This document shows positions 1-64,000 of a stretch of 64,000 bases of DNA, piece after piece. The stretch is from Nocardioides sp. (GTDB taxonomy: Bacteria; Actinomycetota; Actinomycetes; Propionibacteriales; Nocardioidaceae), in NCBI RefSeq assembly GCF_035503875.1, contig NZ_DATJTA010000022.1:12607-76606 (forward strand), given 5' to 3'. Both the position numbers and the translations under genes were made by a program. The notes beneath the pieces were generated by a model. The model searched no databases. It was not told the origin of the DNA and worked only from the letters and a program-made list of their open reading frames with translations. Numbering within the stretch: the first letter of the stretch is position 1; the number at the start of each line of letters is the position of its first letter.

Positions 1-398
1 GTCGTCGCCCCGACGCCGCCGGACCCACCGACGACGCCCACGACCAGCCCTCGGGTGGGTCGTTCGTCGCCGAGGTCGGTCAGCGTCTCGACGAGCCACG
101 CGTCGGACCGCGGGAGATCGGTGACGCTCTCCGCGCGGAGGTCGAGCGCCACCCGGAACAGCCCGTCGGGCGAGGCGCCCCAGCTCATCAGGTGGACGCC
201 GGCACGTCGCGGTGGGCACAGTCGCGCCATCTCCGCGGCGAGGTCCGACCCGAGCAGGACGAGCGGGGCGGCGGTCCACGACCGCAGCGCGGCTCCGACG
301 TCGGCCGCCACCTCGGGGGTGATCCCGGCCGCGGCGGCCAGCCGGAGCAGCTCGTCGAGCAGGGTCTCGTCGCGGGTGACGAAGAGGGGTGGGTTCAT
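1..398 (-). CDS. Ssd/CpaE-like ParA-MinD family protein, N-terminal part (C-terminal part lies beyond position 1)
   Basis: My own minus-strand translation from ATG 398-396 reads MNPPLFVTRDETLLDELLRLAAAAGITPEV...RGLVVGVVGGSGGVGATT. This is a variable N-domain running into a deviant Walker A loop. It is absent from the ORF track because it has no stop in the window. It is divergent from the HAD hydrolase, as with Rv3660c/Rv3661. Confidence 0.55.
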   Translation of the reverse strand, partial: MNPPLFVTRDETLLDELLRLAAAAGITPEVAADVGAALRSWTAAPLVLLGSDLAAEMARLCPPRRAGVHLMSWGASPDGLFRVALDLRAESVTDLPRSDAWLVETLTDLGDERPTRGLVVGVVGGSGGVGAT

Positions 399-529
399 GA
401 CCCGGACGCTCCCCTGCCGCACCGACCGACGATGCCTGGCGCGGTGGCGCCTGGGGACGAGCCGCGACGCGGGTGCACCTGTGGACGGTTCCCGGCGCGG
501 TCCTCGGCAGGGGTCCCTACGATGAGGAC

Positions 530-1336
530 ATGACGGCTCCGGCGCTACGTCCCACCGCCGCCTTCTTCGACCTCGACAAGACGATCATCGCCAAGTCGAG
601 CACGCTGGCGTTCAGCAAGCCGTTCCAGGCGGGCGGCCTGATCTCGCGGCGCGCGGTGCTGCGCTCGGCGTACGCGCAGTTCGTCTACCTCGTCGGCGGG
701 GCGGACCACGACCAGATGGAGAAGATGCGGCAGTTCATGTCGCAGCTGTGCGCCGGGTGGGACGTCGCCACGGTCCGCGAGATCGTCGCGGACACCTTGC
801 ACAACATCGTCGACCCGCTGGTGTACGACGAGGCCGTCTCCCTGATCGAGGCGCACCGGGCCGCCGGTCGCGACGTGGTCGTCGTCTCCGCGAGCGGGGC
901 CGAGGTCGTCGAGCCGATCGCGGAGATGCTCGGTGCTGACCTGGTCATCGCGACGCGCATGGAGATCGCGGACGGCAAGTACACCGGCGAGATCGCGTAC
1001 TACGCCTACGCCGAGGAGAAGGCGCGAGCGGTCCGCGAGCTCGCCGAGCAGCGGGACTACGACCTGGCCGAGTGCTACGCCTACAGCGACTCGGTGACGG
1101 ACACGCCCATGCTCGAGGCGGTCGGCCACGCCTTCGCCGTCAACCCCGACCGGGAGCTGCGCAAGGTCGCGGCGACCCACGACTGGCCGGTCCTGGTCTT
1201 CACCAGACCGGTCACCCTGCGCGGCCGAGCACTGCCTCCCGCCGGTCCCACGCTGGCCGCCCTGGCCGTCGGCGGCGCCGTCGCGGTCGGCGGTGTGCTG
1301 TGGGCCAGCGCCCGCAAGCGCCGCCCCGACGCCTGA
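530..1336 (+). CDS. HAD-IB family hydrolase (SerB-like)
   Basis: ORF 473..1336 trimmed to ATG 530 (MTAPALRPTAAFFDLDKTIIAKSS). It has the HAD motif I FFDLDKT, the later YSDSVTDTPML motif and a hydrophobic C-terminal tail. Confidence 0.85.
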   Translation: MTAPALRPTAAFFDLDKTIIAKSSTLAFSKPFQAGGLISRRAVLRSAYAQFVYLVGGADHDQMEKMRQFMSQLCAGWDVATVREIVADTLHNIVDPLVYDEAVSLIEAHRAAGRDVVVVSASGAEVVEPIAEMLGADLVIATRMEIADGKYTGEIAYYAYAEEKARAVRELAEQRDYDLAECYAYSDSVTDTPMLEAVGHAFAVNPDRELRKVAATHDWPVLVFTRPVTLRGRALPPAGPTLAALAVGGAVAVGGVLWASARKRRPDA

Positions 1337-1359
1337 CCCAGCGGGGTCGGTGCCTCCCC

Positions 1360-1680
1360 TCAATAGGGGAGAAAGTCAAGGGTTGAACCCCCGGGGGAAG
1401 CGGCGTAGACAGGGACTCAACAACTCCACAGACGTACACGTGAGCCGGGTACCCACGCGGCGACCGACCCTTCCTACAGGGTGCTGACCCAACCGGATCT
1501 GCCGGTGGCAGCGATTCGAATCTGCACGCCTGGTAGCCCGAGGCCCACGTGTCAGCGGTGGCGCCCGAGTCCTTCGAGACTGGGGCGCCACCTGCATGTG
1601 GAGCCGGGCGCGCGGATTCACCGGTCCACCGGGGAATCTGGACGTTCTGCGCCGAAACTTCCACCCAGAACGTCGGGCTC
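1360..1680 (+). ncRNA. Candidate Ms1/MTS2823-like (6S-like) small RNA locus; boundaries and strand tentative
   Basis: A 357-bp gap between the HAD hydrolase and the Rv3662c-like gene has no credible ORF and is locally less GC-rich. It contains several strong local helices, e.g. GGTGGCGCCC...GGGCGCCACC at about 1557-1592 and GACGTTCTG...CAGAACGTC at about 1639-1674. GGGGAGA near the 5' end can pair with TCTCCCC near the 3' end. The position matches where mycobacteria encode Ms1/MTS2823. Confidence 0.3.
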
Positions 1681-1693
1681 TCCCCGAGAACTC

Positions 1694-2422
1694 CTACTCG
1701 GCGGCCCGGCGCAGCGGGCTCGCCTCGGCGGCGGCGGCGTACGCCTCGGCGGCGTACAGCAGCCACGCGTGGACGCCGGGCTGGGTGCCGGCGGCGTACC
1801 CGCGCAGGTTGGACTCGTACTCGGCGCGCAGGGCGAGGTGGGCGGCCTCCGGTACCACCAGCGACTTCTCGTCGACGCCGCGGGCGGCGAGCACCAGCCG
1901 CTCGGCGGCGCGGGCGATGATGCCGTTGTGGGAGGCGAACGGCGCCGTCGTGACAAGGCCCGCGTGCACGACGGCGGCCACCACCAGCGCAGGCACCTCG
2001 GTGCGGGCGGTCAGCAGCCCCGCCAGGTCGCGCAGCCGGTCCGCCGACTCGGCGTCGCGCGGGCGGCCGAGTCGCTCGGGCTCCACCGAGCCGGACGCGG
2101 CCACGGCGTGCAGCCGGGCCAGCGCCTGCAGCGGCGCGGTCCGCAGGGTCGGGACCAGGCCCAGCAGCTCGGTCGAGAGCCGGACCGCGTCGCACGCGAC
2201 GTCGTCGCCCCGGCCCTCGCGGACCTCGGTGAGCGAGGAAGCCGAGCCCTCCAGGACCGCGCTCGCGTGCGCGCCGCGCAGCAGTGACTCCGCCGTCGTC
2301 TCGGGAGAGGTACGGCGCAGGCCGCGGTCGCGCAGCACCGCGTCGATCCCGTCGCGTGCCGCCGCGAACGCGCTGGGCACCCCTTCGAGGGAAACCAACC
2401 AGGCAAGGGGGTCCGCGGTCAC
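1694..2422 (-). CDS. Conserved actinobacterial hypothetical protein (Rv3662c-like position) with a degenerate Fic/Fido-like motif
   Basis: 242-aa ORF with coding-like composition. The segment AAVVHAGLVTTAPFASHNGIIARAAERL resembles the Fic helix-loop HPFx(D/E)GNGRxxR but lacks the catalytic His. Confidence 0.7.
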   Translation of the reverse strand: MTADPLAWLVSLEGVPSAFAAARDGIDAVLRDRGLRRTSPETTAESLLRGAHASAVLEGSASSLTEVREGRGDDVACDAVRLSTELLGLVPTLRTAPLQALARLHAVAASGSVEPERLGRPRDAESADRLRDLAGLLTARTEVPALVVAAVVHAGLVTTAPFASHNGIIARAAERLVLAARGVDEKSLVVPEAAHLALRAEYESNLRGYAAGTQPGVHAWLLYAAEAYAAAAEASPLRRAAE

Positions 2423-2457
2423 GGACGCGAGGCTACTCGGGCGTTAGCCTGGGACAG

Positions 2458-3312
2458 ATGAGTGACCTCCACGCCCGCTCCTTCGGCTCCGTGGCCGACG
2501 CCTACGACCGCGGCCGGCCGAGCTACCCGCTCGAGGCGGCGCGGTGGCTGACCGGGGAGCGACCGGCGACCGTCCTGGAGCTGGGCGCCGGGACCGGGAA
2601 GCTCACCCGGCAGCTGGTCGAGCTGGGCCACGACGTGCACGCCACCGACCCCGACGAGGCGATGCTGGCCATCCTGCAGCGCGACCTGCCCGACGTACGC
2701 ACGGCCGTCGGCGGGGCCGAGGAGATCGCCGCACCGGACGCGTCGTACGACGTGGTGGTGAGCGCGCAGGCCTTCCACTGGTTCGACCTGGACCGGGCGC
2801 TGCCCGAGATGGCGCGGGTGCTGAAGCCGGGCGGGCGGCTGGCCCTGGTGTGGAACGAGCGCGACGAGCGGATCCCGTGGGTGCGCAAGCTGGGCCGGAT
2901 CATCGGCACCCAGGAGCAGGACGTCGACCCGACGGAGCCGGTGTCGACCTGCGGCCACTTCGGGTTCGTCGACGACGCCGTCTTCAAGCACTGGCAGGGC
3001 GTGGACCGCGAGTCGATCCTCGACCTGGTGCGCTCGCGGTCCAACGTGGCCGTCCTCGACGAGGAGGAGCGCTCGGCCAAGCTCGCCGAGGTGCGCGCCT
3101 TCTACGACGACTACGGCCGCGGCATGGACGGCATGCAGCTGCCGTACGTCGTCCGCTGCTTCCGCTCGGTCGTCGCCGACAAGATCGTGCGGCACGCCCC
3201 GGCGACCGCCGAGGAGCAGCGGACCGCCGAGGACCGGCTCGACGAGCCGACGCCGATGGAGACCACCTCCGACGGCACCGCCACCGACCTGCTGCTGATC
3301 GACTTCAAGTGA
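2458..3312 (+). CDS. Class I SAM-dependent methyltransferase
   Basis: ORF 2284..3312 trimmed to ATG 2458 (MSDLHARSFGSVADAYDRGRPSYP). It has SAM-binding motif I VLELGAGTGKLT and a Methyltransf_11-like body (VVSAQAFHWFD, LKPGGRLALVWN). Confidence 0.85.
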   Translation: MSDLHARSFGSVADAYDRGRPSYPLEAARWLTGERPATVLELGAGTGKLTRQLVELGHDVHATDPDEAMLAILQRDLPDVRTAVGGAEEIAAPDASYDVVVSAQAFHWFDLDRALPEMARVLKPGGRLALVWNERDERIPWVRKLGRIIGTQEQDVDPTEPVSTCGHFGFVDDAVFKHWQGVDRESILDLVRSRSNVAVLDEEERSAKLAEVRAFYDDYGRGMDGMQLPYVVRCFRSVVADKIVRHAPATAEEQRTAEDRLDEPTPMETTSDGTATDLLLIDFK

Positions 3313-3353
3313 GCCGCGCCACCCGACGGTGAGGTTGGCGGCATGATGACGCC

Positions 3354-4468
3354 ATGGGTCGGGCCTGGCGTCGTACGCACCTCGGGACCGAGGCCGACCG
3401 CGCGACCTTCCGGACCCTGCACACCGCGTCGCTGGCCAGCCCGGCGTTGCGCGAGGGACTGACGGCCACCAGCGCCGAGCGCTCCATCAAGCACCTGCGC
3501 GCGCTGCTCGGCACGCCCGCGCTCGCCCTGACCGACACCGCGGGACCGCTGGCCTGGGACGGCACCGGCCAGCACCACGAGCGGCAGGCGGTCGATCTCA
3601 CGGCCGCCACCCTGGAGGCCAGCGGCACCCGCAGCTTCGACCGCGCCGACCTGCGCTGCGACGAGGCGGGCTGCCCGGTGCGGACCGCCATCGCCAGCCC
3701 GCTGGTCGTGGACGAGCGGGTGGTCGGGACGCTGCAGGCGTTCGCGCCGTACCCCACCGCCGGGCTCGCCCGCGCCACCGACGAGGTCGCCCAGTGGGTC
3801 TCGGGGCAGCTGGAGCTGGCGGAGCTGGACGCGTCACGGACCCGGCTGATGGAGGCGGAGGTGCGGGCGCTGCGCGCCCAGATCAGTCCGCACTTCATCT
3901 ACAACTCCCTCGGCGCGATCGCCAGCTTCGTCCGCACCGACCCGGACCGAGCGCGCAGCTGCTGCTGGAGTTCGCCGACTTCACCCGCTACTCCTTCCGC
4001 CGGCACGGCGACTTCACCACGCTCGCCGAGGAGCTGCGCTCCATCGAGCGCTACCTGCTGCTCGAGGAGGCGCGGTTCGGCGACCGGCTGCGGGTGACGC
4101 TCAACGTCGCCCCCGAGGTGCTTCCCGTCGCGGTGCCGTTCCTGTGCATCCAGCCGCTCGTCGAGAACGCCGTACGCCACGGGCTCGAGGGCCGCGGCGA
4201 GGGCGGGCACATCCGGATCATCGCGCGCGACCAGGGCCAGGAGGCGGTCATCGAGGTGGAGGACGACGGGATCGGCGAGGACCCGGAGAAGGTACGGCGC
4301 GCGCTCGCCGGCGACACGGCGCTCGACTCCGTCGGGCTGGGGAACGTGGACGCCCGGCTGCGCAACGCGTACGGCGACGAGCACGGGCTCGTCGTCGAGA
4401 CGGCGCCGGGAGCGGGTACGCGGGTGATCGTGCGGGTACCCAAATTCGCACCGGGGGTGCAGGTGTGA
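3354..4468 (+). pseudogene. LytS/YehU-type sensor histidine kinase (soluble, GAF-like N-domain), interrupted by an apparent 1-nt frameshift near 3957
   Basis: Frame A (3354..) encodes the GAF-like region and the H-box RAQISPHFIYNSLGAIASFVRTDPDRAR, then decays. Frame B (ORF 3794..4468) continues LLLEFADFTRYSFR...IQPLVENAVRHG...IEVEDDGIG...GLGNVDARL (His_kinase plus HATPase_c). The DNA reads gcg cgc ag ctg ctg ctg gag where a full codon (e.g. gag) is expected. Confidence 0.75.
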
Positions 4469-5208
4469 AGGTCCCGCTGACCGTGCTGGTGGTCGACGAC
4501 GAGCGGCCCACGCTCGACGAGCTCTCCTACCTGCTCGGCCGGGACCCGCGGGTCGCCGAGGTGCTGACCTGCGACAGCGCGACCGAGACCCTGCGGATGC
4601 TGCGGGAGATCGAGGTCGACGCGGTGTTCCTCGACGTCCAGATGCCCGGCCTGACCGGTCTCGAGCTCGCGCAGGTGCTGGCCCGCTTCCGGGAGCCGCC
4701 GCCGATCGTGTTCGTCACCGCCCACGACCAGCACGCGGTGAAGGCCTTCGAGCTGCAGGCCGTCGACTACGTGCTCAAGCCGGTGCGGGACGACCGGCTC
4801 GCCGAGGCGGTACGACGGGTGGTGGGTGTGGTCGAGGGCGTCGCCGACCGCGGGCCGGCCGGTGACCTGCAGGTGCCGGTCGAGCTGGGCGGAGTGACCC
4901 GCTTCGTGGCCCGCTCCGCGATCTCGTACGTCGAGGCGCAGGGCGACTACGCCCGGTTGCACACCGACGACGGCTCGCACCTGGTGCGGACGCCGCTGTC
5001 CCAGCTGGAGGACGAGTGGGGGCCGGCCGGGTTCGTGCGGATCCACCGCTCGCTGCTGGTCTCGCTCGCCCACGTCGCCGAGGTGCGGATGGACGCGGGC
5101 CGCTGCACGGTCGTCGTCGGGCGGTCCGGGGCGAGCGTCGAGCTCGGCGTCAGCCGGCGGCACACCCGGCAGCTGCGCGATCTGCTGCTGAAGCGGGCCG
5201 GCTCGTGA
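4465..5208 (+). CDS. LytR/AlgR (LytTR) family response regulator
   Basis: GTG 4465 overlaps the kinase stop (GTGA). It has the receiver VKVPLTVLVVDDERPTLDEL...DAVFLDVQMPGLTG and the C-terminal LytTR domain ISYVEAQGDYARLHTDDGSHLVRTPLSQLE...FVRIHRS. Confidence 0.9.
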   Translation: MKVPLTVLVVDDERPTLDELSYLLGRDPRVAEVLTCDSATETLRMLREIEVDAVFLDVQMPGLTGLELAQVLARFREPPPIVFVTAHDQHAVKAFELQAVDYVLKPVRDDRLAEAVRRVVGVVEGVADRGPAGDLQVPVELGGVTRFVARSAISYVEAQGDYARLHTDDGSHLVRTPLSQLEDEWGPAGFVRIHRSLLVSLAHVAEVRMDAGRCTVVVGRSGASVELGVSRRHTRQLRDLLLKRAGS

Positions 5209-5218
5209 GGACGGAGCC

Positions 5219-5581
5219 GTGACCGAGCGTGTCCGGGTGACCGGGCCGCCGCGGCGGCGTACCACCGTCCGGTCGCGGGCGCGCGACATCGACGCGGACA
5301 CCCGTCTGGGCGGGATCTACCTGCGCTCCCTGCTGCGCGAGCAGCTGCGGCTGGCGGCGCGCGTGCTCGCCGTACTCGTCGTCGCGGTGGGGTCGTGGCC
5401 GCTGCTGTTCCACCTCTGGCCGGGGCTGGCCGACGTCGACGTGGCCGGCGTACCGGTGGCGTGGGTGCTGCTCGGCGTGCTGGTCTACCCGCTGCTGCTG
5501 GGCCTGGGCTGGTGGTACGTCCGCCGGGCCGAGCGGGTCGAGCACGACTTCGCGGAGCTGCTCGACGAGGTCGGCGAGTGA
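5219..5581 (+). CDS. Small two-TM membrane protein, positional analogue of DUF485/YjcH
   Basis: 120-aa ORF with two hydrophobic segments, lying immediately upstream of the symporter and translationally coupled to it. No strong motif was recognised. Confidence 0.6.
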   Translation: MTERVRVTGPPRRRTTVRSRARDIDADTRLGGIYLRSLLREQLRLAARVLAVLVVAVGSWPLLFHLWPGLADVDVAGVPVAWVLLGVLVYPLLLGLGWWYVRRAERVEHDFAELLDEVGE

Positions 5582-7095
5582 GCTCGGCCCCGGGGATCAT
5601 CGCCATCGTGCTGGTCACCCTGACCACGCTGGCGATCGGCGCCTGGGGGCTGCGCTTCTCCCGCACGACCAGCGACTTCTTCGTCGCGTCCCGCTCGGTC
5701 AACCCGCGGCTGAACGCGACCGCGATCGGCGGCGAGTACCTCTCGGCCGCGTCCTTCCTCGGCGTCGCCGGCCTGGTGCTGACCTTCGGCGCGGACATGC
5801 TCTGGTACCCGATCGGCTGGACCGCGGGCTACCTGGTGCTGCTCGTCCTGGTGGCCGCGCCGCTGCGCCGTTCGGGGGCGTACACCCTGCCCGACTTCGC
5901 CGAGGCCCGGCTCGGCTCGCGCGCGGTCCGGGCGGTCTGCTCGGTGCTGGTCGTGGGGATCGGGTGGCTCTACCTGCTGCCACAGTTCCAGGGTGCCGGG
6001 CTGACCCTGCGCTCGGCGGTCGGGGCGCCGGTGTGGCTCGGCCCGCTGATCGTCGGGCTCGTCGTCCTGATGAACGTGACGGCGGGCGGGATGCGGAGCA
6101 TCACGTTCGTCCAGGCGTTCCAGTACTGGTTGAAGCTCACCGCGCTGCTGCTCCCGCTGATGGTGCTGCTCGTCGCGTGGGCCGGCGACGGCGCGCCGGG
6201 CAGCCGGGTGGTCGGCGAGGCCGCATCCGGGTGGTCGGTCCCGCTCGCCGACGGGGGCGGGCAGGGGCTCTACCTGACCTACTCGCTGATCGTCGCGACC
6301 TTCCTCGGCACCATGGGGCTGCCGCACGTGGTGGTCCGCTTCTACACCAACCCCGACGGCCGCGCGGCCCGTCGTACGACGCTGGTGGTGCTGGCGCTCC
6401 TCGGCGCCTTCTACCTGCTGCCCACGGCGTACGGCGCGCTCGGGCGGGTGTACGCCCCCGAGCTGGCCGAGTCGGGGCGCTCGGACGTGCTCGTGCTGGA
6501 GCTGCCGAGGCTGATCGTGCCGGGGCCACTCGGCGAGGTGCTGACAGGACTGGTGACGGCCGGTGCGTTCGCCGCGTTCCTTTCCACGTCCTCGGGACTG
6601 GCAATCGCGGTGTCCGGGGTGCTGACCCAGGACGTCACCGGTCGGGTGTACGGCGAGCGGCGGCTCGGCGGCGTGACCGCCTTCCGGCTGGCGGCTGTCG
6701 TGGCCGTCCTGGTGCCCGTGCTCGTGGCGCTCGCGATCCCGAACGTCGGCGTCGCCCGCGCGGTCGGACTCGCCTTCGCGGTGGCGGCCTCGACGTTCTG
6801 CCCGCTGCTGCTGCTCGGGATCTGGTGGAGCCGGCTCACCGACGTCGGCGCGATCGCCGGCCTCGTCGTAGGCGGGCTCGGCTCCGGTACGGCGGTCGCG
6901 TGGACGCTGGCGCCGTACTCCGCCTCCGGCTGGGCCGGCGTACTGCTGGAGCAGCCGGCCGCCTGGTCGGTCCCGCTGGCCGTCGCGACGATGGTCGGCG
7001 TCAGCCTGCTGACGCCCGGGCGGGTCCCCGCCCACACGCGCCGGGTGATGGTGCGGCTGCACACGCCAGAGGCGGTGGAGCTGGATCGGGGGTGA
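5578..7095 (+). CDS. Solute:sodium symporter family transporter (monocarboxylate/acetate-type)
   Basis: GTG 5578 overlaps the upstream stop (GTGA). The N-terminus VSSAPGIIAIVLV..FFVASRSVNPRLNATAIGGEYLSAASFLGVAG is typical of SSF/ActP-like carriers and is multi-TM throughout. The long Arg-rich N-extension of ORF 5395.. was rejected. Confidence 0.85.
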   Translation: MSSAPGIIAIVLVTLTTLAIGAWGLRFSRTTSDFFVASRSVNPRLNATAIGGEYLSAASFLGVAGLVLTFGADMLWYPIGWTAGYLVLLVLVAAPLRRSGAYTLPDFAEARLGSRAVRAVCSVLVVGIGWLYLLPQFQGAGLTLRSAVGAPVWLGPLIVGLVVLMNVTAGGMRSITFVQAFQYWLKLTALLLPLMVLLVAWAGDGAPGSRVVGEAASGWSVPLADGGGQGLYLTYSLIVATFLGTMGLPHVVVRFYTNPDGRAARRTTLVVLALLGAFYLLPTAYGALGRVYAPELAESGRSDVLVLELPRLIVPGPLGEVLTGLVTAGAFAAFLSTSSGLAIAVSGVLTQDVTGRVYGERRLGGVTAFRLAAVVAVLVPVLVALAIPNVGVARAVGLAFAVAASTFCPLLLLGIWWSRLTDVGAIAGLVVGGLGSGTAVAWTLAPYSASGWAGVLLEQPAAWSVPLAVATMVGVSLLTPGRVPAHTRRVMVRLHTPEAVELDRG

Positions 7096-7099
7096 CGCG

Positions 7100-7660
7100 A
7101 CGCTGATTGAGGTGCCCCGAACCTCCGGAGCCCGACCAGCAGGCTGGGGTGAGGGCCGACCGTCGGCTCACCAGGTTTCGAGGCTCGCTCCGCTCGCACC
7201 TCAACCAGCGTCCAGGCAGGCGCTGACACGACGCTGATTGAGGTGCCCCGAAGCGACGCAGGAGCGCAGGGGCCTCGAAACCCCCGCAGCCCGACCAGCA
7301 GGCTGGGGTGAGGGCCGACGGCCGGCTCACCAGGTTTCGAGGCTCGCTCCGCTCGCACCTCAACCAACGTCAGGCAGGCGCTGACACGACGCTGGTTGAG
7401 GTGCCCCGAAGCGACGCAGGAGCGAAGGGGCCTCGAAACCCCCGCAGCCCGACCAGCAGGCTGAGGTGAGGGCCGATCGTCGGCTCACCAGGTTTCGAGG
7501 CTCGCTCCGCTCGCACCTCAACCAGCGTGCCGCTGGCCCCGCTCGCACCTCAACCAGCGTGCCGCCGGCCCCGCTCGCACCTCAACCAGCGTGCCGCCGG
7601 CCCCGCTCGCACCTCAACCAGCGTGCCGGCTCGCTCCGCTCGCACCTCAACCAGCGTGCG
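7100..7660. repeat. Repeat cluster A: three tandem hairpin elements (7100-7211, 7231-7370, 7389-7528) followed by five copies of a 32-33-bp tandem repeat (starts 7509, 7541, 7573, 7605, 7638)
   Basis: Each element runs ACGCTG(A/G)TTGAGGTGC...GGCCTCGAAACC...GGTTTCGAGGCTCGCTCCGCTCGCACCTCAACCA(G/A)CGT. The tandem tail repeats GCTCGCACCTCAACCAGCGTGCCGC(C/T)GGCCCC. Confidence 0.9.
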
Positions 7661-8273
7661 TCAGGGCGCCCAACAACGCCGTCGCCCGCTGCACGACCAG
7701 ATCCACGACGAGCGGGTGCGGTCCGAGCACGTCGGCGACGACGGAGGCTCCGACCGACTCGCGGCGGGTGCGGTCGGCGAAGTACCCCTCGGCGAGCAGG
7801 TACGGCGAGACCGCGTCGCCGGGGCGGACCACGGCGGCCGGGCGGAGTCCCAGTCCGGCGAGGGTGGCGAGCGAGACGGGGCCGCCCCAGGCGCCGGCGA
7901 GCAGGTCGCGGGCGCGGTGCAGGTCGCGCAGGGCGAGCGGGTCGTTCGACCCGGCGGCCACCATCGTCACCGGCTGGCCGGGCCGCGCGCCGCCGGCCAG
8001 CAGCCGGTCGACCTGGGCGGAGGCGAGCAGCGGGTCGGGGCCGAGCGGGCGGGCGCCGCCGAGGTCCTCGCGCACGTGGTAGCCGGTCGACAGCAGCAGC
8101 GGTACGACGACCGACGGCTCGGCCGGGAGCGACGCGTAGAGGGGCGAGCAGAGCTCGACGTACGACGCGACCGCGGGGAGGCCGAGCCGGGAGCCGGCGG
8201 CGGCCGTCAGGGCCCGCGCGACCTCGTTGCCGGTCGCGTGCCGGGTGCCGTGGGCGACCGTCACGAGCCTCAC
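7647..8273 (-). CDS. Sirohydrochlorin chelatase (CbiX/SirB family)
   Basis: VRLVTVAHGTRHATGNEV...VVVPLLLSTGYHV is CbiX-like. The GTG start overlaps the hemD-fusion stop (GTGA). It is the last gene of the nir operon. Confidence 0.8.
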   Translation of the reverse strand: MRLVTVAHGTRHATGNEVARALTAAAGSRLGLPAVASYVELCSPLYASLPAEPSVVVPLLLSTGYHVREDLGGARPLGPDPLLASAQVDRLLAGGARPGQPVTMVAAGSNDPLALRDLHRARDLLAGAWGGPVSLATLAGLGLRPAAVVRPGDAVSPYLLAEGYFADRTRRESVGASVVADVLGPHPLVVDLVVQRATALLGALTHAG

Positions 8274-9388
8274 GAGGGGGTCACCGCCAGCCGGTAGCCG
8301 CGCTTGACGACCGTCTGCACCGCCTTGGTGCCGAGCGCGGCGCGCAGCCGGGCAACGGCCATCTCGACGGCGTGCTCGGAGCCGGCGGTGCCCGAGGGCA
8401 GCATGGCGAGCAGGGCGCGGCGGGAGACGACGTTGCCGGGGTTGGCGACCAGCGCGTGCAGGACGGCAGTCGGGGCCGGCGACAGCTTCACCTCGACGCC
8501 GTCGAGCAGCACGTCGTCGCCGTGCAGGAGCAGCAGCGCGCCGCTGTCGAGCTCGATCGAGAGGCCCTCACGCCGCGAGGGCAGCTCGACCTCCAGCTGC
8601 TTGATCATCGCCGCGAGCCGCGAGCGCTCGGGCCAGATCGTCGGCACGCCCCACATCTCGAACGCGGCCGCGGTGACCGGGCCGACGCACGAGGCCACGA
8701 CGTCGGCCTGGAAGGCGGTGACGACGTCCTCGCGGCGCCCGGTCACGCCCGCGGCCTCCATCAGCGCCGCGACCGCGGGGGCGGAGGTGAAGGTGACCGC
8801 GTCGAGCTCGCGGTCGGCGATCAGGTCGATCATCCGGAACATCGGCTCGGGGTCCTCGGCACCCGCGACGCGATAGACGGTCACGACCGTGACGTCGGCA
8901 CCCCGGCGGCGCAGGGCGTGGGCGACCATCGAGAGCGACTGCCCATGCTCCTGGACGACGATCCGCAGGCCCGCCAGGTCGCGGCCGCGCAGGTGCTCCA
9001 GCACGTCCTCGAAGCACTCCGACTCGGGCGCCCACATCTCGCGCAGCCCGCGCCGGCGCAGCGCGCCCACCGACTTGGGTCCGCGCGCGAGGATCTCGGC
9101 CGACGACAGGACGGCGACCAGCGGATCGGCGAGCCCCCAGTCGTCGGCGGCGGAGAACCAGGTCCGCATGCCGATCCCGGTCGTCGCGAGGAACATGTCG
9201 ACCGGCCGGGCGAGCACCTCCTCGGTCGCCGCGCGCAGTGACGCGTCGTCGACCTGGTTGGGGTCCTGCGAGAGCGCGGGCGCCCACTCGACGGTCGCGC
9301 CGCGTCTTTCGAGCAGGGCGATCTGCTCCTCCACCTTGCGCGCGGCGGTCACGCCGACGCGGAAGCCGGCGAGGGGCTGGTCGCTCAC
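8270..9388 (-). CDS. Uroporphyrinogen-III synthase (HemD) fused to a C-terminal OmpR-type winged-helix domain
   Basis: ORF 8270..9706 trimmed to GTG 9388 (VSDQPLAGFRVGVTAARK). It has the HEM4 fold (two halves, DAVTFTSAPAV). The C-terminus LDGVEVKLSPAPTAVLHALVANPGNVVSRRALL...AVEMAVARLRAALG..VQTVVKRGYRL is a Trans_reg_C domain. Confidence 0.85.
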   Translation of the reverse strand: MSDQPLAGFRVGVTAARKVEEQIALLERRGATVEWAPALSQDPNQVDDASLRAATEEVLARPVDMFLATTGIGMRTWFSAADDWGLADPLVAVLSSAEILARGPKSVGALRRRGLREMWAPESECFEDVLEHLRGRDLAGLRIVVQEHGQSLSMVAHALRRRGADVTVVTVYRVAGAEDPEPMFRMIDLIADRELDAVTFTSAPAVAALMEAAGVTGRREDVVTAFQADVVASCVGPVTAAAFEMWGVPTIWPERSRLAAMIKQLEVELPSRREGLSIELDSGALLLLHGDDVLLDGVEVKLSPAPTAVLHALVANPGNVVSRRALLAMLPSGTAGSEHAVEMAVARLRAALGTKAVQTVVKRGYRLAVTPS

Positions 9389-9717
9389 GCGGGGCTCTCC
9401 CTCCTGCGACCGACGAGCACCATGCCCTCGGACACCTCGACCACGTACGACGCGACCCGGACCGCCGCGTCGTCGAGGCACTGCCCGGTGCGCAGGTCGA
9501 ACGCCTGCTTGTGCATGGGCGACGCCACGAACGGGATGTCTCCCCGCGTCCCGACGATGCCGCGGGCCAGCACCGAGGCCCGTGAGAAGGGATCGTAGTT
9601 GGAGATCGCGAGGACCTCGTCGTCGTACGTCCGGAACACGGCCACGGCCTCGCCGTCGACGAGCGCCGTCACCCCGCCCTCCACCTCGATCTGATCGAGG
9701 CGGCACACAGGGGTCAT
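9385..9717 (-). CDS. nirD: Nitrite reductase small subunit NirD (Rieske-like)
   Basis: 110 aa: MTPVCRLDQIEVEGGVTALVDGEAVAVFRTYDDEVLAISNYDPFS...SPMHKQAFDLRTGQC. The start overlaps the nirB stop. Confidence 0.9.
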   Translation of the reverse strand: MTPVCRLDQIEVEGGVTALVDGEAVAVFRTYDDEVLAISNYDPFSRASVLARGIVGTRGDIPFVASPMHKQAFDLRTGQCLDDAAVRVASYVVEVSEGMVLVGRRRESPA

Positions 9718-12233
9718 CGGGGCGCCCCCACCGGGATCGTGCTCCCGAGCGAGACCGGACCGTCGGAGTCGGCGGGCGCGATCTGCTCGCGCTCGGCGCG
9801 GAACGAGATGTGCGGGTCCGGCGTTTCCGGGGCGTTGACGAAGGAGACGAACCGGGCCAGCTTGTCGGGGTCCTCGATGGTCGCCCGCCACTCGTCGACG
9901 TAGGAGTCGACGTGGCGCGCCATGGCCGCCTCCAGCTCCGAGCCGAGCCCGAGCACGTCGTCGACGACGACCTCCTTCACCCGGTCCAGGCCGCCGTCGA
10001 GGGAGTCCACCCAGGGCGCCGTGCGCTGCAGGCGGTCGGCGGTGCGGATGTAGTACATGAGGAAGCGGTCGAGGTAGCGGACCAGGGTGTCGGTGTCGAG
10101 GTCGCCGGCCAGCAGCCGGGCGTGGGCGGGGGTGGCGCCGCCGTTGCCGCCGACGTACAGGTTCCAGCCCTTCTCGGTCGCGATCACGCCGAAGTCCTTG
10201 CCGCGGGCCTCGGCGCACTCGCGCGCGCAGCCGCTGACCCCGCCCTTGAGCTTGTGCGGCGAGCGCAGCCCGCGGTAGCGCAGCTCCAGGTCGATGGCCA
10301 GCTGCACGGAGTCCTGCACGCCGTAGCGGCACCAGGTCGAGCCGACGCACGACTTCACCGTCCGCAGGGACTTGCCGTAGGCGTGGCCGGACTCGAAGCC
10401 GGCGTCGACCAGCCGGGTCCAGATGGCCGGCAGCTGCTCCATCCGGGCGCCGAACAGGTCGATCCGCTGCCCGCCGGTGATCTTGGTGTAGAGCCCGAAG
10501 TCGCGGGCCACCTCGCCGATCACGATCAGCTTCTCGGGCGTGATCTCGCCGCCGGGGATCCGCGGGACGACGGAGTAGGTGCCGTTGCGCTGGATGTTGG
10601 CGAGGTAGGCGTCGTTGGTGTCCTGGAGCGTACGGCGATCGCTCGCAAGCACGTGGTCGTTCAGCTGGCTGGCCAGGATCGAGGCCACCGTGGGCTTGCA
10701 GACGTCGCAGCCGCGGCCGGTGCCGTGCGCCTCGACGACCTGGTCGAAGCGGGTGTACCCGTGCACCGCGACGACGTCGAAGAGCTCCTGGCGGGTGAGC
10801 GGGAAGTGCTCGCACAGGCTCCGGTCGACGACCTTGCCCACCGACTCGAAGTAGTCCTCGATGATCTTCTTCGTCTGCACCTTGCAGGAGCCGCAGGTCG
10901 TGCCGGCGCGGGTGGTCTCCCCCGCCGCCGCAGCCGCGACGATGTCGCCCTTGGTCACGTCGTTGCAGGAGCAGACCTGGGCCTCGTCCGGGAGGGTCAC
11001 CGCAGTGCCGGAGGAGACCGGCAGGATCAGCTCCTCCGGGTTGGCCGGCAGCTCGATGCCGGAGGCGACCATCGGCCGCAGCACGCCGTACGCCGACGCG
11101 TCGCCGACCAGGATCCCGCCCAGCAGCTGCTTGCCGTCCTCGGAGACGACCAGCTTCTTGTAGACGCCGGCGACGGCGTCGGAGTAGACGAGCTCGAGGC
11201 AGTCGGGCGTGGTCGCGAACGCGTCGCCGAAGCTCGCGACGTCGACGCCCATCAGCTTCAGCTTGGTGGACATGTCGGCGCCGGTGAACGACCCCGGGCC
11301 GCCGAGCAGCGCGTCCACGACGACCTCGGCCATCGTGTAGCCCGGCGCGACCAGGCCGTACATCCGCCCGCCCGGCGCCGCGCACTCGCCGATCGCCCAC
11401 ACGTGCGGGTCGGAGGTCCGGCACTGCTCGTCGACGAGCACGCCGCCACGCTCGGCGAGGTCGAGCCCGGCGGCCCGCGCGAGCGCATCGCGCGGGCGGA
11501 TGCCGGCGGAGAAGACGAGGACCTCGGCCTCGACCGGGTCGGCCACGCCCTTCAGCGCGATCCCGGCCGCCCGGCCGTCGCGCTCGACGACCGCCGACGT
11601 CATCGCGCCGGCATGGATGGTCAGGCCCAGCCGCTCCAGGTGCCGGGTCAGCGTGGCCCCGCCGGCGTCGTCGACCTGGACCGCCATCGGCCGCGGCGCC
11701 ATCTCGACCACATGGGTCTCCAGGCCGAGCTGGCGCAGCGCGTTGGCCGCCTCGAGACCGAGCAGCCCGCCGCCGACGACCGCACCGACTTTGGCGGTGG
11801 CCGCAGCCACCCGGATCGCTTCGAGGTCCTCGATCGTGCGGTAGACGAAGCAGCCCGGCAGGTCGTGGCCGGGGATCGGCGGCACGAAGGGCGCGGCGCC
11901 GGTCGCCAGCACCAGCTCGTCGTAGACCAGCACCTCGCCCCCGGCGAGCAGCACGGTCCGGGTCTCGGGGTCGATGCCCTCGACGGCGGTGCCGAGCACG
12001 AGCCGGACCCGCGGGTCGTCGTACGCGCCCTCGGGGAGGAACGACAGCTCGTCGGCCCCGCGCTCGAAGAACGAGGTCAGCGCGACCCGGTCGTACGCCG
12101 GCCGCGGCTCCTCGCCCACGACGACGACGTCGTGCGTCTCGGTCAGGCCGCGCTCGATCGCGGCCTGCACGAACCGGTGGCCGACCATCCCGTGGCCGAC
12201 GACGACGAGCTTCTTCCTCAGGTGCGGGCTCAT
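9714..12233 (-). CDS. nirB: NAD(P)H-dependent assimilatory nitrite reductase large subunit NirB
   Basis: ORF 9714..12731 trimmed to ATG 12233 (MSPHLRKKLVVVGHGMVGHRF). It has FAD/NAD Rossmann folds, a BFD-like 2Fe-2S region (CSCNDVTKG...CGSC) and the sirohaem/4Fe-4S region SCVGSTWCRYG...GCARECAEA. Confidence 0.95.
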   Translation of the reverse strand: MSPHLRKKLVVVGHGMVGHRFVQAAIERGLTETHDVVVVGEEPRPAYDRVALTSFFERGADELSFLPEGAYDDPRVRLVLGTAVEGIDPETRTVLLAGGEVLVYDELVLATGAAPFVPPIPGHDLPGCFVYRTIEDLEAIRVAAATAKVGAVVGGGLLGLEAANALRQLGLETHVVEMAPRPMAVQVDDAGGATLTRHLERLGLTIHAGAMTSAVVERDGRAAGIALKGVADPVEAEVLVFSAGIRPRDALARAAGLDLAERGGVLVDEQCRTSDPHVWAIGECAAPGGRMYGLVAPGYTMAEVVVDALLGGPGSFTGADMSTKLKLMGVDVASFGDAFATTPDCLELVYSDAVAGVYKKLVVSEDGKQLLGGILVGDASAYGVLRPMVASGIELPANPEELILPVSSGTAVTLPDEAQVCSCNDVTKGDIVAAAAAGETTRAGTTCGSCKVQTKKIIEDYFESVGKVVDRSLCEHFPLTRQELFDVVAVHGYTRFDQVVEAHGTGRGCDVCKPTVASILASQLNDHVLASDRRTLQDTNDAYLANIQRNGTYSVVPRIPGGEITPEKLIVIGEVARDFGLYTKITGGQRIDLFGARMEQLPAIWTRLVDAGFESGHAYGKSLRTVKSCVGSTWCRYGVQDSVQLAIDLELRYRGLRSPHKLKGGVSGCARECAEARGKDFGVIATEKGWNLYVGGNGGATPAHARLLAGDLDTDTLVRYLDRFLMYYIRTADRLQRTAPWVDSLDGGLDRVKEVVVDDVLGLGSELEAAMARHVDSYVDEWRATIEDPDKLARFVSFVNAPETPDPHISFRAEREQIAPADSDGPVSLGSTIPVGAPR

Positions 12234-13600
12234 GCCAGTGCTCCTTCCGTGACGAGTGAGGCGACCACGGCGGCACAGCCGCCGCAGCCGGTGGTGGCGC
12301 GGGTGGTGGTGCGGGCGTCGTCGTACGACGCGCAGGCGCGGATCCGGCCGGCGCTGACGCCCGCGCAGGCGCAGACCTCGGCGTCGTCGGCGAGCACGGC
12401 GGGGGCCGCGGTCCGCTCGGGCATCAGCAGGCGACCGGGCTCGCCGGTGCCGAGCACGGTGCCGCGGTCGAAGTGCTGGGTGATCAGGCCGACGCGCGAG
12501 AGGTCGCCGACCAGGGTCCCCGCGACGATCCGGCCGCCGTGGACCACCAGCCGCCGGTGCGACCCGACCACCGGGTTGGTCACCTCGACGACCTCGCCCT
12601 CGGCGGTGGTGGGGTCGCCGAGCACGGCCACGTCCAGCCCGGTCGCGCGCAGGCGGGCGACGCTGCGGGTCCCGGCGTACGCGACCTGCTCGCCGGCGAG
12701 GTGCGCGGCCGCGAGGCCTGCCTGCTCCCACGCCGGCGGGACGAAGCCGGTCGTCCGCCCGCGGTGCTGGGCGCAGTCGCCGATCGCGAGGATGCGCTCG
12801 TCGCTGGTGCGGAGCTGGTCGTCGACCACCACGCCCCGGCGTACGTCGAGGCCGGCGCGGCGGGCGAGCGCCGTGCTGGGCCGGCCGCCGGCGGTGAGCA
12901 CCACCAGGTCGGTGTCGAGCGTGAACCCGTTGTCGAGGACCAGCCCCGCGTCGGTGAGGCGTACGGCGCGGGCGCCGGTGTAGACGGTCGCGCCCAGCCG
13001 CTTCAGGTCCCGCGCGATGATCCGCCCGGCCTTCTCGTCCACCTGGCTGCGCAGCAGGTGCTCGCCTCCCTCGACGACCTCGACCTCGAGGCCGCGCACG
13101 CTCAGCGCGCGGGCGACCTGCAGGCCCAGCAGGCCGCCGCCGACGACGACGGCCGTTCGCGCGTCCGGCACCGCGGCGTCGAGTCGACGGCAGTCGGCCA
13201 GCGACCGGAACGCGTGCACCTTCTGGTGCAGCCTCCCGTCGACCTGCACGAGCCCACGGATCGGCGGCAGCGTCGGGATGGCGCCGGTGGCCAGGACGAG
13301 CGTGTCGTACGGCATCCGGCTGCGGTCGGCGAGCTCGATCTCGCGCTCCGCGCGGTGGATCTCGACGACCCGATTGCCGAGCCGCAGGTCGACGTCGTCG
13401 CGCAGCCCGAGCTCAAGCGCCGCGGGGTCGTGGGTGCCCTCCAGGACGGCCGAGAGCAGGATCCGGTTGTACGGCGCGTGCGGCTCGTCGCCGATCAGCG
13501 CGACGCGACCGCCGCGGCCCGCCACCTCGTCGGCCAGCCGGGCCGCCGCCATCCCCGCGCCCACCACGACGACGCGCTCGGAGGTCTGGGTGGCTGACAT
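12230..13600 (-). CDS. FAD-dependent pyridine nucleotide-disulfide oxidoreductase with BFD-like 2Fe-2S domain (NasB-like electron-transfer subunit / NirB paralogue)
   Basis: ORF 12230..13660 trimmed to ATG 13600 (MSATQTSERVVVVGAGMAAARL). It has a second Rossmann fold, VVVGGGLLGLQ, and the C-terminal motif CACAGVSAGRI...TGCGGC. Its stop overlaps the nirB start (ATGA). Confidence 0.85.
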   Translation of the reverse strand: MSATQTSERVVVVGAGMAAARLADEVAGRGGRVALIGDEPHAPYNRILLSAVLEGTHDPAALELGLRDDVDLRLGNRVVEIHRAEREIELADRSRMPYDTLVLATGAIPTLPPIRGLVQVDGRLHQKVHAFRSLADCRRLDAAVPDARTAVVVGGGLLGLQVARALSVRGLEVEVVEGGEHLLRSQVDEKAGRIIARDLKRLGATVYTGARAVRLTDAGLVLDNGFTLDTDLVVLTAGGRPSTALARRAGLDVRRGVVVDDQLRTSDERILAIGDCAQHRGRTTGFVPPAWEQAGLAAAHLAGEQVAYAGTRSVARLRATGLDVAVLGDPTTAEGEVVEVTNPVVGSHRRLVVHGGRIVAGTLVGDLSRVGLITQHFDRGTVLGTGEPGRLLMPERTAAPAVLADDAEVCACAGVSAGRIRACASYDDARTTTRATTGCGGCAAVVASLVTEGALA

Positions 13601-13682
13601 GTCCCCAGCCTCGGCAACCGGCGTAACAGCGACGACATGTCGCCGTACCGCCGTCGTCAACTCTTCCTCACGGCCTCACACC
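13601..13682 (-). promoter_or_regulatory. Conserved 82-nt upstream leader/promoter of the nasB-like-nirBD operon (copy 1 of 2)
   Basis: About 69 of 82 positions (counted by eye) are identical to 17672-17753 upstream of narK. In gene orientation it reads GGTGTGAGGCCGTGAGGA..AGTTGACGAC..CGGTACGGCGACA.G.CG.CG.TGTTACGCC. This includes TTGAC, GGTAC and GTTAC pentamers phased at 11 and 22 bp. Confidence 0.5.
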
Positions 13683-13700
13683 GGAGGTCGCGACGCCCCC

Positions 13701-14088
13701 GGTGGTCGAGCAGAGAAGGACGAAGTCCTGAACGCCCGTCGAGACCCGTCTTGCCAACCACCCACCCCGACCACCCTCACCTGCACGCTGCGGGGGTCTC
13801 GACGGGCACTCGTCGCTAGCGCTCCTCACTGCTCGACCACCGGGCACCGGAGGTCGAGCAGCGAACGGACGAAGTCCTGAGCGACCGTCGAGACCCGTCT
13901 CGCCGACCACCCACCCAGACCACCGTCACCTGCACGCTGCGGGGGTCTCGACGGACATTCGTCGCTGGCGCTCCTCACTGCTCGACCACCAGCCCCGGGG
14001 GCCGAGCAGCGAACGGACGAAGTCCCGCCGTACGCCGACCTAGACCACCCTCACCTGCACGCTGCGGGAGTCTCGACGTTCGACCACC
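13701..14088. repeat. Repeat cluster B (sister family): two full hairpin elements (13701-13840, 13847-13989) and a degenerate third copy (about 13997-14088) overlapping the nasA 3' end
   Basis: Outer arms are GGTGGTCGAGCAG / CTGCTCGACCAC and inner arms are CGTCGAGACCC / GGGTCTCGACG. The internal cassettes AAGGACGAAGTCCTGA and CGTCGCT(A/G)GCGCTCCTC are shared with the main family. Confidence 0.85.
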
Positions 14089-16127
14089 GCGGAAACCGCG
14101 GCGGCGCAGACCTTGAACTCCGGCATCCGGCTGGCGGGGTCGAGGGCGTCGTTGGTGAGCCGGTTCGCGCCGACCCAGTGGAAGGGCACGAAGACCGTGT
14201 CGGGGCGGATCGTGGTGACGACCCGGGCGGGCGCCTTCAGCTCGCCGCGGCGGGTGGCGACGACGATCGGGTCGCCGTCGCGGGCGCCGATCCGGTCGGC
14301 CAACATGGGGTGCAGCTCGACGAACGTGCCGTCGTCGGGGAGGTCGCGGACGCGGCGGGTCTGCGCGCCGGACTGGTACTGCGCGAGCACCCGGCCCGTC
14401 GTCAGGTGCACCGGGTACGACGCGTCCGGCTGCTCGGCGGCGCCGAGGTGGTCGACGTCGACGAAGCGCGCCCGACCGTCGGGGGTGGCGAAGCGGTCGG
14501 CGAAGAGCCGCGGCGTACCCGGGTGCTCCGGCGTCGGGCACGGCCAGAAGACGCCGTCCTCGGCGCGGATCCGCTCGTAGCTGATGCCGGCGTAGTCGGC
14601 TCGCCCGCCCGCGGACGCCCGCCGCAGCTCGGCGAAGACCTCCTCGGGGTCGGTCGGGAACGCGGCGGTCGAGCCGAGCCGCTCGGCCAGGCCGGCCATC
14701 ACGTCGAGGTCGCTGCGCACCCCCTCGGGTGGCGCGACGGCCCGCTCGCGCAGGATCACCCGTCCCTCGAGGTTGGTCATGGTGCCGGACTCCTCGGCCC
14801 ACTGCGTGACCGGGAGTACGACGTCCGCCAGCGCGGCCGTCTCGCTCAGCACGATGTCGGCCACGACGAGCAGCTCGAGCGCGGCCAGCCGCTCCGTGAC
14901 GTGGGTGGCGTTCGGCGCGGAGACGACGATGTTGCTGCCGAAGACGAGCAACGCGGACGACCCGTCCTCGCGGCCCAGCGAGTCGAGGAGCTCGTACGCC
15001 GAGAGCCCCTTGCCCGGCAGCGTCTCCGGCTCGACGCCCCAGACCCGGGCGACGTGCTCGCGGGCGGCCGGGTCGTCGATCATCCGGTAGCCGGGGAGCT
15101 GGTCGGACTTCTGGCCGTGCTCGCGTCCGCCCTGCCCGTTGCCCTGGCCGGTCAGGCAGCCGTAGCCCGCGTGCGGGCGTCCCGGCATGCCCAGCGCGAG
15201 CGCCACGTTCAGCCAGCCCAGCACGGTCGCGGTGCCCTGGCGGTGCTGCTCGGCGCCCCGGGCGGTCAGGACGGTGACCGTCCCCGCGCCGGCGAGCAGC
15301 TCGCCCAATCGCCGCAATTGCGGCGCTTCGACACCGGTCACCCGCTCGACCCGCTCCGGCCACCACGCCGCGGCGGTCCGCCGTACGTCGTCGAAGCCGG
15401 TCGTGCGCGAGGCGAGGTACTCCTCGTCGACGGCGCCCGCCGCGTCGAGCAGGTGCAGGACACCGAGGGCGAGCGCGAGGTCGGTGCCGGGCACCGGCTG
15501 CAGGAAGGTGTCGGCTCGGTCCGCGGTCGGCGTACGACGCGGGTCGATCACCACGACGTGTCCGCCGCGCTCGCGCAGCCGGTCCAGGTGCCGCGCGGCC
15601 GGCGGCATGGTCTCGGCGAGGTTGGAGCCGACCAGCACCAGTACGTCGGTGCCCTCGATGTCGGCCAGCGGGAACGGCAGCCCCCGGTCGATCCCGAACG
15701 CCTGGTTGCCGGCCGTCGCGGCCGACGACATGCACCAGCGGCCGTTGTAGTCGATCCGGCTGGTGCCCAGCGCGGCGCGGGCGAGCTTGCCGAGCAGGTA
15801 GGCCTTCTCGTTGGTCAGCCCGCCACCGCCGAAGATCGCGACCGTGTCCCGACCGCGCTCGGCCTGCAGCCGTCGTACGCCGTCGGCGACGACGTCGAGC
15901 GCCTCGTCCCACGACGCGGCCCGCAGCTCGCCCGTCGCCTGGTCGCGCAGCAGCGGCGTGGTCAGTCGTTCCCGGCTGCCGCGCAGGCCGGTCGCCGTCC
16001 AGCCCTTGCGACACAGCGCGCCCTCGTTGACCGGGAAGTCGCGCGCCCGCACCTCGAGCGCGCGGCCCTCACGGGCGAGGGTCATGCCGCACTGCAGGGA
16101 GCAGTAGGGGCAGTGGGTGTCGGTCAA
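14040..16127 (-). CDS. nasA: Assimilatory nitrate reductase catalytic subunit (molybdopterin oxidoreductase, NasA/NasC type)
   Basis: 695-aa ORF. The TTG start at 16127 is needed to retain the N-terminal 4Fe-4S motif CPYCSLQCG. It has a MopB body and a C-terminal molybdopterin-dinucleotide-binding domain, and starts 6 nt after the narK stop. Confidence 0.9.
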   Translation of the reverse strand: MTDTHCPYCSLQCGMTLAREGRALEVRARDFPVNEGALCRKGWTATGLRGSRERLTTPLLRDQATGELRAASWDEALDVVADGVRRLQAERGRDTVAIFGGGGLTNEKAYLLGKLARAALGTSRIDYNGRWCMSSAATAGNQAFGIDRGLPFPLADIEGTDVLVLVGSNLAETMPPAARHLDRLRERGGHVVVIDPRRTPTADRADTFLQPVPGTDLALALGVLHLLDAAGAVDEEYLASRTTGFDDVRRTAAAWWPERVERVTGVEAPQLRRLGELLAGAGTVTVLTARGAEQHRQGTATVLGWLNVALALGMPGRPHAGYGCLTGQGNGQGGREHGQKSDQLPGYRMIDDPAAREHVARVWGVEPETLPGKGLSAYELLDSLGREDGSSALLVFGSNIVVSAPNATHVTERLAALELLVVADIVLSETAALADVVLPVTQWAEESGTMTNLEGRVILRERAVAPPEGVRSDLDVMAGLAERLGSTAAFPTDPEEVFAELRRASAGGRADYAGISYERIRAEDGVFWPCPTPEHPGTPRLFADRFATPDGRARFVDVDHLGAAEQPDASYPVHLTTGRVLAQYQSGAQTRRVRDLPDDGTFVELHPMLADRIGARDGDPIVVATRRGELKAPARVVTTIRPDTVFVPFHWVGANRLTNDALDPASRMPEFKVCAAAVSAVVERRDSRSVQVRVV

Positions 16128-16133
16128 CGTCGC

Positions 16134-17645
16134 TCAGATCCCGGCGTTGGCAAGGCTGGTCGCCGCCTTGGCGGGCGCCGGCTTGCGGAGGAAGACCGCC
16201 CAGGTCACGACCGCGCAGACGACGTAGAAGCCGGTGAAGATCACGAACGCGCCCTTGGTCGCCTCCATCGGCTGCTCCACCCACGGGGAGCTGAAGGCGA
16301 TCGGGATCAGGAAGCCGCCGACCGCACCGACGGCGCCGATGACGCCGATCGCGGCCGAGGACTTCTTGGTGCCGGCGTGCAGGGCGGCCGCCCGCTCCGG
16401 GGTGCCGGCCGTCGTGGCGCGCTCGGCCTGGGTGCGGAAGATCGCCGGGATCATCTTGTACGTCGACCCGTTGCCGATGCCGGTCGCGGCGAAGATGCAC
16501 AGGAAGAAGGCCAGGAACCACGGGAACCAGGACTGATTGTCGTCGGCGATCGCGGGGCTCTGCGTGGGGTTCGGGGTCAGCTGGGTGAGCGTCCACAGGA
16601 CCGCCAGGGTGGCGACGATCATCCCGGCGAACGCGCCGAGGGTGACCCGCGCGCCGCCGTACTTGTCGGCCAACCAGCCGCCGAACGGTCGGGTCGCGGA
16701 GCCGACGAGCGCGCCGAGGAAGGCGAAGTACGCGAAGTAGATGCCGGTACCGAGCGGCGCCGGCTCGGGCACCCAGAAGTTGAGCTTGATCAGCAGCGGC
16801 ATCGCGGCCGAGTAGCCGATGAACGAGCCGAACGTGCCGATGTAGAGGAACGCCATCACCCAGGTCTGCCTCTCGCGGACGACCGCCAGCTGCTCGCGCG
16901 GCTTCGACTGCGCGGAGGTGAGGTTGTCCATGCAGAGGTACGCCGCGAGCGTCGCCACCACCGCGAGGGCGGCGTACACGTAGGCGGCCCGCTCCAGGTG
17001 GATCCCGCCGTCGCTGGCCTGGACCATGCCGAAGATGCCCGCGCCGCCGACGATGACCGGCAGGAAGAGCTGGATCAGCGCGACGCCCAGGTTGCCGCCG
17101 GCGGCGTTGAGGCCGAGGGCGGCGCCCTTCTTCGCGGCGGGGTAGAAGAAGTTGATGTTGGCCATCGAGCTGGCGAAGTTGCCCCCGCCGAGGCCGGCCG
17201 TCGCGGCGATCAGGCAGAACAGCCAGAACGGCGTGTCCGGGTTCTGCACCGCGACCGCGAAGCCGAGCGTCGGGATCAGCAGCAGCGCGGCGCTGGCCAT
17301 CGTCCAGTTGCGCCCGCCGAACTTCGGCACGGCGAAGGTGTACGGCAGCCGCAGCAGCGACCCCACCAGGTTGGGCAGCGCGATGAGCAGGAACAGCTGC
17401 TGCGGGCTGTAGCTGAAGCCCATCGACACCAGGAACGCCGAGCTCACGCTCCAGATCAGCCACACCGAGAACCCGAGATGCTCGGCGAAGATCGACCAGA
17501 CCAGGTTGCGCCGGGCCACCCTCCGCCCGGTCGTCTCCCAGAACTCCGGCTCCTCGGGGCGCCAGTCGTCGATCCAACGTCCGGTACGGCGGGCGGGCGC
17601 CGCCGACGTCGCGGACGTCACGGGGCGGCTGTCGGTCACGGTCAT
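16134..17645 (-). CDS. narK: Nitrate/nitrite transporter, MFS NNP family (NarK)
   Basis: 503 aa and 12-TM-like, with NNP-type motifs (GGNFASSMANINFFYP, GLNAAGGNLG). Confidence 0.9.
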   Translation of the reverse strand: MTVTDSRPVTSATSAAPARRTGRWIDDWRPEEPEFWETTGRRVARRNLVWSIFAEHLGFSVWLIWSVSSAFLVSMGFSYSPQQLFLLIALPNLVGSLLRLPYTFAVPKFGGRNWTMASAALLLIPTLGFAVAVQNPDTPFWLFCLIAATAGLGGGNFASSMANINFFYPAAKKGAALGLNAAGGNLGVALIQLFLPVIVGGAGIFGMVQASDGGIHLERAAYVYAALAVVATLAAYLCMDNLTSAQSKPREQLAVVRERQTWVMAFLYIGTFGSFIGYSAAMPLLIKLNFWVPEPAPLGTGIYFAYFAFLGALVGSATRPFGGWLADKYGGARVTLGAFAGMIVATLAVLWTLTQLTPNPTQSPAIADDNQSWFPWFLAFFLCIFAATGIGNGSTYKMIPAIFRTQAERATTAGTPERAAALHAGTKKSSAAIGVIGAVGAVGGFLIPIAFSSPWVEQPMEATKGAFVIFTGFYVVCAVVTWAVFLRKPAPAKAATSLANAGI

Positions 17646-17671
17646 GTCGAGGCTCCCTGAGAGGTCGAGGT

Positions 17672-17753
17672 GTCCTCAGCCTCGGAGCCGGGCGTAACAC
17701 CGGCGGCCTGTCGCCGTACCGATGTCGTCAACTTCTCCTCACGGCCTCACACC
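17672..17753 (-). promoter_or_regulatory. Conserved 82-nt upstream leader/promoter of narK-nasA (copy 2 of 2)
   Basis: Paralogous to 13601-13682, with the same TTGAC / GGTAC / GTTAC phasing. It lies 26 nt upstream of the narK ATG and directly abuts repeat element C. Confidence 0.5.
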
Positions 17754-17755
17754 CC

Positions 17756-17885
17756 ACGCTGGTTGAGGTGCGAGCGGAGCGAGCCTCGAAACCCGGTGAG
17801 ACACACGTCGGCCTCGGCTCGGGCTGCTTCTCTGCTCACCGGGTTTCGAGGCTCAGGACTTCGTCCTTCGCACCTCGACCAGCGT
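17756..17885. repeat. Repeat element C: single complete 130-bp hairpin element (best exemplar of the family)
   Basis: ACGCTGGTTGAGGTGCGAGCGGAGCGAGCCTCGAAACCCGGTGAG..(loop)..CTCACCGGGTTTCGAGGCTCAGGACTTCGTCCTTCGCACCTCGACCAGCGT. Confidence 0.9.
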
Positions 17886-17918
17886 TCGGGGCCGCGACCG
17901 CTCGTCGTACGAGATCGA

Positions 17919-17953
17919 CCGCTGGGCGACGTACGCCGTCCGCTGGGCGACGT
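17919..17953. promoter_or_regulatory. Two perfect 14-bp direct repeats CCGCTGGGCGACGT with 21-bp periodicity upstream of DUF485-actP-acs
   Basis: Copies lie at 17919-17932 and 17940-17953, about 85-115 bp upstream of GTG 18036. The geometry matches direct-repeat operators (e.g. LytTR regulators), but no binding data exist. Confidence 0.35.
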
Positions 17954-18035
17954 GCGCGCGCACACCTCTCACGACGCGGATGCGCCCGCTCCTACCGTGA
18001 CGGCGATCACATCGCTTCTCGGAGAGGGGAACCTC

Positions 18036-18395
18036 GTGACGACCCACGACCACGACCCGGACCAGGCCGCGCGCCACGATCCGGTGTACGACGAGCTGCA
18101 CGCGCGTCCGGAGTTCACCGAGCTGCGGCGTCTCTACCGCGGCTTCGTGTTCCCCGCGACGGTGGCCTTCCTGTCCTGGTACCTGCTGTACGTCGTCATG
18201 TCGAACTGGGCGGGCGACTTCATGAGCAAGCAGGTCTTCGGCAACATCAACGTCGCCCTGATCTTCGGGCTGCTGCAGTTCGTGACCACGTTCCTGCTGG
18301 CCTGGCTCTACTCCCGCTACTCCACCTCCAAGCTCGACCCGCTCGCCAAGGTGATCGACGACGAGTACCGCGCGACGAAGGCGAAGGGGCACTGA
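18036..18395 (+). CDS. DUF485 (YjcH-like) membrane protein
   Basis: ORF 17670..18395 trimmed to GTG 18036, preceded by GGAGAGGGGA. The motif ELRRLYRGFVFPATVAFLSWYLLYVVMS...ALIFGLLQFVTTFLLAWLY is typical of DUF485, and the gene lies directly upstream of actP. Confidence 0.85.
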   Translation: MTTHDHDPDQAARHDPVYDELHARPEFTELRRLYRGFVFPATVAFLSWYLLYVVMSNWAGDFMSKQVFGNINVALIFGLLQFVTTFLLAWLYSRYSTSKLDPLAKVIDDEYRATKAKGH

Positions 18396-18396
18396 C

Positions 18397-20013
18397 ATGG
18401 ACCACCAGGTGCTCACCACCGTCCTGTTCCTCGCCGTCGTCGCGCTGACCGTCGGCATCACCTTCTGGGCCAGCCGGCAGACATCCGGCACCGCCGACTT
18501 CTACGCCGGCGGCCGCTCCTTCTCCGGGATCCAGAACGGCCTGGCGATCGGCGGCGACTACATGTCGGCGGCGTCGTTCCTCGGCATCTCCGGCGCCATC
18601 GCGCTCTCCGGGTACGACGGCTTCCTCTACTCGATCGGCTTCCTGGTCGCCTGGCTGGTGGCCCTGCTGCTCGTCGCGGAGATGCTGCGCAACTCGGGTC
18701 GCTACACGATGGCCGACCAGCTGGCGTACCGGATGAGGCAGCGCCCGGTCCGGATGGCGGCGGCGACCTCGACCGTGGTCGTCTCGATCTTCTACCTGCT
18801 GGCGCAGATGGTCGGCGCGGGTGCGCTGGTCACCCTGCTGCTCGACGTCGACAGCCAGGCCACCAAGAACCTCGTGATCGTCGCCGTCGGCGCCCTGATG
18901 GTCTTCTACGTGACCGTCGGCGGCATGAAGGGCACGACGTGGGTGCAGATCGTCAAGGCCGTGCTGCTGATGACCGGCTCGGCGCTGATCGTCGTCCTGG
19001 TGCTCGCGAAGTTCGACTTCAACCTCTCCGAGCTACTCGGCACGGCGGCCGACAACTCCGGTGCCGGTCAGGCGTTCCTCGAGCCCGGACTGAAGTACGG
19101 CGCCACGCTGACCAGCAAGATCGACTTCCTCAGCCTCGGCATCGCCCTGGTCCTCGGTACGGCGGGCCTCCCGCACATCCTGATCCGCTTCTACACCGTC
19201 CCGACCTCGCGTGACGCGCGGAAGTCGGTGCTCTGGGCGATCGGCCTGATCGGCGTGTTCTACCTGTTCACGCTGGTGCTCGGCTTCGGTGCGGCCGCCC
19301 TGCTCGACACCTCCACGCTGGACGCGGCCGGCAACCTGGCCTCGCCGAAGCTCGCCGAGGAGGTCGGCGGAGGCGCCGGCTCGACCGGAGGGGCCATCCT
19401 GCTGGCGCTGATCGCGGCCGTGGCGTTCGCGACCATCCTCGCGGTGGTCGCCGGACTCGTGCTGACGTCGTCGGCCTCGGTGGCGCACGACATCTACAAC
19501 AACGTCATCAAGAAGGGGAAGGCCACCGAGCAGGAGGAGATCCGGATGACGCGGTTCGCCGCCGCCGGCATCGGCCTGGTGGCGATCCTGCTGGCCATCC
19601 CGGCGCAGAACCTGAACATCGCGTTCCTGGTGGCCCTGGCCTTCGCCATCGCGGCGTCGGCCAACCTGCCGGCGATCGTCTACAACATGTTCTGGCGGCG
19701 CTTCAACACCCGCGGCGCCACGTGGAGCATCTACGGCGGCCTGGGCTCGGCGCTGATCCTGGTGTTCTTCTCTCCGGTCGTCTCCGGCAAGGGCGAGGAC
19801 GCCGCGGGCAAGAACCTGTCGCTGCTGCCCACCAGCATCGACATCTCGTGGTTCCCGCTGGAGAACCCCGGCATCATCTCGATCCCGCTGGGCTTCCTCG
19901 CCGGCTACCTCGGCACCATCTCGAGCCGCGAGCCGACGGCCGAGGAGCGCTACACCGAGCTCGAGGTCCGCGCCCTGTCCGGGGCGGGCGCCGAGCAAGC
20001 CATCACCCACTGA
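18397..20013 (+). CDS. actP: Cation/acetate symporter ActP
   Basis: 538 aa, with [49 protein letters not shown] and [12 protein letters not shown], both canonical ActP/SSF motifs. Confidence 0.9.
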
Positions 20014-20021
20014 CCGACCCT

Positions 20022-20049
20022 GGCCCCCGCCACTAGTGTGGCGGGGGCC
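20022..20049 (+). terminator. Intercistronic hairpin between actP and acs (possible attenuator/terminator or processing site)
   Basis: GGCCCCCGCCAC-tagt-GTGGCGGGGGCC is a perfect 12-bp stem followed by ACCCCATTTCT. Confidence 0.45.
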
Positions 20050-20089
20050 ACCCCATTTCTGCCGATCCCGTGACGATCCAGGAGCGAAC

Positions 20090-22054
<1,965 letters not shown>

Positions 22055-22080
22055 CACCCCACCCCCATCCCCATCCCCAC

Positions 22081-22156
22081 GCCGAGCCGGCGTGAGTTTG
22101 GTGCCGAGCCGGCGCGAGTTCGCGCCGGCTCGGCACCGAACTCACGCCGGCTCGGC
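22081..22156 (+). terminator. 76-nt near-perfect hairpin downstream of acs (37-bp stem, 2-nt loop)
   Basis: GCCGAGCCGGCGTGAGTTTGGTGCCGAGCCGGCGCGA-gt-TCGCGCCGGCTCGGCACCGAACTCACGCCGGCTCGGC, with one T/C position that gives a G-U pair in RNA. There is no U-tract. Confidence 0.55.
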
Positions 22157-22224
22157 GGTAGGGTCAGGGGTGGTGTGCCGGGAAGTCTGGTCGGCTTCTC
22201 TGTCGCCGACCCCTCAGGAGCACC

Positions 22225-23541
22225 GTGTCCCCCACCCGTCGCCTGTTCAGCCGCGGCTCGTTCCCCGAAGCCTCGCGCATCACCGAGATCCTGCGCGCCG
22301 AGACCACCGGCGGCCTGCTGCTGATCGTCGGCGCGCTGATCGCGATCGTCTGGTCGAACACCGCCTTCTCCGAGGCGTACGAGAACCTCCGCGACCTGCG
22401 GATCGGCCCGGAGGCCCTCCATCTGAACCTCACCCTCGGCACCTGGGCGGCCGACGGGCTGCTGGCCATCTTCTTCTTCGTCGCCGGACTGGAGCTGAAG
22501 CGCGAGTTCGTCGCGGGTGACCTGCGCGATCCCCGCCGCGCCGCACTGCCCGTAGTCGCGGCGGTCGGCGGGATGGCGATGCCTGCCGTGGTCTACGTCC
22601 TGTGGAACCTCGGCTCCAGCGGCGACCTCGCCGGCTGGGCGATCCCGACCGCCACCGACATCGCGTTCGCCGTCGCGATCCTGGCCGTGATCAGCACGCA
22701 CCTCCCGAGCGGGCTGCGGACGTTCCTGCTGACCCTCGCCGTCGTCGACGACCTGCTGGCCATCACCATCATCGCGATCTTCTACACCGACCACCTGCGG
22801 CCGTCGTACCTCCTCCTCGCGCTGGTGCCGATCGCGCTCTTCGCCGTCCTGGTGCAGCGGCGGATCCGCTCCGGGTGGCTGCTGATCCCGCTGGCCGTCC
22901 TGGCCTGGGTGCTGGTGCACGAGTCGGGCGTGCACGCCACGGTCGCCGGGGTGCTGCTGGGCTTCACCGTGCCGGTGCTGCGCAGCGAGTCGGCCGGCGG
23001 GCCGGAGGCGGGTCCCGGCCTGGCCGAGCACTTCGAGCACCTGGTCAGGCCGATCTCGGCGGGGGTCGCCGTACCCGTCTTCGCGTTCTTCGCCGCCGGC
23101 GTCGACGTGGGCGGGCTCGACGGGCTGAGAAGTGCGCTCACCGACCCGATCGCCCTCGGCATCGTGACCGGGCTGGTCGTGGGCAAGACCCTCGGCATCG
23201 CCGGCTCGACCTGGCTGCTCGCGACCTTCACCCGCGCGGACCTCGACGAGGACCTGTCCTGGGTCGACGTCATCGGCATGGCGATGCTCGCCGGCATCGG
23301 GTTCACCGTCTCCCTGCTCATCGGCGAGCTCGCGTTCGGGAGCGGTACGCCGCAGGACGAGCACGCGAAGGTCGGCGTACTCGTCGGGTCGCTGGTCGCG
23401 ACGCTGCTCGCGACCGTGGTGCTGCGCAGCCGCAACCGGGTCTACCGTCGACTGCACGAGGAGGAGATGCTGGATCTGGACGCGGACGGGGTACCCGACG
23501 TCTACCAGCGCGACGAACGCCGGGAGCAGCCCGGCTTGTAG
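22225..23541 (+). CDS. nhaA: Na+/H+ antiporter NhaA
   Basis: GTG start after AGGAG. The motifs [22 protein letters not shown] and [10 protein letters not shown]...[10 protein letters not shown] are NhaA signatures. Confidence 0.9.
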
Positions 23542-23586
23542 GGTCTGCACGACCAGCGCAACCGCACCAGCAGGGGGACTGCCCGC

Positions 23587-24000
23587 ATGGCCACCGAACC
23601 CGTCCAGGCACCCAGCAAGGACGACCCCACCATCGGTCGCCTCGTCGCCGACGCGAGCCGCGACATCTCGACGCTGATCTCCAAGGAGATCGAGCTCGCG
23701 AAGTCCGAGCTGAAGGTCAGCGTCAAGGCCGGCGGCCTGGGCGTCGCGATGTTCGCCGCGGCCGCCTTCGTCGCCGTGCTCGCCATCATCATGTTCTCGG
23801 TGGCGCTCGCCTACTTCATCAACTGGAACGGCCAGGGGCTCAGCCTGCACTGGGCGTTCCTGATCGTCTTCGCCCTCTACCTCGGGATCGCCGCGCTGCT
23901 GGTCTTCATCGGCGTGAAGAAGGTCAAGCAGGTCGGGCCGCCCGAGAAGGCGATCGAACAGGGCCGCGAGATCCCCAAGGCGTTCAAGGGCATGGCCTGA
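23587..24000 (+). CDS. Small membrane protein of the actinobacterial holin-X / Phage_holin_3_6-like family
   Basis: 137 aa. The motif IGRLVADASRDISTLISKEIELAKSELK is followed by two TM segments, a pattern conserved in housekeeping contexts in actinobacteria. Confidence 0.7.
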   Translation: MATEPVQAPSKDDPTIGRLVADASRDISTLISKEIELAKSELKVSVKAGGLGVAMFAAAAFVAVLAIIMFSVALAYFINWNGQGLSLHWAFLIVFALYLGIAALLVFIGVKKVKQVGPPEKAIEQGREIPKAFKGMA

Positions 24001-24033
24001 CGTACGACGGACCCGGTGGGGGCTGCTTGTCGG

Positions 24034-24127
24034 CTCACGGGGTTTCGAGGCTCACCCGCTAGCGCGGCTTCGCACCTCAACCAGCGTGGGGCCACCCGCT
24101 AGCGCGGCTTCGCACCTCAACCAGCGT
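24034..24127. repeat. Repeat cluster D: loop plus right arm, then a second right-arm fragment
   Basis: CTCACGGGGTTTCGAGGCTCACCCGCTAGCGCGGCTTCGCACCTCAACCAGCGT is followed by GGGGCCACCCGCTAGCGCGGCTTCGCACCTCAACCAGCGT. The cluster ends exactly at the marP stop codon. Confidence 0.85.
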
Positions 24128-25302
24128 CAGCCGGCGCACTCGCCGGTCGAGACCTCGCTGCTGCGGGCGCGGCCCTCGGCCGCGGTGTCGGCGACCTGCG
24201 CAGCGGTGAGGGCGTAGCCGGTGTCCTTGTCGGTGACCGAGGCGGCGAACACCACGCCGACGACGTCGCCGTCGCGCTCGACGATCGGACCGCCGGAGTT
24301 GCCGGGACGGACGAGCCCGCGCAGGGAGAAGACCTCGCGGATGACCGAGCCGCGGCCGTAGATGTCGGGGGACCGCAGCCGCTGCTCGGCCCGGATCCGG
24401 GCGGCCTGCGCGTCGTACGGGCCGTCCTGGGGGTAGCCCAGGATCACGACCGGGTCGCCCGCCTGGGCACCCTGGTCGAAGCGGAGCGTGGCCCGGCCCT
24501 GCGCGTCGAGCTGCAGCACGGCGAGGTCGAGCTGCGGGTCGTAGAGCACGACCGTGGCGGGGACCGACTCCTCGCCGAGCAGCACCTCGGGATCGTCGAC
24601 GCCGGCGACCACGTGGGCGTTGGTGATCAGCCGGTCCTCGGCGTACAGGAAGCCGGTGCCCTCGACGCCGCGGCCGCAGCGGTTCGTGGCCCGGACCTTC
24701 AGCACGCTCTCCTGGGCGACGCGCACGCGGCGCTTCTCCAGCAGCTTGCTGTCGCCCGGCGCGACCTCGACGATCCGCTCGGGGGCGAACGGCTCGAGGT
24801 AGCGCGGGAAGAAGCTGGTGCCGACGACGTCGTTGAAGGTGCTCAGCACGCCGGGCGCCGACTGCGGCAGCACGCTGTTGACCTTGGCGAGCACCGTCGA
24901 CTCGCGGACCATCGGGGTGACCTGGCCGATCCGGCTGCCGGAGACGGCGACGCCGAGCGCCCACGCGACGAGCAGCACGGCGGCCGCGCTGAGCAACGCA
25001 CCGCCGACGGCGTCGATGGCCCGGATCGGCTGCCAGGTGATCCGGTTGCGGATCCTCGCGCCGACGAACTGGAACAGCGCCTGGCCGAGCGACGCCGCGA
25101 GGATCACGATGAACAGCGCGCCCAGCGAGACCCACGTCGAGGGAGAGGCCTCCCCCAGCGCGACCGGCGCGAGCCAGACCCCGAACAGGCCTCCGAGCAG
25201 CAGCCCCGCAGTCGCGAAGGCGCCTGTGATGAAGCCCTGCCAGTAGCCGGAGAGGGCGTAGGCGACGACCAGGGCCACCAGCAGCCAGTCCAGCAGGTTC
25301 AT
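24127..25302 (-). CDS. marP: MarP-family membrane serine protease (CvpA-like TM domain plus trypsin-like domain)
   Basis: The N-terminus MNLLDWLLVALVVAYALSGYWQGF has four TMs. The protease domain has TNAHVV, DLAVLQ and GNSGGPIV (catalytic triad context). Confidence 0.85.
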   Translation of the reverse strand: MNLLDWLLVALVVAYALSGYWQGFITGAFATAGLLLGGLFGVWLAPVALGEASPSTWVSLGALFIVILAASLGQALFQFVGARIRNRITWQPIRAIDAVGGALLSAAAVLLVAWALGVAVSGSRIGQVTPMVRESTVLAKVNSVLPQSAPGVLSTFNDVVGTSFFPRYLEPFAPERIVEVAPGDSKLLEKRRVRVAQESVLKVRATNRCGRGVEGTGFLYAEDRLITNAHVVAGVDDPEVLLGEESVPATVVLYDPQLDLAVLQLDAQGRATLRFDQGAQAGDPVVILGYPQDGPYDAQAARIRAEQRLRSPDIYGRGSVIREVFSLRGLVRPGNSGGPIVERDGDVVGVVFAASVTDKDTGYALTAAQVADTAAEGRARSSEVSTGECAG

Positions 25303-26024
25303 GCCGGCTCCTCGCCGTCGTCCTCGTCGTGCTCGATGTCCAGCATCCCGGCGCGGGCGTTGCGCTGGGCGCGCGAGTCACCGGCCAGCATGTACGCCGG
25401 GAGGTCGCGGACGCGCGCATCGTCCCACGGGCGCGACCACCCGAGGTAGTCGAACAGACGCGTGATGATCCCGCCCGTGAAACCCCAGAGGATGACGTCC
25501 TTGTCTGGACCGATCATGAAGCCGGGGCTGACGTAGCCGCTGGGGTGGCGCACGGAGACCCGGTGCTCGGGGTCGAGGAGCTCGCTGATCGGGGCATGGT
25601 GGATCGCGTGCACCTCGGCGCGGCTGACCACCTCGGCACCGCCGGGCTCGCGCCACCAGCCGAGGACCGGCGTGACGGCGAAGTTGCTCGGCGGCAGCCA
25701 CAGCTCGGGCAGCAGGCCGAAGACCTCGACCGACGACGGCGCGACACCGACCTCCTCCTCGGCCTCGCGCAGCGCGGCCTCGACGACCCCCTCGCCCGGG
25801 TCGAGGGAACCGCCCGGGAAGGACACCTGGCCCGGATGGGAACGCATGTCGTGGGCGCGCTCGGTCAGCAGCAGCTCGGCTCCCGTCGGGCCCTCGCTGA
25901 ACAGCATGAGTACGGCGCCGCGCCGGGCGTCGGATCCCTCGGGCGGCACGAACCGGGTCAGGTGGCTCGCCTCGATCGTCTCAGCCGCCTCCCGCACGGG
26001 GACCAGCCAGTCGGGAAGGGTCAC
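25299..26024 (-). CDS. NUDIX hydrolase (CoA pyrophosphatase-like)
   Basis: Nudix box GGSLDPGEGVVEAALREAEEEVGV. Start and stop overlap neighbouring genes on both sides. Confidence 0.8.
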   Translation of the reverse strand: MTLPDWLVPVREAAETIEASHLTRFVPPEGSDARRGAVLMLFSEGPTGAELLLTERAHDMRSHPGQVSFPGGSLDPGEGVVEAALREAEEEVGVAPSSVEVFGLLPELWLPPSNFAVTPVLGWWREPGGAEVVSRAEVHAIHHAPISELLDPEHRVSVRHPSGYVSPGFMIGPDKDVILWGFTGGIITRLFDYLGWSRPWDDARVRDLPAYMLAGDSRAQRNARAGMLDIEHDEDDGEEPA

Positions 26025-26617
26025 AGCTTGATCCCCAGCTTCGCGTCGACCAGCTCGACCAGCTCCTCGACCGAGTCGATGCCGCCCGCCGTCATCTCCA
26101 CCTCGCCGTCGGCGGTGAGGAAGGCGAAGGCGGGATAGCCACGGGGGCGGATCTCGGTGCCGCTGATGTCGTCACCGGGGTCGGCCAGCTGCGGGTACGT
26201 GGCTCCGGTCGTCCGAGCCAGCTCGAGGGCGAACTCGGGGTAGATGTCCTTCGTGACGCCGACGACCGGCACCTGGTCGCCGTACCGCTCGTGGAACTCC
26301 TGGATGGCCGGCATCTCCTCGCGGCACGGCCCGCACGCGGCGTACCAGAAGTTGACGATCAGCGGCCCCTGCAGCGAGGCCAGGTCGACGTCGGGTCCGC
26401 CACCCAGGCAGGCCAGGGTGAGCTCCGGCAGTGCGCCGTCGGTGCCCTCGCCCGGCACGCAGGTCTCGACGCCGATCTCCTGCTTCAGCGCGCGCAGCTC
26501 GGGGGTGTCGACATCGACGCGCGACGGCCCCGCGGAGCCCGCCGGGCCGGAGTCGTCGTCCGTGCACCCGGTCGCCAGGAGCAGCAGCACCGCCGCCCCG
26601 GCCAGCAGCCGCCTCAT
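26021..26617 (-). CDS. TlpA-like thiol:disulfide oxidoreductase lipoprotein
   Basis: ORF trimmed to MRRLLAGAAVLLLLATGCTDD (lipobox). It has the thioredoxin motif WYAACGPCREE. Confidence 0.8.
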   Translation of the reverse strand: MRRLLAGAAVLLLLATGCTDDDSGPAGSAGPSRVDVDTPELRALKQEIGVETCVPGEGTDGALPELTLACLGGGPDVDLASLQGPLIVNFWYAACGPCREEMPAIQEFHERYGDQVPVVGVTKDIYPEFALELARTTGATYPQLADPGDDISGTEIRPRGYPAFAFLTADGEVEMTAGGIDSVEELVELVDAKLGIKL

Positions 26618-27378
26618 GCACGGCCCTCGGTCTTGACGAGCTTGGCCGCGACCTCCGGATCGGTGGGGCCGGCGCCGTACGCCGGGCACCAGCGCGCGAC
26701 CGGGCACGCCCCACAGGCCGGCTTCTGGCTGTGGCAGCGGCGCCGGCCGTGCCAGATCAGGTGGTGGCTGAGCATCGTCCAGTCGCGCTTGGGGAACAGC
26801 GCGCCGACGGCGTGCTCGACCTTGACCGGGTCGGTCTCCTCGGTCCAGCCGAAGCGTCGGGCCAGGCGGCCGAAGTGGGTGTCGACGGTGATGCCGGGGA
26901 CGTCGAAGGCGTTGCCGAGCACGACGTTGGCGGTCTTGCGGCCGACGCCGGGCAGCTTGACCAGGTCGGCGAGGCGCGGCGGTACCTGGCCGTCGTGGTC
27001 CTCGACCAGCGCGGCGCTCAGCTTGAGCAGCGACTCGGTCTTGGCGCGGAAGAACCCGAGCGGCCCGACGATGCCCTCCAGCGTCGTGCGGTCGGCGGCC
27101 GCCATCGCCTTCGCGTCGGGGTACGCGGCGAACAGGGTCGGCCGCACCGCGTTGACCCGCTTGTCGGTCGTCTGCGCCGAGAGGACGGTCACGACCAGCA
27201 GCTGGAACGGGTCGTCGAAGTCGAGCTCGCAGCGGGCGTCGGGATAGGTCTCCGCGAGCACCCGGTCGATCTTGCGCGCCCGGCGGACCAGGCTCGTGTC
27301 GGGCTTCACGGGCAGGGGGGTCGCGGGCACGGGTTCAGGGTACGGCGACCCACCGACGGTGCCGTCGTCCCCGCGCAC
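26614..27378 (-). CDS. nth: Endonuclease III
   Basis: HhH-GPD motif LVKLPGVGRKTANVVLG and the 4Fe-4S loop CHSQKPACGACPVARWC. The exact start is uncertain. Confidence 0.9.
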   Translation of the reverse strand: MRGDDGTVGGSPYPEPVPATPLPVKPDTSLVRRARKIDRVLAETYPDARCELDFDDPFQLLVVTVLSAQTTDKRVNAVRPTLFAAYPDAKAMAAADRTTLEGIVGPLGFFRAKTESLLKLSAALVEDHDGQVPPRLADLVKLPGVGRKTANVVLGNAFDVPGITVDTHFGRLARRFGWTEETDPVKVEHAVGALFPKRDWTMLSHHLIWHGRRRCHSQKPACGACPVARWCPAYGAGPTDPEVAAKLVKTEGRA

Positions 27379-27489
27379 CGCCGACTCGCGGCCCCGGTGT
27401 CGCCTGTGAGATAAACCACTGGCTAGGATCTACCGCTGGAACGCCTTTGCGCAGGTGAGGGCCGCCGTACCCGTCAACCAGGAGGACCC

Positions 27490-28167
27490 GTGGACAACGA
27501 CGTACTGCGTCAGGCGCCGCTGTTCAGCGCCCTCGACGACGAGGCCGCCACCGCGCTGCGTGCGTCGATGGCCGAGAACCGGCTGCGGCGCGGCGACGTG
27601 CTGTTCCACGAGGGCGACTCGGGCGACAAGCTCTACATCGTCCTCGACGGCAAGGTGAAGCTCGGCCGCACCTCGTCCGACGGCCGCGAGAACCTGCTCG
27701 CGATCCTCGGCCCCGGCCAGATGTTCGGCGAGCTGTCGCTCTTCGACCCGGGTCCGCGCTCCGCGACCGTCACCGCCGTCACCGACGCCGCCTTCGCCTC
27801 GCTCTCCCACGAGGACCTGCTGCGCTGGCTCGAGGGCCGGCCCGTCGTGGCCCGCGGTCTCCTCGCCCAGCTCGCCGGCCGGCTCCGCAAGGCCAACGAC
27901 GTCGTCGCCGACCTGGTCTTCTCCGACGTCCCCGGCCGCGTCGCCAAGGCGCTGCTCGACCTCGCCGACCGCTTCGGCCGCACCGCCGACGACGGCGTGC
28001 ACGTGCACCACGACCTGACTCAGGAGGAGCTGGCCCAGCTGGTCGGCGCCTCCCGTGAGACGGTCAACAAGGCGCTCGCCGACTTCGCCTCGCGGGGTTG
28101 GCTGCGGCTGGAGCCGCGCTCGGTCGTGATCATGGACGTCGAGCGGTTGGCGCGCCGGGCTCGCTGA
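27490..28167 (+). CDS. crp: Crp/Fnr family cAMP-receptor-type transcriptional regulator
   Basis: GTG start after AGGAGGA. It has a cNMP-binding domain (GDKLYIVLDGKVKL..., FGELSLFD) and the HTH motif SRETVNKALADFASRGW. Confidence 0.9.
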   Translation: MDNDVLRQAPLFSALDDEAATALRASMAENRLRRGDVLFHEGDSGDKLYIVLDGKVKLGRTSSDGRENLLAILGPGQMFGELSLFDPGPRSATVTAVTDAAFASLSHEDLLRWLEGRPVVARGLLAQLAGRLRKANDVVADLVFSDVPGRVAKALLDLADRFGRTADDGVHVHHDLTQEELAQLVGASRETVNKALADFASRGWLRLEPRSVVIMDVERLARRAR

Positions 28168-28254
28168 GGCTCGCGCGGGCGAACCTGTCCGACGGCCGCA
28201 GTTGCGGCCCTGGGACACGCCGCAGCCGTACGGCGACCCACGGGCCGGCGCGAC

Positions 28255-29856
28255 CTAGCGCCAGAACACCCACCACAGCACCGGCAGCGCCGAGGCCGGG
28301 ACCGCGAGTACGCCGATGACCCAGTCGCGGCGGGTGGCGGCGTCCCAGTCGGGGACGGGCTCGCGCTCGGCGACAGCCACGTCGCCCGCTGACGCAACCG
28401 GCTGGGTCCGCGTGCCGGGCTCGCAGAGCAGCGGCAGGCCGCAGTCGCCGGGCTCGCCGACGACCTCGGCGACCGCGAGCGGCTCGCCCTCGCCGGTGAT
28501 GGACGACGCGCGGGTGCCCCACGAGGTGTTGCGCTGGGTCAGCATCGCCCAGTAGATCTGCCAGCTGATCACCGCCGAGTAGGCGAACGCGAAGGCGATG
28601 CCGCCCCACCAGTGCGGGCTGCGCTTCACGCCGGCGTACAGCAGCCCGTAGAGGACGGCGACGACCTGCAGGCCGATCAGGTACAGCCAGGGCGAGCCAC
28701 CGAGGAACACCGGCCGGATCACCAGCAGGTGCAGCGCGACGAGCGGACCGAGGAGCTGGAAGGCGACGCTGGCGTACACGGCGAACGACGCGAGCAGCGG
28801 CCACCGCCAGGCGAAGCGGACGACGTAGAGGGTCTCGCGCAGCCAGGACTTCTTCCAGCGCAGCTGCTGGCGCAGGAAGGCCCGCCACCGGTCGGGCACG
28901 AGCGTCGCGCTGACCGCGGTCGACTGGTAGCGCACCTCGAGCCCGCGGCGCAGCAGCGCGTTGGTGAGCGCGCGGTCGTCGCCGAAGGTCGCCTCCTGGC
29001 CGAGGAAGCGCTGGTTCTCCCACTCGGGGAGGACGTCGAGCAGGTCGGAGCGGCGGTACGCCGAGAAGCAGCCCGACGCGCAGGTGACCGCGCCGTACCG
29101 CGACTCGGCCGCCTTGATGACGCGGAACGCCGCGAAGTAGCGGACCTGCTGCAGCCGGGTGAGCAGGTTGGTGCCGGGGTTCTGGACGTCGGCCTGCCCG
29201 GTCACCGCGCCGACCCGGCCGGCCGCGTCGCCGAGGAACGGCTTGACCAGCTCGCGCAGCGCCTGCGGCTCCAGGACGGAGTCGGAGTCGACGAAGACGA
29301 CCAGGTCGGCGCCGTCGGCGGCGCGTACGGCGGCGGCCATCGCCGCGCGCTTGCCCCGGTTGCGGGAGAACCGGATGCCGTCCAGGAGCGGGTGCCGGAC
29401 CGCGCTGGCGCGGATCCGCGCCCAGGTCTGGTCGGTGGAGCCGTCGTCCACGACGACCACCCGCAGCTTCTCGGCCGGGTAGTCGACCCGGAACAGCGCG
29501 TCGATGGTGTCCTCGACGTGTGCCTCCTCGTTGAACGCGGGCACGGCGATCACCAGCGTCGGGAGGTCGGCGTCGGGCACCGTCGTGCGGTCCGGGCGGT
29601 AGAGCGCGGCGAGCCCCACCCGGGTGAGCAGGTACGCCGCCAGCACGTAGGCGTAGACCCGCAGCACCATGCTCGTCGCCAGCGCGTCGCCGACCTTCAG
29701 CGACAGCACGAAGACGAGCAGCGCGGCGGCGTACCCGACGACGGTCAGCCGCCACAGCACGTGCGCCCCACGGACCCGCCCGGACGACGGCGGCGACGAC
29801 GGCGCGGCCGGCGCCGGGACGGCCGAGGCGACCTCGGGCTCGAGGATGGCGGTCAC
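28255..29856 (-). CDS. Membrane-integrated processive GT2 glycosyltransferase, HAS/NodC/chitin-synthase-like
   Basis: Motifs VVVDDGSTD, FVDSDS, FGDDRALTN and QQLRWKKSWLRE (QxxRW) are flanked by TM segments, plus a roughly 90-aa C-terminal tail. The GTG start overlaps the upstream stop (GTGA). Confidence 0.85.
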   Translation of the reverse strand: MTAILEPEVASAVPAPAAPSSPPSSGRVRGAHVLWRLTVVGYAAALLVFVLSLKVGDALATSMVLRVYAYVLAAYLLTRVGLAALYRPDRTTVPDADLPTLVIAVPAFNEEAHVEDTIDALFRVDYPAEKLRVVVVDDGSTDQTWARIRASAVRHPLLDGIRFSRNRGKRAAMAAAVRAADGADLVVFVDSDSVLEPQALRELVKPFLGDAAGRVGAVTGQADVQNPGTNLLTRLQQVRYFAAFRVIKAAESRYGAVTCASGCFSAYRRSDLLDVLPEWENQRFLGQEATFGDDRALTNALLRRGLEVRYQSTAVSATLVPDRWRAFLRQQLRWKKSWLRETLYVVRFAWRWPLLASFAVYASVAFQLLGPLVALHLLVIRPVFLGGSPWLYLIGLQVVAVLYGLLYAGVKRSPHWWGGIAFAFAYSAVISWQIYWAMLTQRNTSWGTRASSITGEGEPLAVAEVVGEPGDCGLPLLCEPGTRTQPVASAGDVAVAEREPVPDWDAATRRDWVIGVLAVPASALPVLWWVFWR

Positions 29857-31700
29857 GAGGCACTCCCCTGCAGCTCGGCGAGACTCCAGATGCTCTGGTC
29901 CTCGCGGCCCAGCCGCCAGAACCCGAGACTCCAGCCGGCCGACGCGGCGAGCGCGGCACGCTGCTGGATGGTGCGCCGGTCGACGTACCAGAGCACCCGC
30001 TGGGCGCCCGGCGCGACCGGGTCGTCGACGGTCAGGACGTTCTCGGCCGACTCCTCGTCGAAGACGTTCGAGGTGAACTCGCCGAAGGCGGAGACAACCT
30101 GCTGGTGCTCACGCGTGGTAGCAGCGCGGTTCAGGCAGACCCAGTCCACGACGAGGGTGCCCGATCCGGGAACCCCCTCGTACGACGTCCGCGCGCGGGC
30201 GGTGCGCGAGGGCACCGGGCAGACCGGCGCGGTCGGGTACGCCGATCCCGGCCAGGCGATCCGGTCGGTGCGGACCACGGTCTCCGACCAGTCCATCGCG
30301 TACAGGTTGGTGCCGAGCGTCAGCTTCTCGACGAGCTCGGGGCGGTCCGCCAGCAGGTCGTGGTAGTAGTCGACGACCGCGGAGAGCCAGCGCAGGTCGG
30401 CCACCGGGCCGGACTCGCTGGTCGACCAGTGCAGGCCCCAGGCCATCACCCAGAGCTCGTCGGCGGCGGCCAGCAGCCGCGGGTAGTCGAAGAGGTACGC
30501 CCGCGGCCGGACCGTGCTCCGCGAGCCCGAGTCGGAGCAGTAGACCGTCGCTCGGGTGAGCGGGTCGGTCGCGGTGCACCAGTTCGCGGAGACCGCGACG
30601 GAGACCAGGCCGCCGTCGGCGTGCACGAGCTCGGAGATCCGCTCGACGTAGGCGCTGTAGCCGTCGCGGATCGCGTCCCAGCGCTCCTGCTTGGTCAGCG
30701 TGCCGGTGCCGACGGTCGGCATGCTCATCTCGAGGTCGAGGCTGGCGCCGTCGTACCCGCCCTCGCGGACGATGGCGGCGACCTGCTCGGCGCCCCGGTT
30801 GCGACGCACGGGGTCGGTCAGCAGCGCCTCGATGACGCCCGGGTCCTCGGAGTGGAAGCGCGGCATGACGCGCACCCCGCGGTCCTGGAACCAGGTCGTG
30901 AGCGCGGGCCGGCCGGTCCCGGAGACGTCGCCGTGACGGGTCAGCTCGAAGAAGGTCGGGAAGACGCGGTCCAGCTGCCGGTAGTGGCGCTGCGCGTCGG
31001 CGAAGGACGCGTCGTCGGTGGTGAGCACGAACGAGCGGTTGTCGCCGGTCGACTGCGGGGGCAGGGTCGTGGCGACGCGGAGGGTGACCGGCGCCGACAG
31101 GTTGCCCGCGCGGTCGCGGGCCCGGACGGAGAACGTGTACGTCGTGCTGGCGCGCAGGTTGCGGGCGACGTACGCCCTGCCGGTCGCGCCGCCGAGCACG
31201 ACGCCGTCGCGGTAGACGAGGTAGCCGGTGACGCCGACCTTGTCGCGCGCGGGCTTCCAGGCGAGCCCGACCTCGCTGCCGGTGCGGGAGGTGGCGACCA
31301 GCCCGGTGGGCGCGGTCGGCGGGGTCTTGTCGAGGCAGGCGCGGGTACGCAGCCGGGCGCTCGGCGACGGGGTGGAGCGGCGGCCGCGGCGGTCGACGGC
31401 CACGGCGCTCAGGACGTAGGTGCGGCCGCAGGCGAGCGACACCGGCACCCGAGAGGTACGGCGGCTGCGCGCGACCGTCTTGCCGCCCGCCTTGATCCGA
31501 TAGCTGACCCGGCCGGAGCCCTTCGAGCGGCCGAAGTCGACCACGGCGCCGGACTGCGTCACGGTCGCAACGGTGAGCGGACCCGGTCGGGCGGGCCGTG
31601 CGGACCGCGCGGCCTCGGCCGGAGCGGTCAGGCCCGGCAGCAGGCTGACGACGAGGGCGGCGACCACGGAGGCGACCCCGGTGACGGCGAAGGAGGGCAC
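29853..31700 (-). CDS. Secreted protein with two fibronectin type III domains and a GH18-like (chitinase-fold) domain
   Basis: ORF 29853..31904 trimmed to GTG 31700 after AGGAG. It has the signal peptide VPSFAVTGVASVVAALVVSLLPGLTAPAEA and FN3 signatures (PPTAPTGL...YLVYRDG...TYTFSVRARDRAGN). The TIM-barrel-like region carries GGYDGASLDLE, resembling the GH18 motif DGxDxDxE. Confidence 0.7.
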   Translation of the reverse strand: MPSFAVTGVASVVAALVVSLLPGLTAPAEAARSARPARPGPLTVATVTQSGAVVDFGRSKGSGRVSYRIKAGGKTVARSRRTSRVPVSLACGRTYVLSAVAVDRRGRRSTPSPSARLRTRACLDKTPPTAPTGLVATSRTGSEVGLAWKPARDKVGVTGYLVYRDGVVLGGATGRAYVARNLRASTTYTFSVRARDRAGNLSAPVTLRVATTLPPQSTGDNRSFVLTTDDASFADAQRHYRQLDRVFPTFFELTRHGDVSGTGRPALTTWFQDRGVRVMPRFHSEDPGVIEALLTDPVRRNRGAEQVAAIVREGGYDGASLDLEMSMPTVGTGTLTKQERWDAIRDGYSAYVERISELVHADGGLVSVAVSANWCTATDPLTRATVYCSDSGSRSTVRPRAYLFDYPRLLAAADELWVMAWGLHWSTSESGPVADLRWLSAVVDYYHDLLADRPELVEKLTLGTNLYAMDWSETVVRTDRIAWPGSAYPTAPVCPVPSRTARARTSYEGVPGSGTLVVDWVCLNRAATTREHQQVVSAFGEFTSNVFDEESAENVLTVDDPVAPGAQRVLWYVDRRTIQQRAALAASAGWSLGFWRLGREDQSIWSLAELQGSAS

Positions 31701-31722
31701 GAGCGAGCTCCTGGGAGTGGGT

Positions 31723-31752
31723 CTGCCCCGGGGGTTCGCACCCCCGGGGCAG
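31723..31752 (-). terminator. Perfect 13-bp hairpin between the Ig-like repeat gene and the GH18-like gene
   Basis: CTGCCCCGGGGGT-tcgc-ACCCCCGGGGCAG sits in the 74-bp intercistronic gap and could be an attenuator, stabiliser or I-shaped terminator. Confidence 0.45.
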
Positions 31753-31774
31753 CCGGGACGGACGAGTGGGTCGC

Positions 31775-32989
31775 TCAGCGCTTGCGCGCCGGCTTCTTCA
31801 CGTTGACGGTGAACTTGACCGGCTTGCCGGTCGAGACACCGTCGGTCGGCCGCAGGGTGAAGGTGTCCTTGCCGGAGAAGCCCTTCTTGGCGACGTAGGT
31901 CCACTTGCCGCCCTTGGAGACGAGCTTGCCCTTCTTGGGCTTGGCGGCCACGACCACCTTGACGGCGTCACGGTCGCCGTCGGTGCAGGTGAGCTTGAAG
32001 GGGACCTTGGTCGCCTTGGAGCGGCCGGCGGAGCGGGCGCTCAGCTTGACCTTGGCCTTGCAGGACGGGATGGCGTTGGTGACCTGGACGGCGAAGGCGG
32101 CCGGCGCGGAGGCGACGAGGCCGTCGGTCGCGCCGAGGGAGAACACGTCCTTGCCGACGTAGCCCGCGGCCGGGCGGTAGGTGGCCGTGGTGCCGGCGAC
32201 GGTGACGGTGCCGTGCTGGGCCTTCGCCACGACCGACCGGGTCAGCGTGTCGCCGTCGACGTCGACGCAGGAGACCGGGAAGGACACGGCGCGGCCGTGG
32301 GTGGTCCGGACGGCGCCGGGAGCGCACGTCGGCGCGGCGTTGGTCACGGTGACCGCGACGGCGGCCGGCTCGGACAGCAGGTCGCCGTCGGTGGCGACCA
32401 GGGTGAAGGCGTCCGCGCCGGTGTAGCCCGGGGCGGGGGTGTAGACGGCCTTGCCGGCGACGATCGCGACGTTGCCGTGCGCGGCGCCCGTCGTACCCGT
32501 CTGGATCTGCAGGGTGTCGCCGTCGGGGTCGGAGCACACGAGCGGGACGGTCAGGGTGGCGTTGTGCCGGACCGACTGCGGGGCCACGGTCGCGCAGACC
32601 GGCCGGTCGTTCTCGATGGTGACGACGGCGGTGGTGACCGGGCTCTCGGCGAGGTCCTCGACGACCGCCTTGAAGGTGAACGTGTCGGTGCCGACGGCGT
32701 TCGCCTTCGGCTGGTAGGTCACCTCGCCCGTGGCGGCGTCGAGGTCGAAGGTCTCGGCCTTCGTCGGTGCGGAGACCACGACGTACTCGTCGACGGCGTC
32801 GCCGTTCGAGTCCTCGCAGTGCAGCTGGTGGGTGGTCTCCTGGGTGCGGGAGGCCTCGAACTGGGCGGACGAGCAGATGATCGAGTACGACGGGCTGGCC
32901 GCCAGGGCGGGGGTACCCGCGGCGAGCAGACCGAGCACGGTCACGGCGGTGGTGCCGAGTCCGATGCGACGAGCCGAGACTGAAGTCAT
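31775..32989 (-). CDS. Secreted tandem Ig-like/cadherin-like (tandem-95-type) repeat protein
   Basis: This is the tail of ORF 31775..34357, from ATG 32989 after AGGAGAG. It has the signal peptide MTSVSARRIGLGTTAVTVLGLLAAGTPALA. Four repeats of about 90-95 aa follow the pattern C..V....L.V.L.C.D.DGD.L......HG.V......Y.P..GY.G.D.F.....DG. Confidence 0.75.
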   Translation of the reverse strand: MTSVSARRIGLGTTAVTVLGLLAAGTPALAASPSYSIICSSAQFEASRTQETTHQLHCEDSNGDAVDEYVVVSAPTKAETFDLDAATGEVTYQPKANAVGTDTFTFKAVVEDLAESPVTTAVVTIENDRPVCATVAPQSVRHNATLTVPLVCSDPDGDTLQIQTGTTGAAHGNVAIVAGKAVYTPAPGYTGADAFTLVATDGDLLSEPAAVAVTVTNAAPTCAPGAVRTTHGRAVSFPVSCVDVDGDTLTRSVVAKAQHGTVTVAGTTATYRPAAGYVGKDVFSLGATDGLVASAPAAFAVQVTNAIPSCKAKVKLSARSAGRSKATKVPFKLTCTDGDRDAVKVVVAAKPKKGKLVSKGGKWTYVAKKGFSGKDTFTLRPTDGVSTGKPVKFTVNVKKPARKR

Positions 32990-33103
32990 GGGAGTTCTCT
33001 CCTGGGAATGGGGGTTCCCCGGTGTTGTCGGCCCGAGCGGCGTGCGCCTGAGGAGATCGGCGGATTCGCTCAGGACCGGTCCGGCAGGACCGATGCCGTA
33101 GCC

Positions 33104-34417
33104 ATGTCGCAGACCCAGGAGCGTCCCACCGCTGCCGCCGCACCCGTGGCGGCCGGCCCTCGGACCGACAGCGCCACGCTCGGCGTCGTCGGCCTGGGGT
33201 ACGTCGGCCTGCCGACCGCCCTCGCGTACGTCGCGGGCGGCGGGCGGGTCATCGGGTACGACGTCAGCGAGCCGCGGCGTACCGCGATCGCGCACGGCGA
33301 GGTCGACCTGCTCCCCCGCGACCTCGACCGGCTGGCCGCGCTGCAGGGCGACGACCGGCTGGTCGTGACGGGCGACGCCGAGCGGCTCGCCGAGGCCGAC
33401 GCGATCATCGTCTGCGTGCCGACCCCGGTCGACCACCACCTGACCCCCGACCTGACCGCGCTGCGTGCCGCCTGCCGGGTCGTCGTCGAGCGCGCCCGTC
33501 CCGGTCAGCTGCTGGTCCTGACGTCGACGACGTACGTCGGCACCACCCGCGACCTGCTCGACGGCCCGCTGCGCGAGCGCGGTCTGGTGCCCGGCGTGGA
33601 CGTGCACGTGGCGTTCTCGCCCGAGCGCATCGACCCCGCCAACGTCGACTTCCCGGTCGAGGCCACGCCGCGGGTCGTCGGCGGGCTCACTCCGGCCTGC
33701 ACCCGGAGCGCGGCGGACGTGCTGCGTCGTACGGCGCCGGTCGTGCACGAGGTCAGCTCGCCCGAGGTCGCGGAGATGACCAAGCTGCACGAGAACACCT
33801 TCCGCGCGGTCAACATCGCCTACGTCAACGAGATGGCCGACGTGTGCCAGCGCCTCGGCCTCGACGTCACCGAGGTGATCGGGGCGGCGGCGACCAAGCC
33901 GTACGGCTTCATGCCGTTCAACCCCGGCCCCGGCGTCGGCGGGCACTGCATCCCCTGCGACCCGCACTACCTGCTGTGGCAGCTGCGCGCGGACCGGGCC
34001 GAGGCACCGGTCGTGGACGCCACCATGCGCGCCATCGCCGCCCGTCCCGGCCGGGTCGTGCAGCGCGGCCGCGAGGTGCTGGCCGAGGCGGGCATCCCGC
34101 TGGCCGGCGCGCAGGTGCTGGTCGTCGGCGTCTCGTACAAGCCGGGCGTCGCCGACGTCCGCGAGTCCCCCGCGCTGGAGATCATCGAGCGGTTCCGGCG
34201 CGGCGGCGCCGAGGTGTCGTACGTCGACCCGTACGTCGACCACGTCGCCCTCGAGGACGGCCTGCTGGCGGGCACCGACCACCCGTGGCGCCGCGCCTGG
34301 GACCTCGTCCTCGTGCACACCCTGCACCCGGGCGAGGACGTCCACTGGCTCTCCCACGCGAGCCGGGTCCTGGACGCGACGTACCGCCTCCCCACCGGGG
34401 TCGGCACCCGCGTCTGA
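33104..34417 (+). CDS. Nucleotide-sugar dehydrogenase (UDP-glucose/GDP-mannose dehydrogenase family; WbpA/TviB-like branch likely)
   Basis: ORF 33008..34417 trimmed to ATG 33104. It has the Rossmann motif LGVVGLGYVGLPTALA and the catalytic region GPGVGGHCIPCDP. It is divergent from the Ig-like/GH18/GT2 operon. Confidence 0.85.
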   Translation: MSQTQERPTAAAAPVAAGPRTDSATLGVVGLGYVGLPTALAYVAGGGRVIGYDVSEPRRTAIAHGEVDLLPRDLDRLAALQGDDRLVVTGDAERLAEADAIIVCVPTPVDHHLTPDLTALRAACRVVVERARPGQLLVLTSTTYVGTTRDLLDGPLRERGLVPGVDVHVAFSPERIDPANVDFPVEATPRVVGGLTPACTRSAADVLRRTAPVVHEVSSPEVAEMTKLHENTFRAVNIAYVNEMADVCQRLGLDVTEVIGAAATKPYGFMPFNPGPGVGGHCIPCDPHYLLWQLRADRAEAPVVDATMRAIAARPGRVVQRGREVLAEAGIPLAGAQVLVVGVSYKPGVADVRESPALEIIERFRRGGAEVSYVDPYVDHVALEDGLLAGTDHPWRRAWDLVLVHTLHPGEDVHWLSHASRVLDATYRLPTGVGTRV

Positions 34418-34427
34418 CCGTCCCCCG

Positions 34428-34716
34428 CCGGTTGAGGTGCGAAGGACGAAGTCCTGAGCCTCGAAACCCGGCGAGTCAACCGACAGCCTCGATCAGCGCC
34501 ACCTCTCGGCAAGACCGGTTTCGAGGCTCGCTCCGCTCACACCTCAACCAGCGTCGATGACCGCTGGTTGAGGCGCGAAGGACGAAGTCCTGAGCCTCGA
34601 AACCCGCTCCAACCGGCAAGACGGGTTTCGAGGCTCGCTCCGCTCGCACCTCAACCAGCGTCCCTCGACGCTGGTTGAGGTGCGAGGAGCGCTAGCGACG
34701 AGCCTCGAAACCCGGT
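34428..34716. repeat. Repeat cluster E: two full hairpin elements (34428-34553, 34562-34660) plus a left-arm half element (34668-34716) overlapping the 3' end of the MBL hydrolase gene
   Basis: The arms are CGGTTGAGGTGCGAAGGACGAAGTCCTGAGCCTCGAAACCC...GGTTTCGAGGCTCGCTCCGCTC(A/G)CACCTCAACCAGCGT. The half element is ACGCTGGTTGAGGTGCGAGGAGCGCTAGCGACGAGCCTCGAAACCC. Confidence 0.9.
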
Positions 34717-35531
34717 GAGCCGGCGAGATACGCCAACTGGGCGCGGACGGACATCTCGGCGGCGAACCACACCGACTGGTCGACGTCGGCGTACACGACC
34801 TCGACGACGCGGCGGGGCAGGGTGTCGTCCTCGGCGAGCTCGGGGGTGAGGGGTACGGCGAGCTCGCGGAGCGCGGACTCGACCTGGCCGAGCCGCTCGC
34901 GGCGGTGCACCAGGTAGTGGTCGAGCACGGCGCCGGCGTCGTCGAGCACGGGACCGTGCGCGGGCCAGATCGCCTCGACCTCGCCGGCGGCGACCAGCGC
35001 GCGCATCTTCTCGATCGAGTCGAAGTAGGGACCGAGCTGGCCGTCGGGGTGGGCGACGACCGTCGTACCGCGGCCGAGGACCATGTCGCCGGAGAGCAGC
35101 GCCTTCTGCGCCGGCAGCACGAGCGAGATGGAGTCGGCGGTGTGGCCGGGCGTCGTGACGACCCGCAGCGCCAGTCCGTCGACGTCGAGGAGCTCGCCGT
35201 CGGCGACCGGGTCCGCGCGGAAGCAGTACGCCGGGTCGAACGCGCGGACCGCGCAGCCCTTGGCCTCGGCGAACGCGACCGCCACCTCGGAGTGGTCGAA
35301 GTGGTGGTGGGTGAGCAGCACCAGGCCGACCTCGCCGGTCTCCTCGACCAGCCGGTCGAGGTGTCCGTCCTCGACCGGACCGGGGTCGATCACGATGGCG
35401 CGGGCGGCGCCGTCGGAGGAGGGCTCGCGCAGCACCCAGGTGTTGGTGCCGTCGAGCGTCATCACGCCGGGGTTGGGCGCGAGCAGGCACTCCGCGCGCG
35501 GCGGGAATTCGCCGCCCGACCAGGGGGTCAC
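34692..35531 (-). CDS. MBL-fold metallo-hydrolase (Rv3677c-like)
   Basis: ORF 34692..36203 trimmed to GTG 35531, which overlaps the upstream stop (GTGA). The sequence reads VTPWSGGEFPPRAECLLAPNPGVMTLDGTNTWVL and carries the metal motif THHHFDHSE. Confidence 0.85.
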   Translation of the reverse strand: MTPWSGGEFPPRAECLLAPNPGVMTLDGTNTWVLREPSSDGAARAIVIDPGPVEDGHLDRLVEETGEVGLVLLTHHHFDHSEVAVAFAEAKGCAVRAFDPAYCFRADPVADGELLDVDGLALRVVTTPGHTADSISLVLPAQKALLSGDMVLGRGTTVVAHPDGQLGPYFDSIEKMRALVAAGEVEAIWPAHGPVLDDAGAVLDHYLVHRRERLGQVESALRELAVPLTPELAEDDTLPRRVVEVVYADVDQSVWFAAEMSVRAQLAYLAGSPGFEARR

Positions 35532-36394
35532 CCGCGGCGTTCCTTCAGCAGCGGCCGGAGCCGGTCGGGCATGGAGAGGGTCCAACCGTCGCCGAGCGGC
35601 TCGACGCTCGGCGTGAACATCTCCACGCTCCGCCCGGCCGCCACGTCGAGCACCTCCGCCGGGGAGGCGTGGGTGCCGATCTCGAGGCTGGTGAGGTACG
35701 TCGGCGGCATCAGCGCGAGCTCGCCCGCCTCGGCCTGGTCGGCGGCGACCCGGGCCGGGAGCCAGGTCACCGAGGACGACTCCGTCGACACGTCGCGGGT
35801 GCGCTGGCCCTCGGGCAGCAGGGCGACGAAGAACCAGGTGCGGAACCGCTTCGGCTCGAAGATCGGCGTCAGCCAGGCGTCCCAGACGCCGAGCAGGTCG
35901 GTGCGCAGCACCAGCCCGCGACGGTTCAGGAAGTCGGTCATCGCCAGCTCGCGCGACTCCAGGGCGACCCGGTCGGCCTCCCAGTCGGGGCCGGTGGTGT
36001 CGGCCACGACGGTCGTCGCGGAGGTGCCGGCGAGCAGCACCCCGGACTCCTCGAAGGTCTCCCGCACCGCTGCGGCGACCAGGGCGCGGGCGGTCTCCTC
36101 GTCGCAGTGCAGGCGCGCGGCCCACTCGGCGGGCGATGGTCCCGCCCAGCCGACGGTGGCGTCGAAGTCGCGCGGGTCCACGCCGCCGCCCGGGTAGACG
36201 CACATGCCCCCGGCGAAGTCCATCGTCACGTGGCGACGCATGTAGTAGACCTCGGGTCCCTGCTCCGAGGGACGCATGAGGACGACGGTCGCGGCGTCGC
36301 GCGGCTCGACCGGCGTACGGCGGCCGTCGTCGTACTCCTGCGCGACGGCGACGATCTTCTCGGGCAGCGGGACGGGGGGCAGCGGGATGCGCAC
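35528..36394 (-). CDS. NUDIX-family hydrolase-like protein
   Basis: ORF trimmed to GTG 36394, 3 nt after the RidA stop. It has a Nudix-like segment GGGVDPRD...AAVRETFEESGVLLA. Confidence 0.75.
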   Translation of the reverse strand: MRIPLPPVPLPEKIVAVAQEYDDGRRTPVEPRDAATVVLMRPSEQGPEVYYMRRHVTMDFAGGMCVYPGGGVDPRDFDATVGWAGPSPAEWAARLHCDEETARALVAAAVRETFEESGVLLAGTSATTVVADTTGPDWEADRVALESRELAMTDFLNRRGLVLRTDLLGVWDAWLTPIFEPKRFRTWFFVALLPEGQRTRDVSTESSSVTWLPARVAADQAEAGELALMPPTYLTSLEIGTHASPAEVLDVAAGRSVEMFTPSVEPLGDGWTLSMPDRLRPLLKERRG

Positions 36395-36396
36395 CC

Positions 36397-36855
36397 TCAG
36401 ACTTCTACCAGGATCTCCACCTCGACGGGGGCGTCGAGTGGGAGCGCCGGGACTCCGACCGCGGAGCGGGCGTGGACGCCCGCGTCGCCGAAGACCTTGC
36501 CGAGCAGCTCGGAGGCGCCGTTGGCGACGCCGGGCTGGCCGGTGAAGTCGGGCGTGGAGGCCACGAACGCGACCACCTTCACCACGCGCTTCACCTGCGA
36601 CAGGTCGCCGAGGACGCTGCGCACGGCCGCGATCGCGTTGAGCGCGCACTGCTGGGCGCACGCGTAGGCCTCCTCCGCGGAGACCTCGCCGCCGACCTTG
36701 CCGACCGTCATCAGCTCGCCCGAGCGCATCGGCAGCTGGCCCGAGGTGAAGACCTGGTTGCCCGAGCGGACCGCCGGGACGTACGCCGCCACCGGGGCCG
36801 GCACCTCGGGGATGCTCAGGCCCAGCTCGGCCAGGCGCTCCTCCGGGGTGGGCAT
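36397..36855 (-). CDS. RidA/YjgF family protein
   Basis: 152 aa, with the typical RidA C-terminus ARSAVGVPALPLDAPVEVEILVEV. Confidence 0.9.
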   Translation of the reverse strand: MPTPEERLAELGLSIPEVPAPVAAYVPAVRSGNQVFTSGQLPMRSGELMTVGKVGGEVSAEEAYACAQQCALNAIAAVRSVLGDLSQVKRVVKVVAFVASTPDFTGQPGVANGASELLGKVFGDAGVHARSAVGVPALPLDAPVEVEILVEV

Positions 36856-36856
36856 C

Positions 36857-37015
36857 TCAGCCCTCCAGCGGGCGCTTGAAGTAGCCCACGAGGTTCTCCG
36901 GGCTCATGCCGGGCGCGATCTGCACCAGCTCCCACCCGTCGGAGCCGAAGTTGTCGAGGATCTGCTTGGCCGCGTGCGTGAGGATCGGCGCGGTGAGGTA
37001 CTCCCACTTGGTCAT
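36857..37015 (-). CDS. DUF4177 domain protein (52 aa; absent from the supplied ORF track)
   Basis: My own translation is MTKWEYLTAPILTHAAKQILDNFGSDGWELVQIAPGMSPENLVGYFKRPLEG. The stop TGA at 36859-36857 lies 1 nt from the RidA start, and the position is Rv3678A-like. Confidence 0.75.
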   Translation of the reverse strand: MTKWEYLTAPILTHAAKQILDNFGSDGWELVQIAPGMSPENLVGYFKRPLEG

Positions 37016-37100
37016 GGCGCCGACCCTACTCCGGGCCGATGCCGCCCTCCCCGCACGTCATCCCCCGGTCTGACGCGCCGGCCGGACCCGCCCCTCTACC

Positions 37101-38264
37101 GTGGTCCTCGTGGATCCGGAGCGGCAGCCGTGGCGGCTGGACGAGCGCCGCCGGCGCTGGTTCGACCTGGGCCTGGTCGGCGTCCTGCTGCTGCCGGTGC
37201 CGCCGCTCGGCGTCTCCGTCGGGCTCGTGAGCGCCGGCCTCTCCCTGCTCCAGATCGCGCCCCTGGTCGTACGCCGGCGCTGGCCGGTCGCGGTCTTCGC
37301 CGCGGTGGCCGTCGCCAGCCTGCTCCAGGCGGTCGTCGTCGACGAGCCCGTGTGGGGCCAGGTCGCGTTCCCGGTCGCGGTCTACTCGGTGGCCCGGTTC
37401 TCGCGCGCGCTCCCCGCGGCCGTCGCCCTGGCGGTCGGCATCTGCGGGGCGCTGGTGGCGTCGTACGACTGGCTGCAGGAGTTCGACCAGCTCACGCCGT
37501 CGGCGTACGTCTCCTACGTGCTGTTCATCTCCGCGATCGTCGCCACCGCGTGGGCGCTGGGCACGCTCGGGCGCACCCGGGCGGCGTACGTCGCCGCACT
37601 GGTCGAGCGCGGCGAGCAGATCCGGCGCGAGGCCGCCCAGCAGGTCGAGCTCGCCGCCGGGGAGGAGCGGTCCCGGATCGCCCGCGAGATGCACGACGTG
37701 GTCGCGCACGGGCTGTCGGTGATCGTCGTCCAGGCCGACGGCGCGCGGTACGCCGCCGCCCGGGACCCCGACATCGCGGCACGCACCCTCGAGACGGTCG
37801 CCGCGACCGGACGCGAGGCGCTGACCGAGATGCGGCGGATGCTGGGGCTGCTCCGCGCCGGCGACACCGGCACCCGGCCACAGCCGCGGCTCGACGACGT
37901 GGCCGTGCTGGTCGCGGAGGCGCAGACCGCCGGCGAGGACGTCGAGGCGACGCTGCCGCCGCCCGACGCGGCCGCGACGGTGCCCGCGGGCGTCGCGCTG
38001 ACGGCGTACCGCGTGGTCCAGGAAGCGCTCACCAACGTCCGCAAGCACGCCGGGCCCGGTGCGCGGACCCGGGTCGTGGTCAGCGTCGGGCCGGCCATCG
38101 AGGTGCTGGTCGAGGACGACGGCCGCGGCGCCGCGAGCGCCGACGACGGCCGCGGGCTCGGGCTGGTCGGCATGCGCGAACGGGTCGCCGTCCACGACGG
38201 GACCTTGACGGCCGGACCCCGGCCCGGGGGCGGCTTCCGGGTGTCGGCGAGGCTGCCCCTGTGA
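37101..38264 (+). CDS. Sensor histidine kinase, HisKA_3 (NarL-partner) class, module 1
   Basis: It has N-terminal TM segments, the H-box EERSRIAREMHDVVAHGLS, and HATPase_c motifs (EALTNVRKHA, VEDDGRG, GLGLVGMRERV). Confidence 0.85.
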   Translation: MVLVDPERQPWRLDERRRRWFDLGLVGVLLLPVPPLGVSVGLVSAGLSLLQIAPLVVRRRWPVAVFAAVAVASLLQAVVVDEPVWGQVAFPVAVYSVARFSRALPAAVALAVGICGALVASYDWLQEFDQLTPSAYVSYVLFISAIVATAWALGTLGRTRAAYVAALVERGEQIRREAAQQVELAAGEERSRIAREMHDVVAHGLSVIVVQADGARYAAARDPDIAARTLETVAATGREALTEMRRMLGLLRAGDTGTRPQPRLDDVAVLVAEAQTAGEDVEATLPPPDAAATVPAGVALTAYRVVQEALTNVRKHAGPGARTRVVVSVGPAIEVLVEDDGRGAASADDGRGLGLVGMRERVAVHDGTLTAGPRPGGGFRVSARLPL

Positions 38265-38938
38265 CTGGAACCGTGAGCGAGCCGATCCGCGTCTTCCTCG
38301 TCGACGACCAGCAGATGGTCCGTGCCGGGTTCACGATGCTCGTCGACAGCCAGCCCGACCTGCTGGTGGTCGGCGAGGCGGGCGACGGCGCGGAGGCGCT
38401 CGAGCGCCTGGCCGTCACCCGCGCGGACGTCGTACTCATGGACGTGCGGATGCCCCGGATGGACGGCGTCGAGGCGACCCGTCAGCTGGCCGCCCGGCCG
38501 GACGCGCCGCGGGTGATCGTGCTGACGACCTTCGACCTCGACGAGTACGCCTTCGCCGCGATCAAGGCCGGCGCCGCGGCGTTCCTGCTCAAGGACGCCG
38601 CTCCGCCCGACCTGCTCAACGCGATCCGCTCCGTGTACGCCGGCGACGCCGTCGTCGCGCCCAGCACCACCCGGCGGCTGCTGGAGCACTTCGCCGCCAC
38701 CCTCCCCGACCCGACTTCCGCCGCCACCGAGGACCAGCGCCTGGCCGGACTCACCGAGCGCGAGCGCGAGGTGCTGGTCCTGATCGGCCGCGGCCTCTCC
38801 AACACCGAGCTCGCCGCCCACCTGGTCGTCGCCGAGGCGACCGTGAAGACGCACGTCAGCCGGCTGCTCGCCAAGACCGGCTCGCGCGACCGGGTGCAGC
38901 TCGTCGTCCTGGCGTACGAGTCGGGGCTGGTCGGGTAG
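38261..38938 (+). CDS. LuxR/NarL family response regulator, module 1
   Basis: GTG 38261 overlaps the kinase stop (alternative GTG 38273). It has the receiver IRVFLVDDQQMVRAG...DVVLMDVRMPRMDG and the LuxR HTH LTEREREVLVLIGRGLSNTELAAHLVVAEATVKTHVSRLL. Confidence 0.9.
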   Translation: MTGTVSEPIRVFLVDDQQMVRAGFTMLVDSQPDLLVVGEAGDGAEALERLAVTRADVVLMDVRMPRMDGVEATRQLAARPDAPRVIVLTTFDLDEYAFAAIKAGAAAFLLKDAAPPDLLNAIRSVYAGDAVVAPSTTRRLLEHFAATLPDPTSAATEDQRLAGLTEREREVLVLIGRGLSNTELAAHLVVAEATVKTHVSRLLAKTGSRDRVQLVVLAYESGLVG

Positions 38939-38949
38939 CGAGTCCGGCC

Positions 38950-39478
38950 CGATCGACGCCGACTCTCGGCCCACCGGGTTTCGAGGCTCGTCGCTAGCGC
39001 TCCTCACACCTCAACCAGCGTGGACGCCGACGACGCTGGTTGAGGTGCGAGGGCCTCCAGGCCCGAGCCTCGAAACCCGTCTTGCCGACCGACGACCACG
39101 ACCGACGCCGACTCTCGGCCCACCGGGTTTCGAGGCTCGTCGCTGGCGCTCCTCACACCTCAACCAGCGTGGATCTCCTCGTCGCTGGCGCTCCTCACAC
39201 CTCAACCAGCGTGGACGCCGAGGACGCTGGTTGAGGTGCGAGGGCCGCCAGGCCCGAGCCTCGAAACCCGTCTTGCCGACCGACGGCCCCGATCGACGCA
39301 GACTCTCCACCCACCGGGTTTCGAGGCTCGTCGCTAGCGCTCCTCACACCTCAACCAGCGTGGATCTCCTCGTCGCTGGCGCTCCTCACACCTCAACCAG
39401 CGTGGACGCCGAGGACTCTGGTTGAGGTGCGAGGGCCGCCAGGCCCGAGCCTCGAAACCCGTCTTGCCGACCGACGAC
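38950..39478. repeat. Repeat cluster F: higher-order tandem array with an exact 191-bp period (left arms start at 39033, 39224, 39415)
   Basis: Each unit is one full hairpin element plus an extra right-arm fragment. The full element has a left arm with cassette GGGCC(T/G)CCAGGCCCGA and a right arm with cassette CGTCGCT(A/G)GCGCTCCTC. The extra fragment is GGATCTCCTCGTCGCTGGCGCTCCTCACACCTCAACCAGCGT. Confidence 0.9.
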
Positions 39479-39563
39479 CTCGACCGCTGTCATCCCTGGG
39501 TCGTACGACGGACCAGTCTCCGGCCTGACGATCCGAGGGGCCGAGATCCGAAGACTCGTCGGC

Positions 39564-40313
39564 ATGACGCAGACAGCCCTTCCCTCCACCTCCACGACCG
39601 CGGCGAGTGCGCGCGGCCTGACCCGCACCTACGGCCGGGGTGACGCGCAGGTGCACGCGCTGCGCGGCGTCGACCTGGACGTCCCGGCCGGGCGGTTCAC
39701 GGCGATCATGGGTCCGTCCGGCTCGGGCAAGTCGACGCTGATGCACTGCCTCGCCGGTCTCGACCAGCCCACGTCCGGGACGGTGACGGTCGCCGGGCAG
39801 GACCTGGAGTCGATGAACGACGACCGGCTGACGATCTTCCGGCGCGAGCACCTCGGCTTCGTCTTCCAGTCCTTCAACCTGCTGCCGATGCTGACCGCAG
39901 GGCAGAACATCCTGCTGCCCCTGGAGCTCGCCGGCCGCCCGGTCGACCGAGAGCGCTACGACCTGCTCGCGGCCACCCTCGGGCTCGGCGACCGGCTCGG
40001 GCACCGGCCCAGCGAGCTGTCGGGCGGTCAGCAGCAGCGGGTCGCGATCGCCCGCGCGCTGATCACCAGCCCGGCGATCGTCTTCGCCGACGAGCCGACC
40101 GGCAACCTCGACAGCGAGTCGTCGGCCGAGGTGCTCGGCGTCCTGCGTCAGTCGGTGCGCGAGCTCGGCCAGACCGTCGTGATGGTGACCCACGAGCTGG
40201 ACGCGGCGGCGTACGCCGACGACGTCGTGGTGATCGCCGACGGCGCCGTGCGCGCGCACCTCGTCGACCCGACCGCCGACGAGCTGGTCGCGACGCTGCG
40301 GGGCGAGCGATGA
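39564..40313 (+). CDS. ABC transporter ATP-binding protein (MacB/FtsE-like), module 1
   Basis: Walker A GPSGSGKST, signature LSGGQQQRVAIARAL, Walker B IVFADEPTGNLD. Confidence 0.9.
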   Translation: MTQTALPSTSTTAASARGLTRTYGRGDAQVHALRGVDLDVPAGRFTAIMGPSGSGKSTLMHCLAGLDQPTSGTVTVAGQDLESMNDDRLTIFRREHLGFVFQSFNLLPMLTAGQNILLPLELAGRPVDRERYDLLAATLGLGDRLGHRPSELSGGQQQRVAIARALITSPAIVFADEPTGNLDSESSAEVLGVLRQSVRELGQTVVMVTHELDAAAYADDVVVIADGAVRAHLVDPTADELVATLRGER

Positions 40314-42709
40314 GGACCGTGCTGCTCGCATCGATGCGCGTCCACGCCCGGCGGTACGTCGCCGCTGCGGTCGCGATCGTCATCGGCGTCTCGTTCGTCG
40401 TGGTGACCAGCGCACTCTCGTCGGCCACCAAGGACGGCCTGGTCGCCGGGGTCGGTCTGCCGTACCGGGGCGCCGACTCGGTGGTCTCCGAGATCGGTGG
40501 CGACGACGCCGCGGAGGTCGTACGGCGGGCCGCGGACGTCGGCGACAGCGCCGCCGTGCTCGGCTACGTCACGCTGCCGGTCACCTCCGACGGCGCCGTC
40601 GTCGACCAGGACGCCGACGTCGCGGCCGTCGCCGACGACACGGCCCTGCGCTGGCAGGAGCTGCGCGACGGCGACTGGCCGTCCGGGCCGGGCGAGGCGG
40701 TCGCGGACCTCAACGACGCCAAGTCCAACGGTCTGGAGATCGGGGACCGGGTGCGGGTCGGCGCCGGGAGTCGCGCCGTCGAGGCCGAGGTCGTGGGCTT
40801 GGTCGACAGCCCGGCTGCCACTGCCGGGGCGTCGCTGTACCTGCCCTGGTCCGACGTGGCGCGCTGGACGTCGAGCATCTACGTGGACAGCGTCGCGTAC
40901 GCCGGCGACGGGGCCGAGTCCGCCGCGCGCGGCACCGGTGCCCTCGTCCAGCCGGCCGACGAGTTCGTCCAGGACCGGCAGGCCGAGCTCACCCGCGAGG
41001 TCGACGTGATCGCCATCCTGCTGCTGGTCTTCGCCGTGATCGCCCTGTTCGTGTCGGTGCTGGTCATCGCCAACACCTTCTCGATCCTGTTCGCCCAGCG
41101 GCAGCGCGACCTCGCCCTGCTGCGCTGCGTCGGCGCGACCCGGCGTCAGCTGCTCCGCTCGATCCGGGTCGAGGCGCTCGCGCTCGGCGCGGCCTCGGCC
41201 GGGCTGGGCCTGGTCGTCGGGACGGCGCTCGGCTACGCGCTGGTGGCGATCGCCCGCGGCCAGCTGCCGACCGGCACCATGGGCGACGCCGCCGTCTCGC
41301 CCAGCTGGTACGCCGGCGCGTTCGCGGTCGGCCTGCTCGTCACCGTGGTTGCCGCCTGGCTGCCAACTCGCAAGGTGGTGCAGGTCAGCCCGCTGGCCGC
41401 CCTGCGCCCCGACACCGGGGTCGACGTCCGCAGCGCCTCGGGCCGGGTCCGCACCGCCGCCGGCGTACTGCTGATCCTCGGCGGTGCCGCGCTCCTCGGC
41501 GTGGCGGTCTCCGCCCACGAGGTGGTGGCGATGCTGGCCGGCGGGACGCTCGCGTTCACCGGGGTCCTGGTCCTCGGCCCGCTGGTCGTGCCCGCGCTGG
41601 TCCGCGCGGCCGGGTCGCTCGGCCGCGGCACCACCGCACGGCTCGCCACCGGCAACGCGGTGCGCAACCCGCGTCGTACGGCCGCGACCACGGCGTCCCT
41701 GCTCGTCGGCGTCACCCTCACCACCGCCGTGCTGACCGGGCTCGCGAGCTCGCGCAGCTCGGTCGACGACGACATGAACGTCTCGCACCCGGTCGACATG
41801 GCACTGACCTCGGCGTCGGCACCGCTGCCCGACACCCTGCTCGCGGACGTCAGGGCGACCTCGGGCGTGCACGCCGCGGTCGCGCTCGACGGCGCGGTCG
41901 CCGAGATCGCCGGCATCGGGAAGCTCCCGGTCGTGGCCTCCCGCCCGGCGACGGACGTCGTCCGCGACGACACCGTCGCCCTGCCCGAGCCCGGGGTGAT
42001 CTCGCTGCCGTACGACGTGCTGCCGGACGGCGAGATCCCCGCGCGGGTCGCGGTCTCGGTCGACGGCCGCACCGAGCGGTTGCGCGTCTCGACCGGCGAG
42101 GGCTGGGGCGAGGCCGGACTGGTCGCGTCCGAGACGCTCGCCCGGCTGGTCGCCCAGCCGCTGCCGCACGCGGTGTGGGTGCGCGCCGACGACGCGGCCG
42201 ACGCCGAGGACCTCGCCGGTGACCTGGGTGCACTCGCCACCAACGCCGACGCCGACCTCGCGGACGGGCTGGCGGCTCGCGCGTGGGTCGAGCTGCAGCT
42301 CGACGTGCTCGCCGGCGCGGTGGTGGCCCTGCTCGGGATCGCTGTGGTGATCGCCCTGGTCGGCATCGCCAACACCCTCGGCCTGTCGGTGCTCGAACGG
42401 GCCCGGGAGAACGCCCTGCTCCGGGCGCTCGGCCTGACCCGCCGCCAGCTGCGCCGGATGCTGGCCGCCGAGGCCGTGCTGCTCTCGGTGGTCGCCACGG
42501 TGCTCGGCACGCTGATCGGCGTGGTGTTCGCCTGGGTCGCCGTACGGACCCTGGTCGGCGCGGCGGTCGACGACGCGGCGGTGGTGCTGCCGTGGGGCCA
42601 GCTCGCGATCGTCGTCCTGGTCGCCGGCGTCGCCGGCCTGCTGGCCGGGGTGCTTCCGTCCAGGCGGGCAGCGAGAGTAGCGCCAGCAGCCGGGTTGTCC
42701 CTCGACTGA
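40310..42709 (+). CDS. ABC transporter permease with two FtsX-like domains, module 1
   Basis: 799 aa. The ATG overlaps the ATPase stop (ATGA). FtsX-type TM bundles are repeated, each ending in the ...R.E.ALLRA/CVGATRRQL motif. Confidence 0.85.
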   Translation: MRTVLLASMRVHARRYVAAAVAIVIGVSFVVVTSALSSATKDGLVAGVGLPYRGADSVVSEIGGDDAAEVVRRAADVGDSAAVLGYVTLPVTSDGAVVDQDADVAAVADDTALRWQELRDGDWPSGPGEAVADLNDAKSNGLEIGDRVRVGAGSRAVEAEVVGLVDSPAATAGASLYLPWSDVARWTSSIYVDSVAYAGDGAESAARGTGALVQPADEFVQDRQAELTREVDVIAILLLVFAVIALFVSVLVIANTFSILFAQRQRDLALLRCVGATRRQLLRSIRVEALALGAASAGLGLVVGTALGYALVAIARGQLPTGTMGDAAVSPSWYAGAFAVGLLVTVVAAWLPTRKVVQVSPLAALRPDTGVDVRSASGRVRTAAGVLLILGGAALLGVAVSAHEVVAMLAGGTLAFTGVLVLGPLVVPALVRAAGSLGRGTTARLATGNAVRNPRRTAATTASLLVGVTLTTAVLTGLASSRSSVDDDMNVSHPVDMALTSASAPLPDTLLADVRATSGVHAAVALDGAVAEIAGIGKLPVVASRPATDVVRDDTVALPEPGVISLPYDVLPDGEIPARVAVSVDGRTERLRVSTGEGWGEAGLVASETLARLVAQPLPHAVWVRADDAADAEDLAGDLGALATNADADLADGLAARAWVELQLDVLAGAVVALLGIAVVIALVGIANTLGLSVLERARENALLRALGLTRRQLRRMLAAEAVLLSVVATVLGTLIGVVFAWVAVRTLVGAAVDDAAVVLPWGQLAIVVLVAGVAGLLAGVLPSRRAARVAPAAGLSLD

Positions 42710-42755
42710 GTCGTGTCCCCGAGCGTGCGCTCCGGCGCGCGCTCAGGGACACGAC
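42710..42755. terminator. Bidirectional hairpin between convergent permease and ydeI-like genes
   Basis: GTCGTGTCCCCGAGCG-(14 nt)-CGCTCAGGGACACGAC fills the whole convergent gap. Confidence 0.5.
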
Positions 42756-42756
42756 C

Positions 42757-43347
42757 TCAGGACGGGCGGGCCTTCTGGGGGTAGAAGGTCTCTCCCCGGG
42801 CGAGCATCGCGACGAACTCACCGATCTTGCGCTCGCGGGTCTCGGCCCGCTTGACCGCTCCCAGCCGGTGGATCATCGCGAACCGGTTGGCCTTGGTCAG
42901 CACGTCGAACATCGCCTGGGCCGCCGGGTCGGCCGCGATCGCAGCGAGCAGGTCGGCGGGCACCTCGGCCCGCGAGGGCGGGGCGTACGCCTCGTCCCAC
43001 CGGCCGTCGGCCTGCGCGGCCTCGACCGCGGCCCGCCCGGCGGGCGCCATCCGGCCCTCCGACTCCAGCCGGGCGACCAGGCCGACGTTGACCTGCGACC
43101 AGCGGCTGCGGGCGGTGCGCGGGGTCATCCGCTGGTACGACGTCGCGGCGTCCCGGCGGCGCGCCTGGCCGTCGATCCAGCCGAAGCACAGCGCCTCGTC
43201 GAGCGCCGCCGCGCGGTTCAGCGCGGTGACGTCGCCGCCCTTCTTGGTCAGCACCAGCCAGACCCCCGGCGAGTCCGCGTGGTGCTCCTCGAGCCAGGCC
43301 CGCCACGCGGCGGCGTCGGGGACGAGCAGCTCCTCCAGATCGGCCAT
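42757..43347 (-). CDS. YdeI/OmpD-associated family protein
   Basis: 196 aa, with WRAWLEEHHADSPGVWLVLTKKGG...ALCFGWIDG...RKIGEFVAMLARGE, typical of the YdeI family. Confidence 0.75.
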   Translation of the reverse strand: MADLEELLVPDAAAWRAWLEEHHADSPGVWLVLTKKGGDVTALNRAAALDEALCFGWIDGQARRRDAATSYQRMTPRTARSRWSQVNVGLVARLESEGRMAPAGRAAVEAAQADGRWDEAYAPPSRAEVPADLLAAIAADPAAQAMFDVLTKANRFAMIHRLGAVKRAETRERKIGEFVAMLARGETFYPQKARPS

Positions 43348-43356
43348 GGGCCGAAC

Positions 43357-43974
43357 CTAGTGGGCAGGACCGACAGTGCCGACGGCGTACCGCACGTGGG
43401 TGGCGTACGGAGCCGGGTGCACGCTCAGGATCTCCAGCTCCACGTCGTGCTCGAAGCCGTCGAAGAGCCGCTTGCCACCGCCCAGCACGACCGGCGCGGT
43501 GGACAGGACGAGCTCGTCGGCGAGGCTGGCCGCCAGCGCCTGCCGGATGACGTCGGCGCCGCCGGCGAGCGACACGGCCCTGCTTCCGGCCTCCTCGCCC
43601 GCCCAGGCCAGCGCGGTCGCGAGATCGCCCACGAAGGTGAAGCCGCTCTCCACCGGGGGCGCGTCGTCGAGGCCGTGGGTGACGACGAACATCCGGCCGG
43701 GGAACGGGTTCGTGCCGCCCCAAGCCCCCGCGGCGTCGTACATGCCCCGGCCGCAGACGCCGGCACCGATCTCGGCCACCAGCGGCTCGTAGAAGGCGCG
43801 GTCCTCGGGCGACATGCCCCCGAGGTCGCGCTCCGAGTCGTAGGTCCACGGCCCGCCGAAGACCCAGTGGTGCAGCCGCTCCCCGCCCCGCCCGAGACCC
43901 TGACCGGGCCGGTCGTCCGGTCCCGTCACGTAGCCGTCGACCGAGACCGTGATGCTCGCGATGACCTTGCCCAT
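43357..43974 (-). CDS. Dihydrofolate reductase-like (RibD C-terminal domain) family protein
   Basis: MGKVIASITVSVDGYVTGPDD...LSTAPVVLGGGKRLF is RibD_C-like. Confidence 0.8.
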   Translation of the reverse strand: MGKVIASITVSVDGYVTGPDDRPGQGLGRGGERLHHWVFGGPWTYDSERDLGGMSPEDRAFYEPLVAEIGAGVCGRGMYDAAGAWGGTNPFPGRMFVVTHGLDDAPPVESGFTFVGDLATALAWAGEEAGSRAVSLAGGADVIRQALAASLADELVLSTAPVVLGGGKRLFDGFEHDVELEILSVHPAPYATHVRYAVGTVGPAH

Positions 43975-44024
43975 GCCGCTACCGACCGCCGCCGTACGGC
44001 GAACTCATCGCGCGCCGAGCGACC

Positions 44025-44696
44025 TCAGTCGGTGAACACGCAGAACTCGTTCCCCTCCGGATCGGCGAGCACGGTCCAGCGGATCTCCGGGTCGCGCCGC
44101 CGTACGACGGACGCGCCGGCCGCGACGAGCGCGTCGAGGTCGGACGTCGCGACGTCCCAGTGGATCCGGTTCTTCACCGTCTTGGGCTCGGGGACGGGCG
44201 CGAAGACGAGGTACGCGAACGGCGCGCCGTCGATGTCCTCGACCGACCAGGCACCGCCCTCCTCCCCGTCCACTCGAGCGCCGAGGACACCGCCCCACCA
44301 CCGGGCGGTCCGCTCGGGGTCGACGCTGTCGACGACGATCTCGTAGAGCCGCTCGTCGGGCACCTGCTCGCGCTCGAAGACGCACAGCTCACCGCCCTCG
44401 GGGTCACGCAGCACCTGCCAGCGGCGCGAGTCGAGGTCGAGCGCCGTGGCCCCCAGCGCGAGCACGTCGTCCACGCTCGCGGCGTGCAGGTCGAGGTGCA
44501 CGCGCTGCTTGACCGTCACCGGCTCCGGCACCGGGTTCACCCAGACCGTGTGCCGGGGCGTGCGGCCGGTGAGCTGCACGAGCCCGTCTCCCCGCTCGCG
44601 CACCTCTCGACCGAGGACGCCGGCCCAGAACCGGCCGGCCAGCAGCGGGTCGACGGCGTCGACGCAGAGGTCCTGGTACGTCGCGAGGGCGGGCAT
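44025..44696 (-). CDS. VOC/glyoxalase-like two-domain protein
   Basis: 223 aa with two repeated modules ending in ..DPEGNEFCVF / DPEGGELCVF. Confidence 0.75.
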   Translation of the reverse strand: MPALATYQDLCVDAVDPLLAGRFWAGVLGREVRERGDGLVQLTGRTPRHTVWVNPVPEPVTVKQRVHLDLHAASVDDVLALGATALDLDSRRWQVLRDPEGGELCVFEREQVPDERLYEIVVDSVDPERTARWWGGVLGARVDGEEGGAWSVEDIDGAPFAYLVFAPVPEPKTVKNRIHWDVATSDLDALVAAGASVVRRRDPEIRWTVLADPEGNEFCVFTD

Positions 44697-44745
44697 GGCT
44701 CCCGGCTACCCGAGGGCGCACCGCGGAAAACCGCATTGACCTCAA

Positions 44746-46149
44746 GTGCGGTCGAAGTCCTACCGTCGCCGGGTGACCCTGACCGCCCCTGCTCGGCCGC
44801 GCGAGCGGCTGCTCTCCCCGACGTACGCCGCCACGACGATCGGCATGTTCGCGCTGTGCGCGTTCGTGGCGTTCGAGGCGACGGCGGTGACGACGGTGAT
44901 GCCGACGGTCGCCGACCGGCTGGACGGCGTCGGGCTCTACGCGCTGTCCTTCGCCGCTCCCCTGGCCAGCGGAGTCGTCGGCATGGTGGCGGCGGGCGGC
45001 TGGAGCGACCGTCGCGGCCCGGCGGTGCCGCTGGGGATCGCCCTGGTGGTCTTCTCGCTCGGGCTGATCGTCTGCGGGACCGCCCCCACCATGGAGGTGC
45101 TGGTCGCCGGCCGGGTGCTGCAGGGCCTGGGCGGCGGCGCCCTCACCGTCTGCCTGTACGTCGTGGTCGGGCTGGTGTTCCCGGCCACGTTGCAGCCCGC
45201 GATCTTCGCCAGCTTCGCCGCCGCCTGGGTGCTGCCGTCGTTGTTCGGTCCGGCGCTGGCCGCCTTCGTGGCCCACACCGTCGGCTGGCGCTGGGTGTTC
45301 CTCGGCGTGGTCGTGCTCGTGGCGGTCGCCGCCGGACTGATCGCTCCGGCCCTGCGCCGGGTCGAGTTCGCGGCTGCCGACAACACGTTCCCGATGGGCC
45401 GACTGCTGTGGGCGCTCGCGGCGGCGGCCGCCGTACTCGCCTTCGAGCTGCTCGGGTCCCGGCGCGGAGCCCTGCTGGCGCTGGCCGTGATCGCCCTCGT
45501 GGTGATCGCCACCGCGCTGCGTCGGCTGCTGCCGGCGGGTGCCCTGCGGGCGGCACGGGGGTTGCCGGCGGTCGTGGCCACCCGCGGCATGCTCAGCGCC
45601 TCGTTCTTCTGCGCGGAGGCCTACATCGTCTTCGTCCTGCAGGAGCAGTGGGGACAGAGCGCCGGACGGGCCGGCCTCGCGCTGACGATCGTCGGGGTCG
45701 TGTGGGCCGCGGCGAGCCAGGTGCAGTCCCGGCTCGGGTCGCGCGTCTCGGACCGGGCCGCGATGGTCTGGGGCACCGGACTGGTCCTCGGGGGCACCGC
45801 CCTGCTCGCCCTGGTGGTGGCCGCCGACGTGCACCCGGCGCTCGCCGTGGCGTCGTACGTCGTCGCCGGGGCGGGGATGGGCTTCGGCTACCCACGGACC
45901 GGTGTCGCGATGCTCGCCGCGTCCTCCGACGCCGACCGCGGGTTCAACTCCTCGGGCCTCTCGATCGCCGACTCGCTCGGCGGCGCCTTCGCGCTCTCGG
46001 CGTCGGGCATCGTCTACGCGACGGCGGAGCACGCCGGGGTCGGACCGTTCGTCCCCGTCTTCGTGCTCGCCGCCGCGTTCGCGGTGCTCGGCGTCGTCGC
46101 GGCGACCCGCTCGTCGGTGGCGCCTACCGCCGCTTCGGCACCCGGATGA
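44746..46149 (+). CDS. MFS transporter
   Basis: It is 12-14 TM-like and has the MFS loop GGWSDRRGP. The start is uncertain (GTG 44746 or GTG 44773). Confidence 0.8.
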   Translation: MRSKSYRRRVTLTAPARPRERLLSPTYAATTIGMFALCAFVAFEATAVTTVMPTVADRLDGVGLYALSFAAPLASGVVGMVAAGGWSDRRGPAVPLGIALVVFSLGLIVCGTAPTMEVLVAGRVLQGLGGGALTVCLYVVVGLVFPATLQPAIFASFAAAWVLPSLFGPALAAFVAHTVGWRWVFLGVVVLVAVAAGLIAPALRRVEFAAADNTFPMGRLLWALAAAAAVLAFELLGSRRGALLALAVIALVVIATALRRLLPAGALRAARGLPAVVATRGMLSASFFCAEAYIVFVLQEQWGQSAGRAGLALTIVGVVWAAASQVQSRLGSRVSDRAAMVWGTGLVLGGTALLALVVAADVHPALAVASYVVAGAGMGFGYPRTGVAMLAASSDADRGFNSSGLSIADSLGGAFALSASGIVYATAEHAGVGPFVPVFVLAAAFAVLGVVAATRSSVAPTAASAPG

Positions 46150-46609
46150 CGTTGCCGGCGCCGGAGACCCTGACCTTGGTACGGCCCTTGGCGACGACGA
46201 CCTTGTTGCTCGCGCCGCGGACCGCGACGGCGGGGACCCGGGCCAGCCGCGCCACGTTGCCCGCGCCGCGGATCGACAGGGACGACGCGCGGGTGAAGCG
46301 CAGCTTGGCGCTGGAGCCGATCATCCGGACCGCACCCGCGTTGCCGGAGACCCGGACGGTCGTGCCGCTCGCGCGCACGGTCAGTCGCTCGGCCGAGGAG
46401 AGGTTCACCTTGAGGCTGCTGCCCTTGACCGTGACCTTCGAGCAGGCCCCGGTCAGGGTGTAGTTCTCCCCGGTGCCGCTGAGCGTGACCGGCCCGGAGG
46501 AGCAGTCGAGGACGACGGCGGCCGAGGCGGGCACCGGGGTCGCGGTCAGGGAGACGGCCACCAGGGCGACGGCGGACAGGGCGAGCGCGGGGGCGCGGAG
46601 GATCGTCAC
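46124..46609 (-). CDS. Secreted DUF3060-like beta-repeat protein
   Basis: ORF trimmed to GTG 46609 after GGGAGGA. It has a signal peptide, then repeated V.V.GS.N.V / VRVSGNAGAV strands. It lies 17 nt downstream of the sigma factor gene. Confidence 0.65.
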   Translation of the reverse strand: MTILRAPALALSAVALVAVSLTATPVPASAAVVLDCSSGPVTLSGTGENYTLTGACSKVTVKGSSLKVNLSSAERLTVRASGTTVRVSGNAGAVRMIGSSAKLRFTRASSLSIRGAGNVARLARVPAVAVRGASNKVVVAKGRTKVRVSGAGNVIRVPKRR

Positions 46610-46625
46610 GCGTCCTCCCTGCCCG

Positions 46626-47522
46626 CTAGGAGGACTCTTCAAGCGCGATGCCGGCCAGCTTGTCGGGCGCGCGCACGATGTCGACCCGGGTGACCCGGTC
46701 GTCGTCGACGGTCAGCGAGAGCACGGCCGAGACCCGCCCGTCGTCCTCCACGACCGCGAAGCCGGTCGCGCCGTTGACCTCGACGACCACCGACCGCCCC
46801 GTCCCGGCGGCGGTACGGCGCAGGACGCCGAGCACGAAGCGGCCGACCCGGTCCGGCCCGTACACGGGGCGCCGGGCCGAGTTGACCACCCCGCCGCCGT
46901 CGCCGGTGAGCACGATCTCGGGATCCAGCGTCCGCATCAGGGCGTCCAGGTCGCCCCCGGCGGCCGCAGCCGCGAACGCGGCGACGACCCGGTCGTGAGC
47001 GGGCCGGTCGACGTCCACGCGCGGCGTCCGGTCCGCGACGTGGCGGCGGGCCCGGCTGGCGAGCTGGCGGACCGCGTCGGGGGTGCGCCCCACCGCAGTC
47101 GCGACCTCCGGGAAGGGCATCCCGAACAGGTCGTGCAGCACCCACGCGGTCCGCTCCGCCGGGCTGAGCTGCTCGAGGACGACGAGCAGCGCGTAGCGCA
47201 CCGACTCGTCGAGGGTGACCCGTTCGGCGGGGTCGGCCTGCGCCGCCGGTGCGGTCACGATCGGCTCGGGCAGCCAGGGGCCGACGTACTCCTCCCGGCG
47301 GACGCGGGCCGAGCGCAGCACGTCCAGCGCGGCGCGCGAGACCGCGACCGTCGACCAGCCGAGGACGTCGCGGACGGGGTCCCGTCGGTCCGCCTCCACC
47401 AGACGCAACCAGCAGTCCGCGACCACGTCCTCGGCCTCGGCGTGGCTGCCGAGGATCGCGTACGCGACCCGGACCAGCCGCGGGCGCGCGGCGTCGTACT
47501 CCTCGGCGAGGCGGTCGCTCAC
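46626..47522 (-). CDS. ECF sigma factor with C-terminal SnoaL/NTF2-like extension (ECF41/SigJ-like)
   Basis: ORF trimmed to GTG 47522, which overlaps the upstream stop (GTGA). It has region 2 (RLVRVAYAILGSHAEAEDVVADCWLRL) and region 4 (LSPAERTAWVLHDLFGMPFPEVATAVGRTPDAVRQLASRARRHV), then a roughly 120-aa extension. There is no adjacent anti-sigma gene. Confidence 0.85.
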   Translation of the reverse strand: MSDRLAEEYDAARPRLVRVAYAILGSHAEAEDVVADCWLRLVEADRRDPVRDVLGWSTVAVSRAALDVLRSARVRREEYVGPWLPEPIVTAPAAQADPAERVTLDESVRYALLVVLEQLSPAERTAWVLHDLFGMPFPEVATAVGRTPDAVRQLASRARRHVADRTPRVDVDRPAHDRVVAAFAAAAAGGDLDALMRTLDPEIVLTGDGGGVVNSARRPVYGPDRVGRFVLGVLRRTAAGTGRSVVVEVNGATGFAVVEDDGRVSAVLSLTVDDDRVTRVDIVRAPDKLAGIALEESS

Positions 47523-48256
47523 CCGGCCAGCCAGGCGTCGAAGGTGATCCGGCCGCGCGGGCCGTCGGTGCTGGGGCACAGCGAGCCGTCGCGCATCCCG
47601 CGGCCGGCGGCACCGGGGAGGGGCAGCCCGACGACGCGGCGGCCCAGGCCGCGCGCCTTCGAGACCCGTCGCGCGAGGTCGACCATCGCGAGCCGCTCCG
47701 GGCCGGCGAGGTCCGGCACCCGACCCGACGGTCCCGCCTCCGCGAGGTCGACCAGCGCCTCCGCGACCTCGACGGCGGCCACCGGCTGGCTGAGCATCCG
47801 CGGCACGACGGAGAACGGGCCGACGCGGACGAAGCCCAGCGCTTGCTCGGCGAACTCGTGGAACTGCGTCGCCCGCAGGATGCTCCACCCGACCGGGGCC
47901 TCGCGGACCAGGCGCTCCTGGAGCTGCTTGCCGCGGTAATAGCCGGTCGGCACGTCGTCGATCCCCACGATCGACAGCGCGATGTGGTGCCGTACGCCGG
48001 CCTGCTGCTCGGCCGCGACCAGGGTGCGGGTGACAGACCCGAAGAACGCCTCGGCCTCCTCCTGCTTCTGGGTCGGCACGCTGGTGACGTCGACGACGGC
48101 GTCGACCCCGTCCAGGCGCTCCGCCAGCCCGGCACCGGTGGTCAGGTCGACCCCCACCGAGCGGGCCAGCCCGACGACCTCGTGCCCGCGGGCTCGCGCC
48201 ACCTCGACGACGTACTTCCCCACCACTCCGGTGGCTCCGGCGACGGCGATCCTCAT
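47519..48256 (-). CDS. NmrA-like / atypical SDR NAD(P)H-binding protein
   Basis: ORF trimmed to MRIAVAGATGVVGKYVVEVARARGHEV (Rossmann GxxGxxG). Confidence 0.8.
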   Translation of the reverse strand: MRIAVAGATGVVGKYVVEVARARGHEVVGLARSVGVDLTTGAGLAERLDGVDAVVDVTSVPTQKQEEAEAFFGSVTRTLVAAEQQAGVRHHIALSIVGIDDVPTGYYRGKQLQERLVREAPVGWSILRATQFHEFAEQALGFVRVGPFSVVPRMLSQPVAAVEVAEALVDLAEAGPSGRVPDLAGPERLAMVDLARRVSKARGLGRRVVGLPLPGAAGRGMRDGSLCPSTDGPRGRITFDAWLAG

Positions 48257-48284
48257 CGGACGACCTCCGGGTGGGTGGGGGTGT

Positions 48285-48378
48285 GCTGCTTCATCACGGT
48301 ATGCAGGCGAGTCTGCACCTCCCACGGCGTACCCGGCATGGGAACCGCGGGTCCGGCTGCATCCCGTGATGAAGCAGC
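48285..48378. promoter_or_regulatory. 22-bp inverted repeat pair (21/22 complementary) separated by 50 nt in the NmrA-ECF41 / tfoX divergent region
   Basis: GCTGCTTCATCACGGTATGCAG (48285-48306) pairs with CTGCATCCCGTGATGAAGCAGC (48357-48378). The element lies 29-122 nt upstream of the NmrA-like start. Confidence 0.4.
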
Positions 48379-48492
48379 GACGACCACGGCGGCTGGAATG
48401 GTGAATGCGCTCATACCCGGAGGACGAGACAGCCCCGACGACTGTGACACGAGGGCCTACCCGGAGAAGGTGTTCCGCGCCACACTGCCCTC

Positions 48493-48816
48493 ATGGCGTA
48501 CGACGAGCAGCTGGCCGCCCGGGTCCGCGAGACGCTCCAGGGGCACGGCCCGGTCGAGGAGAAGGCGATGTTCGGCGGCCGGGGCTTCCTGGTCGGCGGC
48601 AGCCTCGCGGTCTGCGCGAGCCACGACGGCGGGCTGCTCGTCCGCGTCGACGCCGCCGACCAGGAGGCGCTGCTCGGCGAGCACGTCGTACCGATGGAGA
48701 TGGGCGCGCGCATCTCGCGCACCTGGGTCCGGGTCGCCCCGGGCGACCTCGGGCCGGGCCGGCTCGAGGCGTGGGTCGAGCGTGGGACCGCGACCGCCGA
48801 GGGCCTGGCCCGCTGA
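48493..48816 (+). CDS. TfoX/Sxy N-terminal domain family protein
   Basis: MAYDEQLAARVRETLQGHGPVEEKAMFGGRGFLVGGSLAV is TfoX_N-like. Confidence 0.75.
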   Translation: MAYDEQLAARVRETLQGHGPVEEKAMFGGRGFLVGGSLAVCASHDGGLLVRVDAADQEALLGEHVVPMEMGARISRTWVRVAPGDLGPGRLEAWVERGTATAEGLAR

Positions 48817-48878
48817 GCGCCGAGCCGGCAGTAGGTTCTGCCGACTCGACGCGCAACTTCTGCCGACTCGACAGGTAA

Positions 48879-49529
48879 CTACTGCCGACTCGGGGCGAGG
48901 GTGGGTTCGGTCTTGTCGCGGACCTCGTCCTCGGTGACGCCCGGGGCGAGCTCGACGAGCTGCAGGCCGCCACCCTCGGACGCGGGGGTGACGTCGATGA
49001 CGCAGAGGTCGGTGATGATCCGCTGGACGACGCCGCGGCCGGTGTAGGGCAGCGAGCACTCGTTCACGATCTTGTACGAGCCGTCCTTGGCGACGTGCTC
49101 CATCAGCACGATCACCCGCTTGGCGCCGTGGACCAGGTCCATGGCGCCGCCCATGCCCTTGACCATCTTCCCGGGGATCATCCAGTTCGCGATGTCGCCG
49201 GTGGCCGAGACCTGCATGGCGCCCAGGATGGCGGCGTCGATCTTGCCGCCGCGGATCATCCCGAACGACGTCGCGGAGTCGAAGATCGAGGCGCCGGGGC
49301 GCAGCGTGACGGTCTCCTTGCCGGCGTTGATCAGGTCCGGGTCCTCGTCGCCGTCGAGGGGGTACGCGCCCGTGCCGAGCACGCCGTTCTCCGACTGCAG
49401 CACCAGCTCGACGCCGTCGGCGACGTAGTTGGGGACCAGCGTCGGCAACCCGATGCCGAGGTTGACGTACGACCCGTCCGTCAGCTCCGAGGCCGCCCGC
49501 GCGGCCATCTCCTCACGCGTCCAGCTCAT
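48879..49529 (-). CDS. 3-oxoacid (or 3-oxoadipate) CoA-transferase subunit B
   Basis: This is the tail of ORF 48879..50213, from ATG 49529 ([30 protein letters not shown]). It has the catalytic Glu motif LQSENGVLG. Confidence 0.9.
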
Positions 49530-50296
49530 CGGGGTCGCACCGTCCTCTTCTCGATCCGCTTGTCGGCTGCCTGCTCTGGGGTCAGCTCGACCACGCGGTG
49601 CACGAACACGCCCGGCGTGTGCACCTGGTTGGGGTCGATCTCGCCGGGCTCGACCAGCTCCTCGACCTCCGCGACCGTGACCCGGCCGCACATCGCGGCC
49701 AGCGGGTTGAAGTTGCGGGCGGAGTCGCGGAAGACCAGGTTGCCGTGGCGGTCGCCCTTCCAGGCCCGGACCAGCCCGAAGTCGGCGACGATCGCGTGCT
49801 CGAGCACGAACTCCTTCGGCCCTTCGGGGGTCTCGAAGACCTGGGTCTGCTTGGCCGGCGAGGAGACGACCACGTTGCCGGCGTCGTCGTACCGCCAGGG
49901 CAGTCCGCCCTCGGCCACCTGGGTGCCGACGCCGGTCGCGGTGAAGAACGCCGGGATGCCCGAGCCGCCGGCCCGCATCCGCTCCGCGAGCGTGCCCTGC
50001 GGAGTCAGCTCGACCTCGAGCTCGCCGGCGAGGTACTGCCGCGCGAACTCCTTGTTCTCCCCGACGTACGACGCCACCATGCGCCGCAGCCGACCGGCCT
50101 CCAGCAGCAGCCCGAGCCCCCAGCCGTCCACGCCGGCGTTGTTCGAGACCGCCTGGAGATCCTTCGTGCCGGCCTCCAGCAGCGCCGCGATCAGCACCGA
50201 CGGGATGCCGCACAGCCCGAAGCCACCGACGGAGATCGTCGCCCCGTCGGGGATGTCCGCGACGGCCTCGGCCGCCGTACCCACCACCTTGTCCAT
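49526..50296 (-). CDS. 3-oxoacid (or 3-oxoadipate) CoA-transferase subunit A
   Basis: Trimmed to [32 protein letters not shown]. The stop overlaps the subunit B start. Confidence 0.9.
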
Positions 50297-50399
50297 GTCT
50301 CCCATCACAGCCAGCGGCCCCGCGCGCGTCAACGACCGGCCACCCAGCAGACGGCGATCAGTCGGCACGTGAGAAACGGTCCGCGCTAGCGTTCACTGG

Positions 50400-51161
50400 G
50401 TGAACACCCCCTCGGACGTCGTCGGCCGGGTCGGCGCCGTCCTGCGGGCGGTCTCCGCCCACGAGCCGGACGGTGCGACGACCTCGACCGTCGCCCGCTC
50501 GGCGGGCCTGCCGCGGCCGACGGGACACCGGCTGCTGACCTCGCTGCACGCGCAGGGCCTGGTCGAGCGCGACCCCGCCACCGGTCGCTGGCTGCTCGGC
50601 CCCGAGCTGTTCTTCCTCGGCACCACCGCCGCGCCCCGGTACGACGTCACCGCGCTCGCCCAGCCCTTCGTCCGCCGGCTCGCGCAGGTCACCGGCGAGA
50701 GCGCCTTCTTCTCCGCACGCCGCGGCGACGAGACGATCTGCCTGCTCCGCGAGGACGGCAGTTTCCCGATCCGCAGCCACGTGCTGTCCGCGGGCGTCCG
50801 GTTCCCGCTCGGCGTCGCCTCGGCAGGCATGGTCGTGCTCGGCCACCTCTCCGACCGCGAGGTCGACGCCTACCTCGCGCACACCGACCTCGTGCCGGAG
50901 TTCGGCCCCCGGCACGCGCCCGCGGAGGTGCGGGCGCAGGTGGCCCGCACCCGCGAGCACGGATACGCCGTCAACCCCGGCCTGGTCGTCGAGGGCAGCT
51001 GGGGCATGGGCGCGGCGGTCTTCGACGGGGACGGCCTGCCGCGGTGGGCGCTCAGCCTCACCGGCGTCGCCCACCGGTTCTCCGACGAGCGCCGCCCCGA
51101 GCTCGGCGCGCTGCTGCTCCGCGAGGCCCACGAGCTCGGCCGCGCCCTGATCCACCGTTAG
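50400..51161 (+). CDS. IclR family transcriptional regulator
   Basis: It has an N-terminal wHTH (VGRVGAVLRAVSAHEPDGATTSTVARSAGLPRPTGHRLLTSL) and an IclR effector domain. It is divergent from the CoA-transferase genes. Confidence 0.85.
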   Translation: MNTPSDVVGRVGAVLRAVSAHEPDGATTSTVARSAGLPRPTGHRLLTSLHAQGLVERDPATGRWLLGPELFFLGTTAAPRYDVTALAQPFVRRLAQVTGESAFFSARRGDETICLLREDGSFPIRSHVLSAGVRFPLGVASAGMVVLGHLSDREVDAYLAHTDLVPEFGPRHAPAEVRAQVARTREHGYAVNPGLVVEGSWGMGAAVFDGDGLPRWALSLTGVAHRFSDERRPELGALLLREAHELGRALIHR

Positions 51162-51192
51162 TTCCGGCGCCGATCTGGCTAACCTTCTGGCC

Positions 51193-52203
51193 ATGACGGA
51201 GGCGGCGTGGTCACAGGTGCGCCTGCACGTGGTCACCGGCAAGGGCGGCACCGGCAAGTCGACGGTCGCGGCGGCGCTCGCGCTCGCACTCGCCTCGCAC
51301 GGGCGCAACGTGCTGCTCTGCGAGGTCGAGGGCCGTCAGGGCATCGCCCGGATGTTCGACGTCGACCCGCTCCCGTACGCCGAGCGCCGGATCGCCACCG
51401 GCCTGCCCAGCGATGACGGCGACCAGCACGCGGGCGTCGTCCACGCCCTGCACATCGACCCGGAGTCGGCGCTGCTGGAGTACCTCGCCATGTACTACAA
51501 GCTCGGCCGCGCCGGCCGCGCGCTCGACCGGTTCGGGGTGATCGAGTTCGCCACCACGATCGCGCCCGGCGTACGCGACGTGCTGCTCACCGGCAAGGTC
51601 TTCGAGGCGGTCCAGCGCAACAGCCGCAACCGCGGCGCCCAGCGGTACGACGCCGTCGTGCTCGATGCCCCGCCGACGGGTCGGATCGCGCAGTTCCTCA
51701 ACGTCAGCGGCGAGCTGGCCGGGCTCGCCAAGGTCGGGCCGATCAAGAGCCAGTCCGACACGATGATGACGCTGTTCCGCTCGCCCCGGACCGCCGTGCA
51801 CCTCGTCACGGTCCTGGAGGAGATGCCGGTCCAGGAGACCGTCGACGGCATCGCGGAGCTGCACGCGAACGGGCTGCCGGTCGGCGGGGTCGTCGTCAAC
51901 CGGGTGCGCCCGCGCGACATCGCCGACGCCGACCTGGTGGCGACCCGGTCCGCCGGACTCGACAAGGAGGCACTCCGCGAGGACCTGGAGGCCGCCGGCG
52001 TCGACGCGACCAAGACCCTCGTCGACGGGCTGGCCGCCGAGGCGCGCGACCACGCCGAGCGCCGAGCTCTTGAAGACGCCCAACGCGCCGTGGTGGCGCA
52101 GATCGAGGCGCCGTCGTACGAGCTGCCGCTGCTGGCGGGCGGCATCGACCTGGGCGGCCTCTACGACCTCGCCGCCCGGCTCCGCGAGCAGGGGATGGCC
52201 TGA
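51193..52203 (+). CDS. ArsA/Get3-like P-loop ATPase (Rv3679-like)
   Basis: P-loop VVTGKGGTGKSTVAAALA, with an ArsA-type fold. Confidence 0.85.
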   Translation: MTEAAWSQVRLHVVTGKGGTGKSTVAAALALALASHGRNVLLCEVEGRQGIARMFDVDPLPYAERRIATGLPSDDGDQHAGVVHALHIDPESALLEYLAMYYKLGRAGRALDRFGVIEFATTIAPGVRDVLLTGKVFEAVQRNSRNRGAQRYDAVVLDAPPTGRIAQFLNVSGELAGLAKVGPIKSQSDTMMTLFRSPRTAVHLVTVLEEMPVQETVDGIAELHANGLPVGGVVVNRVRPRDIADADLVATRSAGLDKEALREDLEAAGVDATKTLVDGLAAEARDHAERRALEDAQRAVVAQIEAPSYELPLLAGGIDLGGLYDLAARLREQGMA

Positions 52204-53387
52204 TGGCCGCCGCCCGCCCCGCCCGGCCCCGCGTCGGTCCCCTGGCCGCCCGTCCCGGCGCGGCGCCCTCGCTCGACGTCGACGCGCTCCTGGACGACCG
52301 GACGACCGGGATCATCGTGTGCTGCGGCTCCGGCGGCGTCGGCAAGACCACGACGTCCGCGGCACTGGCGCTCCGGGCCGCCGAGCGCGGCCGCAAGGTC
52401 GTGGTGCTGACCATCGATCCGGCGCGGCGTCTGGCCCAGGCGATGGGCATCCAGCAGCTCGACAACACCCCCCGGCCGGTGACCGGCGTCGACGCGGCGG
52501 CGGGCGGCAGCCTCGACGCGATGATGCTCGACATGAAGCGCACCTTCGACGAGGTGGTCGAGAGCCAGGCCAGCCCGGAGAAGGCGCAGCAGATCCTGGA
52601 GAACCCCTTCTACATCGCCCTGTCGAGCTCGTTCGCCGGCACCCAGGAGTACATGGCGATGGAGAAGCTCGGGCAGATCCACGCGGATGCCCAGCGCGAC
52701 GGCAGCTACGACCTGATCGTCGTCGACACCCCTCCGTCGCGCTCGGCCCTGGACTTCCTGGACGCGCCCGAGCGGCTCTCCAGCTTCCTCGACGGCCGGT
52801 TCATCCGGCTGATGCTGACGCCGGCGAAGGGACCCGCCCGGCTGATGAGCGCCGGCTTCGGGATCGTCACCAACGCGCTGACCAAGGTCCTCGGCGGCCA
52901 GGTGCTGCGCGACGTGCAGACCTTCGTCGCCGCGCTCGACACCGTCTTCGGCGGCTTCCGCGCCCGGGCGCAGAAGACCTACGCGCTGCTCCAGGCCGAC
53001 GGTACGGCGTTCCTCGTCGTCGCCGCGCCCGAGCCCGACGCGCTGCGCGAGGCGGCGTACTTCGTCGAGCGGCTCGGGGAGGACCGGATGCCGCTGGCCG
53101 GACTCGTGGTCAACCGGGCGAGCCCGGCACCCCGCGGTCGGCTCTCCGCCGACGAGGCGATGGCGGCCGCGGCCCGGTTGCGCAAGCGCAACCCGACCTC
53201 GCTGACCGCCGGGCTGCTGCGCCTGCACGCGGACCGCGTCCGCACGACCGAGCGCGAGGCGACCCTGCGGGACCGCTTCGCCGCCGCGCACCCGCACGTC
53301 GCGACCGCCGTCGTGCCGGCGCTGCCGACCGACGTGCACGACCTCAAGGGCCTGCGCCGCGTCGGCGCGCTGCTCGCCAAGGGCTGA
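52203..53387 (+). CDS. ArsA/Get3-like P-loop ATPase (Rv3680-like)
   Basis: The ATG overlaps the upstream TGA (TGATG). P-loop VCCGSGGVGKTTTSAALA, plus DLIVVDTPP. Confidence 0.85.
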   Translation: MAAARPARPRVGPLAARPGAAPSLDVDALLDDRTTGIIVCCGSGGVGKTTTSAALALRAAERGRKVVVLTIDPARRLAQAMGIQQLDNTPRPVTGVDAAAGGSLDAMMLDMKRTFDEVVESQASPEKAQQILENPFYIALSSSFAGTQEYMAMEKLGQIHADAQRDGSYDLIVVDTPPSRSALDFLDAPERLSSFLDGRFIRLMLTPAKGPARLMSAGFGIVTNALTKVLGGQVLRDVQTFVAALDTVFGGFRARAQKTYALLQADGTAFLVVAAPEPDALREAAYFVERLGEDRMPLAGLVVNRASPAPRGRLSADEAMAAAARLRKRNPTSLTAGLLRLHADRVRTTEREATLRDRFAAAHPHVATAVVPALPTDVHDLKGLRRVGALLAKG

Positions 53388-53429
53388 GCAGCATTCGGGC
53401 CGAGCCCGGCGTACGTACGACCGGTGGCG

Positions 53430-53771
53430 TCAGGCGTGGATGACCGGCGTGGTGGCGGACTGCCCGCCCTGCTCGCGCGCCGTCTCCAGCATCGTGCGCC
53501 ACGAGGCGTTCGGCCGTCGGCGCAGCAGCGCGCGGCGCTCCCGCTCCGTCATGCCGCCCCAGACGCCCCACTCGATCTGGTTGTCGAGCGCCTCCGCGAG
53601 ACACTCGGTGCGCACGGGGCAACCCGAGCACAGCTGCTTGGCCTTGTTCTGCTCGGCGCCTCGCACGAACAGCTGGTCCGGCGACGCCGTCCGGCACGCG
53701 GCACGCGGCGTCCAGTCCTCAACCCACATGTTTGATGTCCCCACATCGTCCGAGACAGGTCGCGTCCCCAT
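53430..53771 (-). CDS. whiB: WhiB family Fe-S transcriptional regulator (WhiB4 position)
   Basis: Four Cys (AACR...CSGCPVRTEC), a GVWGG turn and a basic tail. The start could instead be the internal Met before WVEDW. Confidence 0.9.
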   Translation of the reverse strand: MGTRPVSDDVGTSNMWVEDWTPRAACRTASPDQLFVRGAEQNKAKQLCSGCPVRTECLAEALDNQIEWGVWGGMTERERRALLRRRPNASWRTMLETAREQGGQSATTPVIHA

Positions 53772-54007
53772 GACGCGCTGTTCCCGGAGTTCCCTCGCGG
53801 CTTAAGTTAAGGAACGCTGAGAACGGCAGACAGACACAAAGGGCTCAGATTCACTAGTCCGAACTAACTAGTCATTTCGGACTATGCGGACCTTGGGGCA
53901 GACCTTGGGGCAGACCTCGGGGCTCCCTCGGGGCCGCGGACGCGGCGTACCGTAGCCCACACTCGCGGAAGGCCGGACCGTCCCCGTGCTCCCGTACCCT
54001 GGGAGCC

Positions 54008-56251
54008 ATGCCGTCGTCCTCACAGCCGCCCGCCTCGCCGCCGCCCGACCCCCGCGGCGAGCGCCTGACCACGAGCACGGTGCTCTCGCACGTCGCCGTG
54101 ATGCTCGCCGTCTCGGCCGTGCTGGGCGTCATCGTCGCCGGCCTGGCGATCCCCTTCGCGGGCGTGGTGGGCATCGGCGCGCGCAACGCCTCCGAGGCGA
54201 TCTCCGACCTGCCCGAGGAGCTCGACACCGGCGTCCTCCCCCAGCGCACGCAGATCCTGGACCGCCAGGGCCAGGTGATGGCGACGATCTACGACCAGAA
54301 CCGGGTCGAGGTCTCGCTCTCCCAGATCTCGCGCACGATGGTGAAGGCGATCGTCGCCATCGAGGACTACCGCTTCTACGAGCACGGCGCCCTCGACCTC
54401 AAGGGCACCCTGCGCGCCTTCCTGACCAACGCGGCCAACGACGGCGCGACCGTGCAGGGCGGCTCCTCGATCACCCAGCAGCTGGTCAAGCAGACGCTGG
54501 TGACCCAGGCGACCACCGACGAGGAGCGCCGCGAGGCGACCGCCACCGACTACGCCCGCAAGCTGCGTGAGCTGCGCTACGCCATCGCCATGGAGGAGGA
54601 GCACAGCAAGGACTGGATCCTCGAGCGCTACCTCAACATCGCCTACTTCGGCGACGGCGCGTACGGCATCCAGGCGGCGGCCAAGCACTACTTCAACGTC
54701 AACGCGCGCAAGCTCGACCTGCGCCAGTCCGCGATGCTCGCCGGTCTCGTGCAGAGCCCGGACGCGCTCGACCCGACCGACAACCCCGACCGGGCGCTGG
54801 CGCGCCGCAACGTCGTCCTGGATCGGATGGCCCAGCTCAACGTCATCCCCCAGGAACGGGCCGACCGGGTCAAGCAGCGCTCCCTCGGGCTGAACGTGCA
54901 GCCCGCCAACAACGGCTGCACCTCCGCCTCCGCGCCGTTCTTCTGCGACTACGTCCTGAAGTACCTCATGCGCGACAAGTCGCTCGGCAAGACCGTCGCC
55001 GAGCGGGAGCAGCTTCTCAAGTCCGGCGGCCTGACGATCAAGACCACCCTGGACCAGCGGTTCCAGGACGGCGCCGACGCCGCGGTCCAGGACACCGTCT
55101 CGCCTCAGGCGCAGGCGATCGGCGGCCTGGCGATGGTCGAGCCCGGCACCGGCGAGGTCCGCGCGGTCGCCCAGTCCCGCCCGATGGGGCGCGACAAGAA
55201 GGCCGGCCAGACGTTCATCAACTACGCCGTCAACCAGAAGTACGGCGCCGCCAAGGGCTTCCAGGGCGGCTCGACGTTCAAGGCGTTCGTGCTCGCCCAG
55301 GCGATCGAGGACGGCATCCCGCTCTCGAAGTCGATCTTCTCGCCCAACCCCGGCACCTTCCAGGAGGAGGACTACGAGGACTGCGACGGCGAGCCCTACG
55401 GCTACGGCCAGTTCACGGTCCCCAACTCCACGACCGGCAGCATCAACGCCAACATGTACAACGGCACCCGGCTGTCGGTGAACACCTTCTTCCTCGGCCT
55501 GGAGAAGGAGACCGGCATCTGCGAGCCGTTCAACCTGGCCAAGAAGATGGGCCTGGACCTCGACAACCCCACCGGTGACGAGCGGGGCAACGGCGCCGAG
55601 CGGATCCCCAACTTCACCCTCGGCACCGCCGACGTGAGCCCGCTGGAGATGGCCGAGGCGTACGCCACCTTCGCCGCCCGCGGCAAGCACTGCGACGCCC
55701 GACCGGTGACGGCGATCGAGGACAGCAAGGGCAACGTGCTCAAGAAGTACAAGCCGACCTGCACCCAGGTGCTGCAGGAGAGCACGGCCGACGCCGTCAA
55801 CGACATCCTGCGCGGCGTCATCGAGGGCGGATTCGCCTCGGCCCAGAACCTCGGCCGCGACGCGGGCGGCAAGACCGGGACGACCAACAACGGCAACTCG
55901 GTGTGGTTCGTCGGCTACACGCCGACGATGGCGACGGCGGCGATGATCGCCGGCGCCAACCAGGAGGGCTCGCCGTCCAGCCTGATCGGCGTCAACATCG
56001 GGTCGTCCACCGTCTACAGCGCGTCCGGTACGCGCCTGGCCGCGCCGATCTGGGGCGCCGCGATGCGTACGGCGCTCCCGCACATCGACAACGCCGACTT
56101 CGTCTACCCCTCGGGCGTCCAGGGCGCCGGCGTGACCGCACCCGCCCCGCCGCCGCGGTCGAGCGGTGGCGGCGGTCGCGACGACGACAACGACCGCGGT
56201 GGTCGTGGCGGCCGTGGCGGCGGCAACGGCGGCGGCCGCGGCGGGCGCTGA
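54008..56251 (+). CDS. Class A penicillin-binding protein (transglycosylase/transpeptidase) with Gly/Arg-rich C-terminal tail
   Basis: GT51 motifs IEDYRFYEHGALD and GGSSITQQLVK. Transpeptidase motifs GGSTFK and GGKTGTT. The C-terminus reads RSSGGGGRDDDNDRGGRGGRGGGNGGGRGGR. Confidence 0.9.
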   Translation: MPSSSQPPASPPPDPRGERLTTSTVLSHVAVMLAVSAVLGVIVAGLAIPFAGVVGIGARNASEAISDLPEELDTGVLPQRTQILDRQGQVMATIYDQNRVEVSLSQISRTMVKAIVAIEDYRFYEHGALDLKGTLRAFLTNAANDGATVQGGSSITQQLVKQTLVTQATTDEERREATATDYARKLRELRYAIAMEEEHSKDWILERYLNIAYFGDGAYGIQAAAKHYFNVNARKLDLRQSAMLAGLVQSPDALDPTDNPDRALARRNVVLDRMAQLNVIPQERADRVKQRSLGLNVQPANNGCTSASAPFFCDYVLKYLMRDKSLGKTVAEREQLLKSGGLTIKTTLDQRFQDGADAAVQDTVSPQAQAIGGLAMVEPGTGEVRAVAQSRPMGRDKKAGQTFINYAVNQKYGAAKGFQGGSTFKAFVLAQAIEDGIPLSKSIFSPNPGTFQEEDYEDCDGEPYGYGQFTVPNSTTGSINANMYNGTRLSVNTFFLGLEKETGICEPFNLAKKMGLDLDNPTGDERGNGAERIPNFTLGTADVSPLEMAEAYATFAARGKHCDARPVTAIEDSKGNVLKKYKPTCTQVLQESTADAVNDILRGVIEGGFASAQNLGRDAGGKTGTTNNGNSVWFVGYTPTMATAAMIAGANQEGSPSSLIGVNIGSSTVYSASGTRLAAPIWGAAMRTALPHIDNADFVYPSGVQGAGVTAPAPPPRSSGGGGRDDDNDRGGRGGRGGGNGGGRGGR

Positions 56252-56271
56252 CCCCCGCGTGCCGCGGGGTC
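56250..56271. terminator. Short hairpin between convergent PBP and gatB/yqeY-like genes
   Basis: GACCCCCGCG-tgc-CGCGGGGTC (9 bp with a one-C bulge). Confidence 0.4.
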
Positions 56272-56275
56272 GCCG

Positions 56276-56743
56276 TCAGCCGAGCTGGCGGCGTACCTCC
56301 GCGGCGACGGCCGCGCCGTCCGCCCGGCCCTTGACCTGGGGCTGGACGACACCCATGACCTTGCCCATGGCCTTCATGCCCTCGCCGGCGGCACCGACCT
56401 GCTCGACGGCGGCCGTGACGATGGCCGAGATCTCCTCGACGCTGAGCTGCTGCGGCAGGTAGTCGGCGAGCACCTCGGCCTCGGCGCGCTCCTTGGCGGC
56501 CATCTCGGGGCGGTTGCCGTCGTCGAAGGCGACGGCGGCCTCGCGGCGCTTCTTCGCCTCCGTGGACAGCACGCCGATGACGTCGTCGTCGCTGAGCTCG
56601 CGGGCCTCCTTGCCGGCGACCTCGGCGTTGGTGAGGGCCGTCAGCACCATCCGCAGCGTGGAGGAGCGCACCTCGTCCCGGGCCTTGATGGCGGTGGTGA
56701 GATCGGCGCGGAGTCGGTCCTTCAGGGAGCTCATGCGGGCCAT
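56276..56743 (-). CDS. GatB/YqeY domain protein
   Basis: MARMSSLKDRLRADLTTAIKARDEVRSSTLRMVLTALTNAEV is a canonical YqeY N-terminus. Confidence 0.85.
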   Translation of the reverse strand: MARMSSLKDRLRADLTTAIKARDEVRSSTLRMVLTALTNAEVAGKEARELSDDDVIGVLSTEAKKRREAAVAFDDGNRPEMAAKERAEAEVLADYLPQQLSVEEISAIVTAAVEQVGAAGEGMKAMGKVMGVVQPQVKGRADGAAVAAEVRRQLG

Positions 56744-57684
56744 TGTGGCAGCCTTGCCACGTGCCCCTCACCCGTGTTCTCCCTCGGCTCCTGGGAGCGG
56801 GCGCGCTCGCCGGGGCCGGGCTCACGGCGTACGCCCTGGGCGAGGCCCGGCGCTACACGCTGCGGCACGTCGAGGTGCCGATCCTGCCGGCGGGGCAGCG
56901 CCCGCTGCGCGTCCTGCACCTGTCCGACCTGCACGTCACGCCGGGGCAGACGCGCAAGCTGGAATGGCTCGCCGGGCTGTCCGTGCTCCGTCCCGACCTG
57001 GTCGTCGACACCGGCGACAACCTGGCCCACCGCGAGGCGGTGCCCGCCGTCCGCGAGGCGCTCGGGCCGCTGCTCGACGTGCCGGGCGTGTTCGTGATGG
57101 GCAGCAACGACTACTTCGAGCCGTCCTTCCGCAACCCGTTCCGCTACCTGCTGCCCGACTCCGGGAAGCGGCACACCGACGTACCCCAGCTGCCATGGCG
57201 CGAGCTGCGCGACGGCTTCACCGAGCGCGGGTGGGTCGACCTGACCAACACCCGAGCCCGGCTGCAGGTCGGCGAGACGACGATTGCCTTCGCCGGGGTC
57301 GACGACCCGCACCTGCGCTACGACCGGCTCGAGGACGTCGCCGGACCGGCCGATCCCACGGCCGACCTGCGGCTCGGGGTCGCGCACGCGCCGTACCTGC
57401 GGGTGCTGGACCAGTACGCCGCCGACGGGTACGACGCCGTCCTCGCCGGCCACACGCACGGCGGCCAGGTGTGCCTGCCGGGCGGTCGCGCGCTGACCAC
57501 CAACTGCGACCTGGACCCCGCGCGCGCCAGCGGCCTGCACCGCCACCCGGCCGACTCCCGCCCCGGCGATCCCGGCTCCGCATGGCTGCACGTCTCGGCC
57601 GGCCTCGGCACCAGCCCCTACGCCCGGATCCGGGTCGCGTGCCGCCCGGAGGCCACGCTGCTCACCTTCGTCCCGGCGAGCTGA
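56743..57684 (+). CDS. Metallophosphoesterase (Rv3683-like)
   Basis: Motifs HLSDLHV, DTGDN, GSNDY and GHTHGGQ. The start is uncertain (TTG 56743 or GTG 56761). Confidence 0.8.
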   Translation: MWQPCHVPLTRVLPRLLGAGALAGAGLTAYALGEARRYTLRHVEVPILPAGQRPLRVLHLSDLHVTPGQTRKLEWLAGLSVLRPDLVVDTGDNLAHREAVPAVREALGPLLDVPGVFVMGSNDYFEPSFRNPFRYLLPDSGKRHTDVPQLPWRELRDGFTERGWVDLTNTRARLQVGETTIAFAGVDDPHLRYDRLEDVAGPADPTADLRLGVAHAPYLRVLDQYAADGYDAVLAGHTHGGQVCLPGGRALTTNCDLDPARASGLHRHPADSRPGDPGSAWLHVSAGLGTSPYARIRVACRPEATLLTFVPAS

Positions 57685-57772
57685 CCGACCGGCACCCGCG
57701 ATTTCGAGGAGCCCCACCCGCTCCGGTATGCTCCCGTGCTTGTGAGCCCGGCCTTGGCCGATGCTCATGGAT

Positions 57773-57849
<77 letters not shown>

Positions 57850-57870
57850 GATGATGTCCTCCGACATCGC

Positions 57871-57908
57871 GGACACCCGGACCTACGGAGACGTAGGTCC
57901 GGGTGTCC
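57871..57908 (+). terminator. Perfect 17-bp hairpin downstream of tRNA-Pro
   Basis: GGACACCCGGACCTACG-gaga-CGTAGGTCCGGGTGTCC, followed by TGCATTTCC. Confidence 0.55.
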
Positions 57909-57952
57909 TGCATTTCCGGCAGGTCCGGCGTCCCGGCCCTAGGGTTCGGGGC

Positions 57953-58357
57953 ATGAGGGCCAGGACGCTGTCCGTTCCGCTCGCGGTGCTCGCAGGCGTC
58001 GGTGGTGGGCGGCTGACCGCGATCGCGCTGCGAGCCGTCGTGCCCGCCTCGCGATCGAGGGTCCTGTCGGCCTCGCTGGTCCCGGTCGCGCTGGTCTACC
58101 CCCTCGCCCGGACGGCGGTCGACGACCGGCGGGCCGTGCTGAGGGAGGTCGGCGGGGTGGCGGCGATGGCGGCCGCGACGGCGCTGGCCGCCCGGAGCGA
58201 CCGGTCCACCCGCGTCACGGCGTACGGCTGGCTCGCGCATGCCGCCTTCGACCTCGTCCACGATCCCGGCCGGGACTCGCGGCTCCCCGACTGGTACCCG
58301 GCACTCTGCGCGGGATTCGACGCCGGGGTCGCCTGGGACCTGCTCGCGAGGCCCTGA
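57953..58357 (+). CDS. Hypothetical membrane protein
   Basis: ORF 57761..58357 trimmed to ATG 57953, because the upstream part overlaps the tRNA. It has hydrophobic segments but no recognised motif. Confidence 0.45.
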   Translation: MRARTLSVPLAVLAGVGGGRLTAIALRAVVPASRSRVLSASLVPVALVYPLARTAVDDRRAVLREVGGVAAMAAATALAARSDRSTRVTAYGWLAHAAFDLVHDPGRDSRLPDWYPALCAGFDAGVAWDLLARP

Positions 58358-58384
58358 GCGACGCAGTGCCCGTACGCTGCGCCC

Positions 58385-59641
58385 ATGGCGGGGCACCTGG
58401 CACGAGCGACCCGGGGCGACCTCCTGGTGGCCTCGGCCTGCGCGGTCCTGAGCCTGGCGATGCTGGTCCTGATCCCCCTCCTGGAGCAGGCCGACCCGGC
58501 CGCCGTCGACGGCGCGCCCGCCCCGGGTGGCGCCGCGTGGTGGGCGTCGGTCGTCGTCCTCCTCGTGCAGTCATCGGCGCTGGTGTGGCGTCGCACGCAC
58601 CCCGAGGCCGTCGCCGCGCTGTCCGCGGCCGCGGTGCCGGTCGGGGCGGCGGTCGGGATGGGTCCGGCCCTCGGCCTGACGTCGGTGGCGCTGCTCGTCG
58701 CGGTCTACACGCTGGCGACGCTCCGCGCCCCGACCCGCCATCGGCCCCTGCTGGTGCTGATCGGCGTGCTGATCGCCAGCGGGCATCTCGCCGCCGCTCT
58801 CCGCACGGACCTGTCGGCCGGCCAGGCGGTCGGGACCGCGCTGCTGCAGGTCGTCAGCCTGATCGGCGCTCCGCTGCTCGTCGCCGCGCTCGTGGTGGCC
58901 CGGCGCGAGGCCCGGACGGCGAGCGCCGACCGGCTGCGAGCGCTCGCACGCGAGCAGGAGGCGCTGATCCAGGCGGCGGTCGCCCGGGAGCGGACCGCGA
59001 TGGCCCGCGAGCTCCACGACATCGCCGCGCACCACCTGACCGGGATCGCGGTGATGAGCGCGGCCATCGCCGGCCAGATCGACACCGACCCCGCGGCCGC
59101 GAAGGCCTCCGTCGGGGAGGTACGACGCCAGAGCACGGCCGTCCTGCGCGACCTGCGCAGCCTGGTCGGCCTGCTGCGCGACCAGGACGAGTCCGCGGGC
59201 ACGACCACCGGGGTCCGCGTCGAGACGCTGGCGGGCCTGCCCGAGCTGGTCGCCGGGGTCACGACCTCCGGGCAGGACGTGGGGCTGACCGTGCTCGGAC
59301 CGGCCGACGGTCGGTCGCCGGACGCGGGGATCGGCCCGCTGGCCCAGCTGGCGGCGTACCGGATGGTCCAGGAGGCGCTCGCCAACGCGGCCCGGCACGC
59401 CCCCGGAGCCCGCTGCGAGGTCGAGGTCGACGACCGCGATCCCGCGGCCCTGGAGGTCACGGTGCGCAACGGTCCGGCCCCGCACCCGCCCGACCCCGGC
59501 GGGCGTGGTGGACTCGGGCTCGTGGGGATGCGGGAACGGGCCGAGCTGACCGGTAGCAGGCTCGAGGCGGGCATGACACCCGACGGCGGCTGGCTGGTCC
59601 GGCTGAGCATCCCGCGGGCCGAGCCGGTGGGGACGTCGTGA
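58385..59641 (+). CDS. Sensor histidine kinase, HisKA_3 class, module 2
   Basis: It has N-terminal TM segments, the H-box RERTAMARELHDIAAHHLT, and HATPase_c motifs (EALANAARHA, GLGLVGMRERA). Confidence 0.85.
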   Translation: MAGHLARATRGDLLVASACAVLSLAMLVLIPLLEQADPAAVDGAPAPGGAAWWASVVVLLVQSSALVWRRTHPEAVAALSAAAVPVGAAVGMGPALGLTSVALLVAVYTLATLRAPTRHRPLLVLIGVLIASGHLAAALRTDLSAGQAVGTALLQVVSLIGAPLLVAALVVARREARTASADRLRALAREQEALIQAAVARERTAMARELHDIAAHHLTGIAVMSAAIAGQIDTDPAAAKASVGEVRRQSTAVLRDLRSLVGLLRDQDESAGTTTGVRVETLAGLPELVAGVTTSGQDVGLTVLGPADGRSPDAGIGPLAQLAAYRMVQEALANAARHAPGARCEVEVDDRDPAALEVTVRNGPAPHPPDPGGRGGLGLVGMRERAELTGSRLEAGMTPDGGWLVRLSIPRAEPVGTS

Positions 59642-60315
59642 TCCGGGTCGTGGTCGCCGACGACCAGCCGATGGTGCGCGCCGGCCTGACCGCCCTGCTC
59701 GACGCGGCACCCGACATCGAGGTCGTCGCCGCGGTGGCGGACGGCCGCGCAGCCGTCGACGCTGCCCGGGAGCACCGCGTCGACGTGGTGTGCACCGACA
59801 TCCGGATGCCCGGCTTCGACGGCATCTCCGCGACCCGGGAGCTGAGCGGTCCCGACGTCGAGGAGCCGGTCGCGGTCCTGGTGCTGACGACCTTCGACCT
59901 CGACGAGTACCTCTTCGGCGCGCTGGAGGCCGGCGCGTCCGGCTTCCTGCTGAAGGACGCCGAGCCGGAGGAGCTCGTCGCCGCGGTCCGCTCGGTCGCC
60001 GCCGGCAACGGCACCATCGACACCTCGCTCACGAAGCGGGTGCTGCGCGAGGTGGTCACCCGTCGGGGCACCCGGCCGGTCGTGGCGAGCCCGGAGAACG
60101 GCCGCGCCACCGACCTGCTCACCGCACGCGAGCTGGACATCCTGCTGCTGCTCGCGCAGGGGATGGCGAACGAGGAGATCGCCGCCGAGCTCACCCTCGA
60201 GGTGTCGACGGTGAAGTCCCACCTGGCCCGGATGATGCCCAAGCTCGGTGTCCGCTCGCGGCTCCAGGCCGCGGTCTGGGCGTACCAGAACCGGATCGTC
60301 GAGGTCCCCGGCTGA
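59638..60315 (+). CDS. LuxR/NarL family response regulator, module 2
   Basis: The start overlaps the kinase stop. It has the receiver IRVVVADDQPMVRAG...DVVCTDIRMPGFDG and the HTH LTARELDILLLLAQGMANEEIAAELTLEVSTVKSHLARMM. Confidence 0.9.
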   Translation: MIRVVVADDQPMVRAGLTALLDAAPDIEVVAAVADGRAAVDAAREHRVDVVCTDIRMPGFDGISATRELSGPDVEEPVAVLVLTTFDLDEYLFGALEAGASGFLLKDAEPEELVAAVRSVAAGNGTIDTSLTKRVLREVVTRRGTRPVVASPENGRATDLLTARELDILLLLAQGMANEEIAAELTLEVSTVKSHLARMMPKLGVRSRLQAAVWAYQNRIVEVPG

Positions 60316-60410
60316 GGGTCGCGCCGGGGTCGTTGCATCGAAGGATGGAACCCCGGATCTCCTCCTCACGCGGCTCGTGGACGGTGGCCTCGGATTCCTA
60401 GCGTGGCGGC

Positions 60411-61175
60411 ATGACGATCCAGCACTCCGACCCGGCGCTCGGCGTCGCGACGCGCACCGTCGTACGCCTCGTCGACCTGCACAAGTCCTACCCGCACCGC
60501 ACGGACCCGGTGCCCGCGCTGCGCGGTGTCTCGCTGAGCCTGACCAACGGCTCGTTCACCGCCGTCATGGGTCCGTCGGGCTCGGGCAAGTCCACCCTGC
60601 TCGCATGCGCGGCCGGGCTCGACCTACCCACCAGCGGCCGGGTGGTCGTCGGTGAGCGCGACATCAGCACCCTCTCCCCCGACGCGCTCACCCGCTTCCG
60701 GCGCGACCACGTGGGCTTCGTCTTCCAGGCCTACAACCTCGTCGACCACCTCACGGTCATCGACAACATCACCCTCCCGGTGGTCCTCGCCGGCCGTACG
60801 CCGGACGTCGAGTGGCTCGCCCGGCTGCTCGGGACCGTCGGGCTGGCCGGCCTGGAGCAGCGCCTGCCGGGCGAGCTGTCCGGCGGCCAGGCCCAACGGG
60901 TGGCCATCGCCCGCGCGCTCTACACCCGCCCCGACGTCGTCTTCGCCGACGAGCCCACGGGCGCCCTGGACTCCCGCTCGGCCGCCGTGGTCCTCGACGT
61001 CCTCCGCTCCACCGCCCGCGCGCTCGGCCAGACCGTCGTGGTCGTCACCCACGATCCCCAGGTCGCGGCAGCGGCCGACCGGGTGCTGTTCCTCGCCGAC
61101 GGCCTGCTGGTCGACGAGCTCGAGCGGCCCGATGCGGAGCAGGTCGCCGCGCGGATGCTCGGGCTGGGGCGGTGA
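60411..61175 (+). CDS. ABC transporter ATP-binding protein, module 2
   Basis: Walker A GPSGSGKST, signature LSGGQAQRVAIARAL, Walker B VVFADEPTGALD. Confidence 0.9.
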   Translation: MTIQHSDPALGVATRTVVRLVDLHKSYPHRTDPVPALRGVSLSLTNGSFTAVMGPSGSGKSTLLACAAGLDLPTSGRVVVGERDISTLSPDALTRFRRDHVGFVFQAYNLVDHLTVIDNITLPVVLAGRTPDVEWLARLLGTVGLAGLEQRLPGELSGGQAQRVAIARALYTRPDVVFADEPTGALDSRSAAVVLDVLRSTARALGQTVVVVTHDPQVAAAADRVLFLADGLLVDELERPDAEQVAARMLGLGR

Positions 61176-63058
61176 GCACGATGAGCGACCTCTGGCCCCT
61201 CGCCCGCCGCAGCGCGTGGGCGCACCGCGGCGGCCTGACGGGCACCGGCCTGGTGCTCGGTCTCGCCGGGGTGCTGCTGGCCGTCGCCGGGGTGCTCGCC
61301 GAGTCCGGGCTCCGGGGCGCCGACGGCGGATTCCTCCTGGTGCTGGCGAGCTCGTTCTCCGGCACCGTCAGCATGGTCGTCGTGCTGGTCGTGGCCGCCA
61401 CGGTCTCCCTCGCGCTGCGCGGCCGACGCCGGGAGCTCGCCCTCCTGCGCACCGTCGGCGCCACCCGCGCCCAGCTGCGCGCGCTGATCGGGGCCGAGGT
61501 GCTCCTGGTCGGCGTGGTCGCGGCGCCACTCGGGGCGGTCGCGGGCGTCGTGCTGTCCCGGTTCCTGACCCCGATCCTTCGGGACGCGGGCGCGATCTCG
61601 GCGGGGGGCACGCTCGCCCTCAGCCCGTTGCCCGTCCTCGGCGCCGTCGCGGTGGTGCTCCCGGTCGCCTGGCTCTCCGCCCGGGTCGCCGCCCGGGAGA
61701 CGCTGCGGGCCGCGCCGGGCCAGGCCGTCCGGGCCAGCGCCGTCGAGGCCCGCACGGTCGGCGCCGTACGACGCCTCGCGGCGCTCGCGGTCGGTCTGCT
61801 CGGCCTCGTGGCGGCGTTCAGCCCGCTCGTCGTACCCGGCACGATCGGCAGCGCGAGCGCCGCGACCTCGGCCTTCCTCCTCGTGGGCGCCGCCGCACTC
61901 GCCGGTCCGCTGCTCCTCAGCCGGGCGTTCTCCGGAGCTGCCCGCTGGGACCACCTCCTCGGACCCGCCGGGCGGCTCGCGACCGCCAACCTCCGCGGGT
62001 TCTCGCAGCGGCTCACGATCGTCGTCGTCCCGCTGGCCCTCGCACTCACCGCCGGTACCGCCCAGACCACCGTCGACCGCACGGTCGCCGAGGCCACCCG
62101 CGCACAGCTGACCGACGGCCTGGCCGCCGACCTGGTCGTCGCCGCACCCTCCCGGGTGAGCGAGGTCGCGGACCTCCCCGGCGTCGCCGACACGACGCTC
62201 ATCGCCGGCGCGCCCGCCCGGGTGCGGACCGACGCCGACCTGGACGGCGTGCTCGACGCCCTGGCCTGGGAGCCCGCGGTCGTGCGGTCGCTCGTGCCCG
62301 GCGCGACCGGTCTCCTCGTCGATCCCGAGGTGAGCTCGGGATCGCTCGCCGACCTGGCCGAGCCGGGGACCGTCGCGATCAGCGGCGACGCGACGTTCGA
62401 CACCGGCTTCCGTCTCGGGGGGACCGTCCCGCTGCGCTGGCCCGACGGGAGCACCGACCGGCTCCGGGTCGTCGCCGTGTACGAGCGCGGACTCGGCTTC
62501 GGGGACTACCTGGTCGGACCCGACGCGCCCGCCGGGCACCGTTCGGACAGGACGTCCGAGGCGCTGCTGGTCGACGCCGCGCCCGGAGCCGCCGACGAGG
62601 TCCGGGAGCGGCTCTCCGGGCTCGGGCTGACCGCGACGAGCCCGGCGTCGTACGCCGAGAGCGCCACCTCGGCGAGCAGCGCCGAACGCCGGCTCTCCAC
62701 CGTGCTGCTGCTCGCCCTGCTGGCCTTCGTGTTCCTCGCCGCCGCCAACACGCTGGTCATGGTGACCGCCCGGCGGCGTACCGAGCTCGGGCTCTACGGA
62801 CGCACCGGCGCCACCCGCGCGCAGCTGGTCCGGATGGCCGCCGTCGAGGCGCTGCTGACCGGCGGCCTGGCCTGGCTGATCGGCAGCGTGGCCGTGATGC
62901 CCGCGGTGCTCGGCGTCGGGTTCGGGATGCTCGGCCCCGCGGTCCCGCCGGTCGACGTGCCGTCGTACCTCCTGCTCAGCGCCGGTGTGCTCGCCCTGCC
63001 GCTGCTGACCGTGGTCCCGGTGGTCGTGCGAGCGACCCGCGCTCGATGTGCCGTCTGA
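61172..63058 (+). CDS. ABC transporter FtsX-like permease, module 2
   Basis: ORF 60812.. trimmed to GTG 61172, which overlaps the ATPase stop (alternative ATG 61181). It has two FtsX-type bundles with RRRELALLRTVGATRAQL and RRRTELGLYGRTGATRAQL. Confidence 0.85.
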   Translation: MSTMSDLWPLARRSAWAHRGGLTGTGLVLGLAGVLLAVAGVLAESGLRGADGGFLLVLASSFSGTVSMVVVLVVAATVSLALRGRRRELALLRTVGATRAQLRALIGAEVLLVGVVAAPLGAVAGVVLSRFLTPILRDAGAISAGGTLALSPLPVLGAVAVVLPVAWLSARVAARETLRAAPGQAVRASAVEARTVGAVRRLAALAVGLLGLVAAFSPLVVPGTIGSASAATSAFLLVGAAALAGPLLLSRAFSGAARWDHLLGPAGRLATANLRGFSQRLTIVVVPLALALTAGTAQTTVDRTVAEATRAQLTDGLAADLVVAAPSRVSEVADLPGVADTTLIAGAPARVRTDADLDGVLDALAWEPAVVRSLVPGATGLLVDPEVSSGSLADLAEPGTVAISGDATFDTGFRLGGTVPLRWPDGSTDRLRVVAVYERGLGFGDYLVGPDAPAGHRSDRTSEALLVDAAPGAADEVRERLSGLGLTATSPASYAESATSASSAERRLSTVLLLALLAFVFLAAANTLVMVTARRRTELGLYGRTGATRAQLVRMAAVEALLTGGLAWLIGSVAVMPAVLGVGFGMLGPAVPPVDVPSYLLLSAGVLALPLLTVVPVVVRATRARCAV

Positions 63059-63070
63059 CACACTGGCCGT

Positions 63071-63784
63071 ATGTCAGCCGACGACCGCGACCCGGGCGCG
63101 CCGTCCCTGGAGCCGCCCTCGTTGTTCCGGCGCCGACGCCGGACGAAGGCCGAGCCTGCGCCGGAGCCGACCGCCGACGAGCAGCCCACGGACGTGCTGG
63201 CGTCGGAGCCCGCGCCCGACCCGGTCCCCCGGCCGGTCCCGACGCCGGAGCCCTCCCCCACCCCGGTGCCGATCCCCGATCCCGTCCCGGATCCGGTCCC
63301 CCAGCCGCAGCCGGTCGAGCCCGCGCCGCTCTTCGCCGACGAGGTCGAGCCGGGCTCCACCCGGACCCTGACGGCCCCGGCTCCCCGGACGGTCCACGCC
63401 CCCGTCCTCACCGGCCTGGCCGCAGCCCTCGTCACCGGGCTCCTGGTCGGCCTGCTGCTGGTGCTGCTGACCGCCGGCGGGCAGCAGACGTGCGAAGCGG
63501 TCCAGGGCACGTCGTCGTGCGGCGGAGCGGGCTACCCGCTGATCCTCGCGATCCTGGTCGTCGCCGTCCTGGCCGGAGGCGCGCTGCTGCGCCGGGCCGG
63601 CGTGCCGGACCCGGGCAGCACCAGCTTCCTGGCCGTCGGGCTGCTCGCCGTGATCGCGCTGGTCTTCCTCGTGGAGTCGCTCGACTCCTGGTGGATGGTC
63701 GCGGTGATCCCCGTGGTCTCGATGGCGACGTACGCCGCCAGCCACTGGGTCACCACCGCGGTCATCGAGCCCGCGCGGGAGTGA
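63071..63784 (+). CDS. Proline-rich membrane protein, hypothetical
   Basis: 237 aa. The N-terminal half is a PxP-rich low-complexity tract (PVPRPVPTPEPSPTPVPIPDPVPDPVPQPQPVEP), followed by about four TM segments. Confidence 0.6.
   Translation: MSADDRDPGAPSLEPPSLFRRRRRTKAEPAPEPTADEQPTDVLASEPAPDPVPRPVPTPEPSPTPVPIPDPVPDPVPQPQPVEPAPLFADEVEPGSTRTLTAPAPRTVHAPVLTGLAAALVTGLLVGLLLVLLTAGGQQTCEAVQGTSSCGGAGYPLILAILVVAVLAGGALLRRAGVPDPGSTSFLAVGLLAVIALVFLVESLDSWWMVAVIPVVSMATYAASHWVTTAVIEPARE

Positions 63785-64000
<216 letters not shown>

Follow-up and report, generated by a model that had tools for sequence, protein, structure and literature searches.

A 64,000-nt stretch of Nocardioides DNA (hereafter the window) contains a cluster of hairpin repeats that resembles the main repeat family of the same stretch in plan but not in the sequence of its stems, raising the question of whether it is a separate family, and if so what keeps both partners of each stem changing together. 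A first-pass annotation had proposed that this cluster carries the same cassettes as the main family but concertedly altered outer and inner arms, and offered two readings: that the folded hairpin rather than the primary sequence is under selection, or that two sub-families are recognized by two related proteins. We found that the observation holds. Positions 13701-13989 contain two tandem 149-nt units of what we call family B, and we identified a decayed third unit that the annotation had not mentioned. The B arms differ from those of the main family (family A) at about 7 positions, and every difference within the arms is matched on the partner arm. The interpretation was supported only in part, with partial support for selection on the hairpin and new evidence in favor of two related proteins.

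Coordinates of the repeat units and neighboring features in the window, with the basis for each.
Position	Strand	Feature	Basis and remarks
13701-13840	-	Family B unit 1	Exact matches; -76.8 kcal/mol (+ strand) and -84.8 kcal/mol (- strand), z -6.7 and -4.8; by our convention the loop polarity 5' CCCGCAGC ... GGCAAGACG 3' reads on the minus strand
13701-13713		Unit 1, module L, outer left arm	GGTGGTCGAGCAG
13716-13731		Unit 1, module L, cassette	AAGGACGAAGTCCTGA
13737-13747		Unit 1, module L, inner left arm	CGTCGAGACCC
13748-13793		Unit 1, loop	46 nt
13794-13804		Unit 1, module R, inner right arm	GGGTCTCGACG
13811-13827		Unit 1, module R, cassette	CGTCGCTAGCGCTCCTC
13829-13840		Unit 1, module R, outer right arm	CTGCTCGACCAC
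13849-13989	-	Family B unit 2; arms 13849-13861, 13886-13896, 13943-13953 and 13978-13989; cassettes 13865-13880 and 13960-13976	Tandem copy of the same plan, 149-nt period, 90% identity to unit 1 (133 nt); one mismatch in the outer left arm and one in each cassette
13997-14078	-	Decayed third family B unit, lacking the left inner arm and the right cassette	Runs into the 3' end of the nasC-like ORF and supplies its last codons and stop (14040-14042)
14040-16127	-	Assimilatory nitrate reductase (NasC-like) gene, upstream neighbor of cluster B	Molybdopterin, Molydop_binding, Molybdop_Fe4S4; 97% to a JGI metagenome protein, 90% to Nocardioides sp. W7 (CP095078.1), the closest named relative
12230-13602	-	FAD/NAD(P) oxidoreductase gene, first gene of the nirBD-like operon, downstream neighbor of cluster B	Pyr_redox_2; gene order as in loci L117-L120
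13586-13682	-	Promoter-like region between cluster B and the oxidoreductase gene; not part of the repeat, marks its right-hand boundary	80% identical to 17657-17753 upstream of narK; conserved in L117-L120 with or without repeats next to it
17754-17885		Single family A unit upstream of the narK promoter-like region	Left cassette GAGCGGAGCGAG, right cassette TCAGGACTTCGTCCTT; -93.6 kcal/mol, z -11.1; orthologous unit present in L117, half-deleted in L118, absent in L119
7100-7654		Family A array	Three 158-nt units followed by five solo right outer arms (four at 32-33-nt spacing)
24000-24124		Family A right half-unit plus an extra right outer arm	Between convergent genes
34425-34713		Family A array: two full units (46-nt and 17-nt loops) and a left half-unit	Carries the same two cassettes as cluster B
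38935-39460		Family A array, 191-nt period	Carries cassette CGTCGCT(A/G)GCGCTCCTC, as in cluster B

We first compared the two families within the window. The family A arms CTGGTTGAGGTGCG/CGCACCTCAACCAG and CCTCGAAACCC/GGGTTTCGAGG occur in the five other clusters, where the two cassettes of cluster B recur with 0 mismatches (34442, 34578, 17853 as reverse complement; 38989, 39329, 34684 as reverse complement). In total the window holds six clusters with about 45 arm matches in 64 kb, all intergenic or touching gene ends. Chance does not explain the pairing. The units fold at -67 to -85 kcal/mol as RNA with z-scores of -3.4 to -6.7 against dinucleotide shuffles, and the result is similar when they are folded as DNA.

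We next asked whether family B is a local oddity. An exact search for the B inner arms yielded more than 115 stretches, a lower bound, in over 20 Nocardioides genomes and metagenome-assembled genomes carrying the same B outer arms, often beside family A. Outer (O) and inner (I) arms of one family almost never mix: OB is followed by IB 103 times and by IA once, OA by IA 32 times and by IB 0 times, and on the other side IB is followed by OB 117 times and by OA once, and IA by OA 31 times versus 0. Cassettes are nevertheless shared between A and B in the window and in a few other genomes. Together these results rule out the reading that the B copies are merely diverged, decaying copies of family A whose matched changes are coincidental, a possibility suggested only by the presence of a single B cluster in the window and the decay of its third unit; the 97% relative, moreover, has the same array with one more unit.

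A unit consists of two modules of about 45 nt (outer arm, cassette, inner arm) of the same family, inverted around a loop of about 46 nt. The nested pairing of outer with outer and inner with inner arm emphasized by the annotation is only one of two folds compatible with the data, because each module can also fold on itself: GGTY of the outer arm pairs with RACC of the adjacent inner arm, GA pairs with TC across a GA bulge, and the cassette forms the apical part. Family B loses two of the eight pairs that family A forms in this module hairpin, which initially argued against it, but wider data reversed that view, as the 4-bp base stem covaries cleanly across lineages whereas the next four pairs are family-A-specific. 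The base stem takes five fully complementary forms (GGTC/GACC, GGTT/AACC, CCCT/AGGG, TCCT/AGGA and GGCT/AGCC) with counts of 343, 205, 26, 18 and 16 against off-diagonals of 0-8, and the module-internal Y:R pair is kept in 59/60 and 60/60 units, more strictly than the nested pairing. Family C equals the family A interior with only T:A flipped to C:G, and the cassette hairpins show compensations of their own (AGGAC/GTCCT, ACGAC/GTCGT, GGGAC/GTCCC, AGTCGC/GCGACT and AGTTGC/GCAACT).

To test whether the fold is under selection, we examined 60 distinct units from many genomes and found that 86.0% of arm cells pair across modules, compared to 80.9% in shuffles (0 of 500 as high) and 27-41% with slid partners, with 17 pairs showing changes on both sides. 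Units within a genome are related by descent, so these shuffle controls overstate independence, and left-right complementarity follows automatically from a unit being two inverted copies of one module type and is therefore weak evidence by itself. Primary sequence also matters, since long cores (TGGT.GAG, TCGA.ACC) recur, with variants, in the repeats beside the nuclease gene described below across taxa of 44-73% GC. Mismatches are C.A as often as G.T, giving no sign of an RNA-only constraint, although the units were not oriented to transcription, which makes the comparison uninformative on RNA versus DNA.

We then looked for turnover at orthologous sites, using loci from relatives (L117-L120, of which L120 is from N. 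lianchengensis). In the spacer between nasC and the oxidoreductase gene, the window has 2+1 units, a 97% relative has one more, two relatives (90% and 88%) have none, and N. lianchengensis has a different family. The unit upstream of narK has a different right cassette in L117 and L118. Comparison of empty (L119) and filled (window, L117) sites gave no clear target-site duplication or insertion site; unit borders read CCGGTGG...CCACCGG.

We next sought proteins associated with the repeats and identified a 99-121 amino acid GIY-YIG gene of the bacterial Slx1/UPF0213 type. A translated search found no such gene in the 64-kb window, so for this genome the link rests on relatives. In 10 of 10 Nocardioides genome loci the gene lies inside or among these repeats, at a different chromosomal context in nearly every locus (two lie upstream of narK). 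It sits cleanly between inverted inner arms in six (L120, L122, L124, L125, L206 and L207), whereas the other four have rearranged flanks. Each protein searched was found at a single locus. Two clades of the protein exist, each gene copy lies inside a unit of one repeat family, and two genomes carry two paralogues, each in a different family: N. lianchengensis (GCA_013409225.1; L120 in family A, L206 in family B) and Nocardioides sp. CN2-186 (GCA_040045055.1; L122 in family A, L207 in a further family, A2). The match of clade to family is not fixed across species, however, as a B-clade protein sits in A2 arms in CN2-186 and GGTT/GGTC flanks are mixed within protein clusters, and we therefore rejected a simple one-to-one rule between protein clade and base-stem type.

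To avoid ascertainment by the repeats, we collected 80 metagenome loci by protein alone. Modules occur at 4.12/kb within 400 bp of the gene versus 0.17/kb beyond 600 bp, a 24-fold enrichment; 48 of 64 loci have modules on both sides, and 4 of 64 have no module by our pattern. Upstream modules are mostly in + orientation and downstream modules mostly in - orientation.

The protein matches PF01541 (E = 1.6e-17), with a weak T5orf172 match, and PDB entries 1ZG2 and 1YWL (UPF0213) by phmmer at E = 2e-15 and 4e-11, with weak hits to SLX1; family assignment follows PMC1564403. Y5, Y15, G17, R25, H29, Y39 and E64, in the GIY, YIG, Arg and Glu motif regions, are invariant in 8 sequences of both clades, and their equivalence to the catalytic residues is inferred from the motif pattern alone. 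SLX1 enzymes cut branched DNA (PMC6902002).

Gene-bearing units in relatives have the loop replaced by about 90 nt of leader plus the nuclease gene, the only gene inside the long copy. In L122, L125, L206 and L207 the same modules flank the gene and occur in neighboring gene-less units, and in L207, the one locus compared in detail, the short units share 24 nt and about 8 nt with the two internal ends of the gene-bearing unit. Short units look like gene-less deletion derivatives, as MITEs are to insertion sequences or REPINs to RAYT-flanking repeats.

Together our results suggest, as the explanation we consider more likely than not, that cluster B is a short tandem array of one of several old, modular palindromic intergenic repeat families of Nocardioides (A, A2, B, C and others) that co-exist in one genome, keep their arms apart while sharing cassettes, and have full-length members in related genomes carrying the nuclease gene. 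The anatomy of modules, units and gene-bearing copies is observed directly in the sequences; the mechanism, including any binding, cleavage or transposition by the protein, is inferred. In this view, the nuclease would recognize the folded module or cruciform of its own family and cut there, and host repair by recombination with other copies would then copy units, expand or contract arrays and swap cassettes. Arms that stop pairing, or stop matching the cognate nuclease, would drop out of this process, which would keep both partners of each stem changing together and keep families distinct. GIY-YIG enzymes are hydrolytic nucleases with no known strand-transfer activity, so colonization of new sites is not explained by this model, and the gene could equally have entered pre-existing loops.

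The latter possibility, that the gene is a homing-type parasite of repeats that spread or persist by another route, such as host recombination, slippage or an unknown transposase, with the nuclease gene simply inserting into the loop of a unit of the family it recognizes, is the strongest alternative, though we consider it unlikely. The gene sits exactly in the loop, gene-less units could be read as empty target sites, GIY-YIG enzymes are classic homing endonucleases (PMC1564403), and both the differing location between species and the imperfect clade-to-family match are consistent with it. With what may be hundreds of potential targets per genome, however, a homing gene should be multi-copy, whereas each protein searched was found at a single locus; the protein is the minimal Slx1-type domain without the DNA-binding modules of I-TevI-like homing enzymes; and the association holds across lineages of 44-73% GC with flanking arms that differ between lineages.

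Less likely still is that the units are primarily cis-acting RNA elements such as terminators, mRNA stabilizers or insulators between operons, with selection on the transcript's hairpin explaining the compensatory changes. Several clusters lie just after stop codons or between convergent genes, the predicted RNA folds are very stable, G.U intermediates exist (17869-17882, and family C units paired with A arms), and REPs affect mRNA stability and termination (PMC3733652). Against this, Rfam searches of the whole window and of 20 loci returned only tRNA at the gathering score, and a search of cluster B in e-value mode returned only weak generic long-hairpin hits; a promoter and terminator consensus scan of the cluster found nothing, with 0 GC-rich hairpins followed by a T run in 13450-14250; units also sit upstream of promoters (17754-17885) and occur in both orientations (58 +, 43 -); C.A mismatches are as frequent as G.U in arbitrary orientation; copy number and presence differ between close relatives at the same site; and RNA function does not explain the nuclease gene inside full-length units. 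Similarly doubtful is a model in which the arms are symmetric binding sites for a host protein (a nucleoid protein, gyrase or an IHF-like factor, as at E. coli BIMEs), both half-sites changing together because one dimer reads both and the GIY-YIG gene being incidental. The long invariant cores argue for sequence recognition and the mosaic of arms and cassettes resembles BIMEs (PMC2817692), but a symmetric site explains neither the covariation between outer and inner arm within one half, nor the compensations inside cassette hairpins, nor the enrichment of modules around the nuclease gene.

The closest known arrangement is that of REPIN-RAYT systems (Bertels & Rainey 2011, PMC3116915; Nunvar 2010, PMC2817692), in which numerous intergenic short imperfect hairpins form inverted doublets that can fold into a longer hairpin, several families co-exist per genome and differ by matched stem changes, and each family flanks its own gene for a DNA-cutting enzyme, as here, where the gene was found at one locus each where searched and the high number of repeats is inferred from the six clusters in the 64-kb window. 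Here, however, the flanked gene encodes a predicted hydrolytic GIY-YIG (Slx1/UPF0213) nuclease rather than an HUH Y1 transposase (Y1_Tnp), modules are longer and carry exchangeable cassettes, the foot of the module is GGTY...RACC with no GTAG tag, the gene's chromosomal position differs between species, and the host is in Actinomycetota, a group not covered in the REPIN papers we consulted. Like BIMEs of E. coli (mosaics of palindromic units Y/Z with extra-PU motifs), the arrays consist of palindromic units in alternating orientation separated by a small set of recurring short motifs, here the cassettes, with varying copy number of sub-blocks (e.g. the five solo outer arms at 7504-7654), but the sequences are unrelated, no gyrase, IHF or Pol I binding is known here, and BIME REPs go with RAYT. 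As in pairs of MITEs and autonomous insertion sequences, short copies keep the terminal inverted repeats and, in L207, the internal ends of a longer copy, although the gene is not a transposase and the gene-bearing copy is single rather than multi-copy. As with free-standing GIY-YIG homing endonuclease genes (I-TevI, T4 seg genes), the gene sits within a sequence that also exists in gene-less form, but here the gene-less forms are many and dispersed, not a single allelic target.

The inner arms start with CGTC (family B), CCTC (A) or TGTC (A2), the same three variants reported for the tag of CGTC-tagged REPs (Di Nocera et al. 2013, PMC3733652), which also occur mostly as head-to-head dimers and are stated to "apparently lack a dedicated transposase". 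Those REPs, found mainly in Alphaproteobacteria, have 8-9 bp stems beginning with A/T, 4-5 nt loops and a CCA tail, none of which is seen here, and the resemblance in the tag may be coincidental. Nested repeats with the same CGTCGAGACCC core occur in Microbacterium. Literature searches for the arm sequences and for the simple CTGAGCTTGTCGAAG-type core returned only unrelated primers, searches for GIY-YIG together with REP, MITE or palindromic repeats found nothing relevant, and the RepRanger paper does not cover Nocardioides; we could thus find no earlier description of this pairing of repeat and enzyme.

Genome-wide palindromic repeats are common in bacteria, yet the RAYT tyrosine transposase is the only established enzyme partner. 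The strong and taxonomically broad physical association described here concerns a tiny gene whose function in bacteria is, to our knowledge, uncharacterized, and the occurrence of paralogue-specific repeat families within single genomes turns the choice between structure and protein recognition into a testable one. A more speculative possibility, which we hold only tentatively, is that a widespread class of palindromic repeats, running from these Nocardioides families to the simple GGTCGAGC-TT-GTCGAGACC and CCTGAGC(C/T)TGTCGAAGG forms seen in metagenomes of 44-73% GC, is a second kind of repeat-plus-domesticated-nuclease system, analogous to REPIN-RAYT but built on a minimal Slx1-type structure-specific nuclease that cuts the folded repeats so that host recombination copies them. 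Family splits such as A versus B would then be specificity switches of duplicated nucleases. If true, this would give a function to the uncharacterized UPF0213/YhbQ-like proteins and might supply the missing partner for repeat families reported to lack a dedicated transposase.

The repeats also have practical consequences. They break metagenome assemblies, with many contigs carrying the gene being only 0.5-1.5 kb, and they extend or truncate annotated proteins: canonical NasC is 680-682 amino acids and ends ...KVCAAAVRA before the stop in L119, whereas NasC ends inside a repeat in the window and is 695 amino acids, and is 766 amino acids in N. lianchengensis. They also sit directly against promoter regions of nitrogen-assimilation operons.

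The window has a GC content of 73% and its proteins are closest to those of Nocardioides, with NasC 97% identical to a JGI soil metagenome protein and 90% identical to its counterpart in Nocardioides sp. W7. The array under study, cluster B, consists of two tandem units with a 149-nt period and 90% identity, each of which reads outer arm GGTGGTCGAGCAG, cassette AAGGACGAAGTCCTGA, inner arm CGTCGAGACCC, a 46-nt loop, inner arm GGGTCTCGACG, cassette CGTCGCTAGCGCTCCTC and outer arm CTGCTCGACCAC. A third, decayed unit follows and provides the last codons and the stop of the nasC-like ORF. Five other clusters carry the main family (A), whose arms are CTGGTTGAGGTGCG/CGCACCTCAACCAG and CCTCGAAACCC/GGGTTTCGAGG, and the same two cassettes occur there without a mismatch. 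Every difference between the A and B arms is matched on the partner arm, and the units fold far better than shuffled sequences, as RNA or as DNA and on either strand. The first-pass annotation, which had described a sister repeat family with unchanged cassettes and compensatorily changed stems, was therefore correct in its observation.

Cluster B lies on the minus-strand nitrate/nitrite assimilation region, in the gene order narK, nasC, cluster B, an FAD oxidoreductase, nirB, a HemD/OmpR-type regulator and cbiX. It is followed by a 97-nt promoter-like stretch that is 80% identical to the stretch upstream of narK, which in turn follows a family A unit. This duplicated region, upstream of narK and of the nir-type operon, contains tandem CGTGAGG repeats, then AGAAGTTGACG, then GGTAC-N6-ATGTC-N6-GTTACG, and resembles GlnR boxes and binding sites for the OmpR-type NnaR regulator encoded in the window. 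It is conserved in all relatives (L117 to L120 and L040, described below) whether or not repeats abut it. Scans of the cluster identified no consensus promoter and no U-tailed terminator, and no Rfam family matched.

Coordinates of the repeats, genes and associated features (L-numbers denote loci fetched from other genomes or metagenomes)
Locus	Position	Strand	Feature
Window	13701-13989		Two tandem family B units
Window	13997-14078		Decayed third unit
Window	16134-17645	-	narK
Window	14040-16127	-	nasC
Window	12230-13602	-	FAD oxidoreductase gene
Window	8270-9706		OmpR-type NnaR regulator gene
Window	13586-13682 and 17657-17753	-	Duplicated promoter-like region
Window; L120 (N. lianchengensis)	14040-14080 and 7641-7654; L120 8046-8301		Repeats that supply coding sequence (NasC, cbiX-like ORF)
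Window	7504-7654		Tandem run of solo right outer arms
L117 (NasC 97% identical), L118 (Nocardioides sp. W7) and window	L117 4300-4360 and L118 4340-4385; window 17754-17790		Orthologous family A unit upstream of narK
L120, L121, L123, L124, L125, L206, L207 (loci with the GIY-YIG gene)	L120 3860-3880, L121 2440-2455, L123 2437-2450, L124 2435-2450, L125 2436-2450, L206 2445-2455, L207 2440-2452	L120: reverse complement	CGCTCC(C/A)TCCACAG motif
L124 (N. plantarum)	2866-3849		IS481-family insertion sequence
L040 (Nocardioides sp. SYSU D00038)	3150-6721		B-flanked GIY-YIG gene upstream of narK-nasC
Window	38512-38683 and 59874-60045; 41131, 42430, 61456, 62806		Other dispersed similarities inside coding regions (D9, D7)

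We next sought to determine how widely family B is distributed. An exact search of one genome per species for the two B inner arms separated by a 25-55 nt gap returned more than 115 stretches, and in over 20 Nocardioides genomes and MAGs the hits carry the same B outer arms. Families A and B co-occur in many of these, including SYSU D00038, N. lijunqiniae, sp. 503 and MFD05499. Across 919 kb of loci plus the window, the outer and inner arms of a family are almost never mixed: left outer B arms are followed by inner B arms in 103 cases and by an inner A arm in 1, left outer A arms by inner A arms in 32 cases and inner B arms in 0, and on the opposite side inner B arms are followed by outer B arms in 117 cases and an outer A arm in 1, and inner A arms by outer A arms in 31 cases and outer B arms in 0. 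Family B is an old and widespread sister family. Further families exist, including A2 (GGTTGAGGAAG... with CTGTCTCGAAACC), C (the A interior with only T:A changed to C:G) and a GTTGGTCGAGTAG/TATCGAGATCC family in N. lianchengensis. Microbacterium genomes (L002, L009, L013, L014, L016, L017 and other loci) hold a different nested repeat built from two copies of the same arm on each side (CGTCGAGACCCATCAC x2 ... GTGATGGGTCTCGACG x2), which shares the CGTCGAGACCC core with family B; no GIY-YIG gene was seen within these 8-kb loci.

To test whether pairing is maintained, we used 60 distinct complete units anchored only on the invariant cores. For the nested fold (outer with outer, inner with inner), 86.0% of cells pair, compared to 80.9% in column shuffles (0 of 500 reach the observed value) and 27-41% with slid partners, and 17 of 32 pairs show changes on both sides. 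These copies are related by descent, so the shuffle control overstates independence, and a unit made of two inverted copies of one module type is complementary by construction. The stronger evidence concerns a different helix, in which the outer arm pairs with the adjacent inner arm of the same half. The variable pair there is kept in 59/60 and 60/60 units, whereas the corresponding cross-module pair is kept in 57/60. Across all loci, the 4 nt before GAG and the 4 nt after TCGA take five fully complementary forms (GGTC/GACC 343, GGTT/AACC 205, CCCT/AGGG 26, TCCT/AGGA 18 and GGCT/AGCC 16), with off-diagonal counts of 0-8. Many cassettes are apical hairpins with their own compensations (AGGAC/GTCCT, ACGAC/GTCGT, GGGAC/GTCCC, AGTCGC/GCGACT and AGTTGC/GCAACT). 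The heritable block is therefore a module hairpin of about 45 nt, and a unit is an inverted doublet of modules; both folds are possible. Mismatches are C.A about as often as G.T in arbitrary orientation, so nothing points to an RNA-only constraint.

To examine turnover at orthologous sites, we fetched loci through NasC homologues. Between nasC and the oxidoreductase gene, the window has 2+1 family B units, L117 (97% NasC identity) has the same array with one more unit, and both L118 (sp. W7, 90%) and L119 (88%) have no units, the latter with a 103-nt spacer and a canonical 681-aa NasC. In L120 (N. lianchengensis, 87%), this spacer holds a different family plus an A half-unit, and NasC is extended to 766 aa. 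Upstream of narK, the window has one A unit, L117 has the same unit with a different right cassette and an extra outer arm, L118 retains the right half only, L119 has none and L120 has 2.5 A units. Units are therefore gained, lost, amplified and partly converted on short time scales. The right cassette of the narK-upstream unit is GGCGCTGGCGCGCC in two relatives, L117 and L118, and CTCCGCTC in the window, which points to cassette replacement by conversion at a fixed site. Repeats also supply coding sequence: in the window NasC is 695 aa against the canonical 680-682 and ends inside the decayed unit, and the cbiX-like ORF has its stop codon inside a family A outer arm. One run of solo right outer arms (...GCTCGCACCTCAACCAGCGTGCCG...) comprises five arm copies, four of them in a 32-nt-period array, without inner arms, so that sub-blocks of a module can amplify on their own.

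These comparisons revealed an unexpected partner. In L120, a 120-aa GIY-YIG gene lies next to the narK-upstream array, and a tblastn search with it against all loci fetched to that point hit two more, L040 and L094, both of which had been brought in only by their family B repeats and in both of which the gene lies within 150 nt of the repeat match. In L040 the B-flanked gene lies upstream of narK-nasC, the same relative position as the A-flanked gene of L120, although the window and three other relatives have no gene there. A homologue search listed hundreds of such proteins, the named ones from Nocardioides and Pimelobacter. Many metagenome contigs carrying the gene are only 0.5-1.5 kb long, consistent with assemblies breaking in the flanking repeats. 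Five further genomes showed the gene in five different chromosomal contexts, each time among repeats. In six loci (L120, L122, L124, L125, L206 and L207) the gene sits cleanly between an inner arm and its inverted partner, and thus occupies the loop of one unit, whereas in the other four loci the flanks are rearranged arrays. In L124, from N. plantarum, an IS481-family insertion sequence has cut off the right-hand module next to the gene. A conserved motif, CGCTCC(C/A)TCCACAG, lies about 55 nt upstream of the start codon in both protein clades and could be a promoter, operator or leader element. In L207, the neighboring gene-less units share 24 nt (CCGGAAACG.GGAAGCGACCTT) and the final ..G.TCACC with the two internal ends of the gene-bearing unit. 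Short units therefore look like internal-deletion derivatives, or conversely like empty sites.

The proteins fall into an A-clade (67-98% identical to the L120 protein) and a B-clade (48-51%, with an RP insertion). N. lianchengensis carries an A-clade gene in A arms (L120) and a B-clade gene in B arms (L206), and Nocardioides sp. CN2-186 carries an A-clade gene in A arms (L122) and a B-clade gene in A2 arms (L207). Two paralogous proteins are what the first-pass annotation had proposed to look for. However, the clade-to-family match is not fixed across species, and GGTT/GGTC flanks flip within protein clusters, so arm changes do not simply track the deep protein split.

To assess breadth, we performed a metagenome scan seeded only with the protein alignment, which returned 80 loci of 44-73% GC. 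Modules, defined as x4-GAG-N(2-32)-TCGA-x4' with complementary x4, occur at 4.12 per kb within 400 bp of the gene compared to 0.17 per kb beyond 600 bp. Of 64 loci with sequence on both sides, 48 have modules on both sides, 12 on one side and 4 have none, and upstream modules are mostly in + orientation and downstream modules mostly in - orientation. Some lineages have cassette-free modules, for example GGTCGAGC-TT-GTCGAGACC (loci L156 and L176) and CCTGAGCCTGTCGAAGG (loci L157 and L184), suggesting that the Nocardioides cassettes are insertions in the apical loop.

The protein matches only Pfam GIY-YIG and no NCBIfam model at its cut-off. Among solved structures it matches the UPF0213 proteins 1ZG2 (E = 2e-15) and 1YWL, with weak hits to SLX1. 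Dunin-Horkawicz et al. placed these minimal bacterial proteins in the Slx1 family and asked whether more GIY-YIG members act as molecular parasites (PMC1564403). Residues in the GIY, YIG, Arg and Glu motif regions are invariant in both clades. SLX1 cuts branched DNA near the branch point (PMC6902002), which by inference would fit a substrate that can extrude as a cruciform with side hairpins.

The architecture works like that of REPIN-RAYT systems, with hairpin doublets, several families per genome and each family flanking its own single-copy enzyme gene, but it departs from them in the defining enzyme, which should be a Y1 transposase, and in lacking the GTAG tag. It resembles BIMEs in its mosaic of arms and recurring inter-arm motifs, and the MITE/IS relation in its long and short copies, although no transposase and no target duplication was found. 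The inner arms start with CGTC, CCTC or TGTC, the variants described for CGTC-tagged REPs, which "apparently lack a dedicated transposase" (PMC3733652); however, stems, loops and tails differ, and we do not assign the repeats to that group. We found no paper linking GIY-YIG genes with such repeats, which, given the incomplete literature searched, is absence of evidence only.

Together our results indicate that the stems of this genuine sister family are kept paired and that the module hairpin shows covariation with several independent changes. The interpretation in the first-pass annotation, that selection acts on the folded hairpin or alternatively that two related proteins recognize two sub-families, is supported in part, with the second reading gaining concrete support. 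The anatomy of the repeats, their distribution, their turnover and their association with the gene are direct results of the analysis, whereas recognition and cutting by the nuclease of its own family, and the spread and homogenization of units by repair, are inferred. As the window itself contains no such gene, the link for this genome is by homology with relatives. Other dispersed similarities within coding regions of the window (D9, at 73% over 172 nt, and D7) probably reflect paralogous transporter genes and are unrelated to the repeats.

Follow-up and report, generated by a model that had tools for sequence, protein, structure and literature searches.

Modular hairpin repeats of a Nocardioides chromosome: a probable sister branch, so far unrecognised, of the Ssn nuclease/hairpin-repeat system

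What are the imperfect palindromes that recur between the genes of this Nocardioides chromosome, and with which enzyme, if any, are they partnered? The DNA concerned (the window) is a stretch of 64 kb with a G+C content of 73%, in which an earlier note, made from the letters of the stretch, had described a modular family of ~130-bp hairpin repeats at six or more intergenic sites, with an exemplar at 17756-17885. Counting bears this out: at up to three mismatches there are 27 copies of the outer arm ACGCTGGTTGAGGTGCG (0.39 expected), and at up to one mismatch 19 copies of the inner arm GCCTCGAAACCC (0.40 expected), both counts being far above every shuffle. A covariance model (R1), built on copies from other genomes and three from cluster F, detects 21 complete units at E < 1e-5, all of them inside six intergenic clusters, with nothing credible elsewhere in the window. 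The surrounding genes are ordinary chromosomal ones, for nitrate assimilation, acetate uptake, acetyl-CoA synthetase, WhiB, a class A penicillin-binding protein, Crp, endonuclease III and two-component systems. The called ORFs of the window include no transposase, as had been said, and no integrase, Y1_Tnp or GIY-YIG family. Among Rfam families at curated threshold, tRNA-Pro alone passes in the window and none does so at the repeats; a permissive search of cluster E returned sub-threshold matches only, to eukaryotic miRNA-precursor models and other unrelated families. A literature search on the arm sequence and on Nocardioides REP elements found no description of the repeat family, and as a sequence family it can still be called undescribed.

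The clusters lie where they had been placed, with the extents of clusters E and F corrected (Table 1), and a module map recovers all five cassettes (a to e) at their original positions and the sister family at 13700-14089. The claim that all copies lie between genes very nearly holds, the exceptions being three ORF ends that run into units. A minus-strand ORF (7647-8273) takes its TGA stop from the last outer arm of the cluster A tail; the first stop-codon base of ORF 24127-25302 is the last base of the arm of the cluster D partial unit, itself a direct duplicate 40 nt on from the complete unit; and the single unit of cluster E supplies ORF 34692-35585 with its stop (the CTAG in cassette c) and the ~9 codons before it. 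The repeats are not conserved coding sequence.

Table 1. Repeat clusters of the window, with their units and parts
Feature	Position	Strand	Evidence or detail
Cluster A, array	7100-7528	both	158-bp period; module map and covariance model
Cluster A, lone outer arm	7100-7116	+	
Cluster A, complete unit	7170-7211	-	
Cluster A, complete unit	7231-7286	+	long variant cassette
Cluster A, complete unit	7329-7370	-	
Cluster A, complete unit	7389-7444	+	long variant cassette
Cluster A, complete unit	7487-7528	-	
Cluster A, tail	7531-7657	-	four direct outer-arm-only copies, ~32-nt period
Cluster A, tail copies	7544-7560, 7576-7592, 7608-7624, 7641-7657	-	
Cluster B, sister family	13699-14090		arms GGTCGAGCAG / CGTCGAGACCC; cassettes b and c
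Cluster B, unit	13699-13750	+	
Cluster B, unit	13791-13843	-	
Cluster B, unit	~13848-13899	+	
Cluster B, unit	13940-13992	-	
Cluster B, partial unit	13996-14028	+	
Cluster B, partial unit	14065-14090	-	
Exemplar, left unit	17756-17797	+	covariance model 46.8 bits, E = 3.9e-11; module map
Exemplar, left outer arm	17756-17772	+	
Exemplar, left cassette a	17773-17782	+	A + tip mini-hairpin GCGGAGC + GA
Exemplar, left inner arm	17783-17794	+	
Exemplar, variable centre	17798-17837		stem extended by GGTGAG/CTCACC; same in close relative L001
Exemplar, right unit, inverted	17838-17885	-	covariance model 48.2 bits, E = 1.5e-11
Exemplar, right inner arm	17841-17852		
Exemplar, right cassette b	17853-17868		AGGAC-GAA-GTCCT
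Exemplar, right outer arm	17869-17885		
Cluster D, complete unit	24037-24087	-	cassette e; covariance model 52.2 bits
Cluster D, partial unit	24093-24127	-	cassette e + outer arm, without inner arm
Cluster E	34425-34716		two doublets (centres 46 and 17 nt, module-map arm definition) and one single unit
Cluster E, unit	34425-34472	+	
Cluster E, unit	34513-34554	-	
Cluster E, unit	34561-34608	+	
Cluster E, unit	34620-34661	-	
Cluster E, unit	34668-34716	+	
Cluster F	38973-39463		191-bp period
Cluster F, unit	38973-39021	-	
Cluster F, unit	39033-39081	+	
Cluster F, unit	39122-39170	-	
Cluster F, partial cassette + outer arm	39178-39212	-	
Cluster F, unit	39224-39272	+	
Cluster F, unit	39313-39361	-	
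Cluster F, partial cassette + outer arm	39369-39403	-	
Cluster F, unit	39415-39463	+	

The ~130-bp palindrome that had been taken as the element is a doublet of two units, and the elementary unit is its half: an outer arm, a cassette and an inner arm, together 42-56 nt long (main-family units measure 42-51 nt, and long variant cassettes account for the upper end of the range). Its consensus is 5'-CG(S)TGGTT-GAGG-TGCGA-[tip mini-hairpin]-GAG-CCTC-GA-AACC-3', often then ACCG, which lets CGGTGGTT pair with AACCACCG; in a position matrix of 294 arms, conservation starts at C-G-(C/G)-T-G-G. A single unit folds on itself as an imperfect hairpin with the cassette at its tip, with conserved G and A residues that are either unpaired or in non-Watson-Crick pairs, and the conserved G/A pattern is confined to one strand of the unit. 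The tips are mini-hairpins with G(N)NA loops closed by C-G, either short (GCGNAGC) or long with 5-bp stems, and are invariably placed between A and GA. The cassettes are therefore exchangeable tips, and the long stem with two side branches proposed earlier applies only to a doublet that folds whole. The exemplar does form such a long imperfect palindrome, the region 17746-17895 having stable predicted folds on both strands (-101.2 kcal/mol, z = -9.5 on the plus strand; -96.2 kcal/mol, z = -8.0 on the minus strand).

The hairpin is supported by covariation among 53 distinct copies, in which 85% of cells pair and two-sided changes occur in 55 cells, a count that averages 14.3 +/- 2.8 in shuffles and never exceeds 13 in slid controls. 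Covariation is seen at all five tip pairs, and columns 9/42 exchange T-A and C-G five times with zero non-pairs. The lower stem admits two pairings, one with a GA bulge and GAGG/CCTC paired, the other a continuous helix with tandem sheared G-A pairs; its positions are invariant within Nocardioides, and cross-family comparison is ambiguous between the two. A unit may stand alone, pair with an inverted copy to make a doublet (REPIN-like) or belong to a mosaic array (BIME-like), the single unit being the commonest arrangement (65 of 186 clusters, counted over repeat loci across the genus). The window holds inverted doublets, the 158- and 191-bp-period arrays, and tandem partial copies consisting of outer arm and tip. 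As had been proposed, this is a structured and dispersed family, REP/REPIN/BIME-like, with exchangeable modules. Like the units, integron attC sites, which are recognised as folded single strands, are imperfect palindromes whose centre varies and whose unpaired bases are conserved. The attC reading was rejected: compared by eye, the motifs come in the opposite order (GTTGAGG...CCTCAAC here, ...AAC...GTT... in attC), no cassette ORFs lie between sites, there is no integrase, and orientation alternates. A kink-turn RNA was likewise rejected, the bulge not being adjacent to the G-A pairs and the units having no strand bias relative to transcription.

The family is not peculiar to the window. An exact-pattern search of one genome per species gave, among the matches listed, more than 116 stretches across the Nocardioidaceae, almost all in Nocardioides, Marmoricola or unclassified Actinomycetota, with outliers in Gordonia amarae (one) and in a contig binned as Eremiobacterota (one); units are present in many Nocardioides, Marmoricola and Pimelobacter genomes. 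Comparison of orthologous intergenic regions, suggested in the earlier note, revealed turnover at two clusters of a relative with ~97% identical flanks (L001). At the exemplar, this relative differs in the left tip and has one more outer arm, its centre and right unit being unchanged save one base substitution in the right inner arm, and at cluster B it has one unit more than the window. Repeats of this kind break short-read assemblies, and their array length differs between near-identical strains. For example, cluster F is one 191-bp period shorter in a metagenome contig of 99.8% identity (L206), and two short-read contigs of 100% identity (L205 and L207) stop within repeats; such array-length differences may therefore partly be artefacts of assembly collapse.

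A partner gene was sought by all-against-all ORF clustering over 945 kb of repeat-anchored loci. This returned mostly common paralogue families and only one recurrent small gene lying directly between units, which encodes a single-domain GIY-YIG nuclease of ~100-130 aa (PF01541 at E = 1e-15 to 6e-17); NCBIfam contains no model for the protein. The unit-bracketed gene is thus a small nuclease, in place of the RAYT or IS200/IS605 TnpA partner suggested earlier. It was found between units in three loci chosen by the repeat alone and in all six chosen by protein similarity alone (Nocardioides plantarum, Nocardioides sp. R1-1, Pimelobacter simplex, N. thalensis and two metagenome contigs), so that in 9/9 examined Nocardioidaceae-type loci the gene is bracketed by the same units as those of the window, the gene neighbourhoods being unrelated in all nine. 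The usual layout is a sense unit, 30-110 nt, the ORF, and an antisense unit. The most compact nuclease-bearing copy (L121) measures ~455 bp and interrupts an HNH/DUF222-like ORF whose flanks are in frame. The nuclease gene is conserved and apparently active.

A gene-between-hairpins architecture has a recent precedent in SsnA of Neisseria meningitidis and its NTS/SRM repeats (Chenal et al. 2025, Nat Commun 16:2388; PMC11893778), and in this respect the kind of system, as distinct from the sequence family, had already been described. SsnA is a 94-aa single-domain GIY-YIG protein (CDD cd10448) that binds the NTS hairpin repeat only as single-stranded DNA and only on one strand, cuts a few bases upstream of it, loses cleavage when Y6, Y17 or E64 is mutated, and reduces transformation by NTS-bearing DNA; its gene lies between NTS copies, of which hundreds more are dispersed in the genome (PMC11893778). 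Across homologues, a repeat of SRM pattern lies near 71% and on both sides of 42%; co-evolution of the protein with its sites is reported, and the authors draw a parallel with RAYT, REP and BIME (PMC11893778). The main text makes no mention of actinobacteria or UPF0213 (PMC11893778).

The Nocardioides system shares with Ssn a single-domain GIY-YIG protein of about 95-115 aa, a gene bracketed by 20-50-nt hairpin repeats that are also dispersed in many, mostly intergenic copies, the directionality of the repeats, and the catalytic Tyr, Tyr and Glu: Y5, Y15 and E64 are invariant in 18 nuclease sequences and align with Y6, Y17 and E64 of SsnA. Identity to the N. gonorrhoeae SsnA orthologue (L204, NTS-flanked) is 30% over 69 aa (E = 3e-10), with an hhalign probability of 97% for the comparison with SsnA. 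The nuclease nevertheless falls outside cd10448 and the range of close SsnA relatives (blastp E < 1e-10, 75% coverage), cd10448 having been told from cd10456 by proxy, and each of the 89 clade members tested has a better score with UPF0213 proteins than with SsnA (means of 63.6 and 40.9 bits, respectively). The best matches among solved structures are the UPF0213 proteins BH0048 (PDB 1ZG2; 42% identity) and EF2693 (PDB 1YWL), at E = 1.2e-20 and 2.7e-16, both deposited merely as hypothetical proteins. SLX1, a eukaryotic multi-domain structure-specific endonuclease acting on branched double-stranded DNA, comes next (E ~2e-4).

The repeats differ as well. The published SRM pattern, HGTCWYN(0-2)YYVSBRHN(0-5)WNVSBRGN(0-2)RNCYNB (PMC11893778), has one match in the window, within coding sequence and at shuffle level (0-4), none at the units and none beside the Nocardioides nuclease genes, and occurs in 1/80 metagenome loci, against six matches in a 1.3-kb Neisseria control. 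Unlike Ssn repeats, those described here have a YGAG...CGAR core, two tiers, and swappable or nested tips, and their hosts include Gram-positive Actinomycetota. The window repeats most likely belong to a sister branch of the Ssn system of nuclease and hairpin repeats that has gone unrecognised, one that by analogy would work as Ssn/NTS does and lies outside the family as published. Specifically, the six REP-like clusters are probably cognate DNA sites of a small, unit-bracketed GIY-YIG nuclease encoded elsewhere in the genome. Counted against this explanation are the absence of the nuclease gene from the window, the identity to SsnA of only 30%, and the mismatch to the SRM pattern.

The readings that compete with the nuclease-site explanation are each less supported than it is. 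The likeness to REP elements, which with REPIN, BIME and RAYT were reportedly described by Nunvar in 2010, by Ton-Hoang in 2012, and by Bertels and Rainey, would be accounted for if the units were mobilised in trans by a RAYT, a Y1 HUH transposase of IS200/IS605 type: in both cases short imperfect palindromes occur as singles, as inverted doublets forming long hairpins and as alternating mosaic clusters, are enriched at gene ends, and flank a partner gene present in few copies. Clusters lie between convergent genes in 31/94 cases (33%), against 113/686 background gaps (16%), and are also seen between tandem and divergent genes. However, no Y1_Tnp or other transposase is found among the window ORFs, the sole recurrent small gene between units in the 945 kb of repeat-anchored loci is the GIY-YIG nuclease, the 5' end of the arms is CG(S)TGG and not the REP tetranucleotide GTAG (294 arms), and the repeat is conserved over a whole bacterial family and not within one species; with a hydrolase as the partner instead of a Y1 HUH transposase, covalent cut-and-rejoin is not available, and this reading is very improbable. 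Nor are the doublets, with their 17-bp inverted ends and high copy number, convincing as MITEs derived from a DDE insertion sequence with the outer arms as terminal inverted repeats. No target-site duplications were found, the length distribution in 113 isolated units equalling that of a shifted control (unit boundaries being somewhat uncertain), single half-units are the commonest form, and no insertion sequence with these ends was found, the IS481 and ISL3 copies in L118 and L121 being unrelated; a MITE origin is barely credible.

The same twofold convergent-gene enrichment, the great stability of the hairpins and the position of many units within 30 nt of a stop codon (in ~13/94 cases the neighbouring ORF stops at the TGA within GGTTGA) are what would be expected of host-selected terminators or mRNA-stabilising hairpins, to which no dedicated nuclease belongs and of which the nuclease gene is a mere frequent neighbour. 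Yet single units point with transcription about as often as against it (11 sense, 8 antisense), units also occupy divergent promoter regions, such as that in which the exemplar sits, they have no T or U tracts, and their conserved G/A pattern is on one strand only; moreover, the bracketing of one gene family at all nine loci would be left unexplained. This account is rather unlikely, although a secondary terminator role of the units may exist. Bracketing alone is compatible both with a nuclease that acts on the repeats and with a selfish nuclease gene that homes into them. In the latter case the gene would be a passenger of doublet centres with no part in making or spreading gene-less units, as might be supposed from its constant position where the variable centre of a doublet would be, from its presence on one to few contigs per protein cluster when units are many, and from the inclusion of classical homing endonucleases among GIY-YIG enzymes. 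With hundreds of potential targets, however, a homing gene should be multi-copy, and the arm variants track the locus: the N. plantarum gene is flanked by compensated arms (GGTCGAGG / CCTCGAGACC), and that of metagenome locus L160 by sister-family arms of cluster B type, suggesting protein-site co-evolution as reported for Ssn pairs (PMC11893778). A purely selfish passenger is unlikely.

If the clusters are nuclease sites, a mechanism can be sketched from the homology with SsnA. The nuclease would recognise the unit on one of its strands wherever DNA is exposed in single-stranded form, as it may be during replication, recombination, repair or DNA entry, and would then nick near the unit, the single-stranded-DNA binding and cleavage being predicted by analogy. 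Repair and gene conversion among copies could then yield the tip swaps, tandem partial units and resized arrays, and in this manner we infer a role of the nuclease in spreading and remodelling the units. Any host benefit could lie in controlling single-stranded DNA that enters the cell or recombines, as in Neisseria. GIY-YIG enzymes are DNA hydrolases with no known rejoining activity, and the nuclease by itself therefore does not account for the arrival of units at new sites. The earlier reading is thus partly supported, being right on the kind of element and wrong on its unit, its partner enzyme and its degree of novelty.

Relatives of the nuclease were also examined beyond the Nocardioidaceae. 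An alignment of 18 nuclease proteins retrieved 583 metagenome relatives, the best 80 of which were analysed, with loci ranging from 33 to 73% G+C. Flank-to-flank repeats scoring at least 40 were present in inverted orientation in 39/69 loci and in direct orientation in 34/69, against 0/69 in shuffles. The flanks share a grammar of stem, YGAG, optional tier and tip, CGAR, and stem, and hairpins of the form YGAG...CGAR occur at 3.07/kb within 300 nt of the ORF against 0.20/kb farther away (15-fold, over the 80 loci), with a single match in shuffles. At least one such hairpin is present in 55/80 loci, and 35/80 have them on both sides, with a bias in orientation (upstream, sense 47:23; downstream, antisense 42:24). 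The hairpin types vary with the host, being GGTGGTTGAGGTGCGA[tip]GAGCCTCGAAACCACC in Nocardioides, GGTTGAGTAG[tip]GTATCGAAACC in other actinobacteria and CATCCTGAGGAG[tip]CGTCTCGAAGGATG in alphaproteobacteria, and low-GC genomes have minimal 21-mers (e.g. CCCTGAGCTTGTCGAAGGG).

It is tentatively proposed, at somewhat less than even confidence, that this UPF0213-like clade and its YGAG...CGAR hairpins form a second, unreported partnership parallel to Ssn/NTS, spanning Actinomycetota, Alphaproteobacteria and low-GC phyla, in which units would be built and remodelled by small hairpins inserting into the tips of larger ones, and in which a conserved DnaA-box-like site (TCCACA), lying a constant distance upstream of the nuclease gene, would couple its expression to replication in actinobacteria. 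If so, the principle of a tiny GIY-YIG nuclease that reads hairpins would reach beyond the cd10448 Ssn proteins, with their mostly Gram-negative hosts, to a second protein clade, filed as "UPF0213, function unknown", with a hairpin grammar of its own in soil actinobacteria and other phyla. This would give a testable function to many orphan proteins, and the origin of some of the commonest intergenic repeats in high-GC genomes would be explained, as would spurious ORF calls over arrays of this kind. It would also widen the catalogue of sequence-specific single-stranded-DNA nucleases, which are sought as molecular tools.

Nested hairpins, in which a larger unit has a smaller one as its tip, were observed at four metagenome loci (L176, L189, L190 and L203); the tip-insertion reading draws on these and on the tip swaps between near-identical strains. 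A plasmid collection yielded few homologues, in Methylobacterium and Sphingomonas, carried on large replicons and in both cases flanked by hairpins.

In four of the loci compared (L176, L189, L190 and L203), the tip of a larger repeat unit consists of a complete small YGAG...CGAR unit, and such nested hairpins suggest that the unit tip is a site of insertion or replacement. A unit that also carries the nuclease gene is found in Nocardioides thalensis (L121), where an HNH/DUF222-like ORF is split by a compact element of ~455 bp comprising a hairpin, a 110-aa GIY-YIG ORF and an inverted hairpin. The element is ~1 kb from a gene for an ISL3 transposase; an intact empty site for the element was sought, and none was established. 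Among the matches listed, exact matches to the Nocardioides unit beyond Nocardioidaceae were found in Gordonia amarae (L075) and in a metagenome-assembled genome labelled Candidatus Eremiobacteraeota (L054), where six or more units form an array. These matches could be the result of either horizontal transfer or a mis-binned contig. Two short-read Logan contigs identical to parts of the window (L205 and L207) both end within repeat units, and thus the hairpin family breaks up metagenome assemblies; differences in array length between assemblies are provisional, and their confirmation requires long reads.

Between the upstream hairpin and the start codon of the GIY-YIG nuclease gene, 25 of the 85 loci contain a DnaA-box-like 9-mer (TTATCCACA, TTGTCCACA or nnGTCCACA), compared to an expectation of ~3.7. 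The 9-mer is located at a fixed distance (~-59 to -61 in the sense or -45 to -49 in the antisense orientation), and its carriers are nearly all high-GC loci. Loci with the 9-mer include L052, L081, L089, L118-L120, L124, L125, L128, L130, L135-L139, L141, L144, L160, L166 and L194, a list that is not exhaustive.

Within the window, repeat clusters B and C are directly adjoined by two near-identical stretches of ~65 nt (pattern GGCGTAACA..GACATGTCGCCGTACC..GTCGTCAAC..CCTCACGGCCTCACACC), located upstream of minus-strand nitrite-reductase-like and MFS transporter genes; these stretches are reminiscent of GlnR operator boxes. Cluster F lies between the regulator and ABC genes of the first of two paralogous modules, each encoding a DUF7134/HisKA_3 kinase, a LuxR-type response regulator, an ABC ATPase and an FtsX permease. 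One further ORF of the window encodes a TfoX N-terminal domain, of a type found in competence regulators. Because the related Neisseria nuclease SsnA modulates natural transformation (PMC11893778), this ORF may be a candidate of relevance to the repeat system.

Coordinates of the features discussed
Feature	Sequence	Positions	Strand
~65-nt stretch	window	13620-13680	
~65-nt stretch	window	17690-17755	
First paralogous module	window	37101-42709	
Second paralogous module	window	58385-63058	
TfoX-domain ORF	window	48493-48816	+
100% identity to L205	window	22458-24066	
100% identity to L207	window	7629-9773	
Compact nuclease-bearing unit	L121	2930-3384	

The ssnA orthologue in L204 (NZ_CP119142.1), a 2.17-Mb Neisseria gonorrhoeae replicon filed as a plasmid in the plasmid collection, appears to contain a frameshift close to its 5' end: the ORF as listed starts from an internal TTG, and the N-terminal YILASQRNG stretch lies in a different frame.

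Follow-up and report, generated by a model that had tools for sequence, protein, structure and literature searches.

Gene content of the cassette and its flanks

The window (the whole 64 kb stretch of DNA that was analysed) contains a cassette of four genes spanning 6.2 kb (28255-34417), located between crp and an MBL-fold hydrolase gene (Table 1). Gene models were based on codon-position GC, Pfam matches and the gene calls made independently for a public contig of identical sequence, and all the features that a preliminary description had placed there were found. Three genes form a string, encoding an Ig-repeat protein, a GH18-like protein and a GT2 synthase, and a nucleotide-sugar dehydrogenase gene is divergent from it. 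The longest ORF for the dehydrogenase starts at 33008, but its homologues favour the start at 33104. The stop codon of the GH18-like gene overlaps the start codon of the synthase gene (GTGA at 29856-29853), as previously noted.

Table 1. Features of the cassette and of its flanking regions, with positions in the window.
Feature	Position	Strand	Remarks
crp	27490-28167	+	Pfam cNMP_binding and HTH_Crp_2; flanking context, outside the module
GT2 synthase, 533 aa	28255-29856	-	Pfam Glyco_tranf_2_3, Glycos_transf_2 and Chitin_synth_2
FN3 and GH18-like protein, 615 aa	29853-31700	-	Pfam fn3 46.6 bits; Glyco_hydro_18 27.3 bits
Intercistronic stem-loop	31723-31752	-	GC-rich and without a T-run; lies in the 74 nt that separate the Ig-repeat and GH18-like genes
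Ig-repeat protein, 404 aa	31775-32989	-	Pfam Big_9 135 bits, four stretches; NCBIfam tandem-95 repeat domain 110 bits
Divergent intergenic (promoter) region	32990-33103		Between the Ig-repeat and dehydrogenase genes
NDP-sugar dehydrogenase, 437 aa	33104-34417	+	All three UDPG_MGDP_dh Pfam domains
REP-like palindromic repeat cluster	34427-34714		Bounds the cassette; the dehydrogenase and MBL genes converge on it
MBL-fold hydrolase	34692-35531	-	Pfam Lactamase_B; flanking context, outside the module
DUF4177-like ORF, 52 aa	36857-37015	-	Flank beyond RidA

On the crp side the flank consists of nth followed by crp, whose product is 100% identical to the Crp of N. lianchengensis, while the far flank contains the MBL, NUDIX and RidA genes and then the DUF4177-like ORF. 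In mycobacteria, crp (Rv3676) presumably lies directly before the MBL hydrolase, RidA and DUF4177 genes (Rv3677c-Rv3678A). Since crp, MBL, RidA and the DUF4177-like ORF were all found here, this backbone is present as proposed earlier, but with an extra NUDIX gene. A search for a Crp box within the cassette found none.

The divergent intergenic region carries an inverted repeat, CCTGAG-N16-CTCAGG (33047-33074). GTCGGC and CCTGAGGA are conserved in this region across five Nocardioidaceae loci, and all but one of them retain the second arm of the repeat, L002 and L082 showing one mismatch. The Ig-repeat/GH18-like spacer folds into a strong stem-loop (-48.9 kcal/mol, z = -3.9), and a stem of different sequence is retained in its homologues from L002, L082 and L088. 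The REP-like cluster extends over the final 23 bases of the MBL gene. Its family occupies five intergenic sites in the window, with 25 and 19 matches against chance expectations of 0.04 and 0.36, in agreement with the earlier view that a repeat cluster (E) bounds the block on its distal side.

Predicted functions of the encoded proteins

The dehydrogenase resembles, at the sequence level, cytoplasmic NAD-dependent nucleotide-sugar 6-dehydrogenases of the WecC/WbpA (UDP-HexNAc) branch. It scored 348 bits with TIGR03026, above the cut-off, and 206 bits, below the cut-off, with the nearest equivalog models, those of UDP-ManNAc dehydrogenases. Matches in PDB were 4r16 (189 bits), Cap5O (164 bits) and UDP-Glc dehydrogenase (~114 bits), while BLASTP gave 183 bits for E. 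coli WecC, 103 for pBCXO1 HasB and 80 for E. coli Ugd. This WecC-like over UGDH-like bias holds in all the module-linked dehydrogenases tested, and a 99%-identical protein carries the automated JGI name UDP-N-acetyl-D-glucosamine dehydrogenase. The initial assignment to the UDP-sugar 6-dehydrogenases is kept at the family level, but within the UDP-HexNAc and not the UDP-glucose branch, which moves the predicted chemistry away from that of the classical has operon. The WecC-like branch also holds CalS8, a glucose-nucleotide dehydrogenase.

The synthase is, judging from its motifs and hydropathy, a membrane processive GT2 of the HAS/NodC/chitin-synthase type. Its motifs D190-S-D192, G292-D-D-R295, Q330-x-x-R-W334 and W446-G-T-R449 are invariant across 44 homologues, and the hydropathy profile predicts a pair of TM helices at the N-terminus and, at the C-terminus, a TM bundle with an additional TM helix. 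NCBIfam models for NodC (193 bits; cut-off 550 bits) and PgaC (138 bits) both matched under their curated cut-offs. Over 318 residues the protein shares 37% identity with HasA of B. cereus pBCXO1, a functional enzyme, and it is 28-33% identical to rhizobial NodC. Bit scores of 180 for HasA and 171 for NodC place it about equally far from both, while E. coli PgaC gave only 113 bits. Its best PDB sequence matches are hyaluronan synthases, and an AF2 model (pLDDT 86.3), with XlHAS1 and CvHAS as top Foldseek matches, presents it as a class I hyaluronan synthase; many family members bear the JGI name "hyaluronan synthase". CvHAS recognises GlcA through Lys177 and Arg341 (PMC12987647). The equivalent residues, K169 and R333, are invariant in the window synthase family. 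They are not discriminating, because residues of this type are shared by proteins of the HAS/chitin-synthase fold in general. The window synthase lacks PilZ and any other regulatory domain that could be recognised.

The GH18-like protein is predicted to be exported through an N-terminal signal peptide or membrane anchor, and to contain two FN3-like modules and a divergent GH18 (YaaH/SleL-like) domain. Its Glyco_hydro_18 score lies just under the gathering cut-off of 29.6 bits, a correction of detail to the earlier GH18-like label. The model of residues 225-615 (pLDDT 91.5) confidently assigns a GH18 fold, matching GH18 chitinases, SleL and YdhD at E values of 1e-17 to 1e-20. Among 28 homologues, G94, D98 and E100 (DGASLDLE in the window), Y243, D246 and W247 (YAMDW) and W371 are invariant, including the catalytic D-x-E, and D93 is at least 90% conserved. 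Peptidoglycan is a possible substrate, since the nearest folds include the spore-cortex N-acetylglucosaminidases SleL and YdhD; family members have been automatically named "spore germination protein YaaH".

The Ig-repeat protein has a predicted signal peptide ending in ALA|AS, followed by four tandem Big_9/cadherin-like Ig-fold repeats, and its gene contains a DNA repeat family (D2) with a period of ~270-280 nt.

Conservation and relocation of the cassette

The cassette was found in three unrelated genomic contexts: between crp and MBL in the window and its close relatives L002, L082 and L083, between CvpA-trypsin and holin_3_6 genes in L089 and L090, and near SURF1/crgA/pknAB in N. caeni (L088). 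The internal order is identical in all three, with the dehydrogenase gene divergent from the Ig-repeat gene, followed by the GH18-like and GT2 genes; L084, a short contig, has its synthase gene after crp, as in the window. The crp and MBL genes are directly adjacent in two Nocardioidaceae genomes (L089 and L090, in which the cassette lies ~4 kb from the pair) and in Kitasatospora (L098), in accordance with the proposed insertion of the block into a crp-MBL backbone. The four genes have been passed on and moved between genomic sites together, as a single unit, and their arrangement exceeds chance, since it is conserved in other genomes and contexts.

A conserved core of dehydrogenase, synthase and FN3-GH18-like hydrolase extends far outside the genus, to Solirubrobacteraceae, Miltoncostaeaceae and other uncultured Actinomycetota. 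In a census of 26 non-Nocardioides-type loci with synthase identity of at least 42%, the synthase gene was linked to the dehydrogenase gene in at least 16, to a CE4 gene in at least 14, to a full FN3-GH18-like gene in at least 12 and to GlmS in at least five; these counts are lower bounds because several contigs are incomplete. The dehydrogenase gene is the most consistently linked partner, mostly lying immediately upstream and often overlapping or abutting the synthase gene. The CE4 gene, PgaB-N-like, directly follows the synthase gene in 14 relatives and is fused to it in some (P0088 and P0090). Among loci with synthase identity below 42%, none had a linked GH18-like gene and only L021 had a dehydrogenase match, which was partial. 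Neither WecB nor GalU was found within 10 kb of any locus of the clade, and no linked PgaD was found. The CE4 and GlmS of the relatives are absent from the window cassette and from the rest of the 64 kb.

A Paenibacillus megaplasmid encodes in a row a CE4, a dehydrogenase, a PilZ-GT2, another CE4 and a GH18; the synthase carries the PilZ as a fused domain, and the more distant GH18 matches the window family at 99% probability (hhalign). The Ig-repeat protein is present in all six full Nocardioides-type cassettes found elsewhere (L002, L082, L083, L088, L089 and L090) and in the near-identical contig L001, but was not found at more distant loci. The four genes had been proposed to form a module, with co-occurrence across actinobacterial genomes as a check. 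Three of the families bear this out as a conserved core, while the Ig-repeat protein is a lineage-specific addition.

Predicted product and related systems

The relocation of the cassette as a unit, together with the recurrence of its core across soil Actinomycetota, suggests that it probably makes and trims an acidic N-acetyl-sugar polymer. We consider it fairly probable that the cassette is a self-contained synthase-dependent system for an extracellular or cell-surface acidic beta-glycan containing GlcNAc, possibly with GlcNAcA, with its own trimming hydrolase. The dehydrogenase would act in the cytoplasm on C6 of a UDP-N-acetylhexosamine, oxidising it to the uronic acid. As the module has no linked 2-epimerase, the substrate is most likely UDP-GlcNAc. 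The HAS-like GT2, with one catalytic domain and its own TM channel, would polymerise the oxidised donor, alone or alternating with UDP-GlcNAc, and extrude a beta-linked acidic HexNAc polymer. The FN3-GH18-like enzyme, whose yield is presumably tied to that of the synthase at a constant ratio by the stop/start codon overlap, could cut or remodel the chain beside beta-GlcNAc outside the membrane by substrate-assisted catalysis, setting chain length or releasing the polymer, as in BcsZ, the PgaB C-terminal domain, PelA and PssZ. The secreted Big_9 protein might bind or organise the polymer as its matrix or adhesin partner. In most other lineages the PgaB-like CE4 would also de-N-acetylate the product, and GlmS would raise the UDP-GlcNAc supply. 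The position of CalS8, the lack of a regulatory domain in the synthase, the absence of CE4 and GlmS from the window, the possible peptidoglycan substrate of the hydrolase and the stem-loop within the string were counted against this reading.

A neutral GlcNAc homopolymer, either chitin/chitosan-like (beta-1,4) or PNAG-like (beta-1,6; PgaCD, Ica or Streptomyces MatAB), with the dehydrogenase serving another pathway or a minor decoration, is unlikely. It would be consistent with the CE4 genes and fusions and the GlmS linkage of the relatives, and with beta-1,4-GlcNAc as the classical GH18 target. The PNAG systems (E. coli pgaABCD, staphylococcal icaADBC and Streptomyces matAB) likewise make a GlcNAc polymer with a GT2 synthase, and share with the cassette relatives a CE4 that is sometimes synthase-fused as in MatB. 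MatB, which makes PNAG, combines GT2 and CE4 in one fused protein, and the PgaB C-terminal domain provides a dedicated hydrolase function (PMC5972031), as the cassette does with its own hydrolase. However, the dehydrogenase, without a PNAG counterpart, is the most constant synthase partner and travels with the Nocardioides-type cassette, the synthase scores lower with PgaC than with NodC or HasA, PgaD/IcaD are not linked, and the window cassette lacks CE4. The PNAG hydrolases belong to GH153 or GH20, in contrast to the GH18 of the cassette, and we know of no GH18 enzyme that cleaves beta-1,6-GlcNAc. We regard as slightly less likely still a true hyaluronan or other GlcA system (e.g. cellubiuronic acid), in which UDP-Glc would be converted to UDP-GlcA and the synthase would alternate GlcA and GlcNAc like HasA. 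The has operons (Streptococcus hasABC and B. cereus pBCXO1 hasACB) and the Chlorella virus and vertebrate HAS share with the cassette a single-domain membrane GT2 with DxD/GDDR/QxxRW/WGTR motifs and a HAS-like predicted fold, and the operons also have a nucleotide-sugar 6-dehydrogenase gene beside the synthase gene; coupling of polymerisation to translocation is predicted for the cassette as well. The structural and PDB matches, the identity to HasA, the JGI names and the branch position of CalS8 point the same way, and the GlmS linkage would also fit, since the has operon of S. zooepidemicus carries UDP-GlcNAc supply genes. Against it stand the modest HasA identity, the equal distance to NodC, the WecC-like rather than HasB-like dehydrogenases, the lack of linked hasC/galU, and the GH18-like, CE4 and Ig-repeat partners, which the has operons lack (pBCXO1 has hasA, galU and the dehydrogenase only). 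A review of HAS lists no actinobacterial member (PMC10939387).

It is quite improbable that the product is a wall-associated secondary glycopolymer, teichuronic-acid-like, with the GH18-like protein acting as a peptidoglycan N-acetylglucosaminidase (cf. SleL and YaaH) that opens the wall for export or anchoring. The closeness of the SleL and YdhD folds and the YaaH names would agree with this, and the host is a monoderm with a thick wall for a nascent chain to cross. However, the protein has FN3 modules in place of LysM or any other recognised peptidoglycan-binding module, and its translational coupling and co-conservation with the synthase fit a polymer-directed enzyme, while being compatible with a wall role too. 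Highly improbable is the production of NodC-like short chitooligosaccharide signals, or that the four genes are neighbours sharing no function. NodC is the best NCBIfam match, and the chitin synthases share Chitin_synth_2 and the GDDR/QxxRW/WGTR motifs, but the score is far under the NodC cut-off, no nodA/nodB-like context was found in the window, the TM layout of the model is HAS-like, a dehydrogenase is linked, and the cassette has been kept together in three contexts and in more than one phylum. The acidic polymer remains the preferred product, and its beta-GlcNAc linkages are suggested by the GH18 (chitinase-family) partner.

A processive GT2 with a cognate secreted glycoside hydrolase is also found in bcsA/bcsZ, cslA/cslZ, pelA and Listeria pssC/pssZ, and a further likeness is the PilZ domain of the Paenibacillus homologue. 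They differ in that the cassette hydrolase is a GH18 (YaaH-like) with FN3 modules, that the window lacks both PilZ and any BcsB-like component, and that an acidic HexNAc polymer is predicted. No description of this gene combination as a characterised system was found in searchable open-access full text, in line with the preliminary description, which had not recognised it as an actinobacterial one, nor was one found for the related dehydrogenase/GT2'/CE4 triads of actinomycetes. These triads, which we count in favour of the preferred reading and which are present in Streptomyces (CP108109), Kitasatospora (CP197246), Mycolicibacterium and Cryptosporangium, have an orthologous dehydrogenase (58-64% identity) beside a Chitin_synth_2-type membrane GT2 and a CE4, but lack the GH18-like and Ig-repeat genes. 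The Streptomyces and Kitasatospora GT2 proteins are 30-33% identical to the window synthase, and in these two, which were checked, TDR replaces GDDR and WGTR is absent. The Kitasatospora triad also abuts crp.

Gene content and genomic location of the cassette

The gene map of the region, based on codon-position GC, Pfam and independent gene calls on the identical public contig, placed four genes between crp and the MBL hydrolase gene, with 72-75% G+C across the region. A GTGA at 29856-29853 represents the overlap of the GH18-like stop codon with the synthase start codon; the coordinates and gene descriptions of the preliminary description were therefore correct. The Rv3677c-Rv3678A-like backbone to which it had pointed is completed here by a DUF4177-like ORF, and contains an additional NUDIX gene. 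Its observation of a four-gene block was confirmed, and its interpretation as an exopolysaccharide module is supported, with the refinements described here. The synthase shares 86% identity with that of N. lianchengensis and 77% with that of N. caeni, and the Crp is 100% identical to the N. lianchengensis Crp, which places the organism in Nocardioides.

Features of the cassette region, repeats and the Kitasatospora module (evidence: codon-position GC, Pfam, public-contig gene calls)
Feature	Sequence	Position	Strand	Evidence or remark
nth	window	26614-27378	-	GC, Pfam, gene calls
crp	window	27490-28167	+	GC, Pfam, gene calls
GT2 synthase, 533 aa	window	28255-29856	-	GC, Pfam, gene calls
FN3 + GH18-like protein, 615 aa	window	29853-31700	-	GC, Pfam, gene calls
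Stem-loop, perfect, GC-rich, no T-run	window	31723-31752	-	between Ig-repeat and GH18-like genes
Big_9/cadherin-like repeat protein, 404 aa	window	31775-32989	-	GC, Pfam, gene calls
Inverted repeat CCTGAG-N16-CTCAGG	window	33047-33074		divergent promoter region
NDP-sugar dehydrogenase, 437 aa	window	33104-34417	+	GC, Pfam, gene calls
REP-like repeat cluster	window	34427-34714		
MBL hydrolase	window	34692-35531	-	
NUDIX gene	window	35528-36352	-	between MBL and RidA
RidA	window	36397-36855	-	
DUF4177-like ORF, 52 aa, MTKWEYLTAPIL...	window	36857-37015	-	directly after RidA
REP-like palindromic intergenic repeat family	window	7170-7655, 17758-17883, 24039-24125, 34427-34714, 38975-39461		units GCTGGTTGAGGTGCGA and GAGCCTCGAAACCCG
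Module: triad + 292-aa 3keto-disac_hyd-like protein	Kitasatospora sp. McL0602, CP197246.1 (L098)	8001-15993		directly upstream of crp-MBL

When the Crp and synthase proteins were traced in public assemblies, three kinds of context emerged. In two N. lianchengensis loci (L002 and L083) and in locus L082 the same cassette separates crp from the MBL gene, as in the window, and on a short contig (L084) the synthase likewise comes after crp. In two more distant Nocardioidaceae (L089 and L090, 68% synthase identity by tblastn), MBL and crp are directly adjacent, with a gap of ~20 bp, and the four genes are located ~4 kb away, between a CvpA-trypsin gene and a holin_3_6 gene. Their internal order is the same: the dehydrogenase is divergent from the Ig-repeat gene, which is followed by the GH18-like and GT2 genes. 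In the window, CvpA-trypsin (24127-25302) and holin_3_6 (23587-24000) are neighbours. N. caeni has the cassette in a region unrelated to these, close to SURF1, crgA and pknAB. Since crp directly adjoins MBL in L089, L090 and also Kitasatospora, adjacency is the common state and the window arrangement is derived, in agreement with the insertion into the crp-MBL backbone proposed earlier. The cassette moves as a whole, all four genes together.

The two REP-like units had 25 and 19 matches, respectively, versus 0.04 and 0.36 expected. The window genome carries REP-like clusters at both alternative cassette sites: the cluster at 34427-34714 bounds the cassette, and that at 24039-24125 lies between holin_3_6 and CvpA-trypsin, the exact cassette position in L089 and L090. 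No direct or inverted repeats bracketing the cassette were found, and no integrase or transposase Pfam families were detected among the genes called around it in the relatives' loci. Only the REP-like clusters are present there.

In the close relatives L082 and L083 (10830-12685 in both), an ECF-type sigma factor gene lies between crp and the synthase, together with a gene of 455 aa that matched no Pfam family and possibly encodes an anti-sigma factor; this pair is absent from the window. In L089, a MAG, the dehydrogenase (4981-6316) was called only as a 161-aa fragment and tblastn similarity continues upstream; the gene may be a pseudogene, or its frame may be broken by long-read errors.

The spacer that carries the stem-loop has a folding energy of -48.9 kcal/mol (z = -3.9), and the stem is kept in L002, L082 and N. 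caeni, built from different sequence. It could work as an attenuator, or act on RNA stability, to set the ratio of the Ig-repeat protein to the enzymes. The inverted repeat between the divergent genes may be an operator or may form a hairpin in a 5'-UTR; five Nocardioidaceae loci conserve both CCTGAGGA and a GTCGGC lying upstream. No Crp box (TGTGA-N6-TCACA) was found in the cassette, and the window has fewer such sites than chance predicts, so that direct Crp regulation lacks sequence support in this search. Promoter and terminator consensus scans of 27300-35000 gave nothing, which says little for an actinomycete of 73% GC. An intrinsic tie of the module to crp was also considered; the module abuts crp in Kitasatospora, but the modules of N. 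caeni, Streptomyces and Cryptosporangium lie elsewhere, so the tie was dropped as a general rule.

Conservation of the three-enzyme core outside Nocardioides

One genome per GTDB species was scanned with the synthase alignment, and the flanks were analyzed by tblastn and clustering. The preliminary description had proposed co-occurrence across actinobacterial genomes as a check. Among 26 non-Nocardioides-type loci with synthase identity of at least 42%, the dehydrogenase gene accompanied the synthase in 16 (mostly just upstream of it and on the same strand, sometimes overlapping), the full FN3-GH18-like gene in 12, a CE4 deacetylase in 14 (mostly directly 3' of the synthase) and GlmS in five, counts that are lower bounds because several contigs are truncated. 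Pfam agreed with the assignments of these four families. Solirubrobacteraceae, Miltoncostaeaceae, Acidimicrobiales, Spirillospora and uncultured Actinomycetota account for most of the loci, and Elusimicrobiota, Acidobacteriota and Verrucomicrobiota for some. Among loci with GT2 identity below 42%, no linked GH18-like gene was found and the dehydrogenase matched in one only (L021), partially, which makes the dehydrogenase/GH18-like linkage specific to this clade of synthases.

The cassette exists, behaves as a unit and has a conserved three-enzyme core of dehydrogenase, GT2 and GH18-like hydrolase. Of the four-gene module originally described, this core recurs outside the genus, but the Ig-repeat protein (392-503 aa) is found only in Nocardioides-type cassettes. 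The closest non-Nocardioides locus, from a Miltoncostaeaceae genome (L003, 54% synthase identity), has a divergent dehydrogenase gene followed by GH18-like, GT2, CE4, a second GH18 and GlmS. The relatives' CE4 proteins resemble the PgaB deacetylase domain. When relatives' CE4 and GlmS proteins were used as tblastn queries, no match was found anywhere in the 64-kb window.

In a Firmicute, Paenibacillus cellulositrophicus, these enzymes are encoded together on a megaplasmid (L091 5520-13186, NZ_CP045296.1), where genes for a CE4, a dehydrogenase, a PilZ-GT2, a second CE4 and a GH18 are arranged in a row. The dehydrogenase ORF (7049-8293) is intact, with 414 aa, and absent from the PLSDB gene table. 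The N-terminal PilZ domain of the synthase (27.4 bits, cut-off 22.5) suggests c-di-GMP control; the window synthase has no PilZ domain. The GH18 matched the window GH18-like family with an hhalign probability of 99.1%.

Orthologues of the dehydrogenase (58-64% identity) were found in Streptomyces, Kitasatospora, Mycolicibacterium and Cryptosporangium (L097-L100), each adjoining a divergent Chitin_synth_2-type GT2 and a CE4. The Streptomyces and Kitasatospora GT2s have 30-33% identity to the window synthase, with TDR replacing GDDR and no WGTR. The Kitasatospora module provides another, independent instance in which a module of this kind lies next to crp.

In a Gram-negative relative, an Acidobacteriota MAG (L009 12904-17052), the gene after the synthase encodes a protein of 1382 aa in which Pfam detected a TPR and CE4 fusion; this calls to mind export scaffolds of the PgaA/PelB type joined to a deacetylase. 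Large proteins within the same cluster were seen in four other loci (L007, L015, L019 and L051).

Predicted activities of the encoded enzymes

The synthase contains a single GT2 domain. Its DxD (D190/D192), GDDR (G292-R295), QxxRW (Q330-W334) and WGTR (W446-R449) motifs were invariant in 44 homologues and match XlHAS1 and CvHAS position by position in the alignment. These motifs are common to NodC and chitin synthases too, so they are necessary but not sufficient for the HAS class. The AF2 model (pLDDT 86.3, pTM 0.88) and hydropathy revealed a HAS-type membrane architecture, with an N-terminal TM pair, interface helices and a C-terminal TM bundle that would form or line a channel. Foldseek placed only XlHAS1 and CvHAS in ranks 1-13 (E-values 1e-16 to 1e-23, TM-scores about 0.5-0.65), and BcsA and chitin synthases ranked behind them. 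The synthase scored 193.1 bits against the NodC model TIGR04242 (equivalog cut-off 550) and 137.7 bits against the PgaC/IcaA model TIGR03937 (cut-off 422.3), and belongs to neither curated family. BLASTP against annotated records gave 271-353 bits for module relatives, 180 for the functional HasA of B. cereus pBCXO1, 171 for R. etli NodC (33% identity) and 113 for E. coli PgaC.

The GH18-like catalytic domain, residues 225-615, was modelled by AF2 with a pLDDT of 91.5, and Foldseek retrieved 4wiw (E 3e-20), followed by 5jh8, SleL and YdhD, with GH18 matches from E 1e-17 to 3e-20 and only 12-18% identity to solved GH18 structures. The model and alignment contain the (beta/alpha)8 barrel, the catalytic D-x-E (D98 and E100) and the Y/D/W of the -1 subsite; D98, E100, Y243, D246, W247 and W371 were invariant in 28 homologues, with E100 counted from the start of the modelled domain. 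In the window, the DxxDxDxE motif reads DGASLDLE, with Ser in place of the middle Asp. The window protein scored below the Pfam GH18 cut-off (27.3 versus 29.6 bits), while homologues from L013 and the Paenibacillus plasmid passed it (57.0 and 34.9). The models are consistent with the HAS-like and GH18 folds named in the preliminary description. Alignment A2, with its FN3 columns retained, was also used as a profile against 1.84 billion representatives. Giant FN3-repeat proteins dominated the matches, so their number carries no meaning for the GH18 subfamily; full-length orthologue clusters of ~600 aa made up ~30 of the best 150 matches, a lower bound only.

The dehydrogenase is a full three-domain UDPG_MGDP_dh enzyme (TIGR03026, 347.8 bits, cut-off 189.8). 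It scored 206 bits against the WecC equivalog models, below their cut-offs of 459 and 750; this is the value for the UDP-ManNAc dehydrogenase models of NCBIfam, versus 45-136 bits for UDP-glucose dehydrogenase models. By BLASTP it was nearer WecC (183 bits) than pBCXO1 HasB (103) and E. coli Ugd (80), an order that does not correspond to a HasB-type UDP-glucose 6-dehydrogenase. The PDB matches were 4r16 (189 bits), Cap5O (164) and a UDP-glucose dehydrogenase (about 114), and all module-linked dehydrogenases tested were nearer WecC and Cap5O than UDP-glucose dehydrogenases. A 99%-identical protein bears the automated JGI name UDP-N-acetyl-D-glucosamine dehydrogenase. None of the loci of the synthase clade has a UDP-GlcNAc 2-epimerase or GalU gene in the surrounding 10 kb, which argues for UDP-GlcNAc as the most economical candidate substrate. 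The WecC-like branch also holds the glucose-nucleotide dehydrogenase CalS8.

Candidate polymer and comparison with known systems

The cassette is predicted to work like a synthase-dependent exopolysaccharide system: a synthase and a co-encoded hydrolase are present and co-conserved, CE4 occurs in relatives, and PilZ is found on the Paenibacillus homologue only. Three known systems share traits with it: has operons are alike in synthase fold and linked dehydrogenase, PNAG systems have a CE4 as its relatives do, and chitin metabolism uses GH18 enzymes. GH18 catalysis involves the N-acetyl group of the substrate and needs a beta-linked N-acetylhexosamine at the cleavage site. The dehydrogenase would produce a UDP-HexNAc-uronic acid, most likely UDP-GlcNAcA, which the HAS-like enzyme would polymerise, alone or alternating with UDP-GlcNAc, and export. 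The GH18-like hydrolase, putatively coupled to the synthase in translation, would trim or release the polymer, and the Ig-repeat protein may be a lineage-specific matrix or adhesin partner. Where these genes occur, CE4 would deacetylate the polymer and GlmS would feed the pathway. We tentatively propose that this core, joined in many lineages by CE4 and GlmS, produces a biopolymer for which we have seen no description, possibly a beta-linked poly-N-acetylglucosaminuronic acid ('chitouronic acid') or a hyaluronan analogue alternating GlcNAc and GlcNAcA. Its synthesis would need a single HAS-like enzyme, and trimming would fall to a new GH18 subfamily specific for the polymer. It could be a matrix material widespread among soil Actinomycetota, such as Nocardioides, Solirubrobacteraceae and other Thermoleophilia, and found in some Bacillota; Streptomyces, Kitasatospora and mycobacteria would carry sister modules.

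A neutral GlcNAc polymer, like chitin or PNAG, is unlikely. The synthase belongs to neither PgaC nor the NodC chitooligosaccharide synthases, and no match to PgaD was found. Hyaluronan proper, [GlcA-beta1,3-GlcNAc-beta1,4]n, or some other polymer with GlcA, appears distinctly unlikely: the dehydrogenase branch differs from that of has operons, and HasA/HasB membership was not supported. Residues that contact GlcA have been described for HAS (PMC12987647). Their counterparts are conserved in the window synthase family. We take these counterparts to be general to the fold, and as evidence for hyaluronan they do not discriminate. The database label 'hyaluronan synthase' on this family is probably wrong, and the label 'spore germination protein YaaH' on the GH18-like family is a tentative one as well.

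A wall-linked polymer with a peptidoglycan-directed GH18 is improbable. NodC-like oligomers, or mere adjacency of the genes, are highly improbable: Pfam found no NodA- or NodB-like gene in the cassette, NodB had no tblastn match in the window, and the genes move and are conserved together.

The Streptomyces MatB protein is a GT2-CE4 fusion with PgaC as its closest characterised relative, and has MatA as partner (PMC5972031). A CE4 domain is absent from the window synthase. The preliminary description did not recognise the dehydrogenase/GT2/GH18-like/Ig-repeat combination as a characterised system, and in open-access full text, the only text searchable, no description of it was found. It is absent from the accounts of bacterial chitin synthases (PMC5122149), MatAB (PMC5972031), HAS classification (PMC10939387), bacterial hyaluronan sources (PMC9676211) and Actinoplanes EPS clusters (PMC13390465).

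If the acidic HexNAc polymer proposed here exists, it would bring new chemistry, in abundant soil lineages, to synthase-dependent bacterial polymers. The short list of these comprises cellulose, PNAG, Pel, alginate, hyaluronan and curdlan. It would also imply a new GH18 specificity and a HAS-like enzyme accepting an N-acetylated uronic-acid donor, of use in glycosaminoglycan engineering, within a compact four-gene cassette that lends itself to heterologous expression. The same cassette is present in N. lianchengensis CGMCC 4.6858, the type strain, so genetics are feasible.
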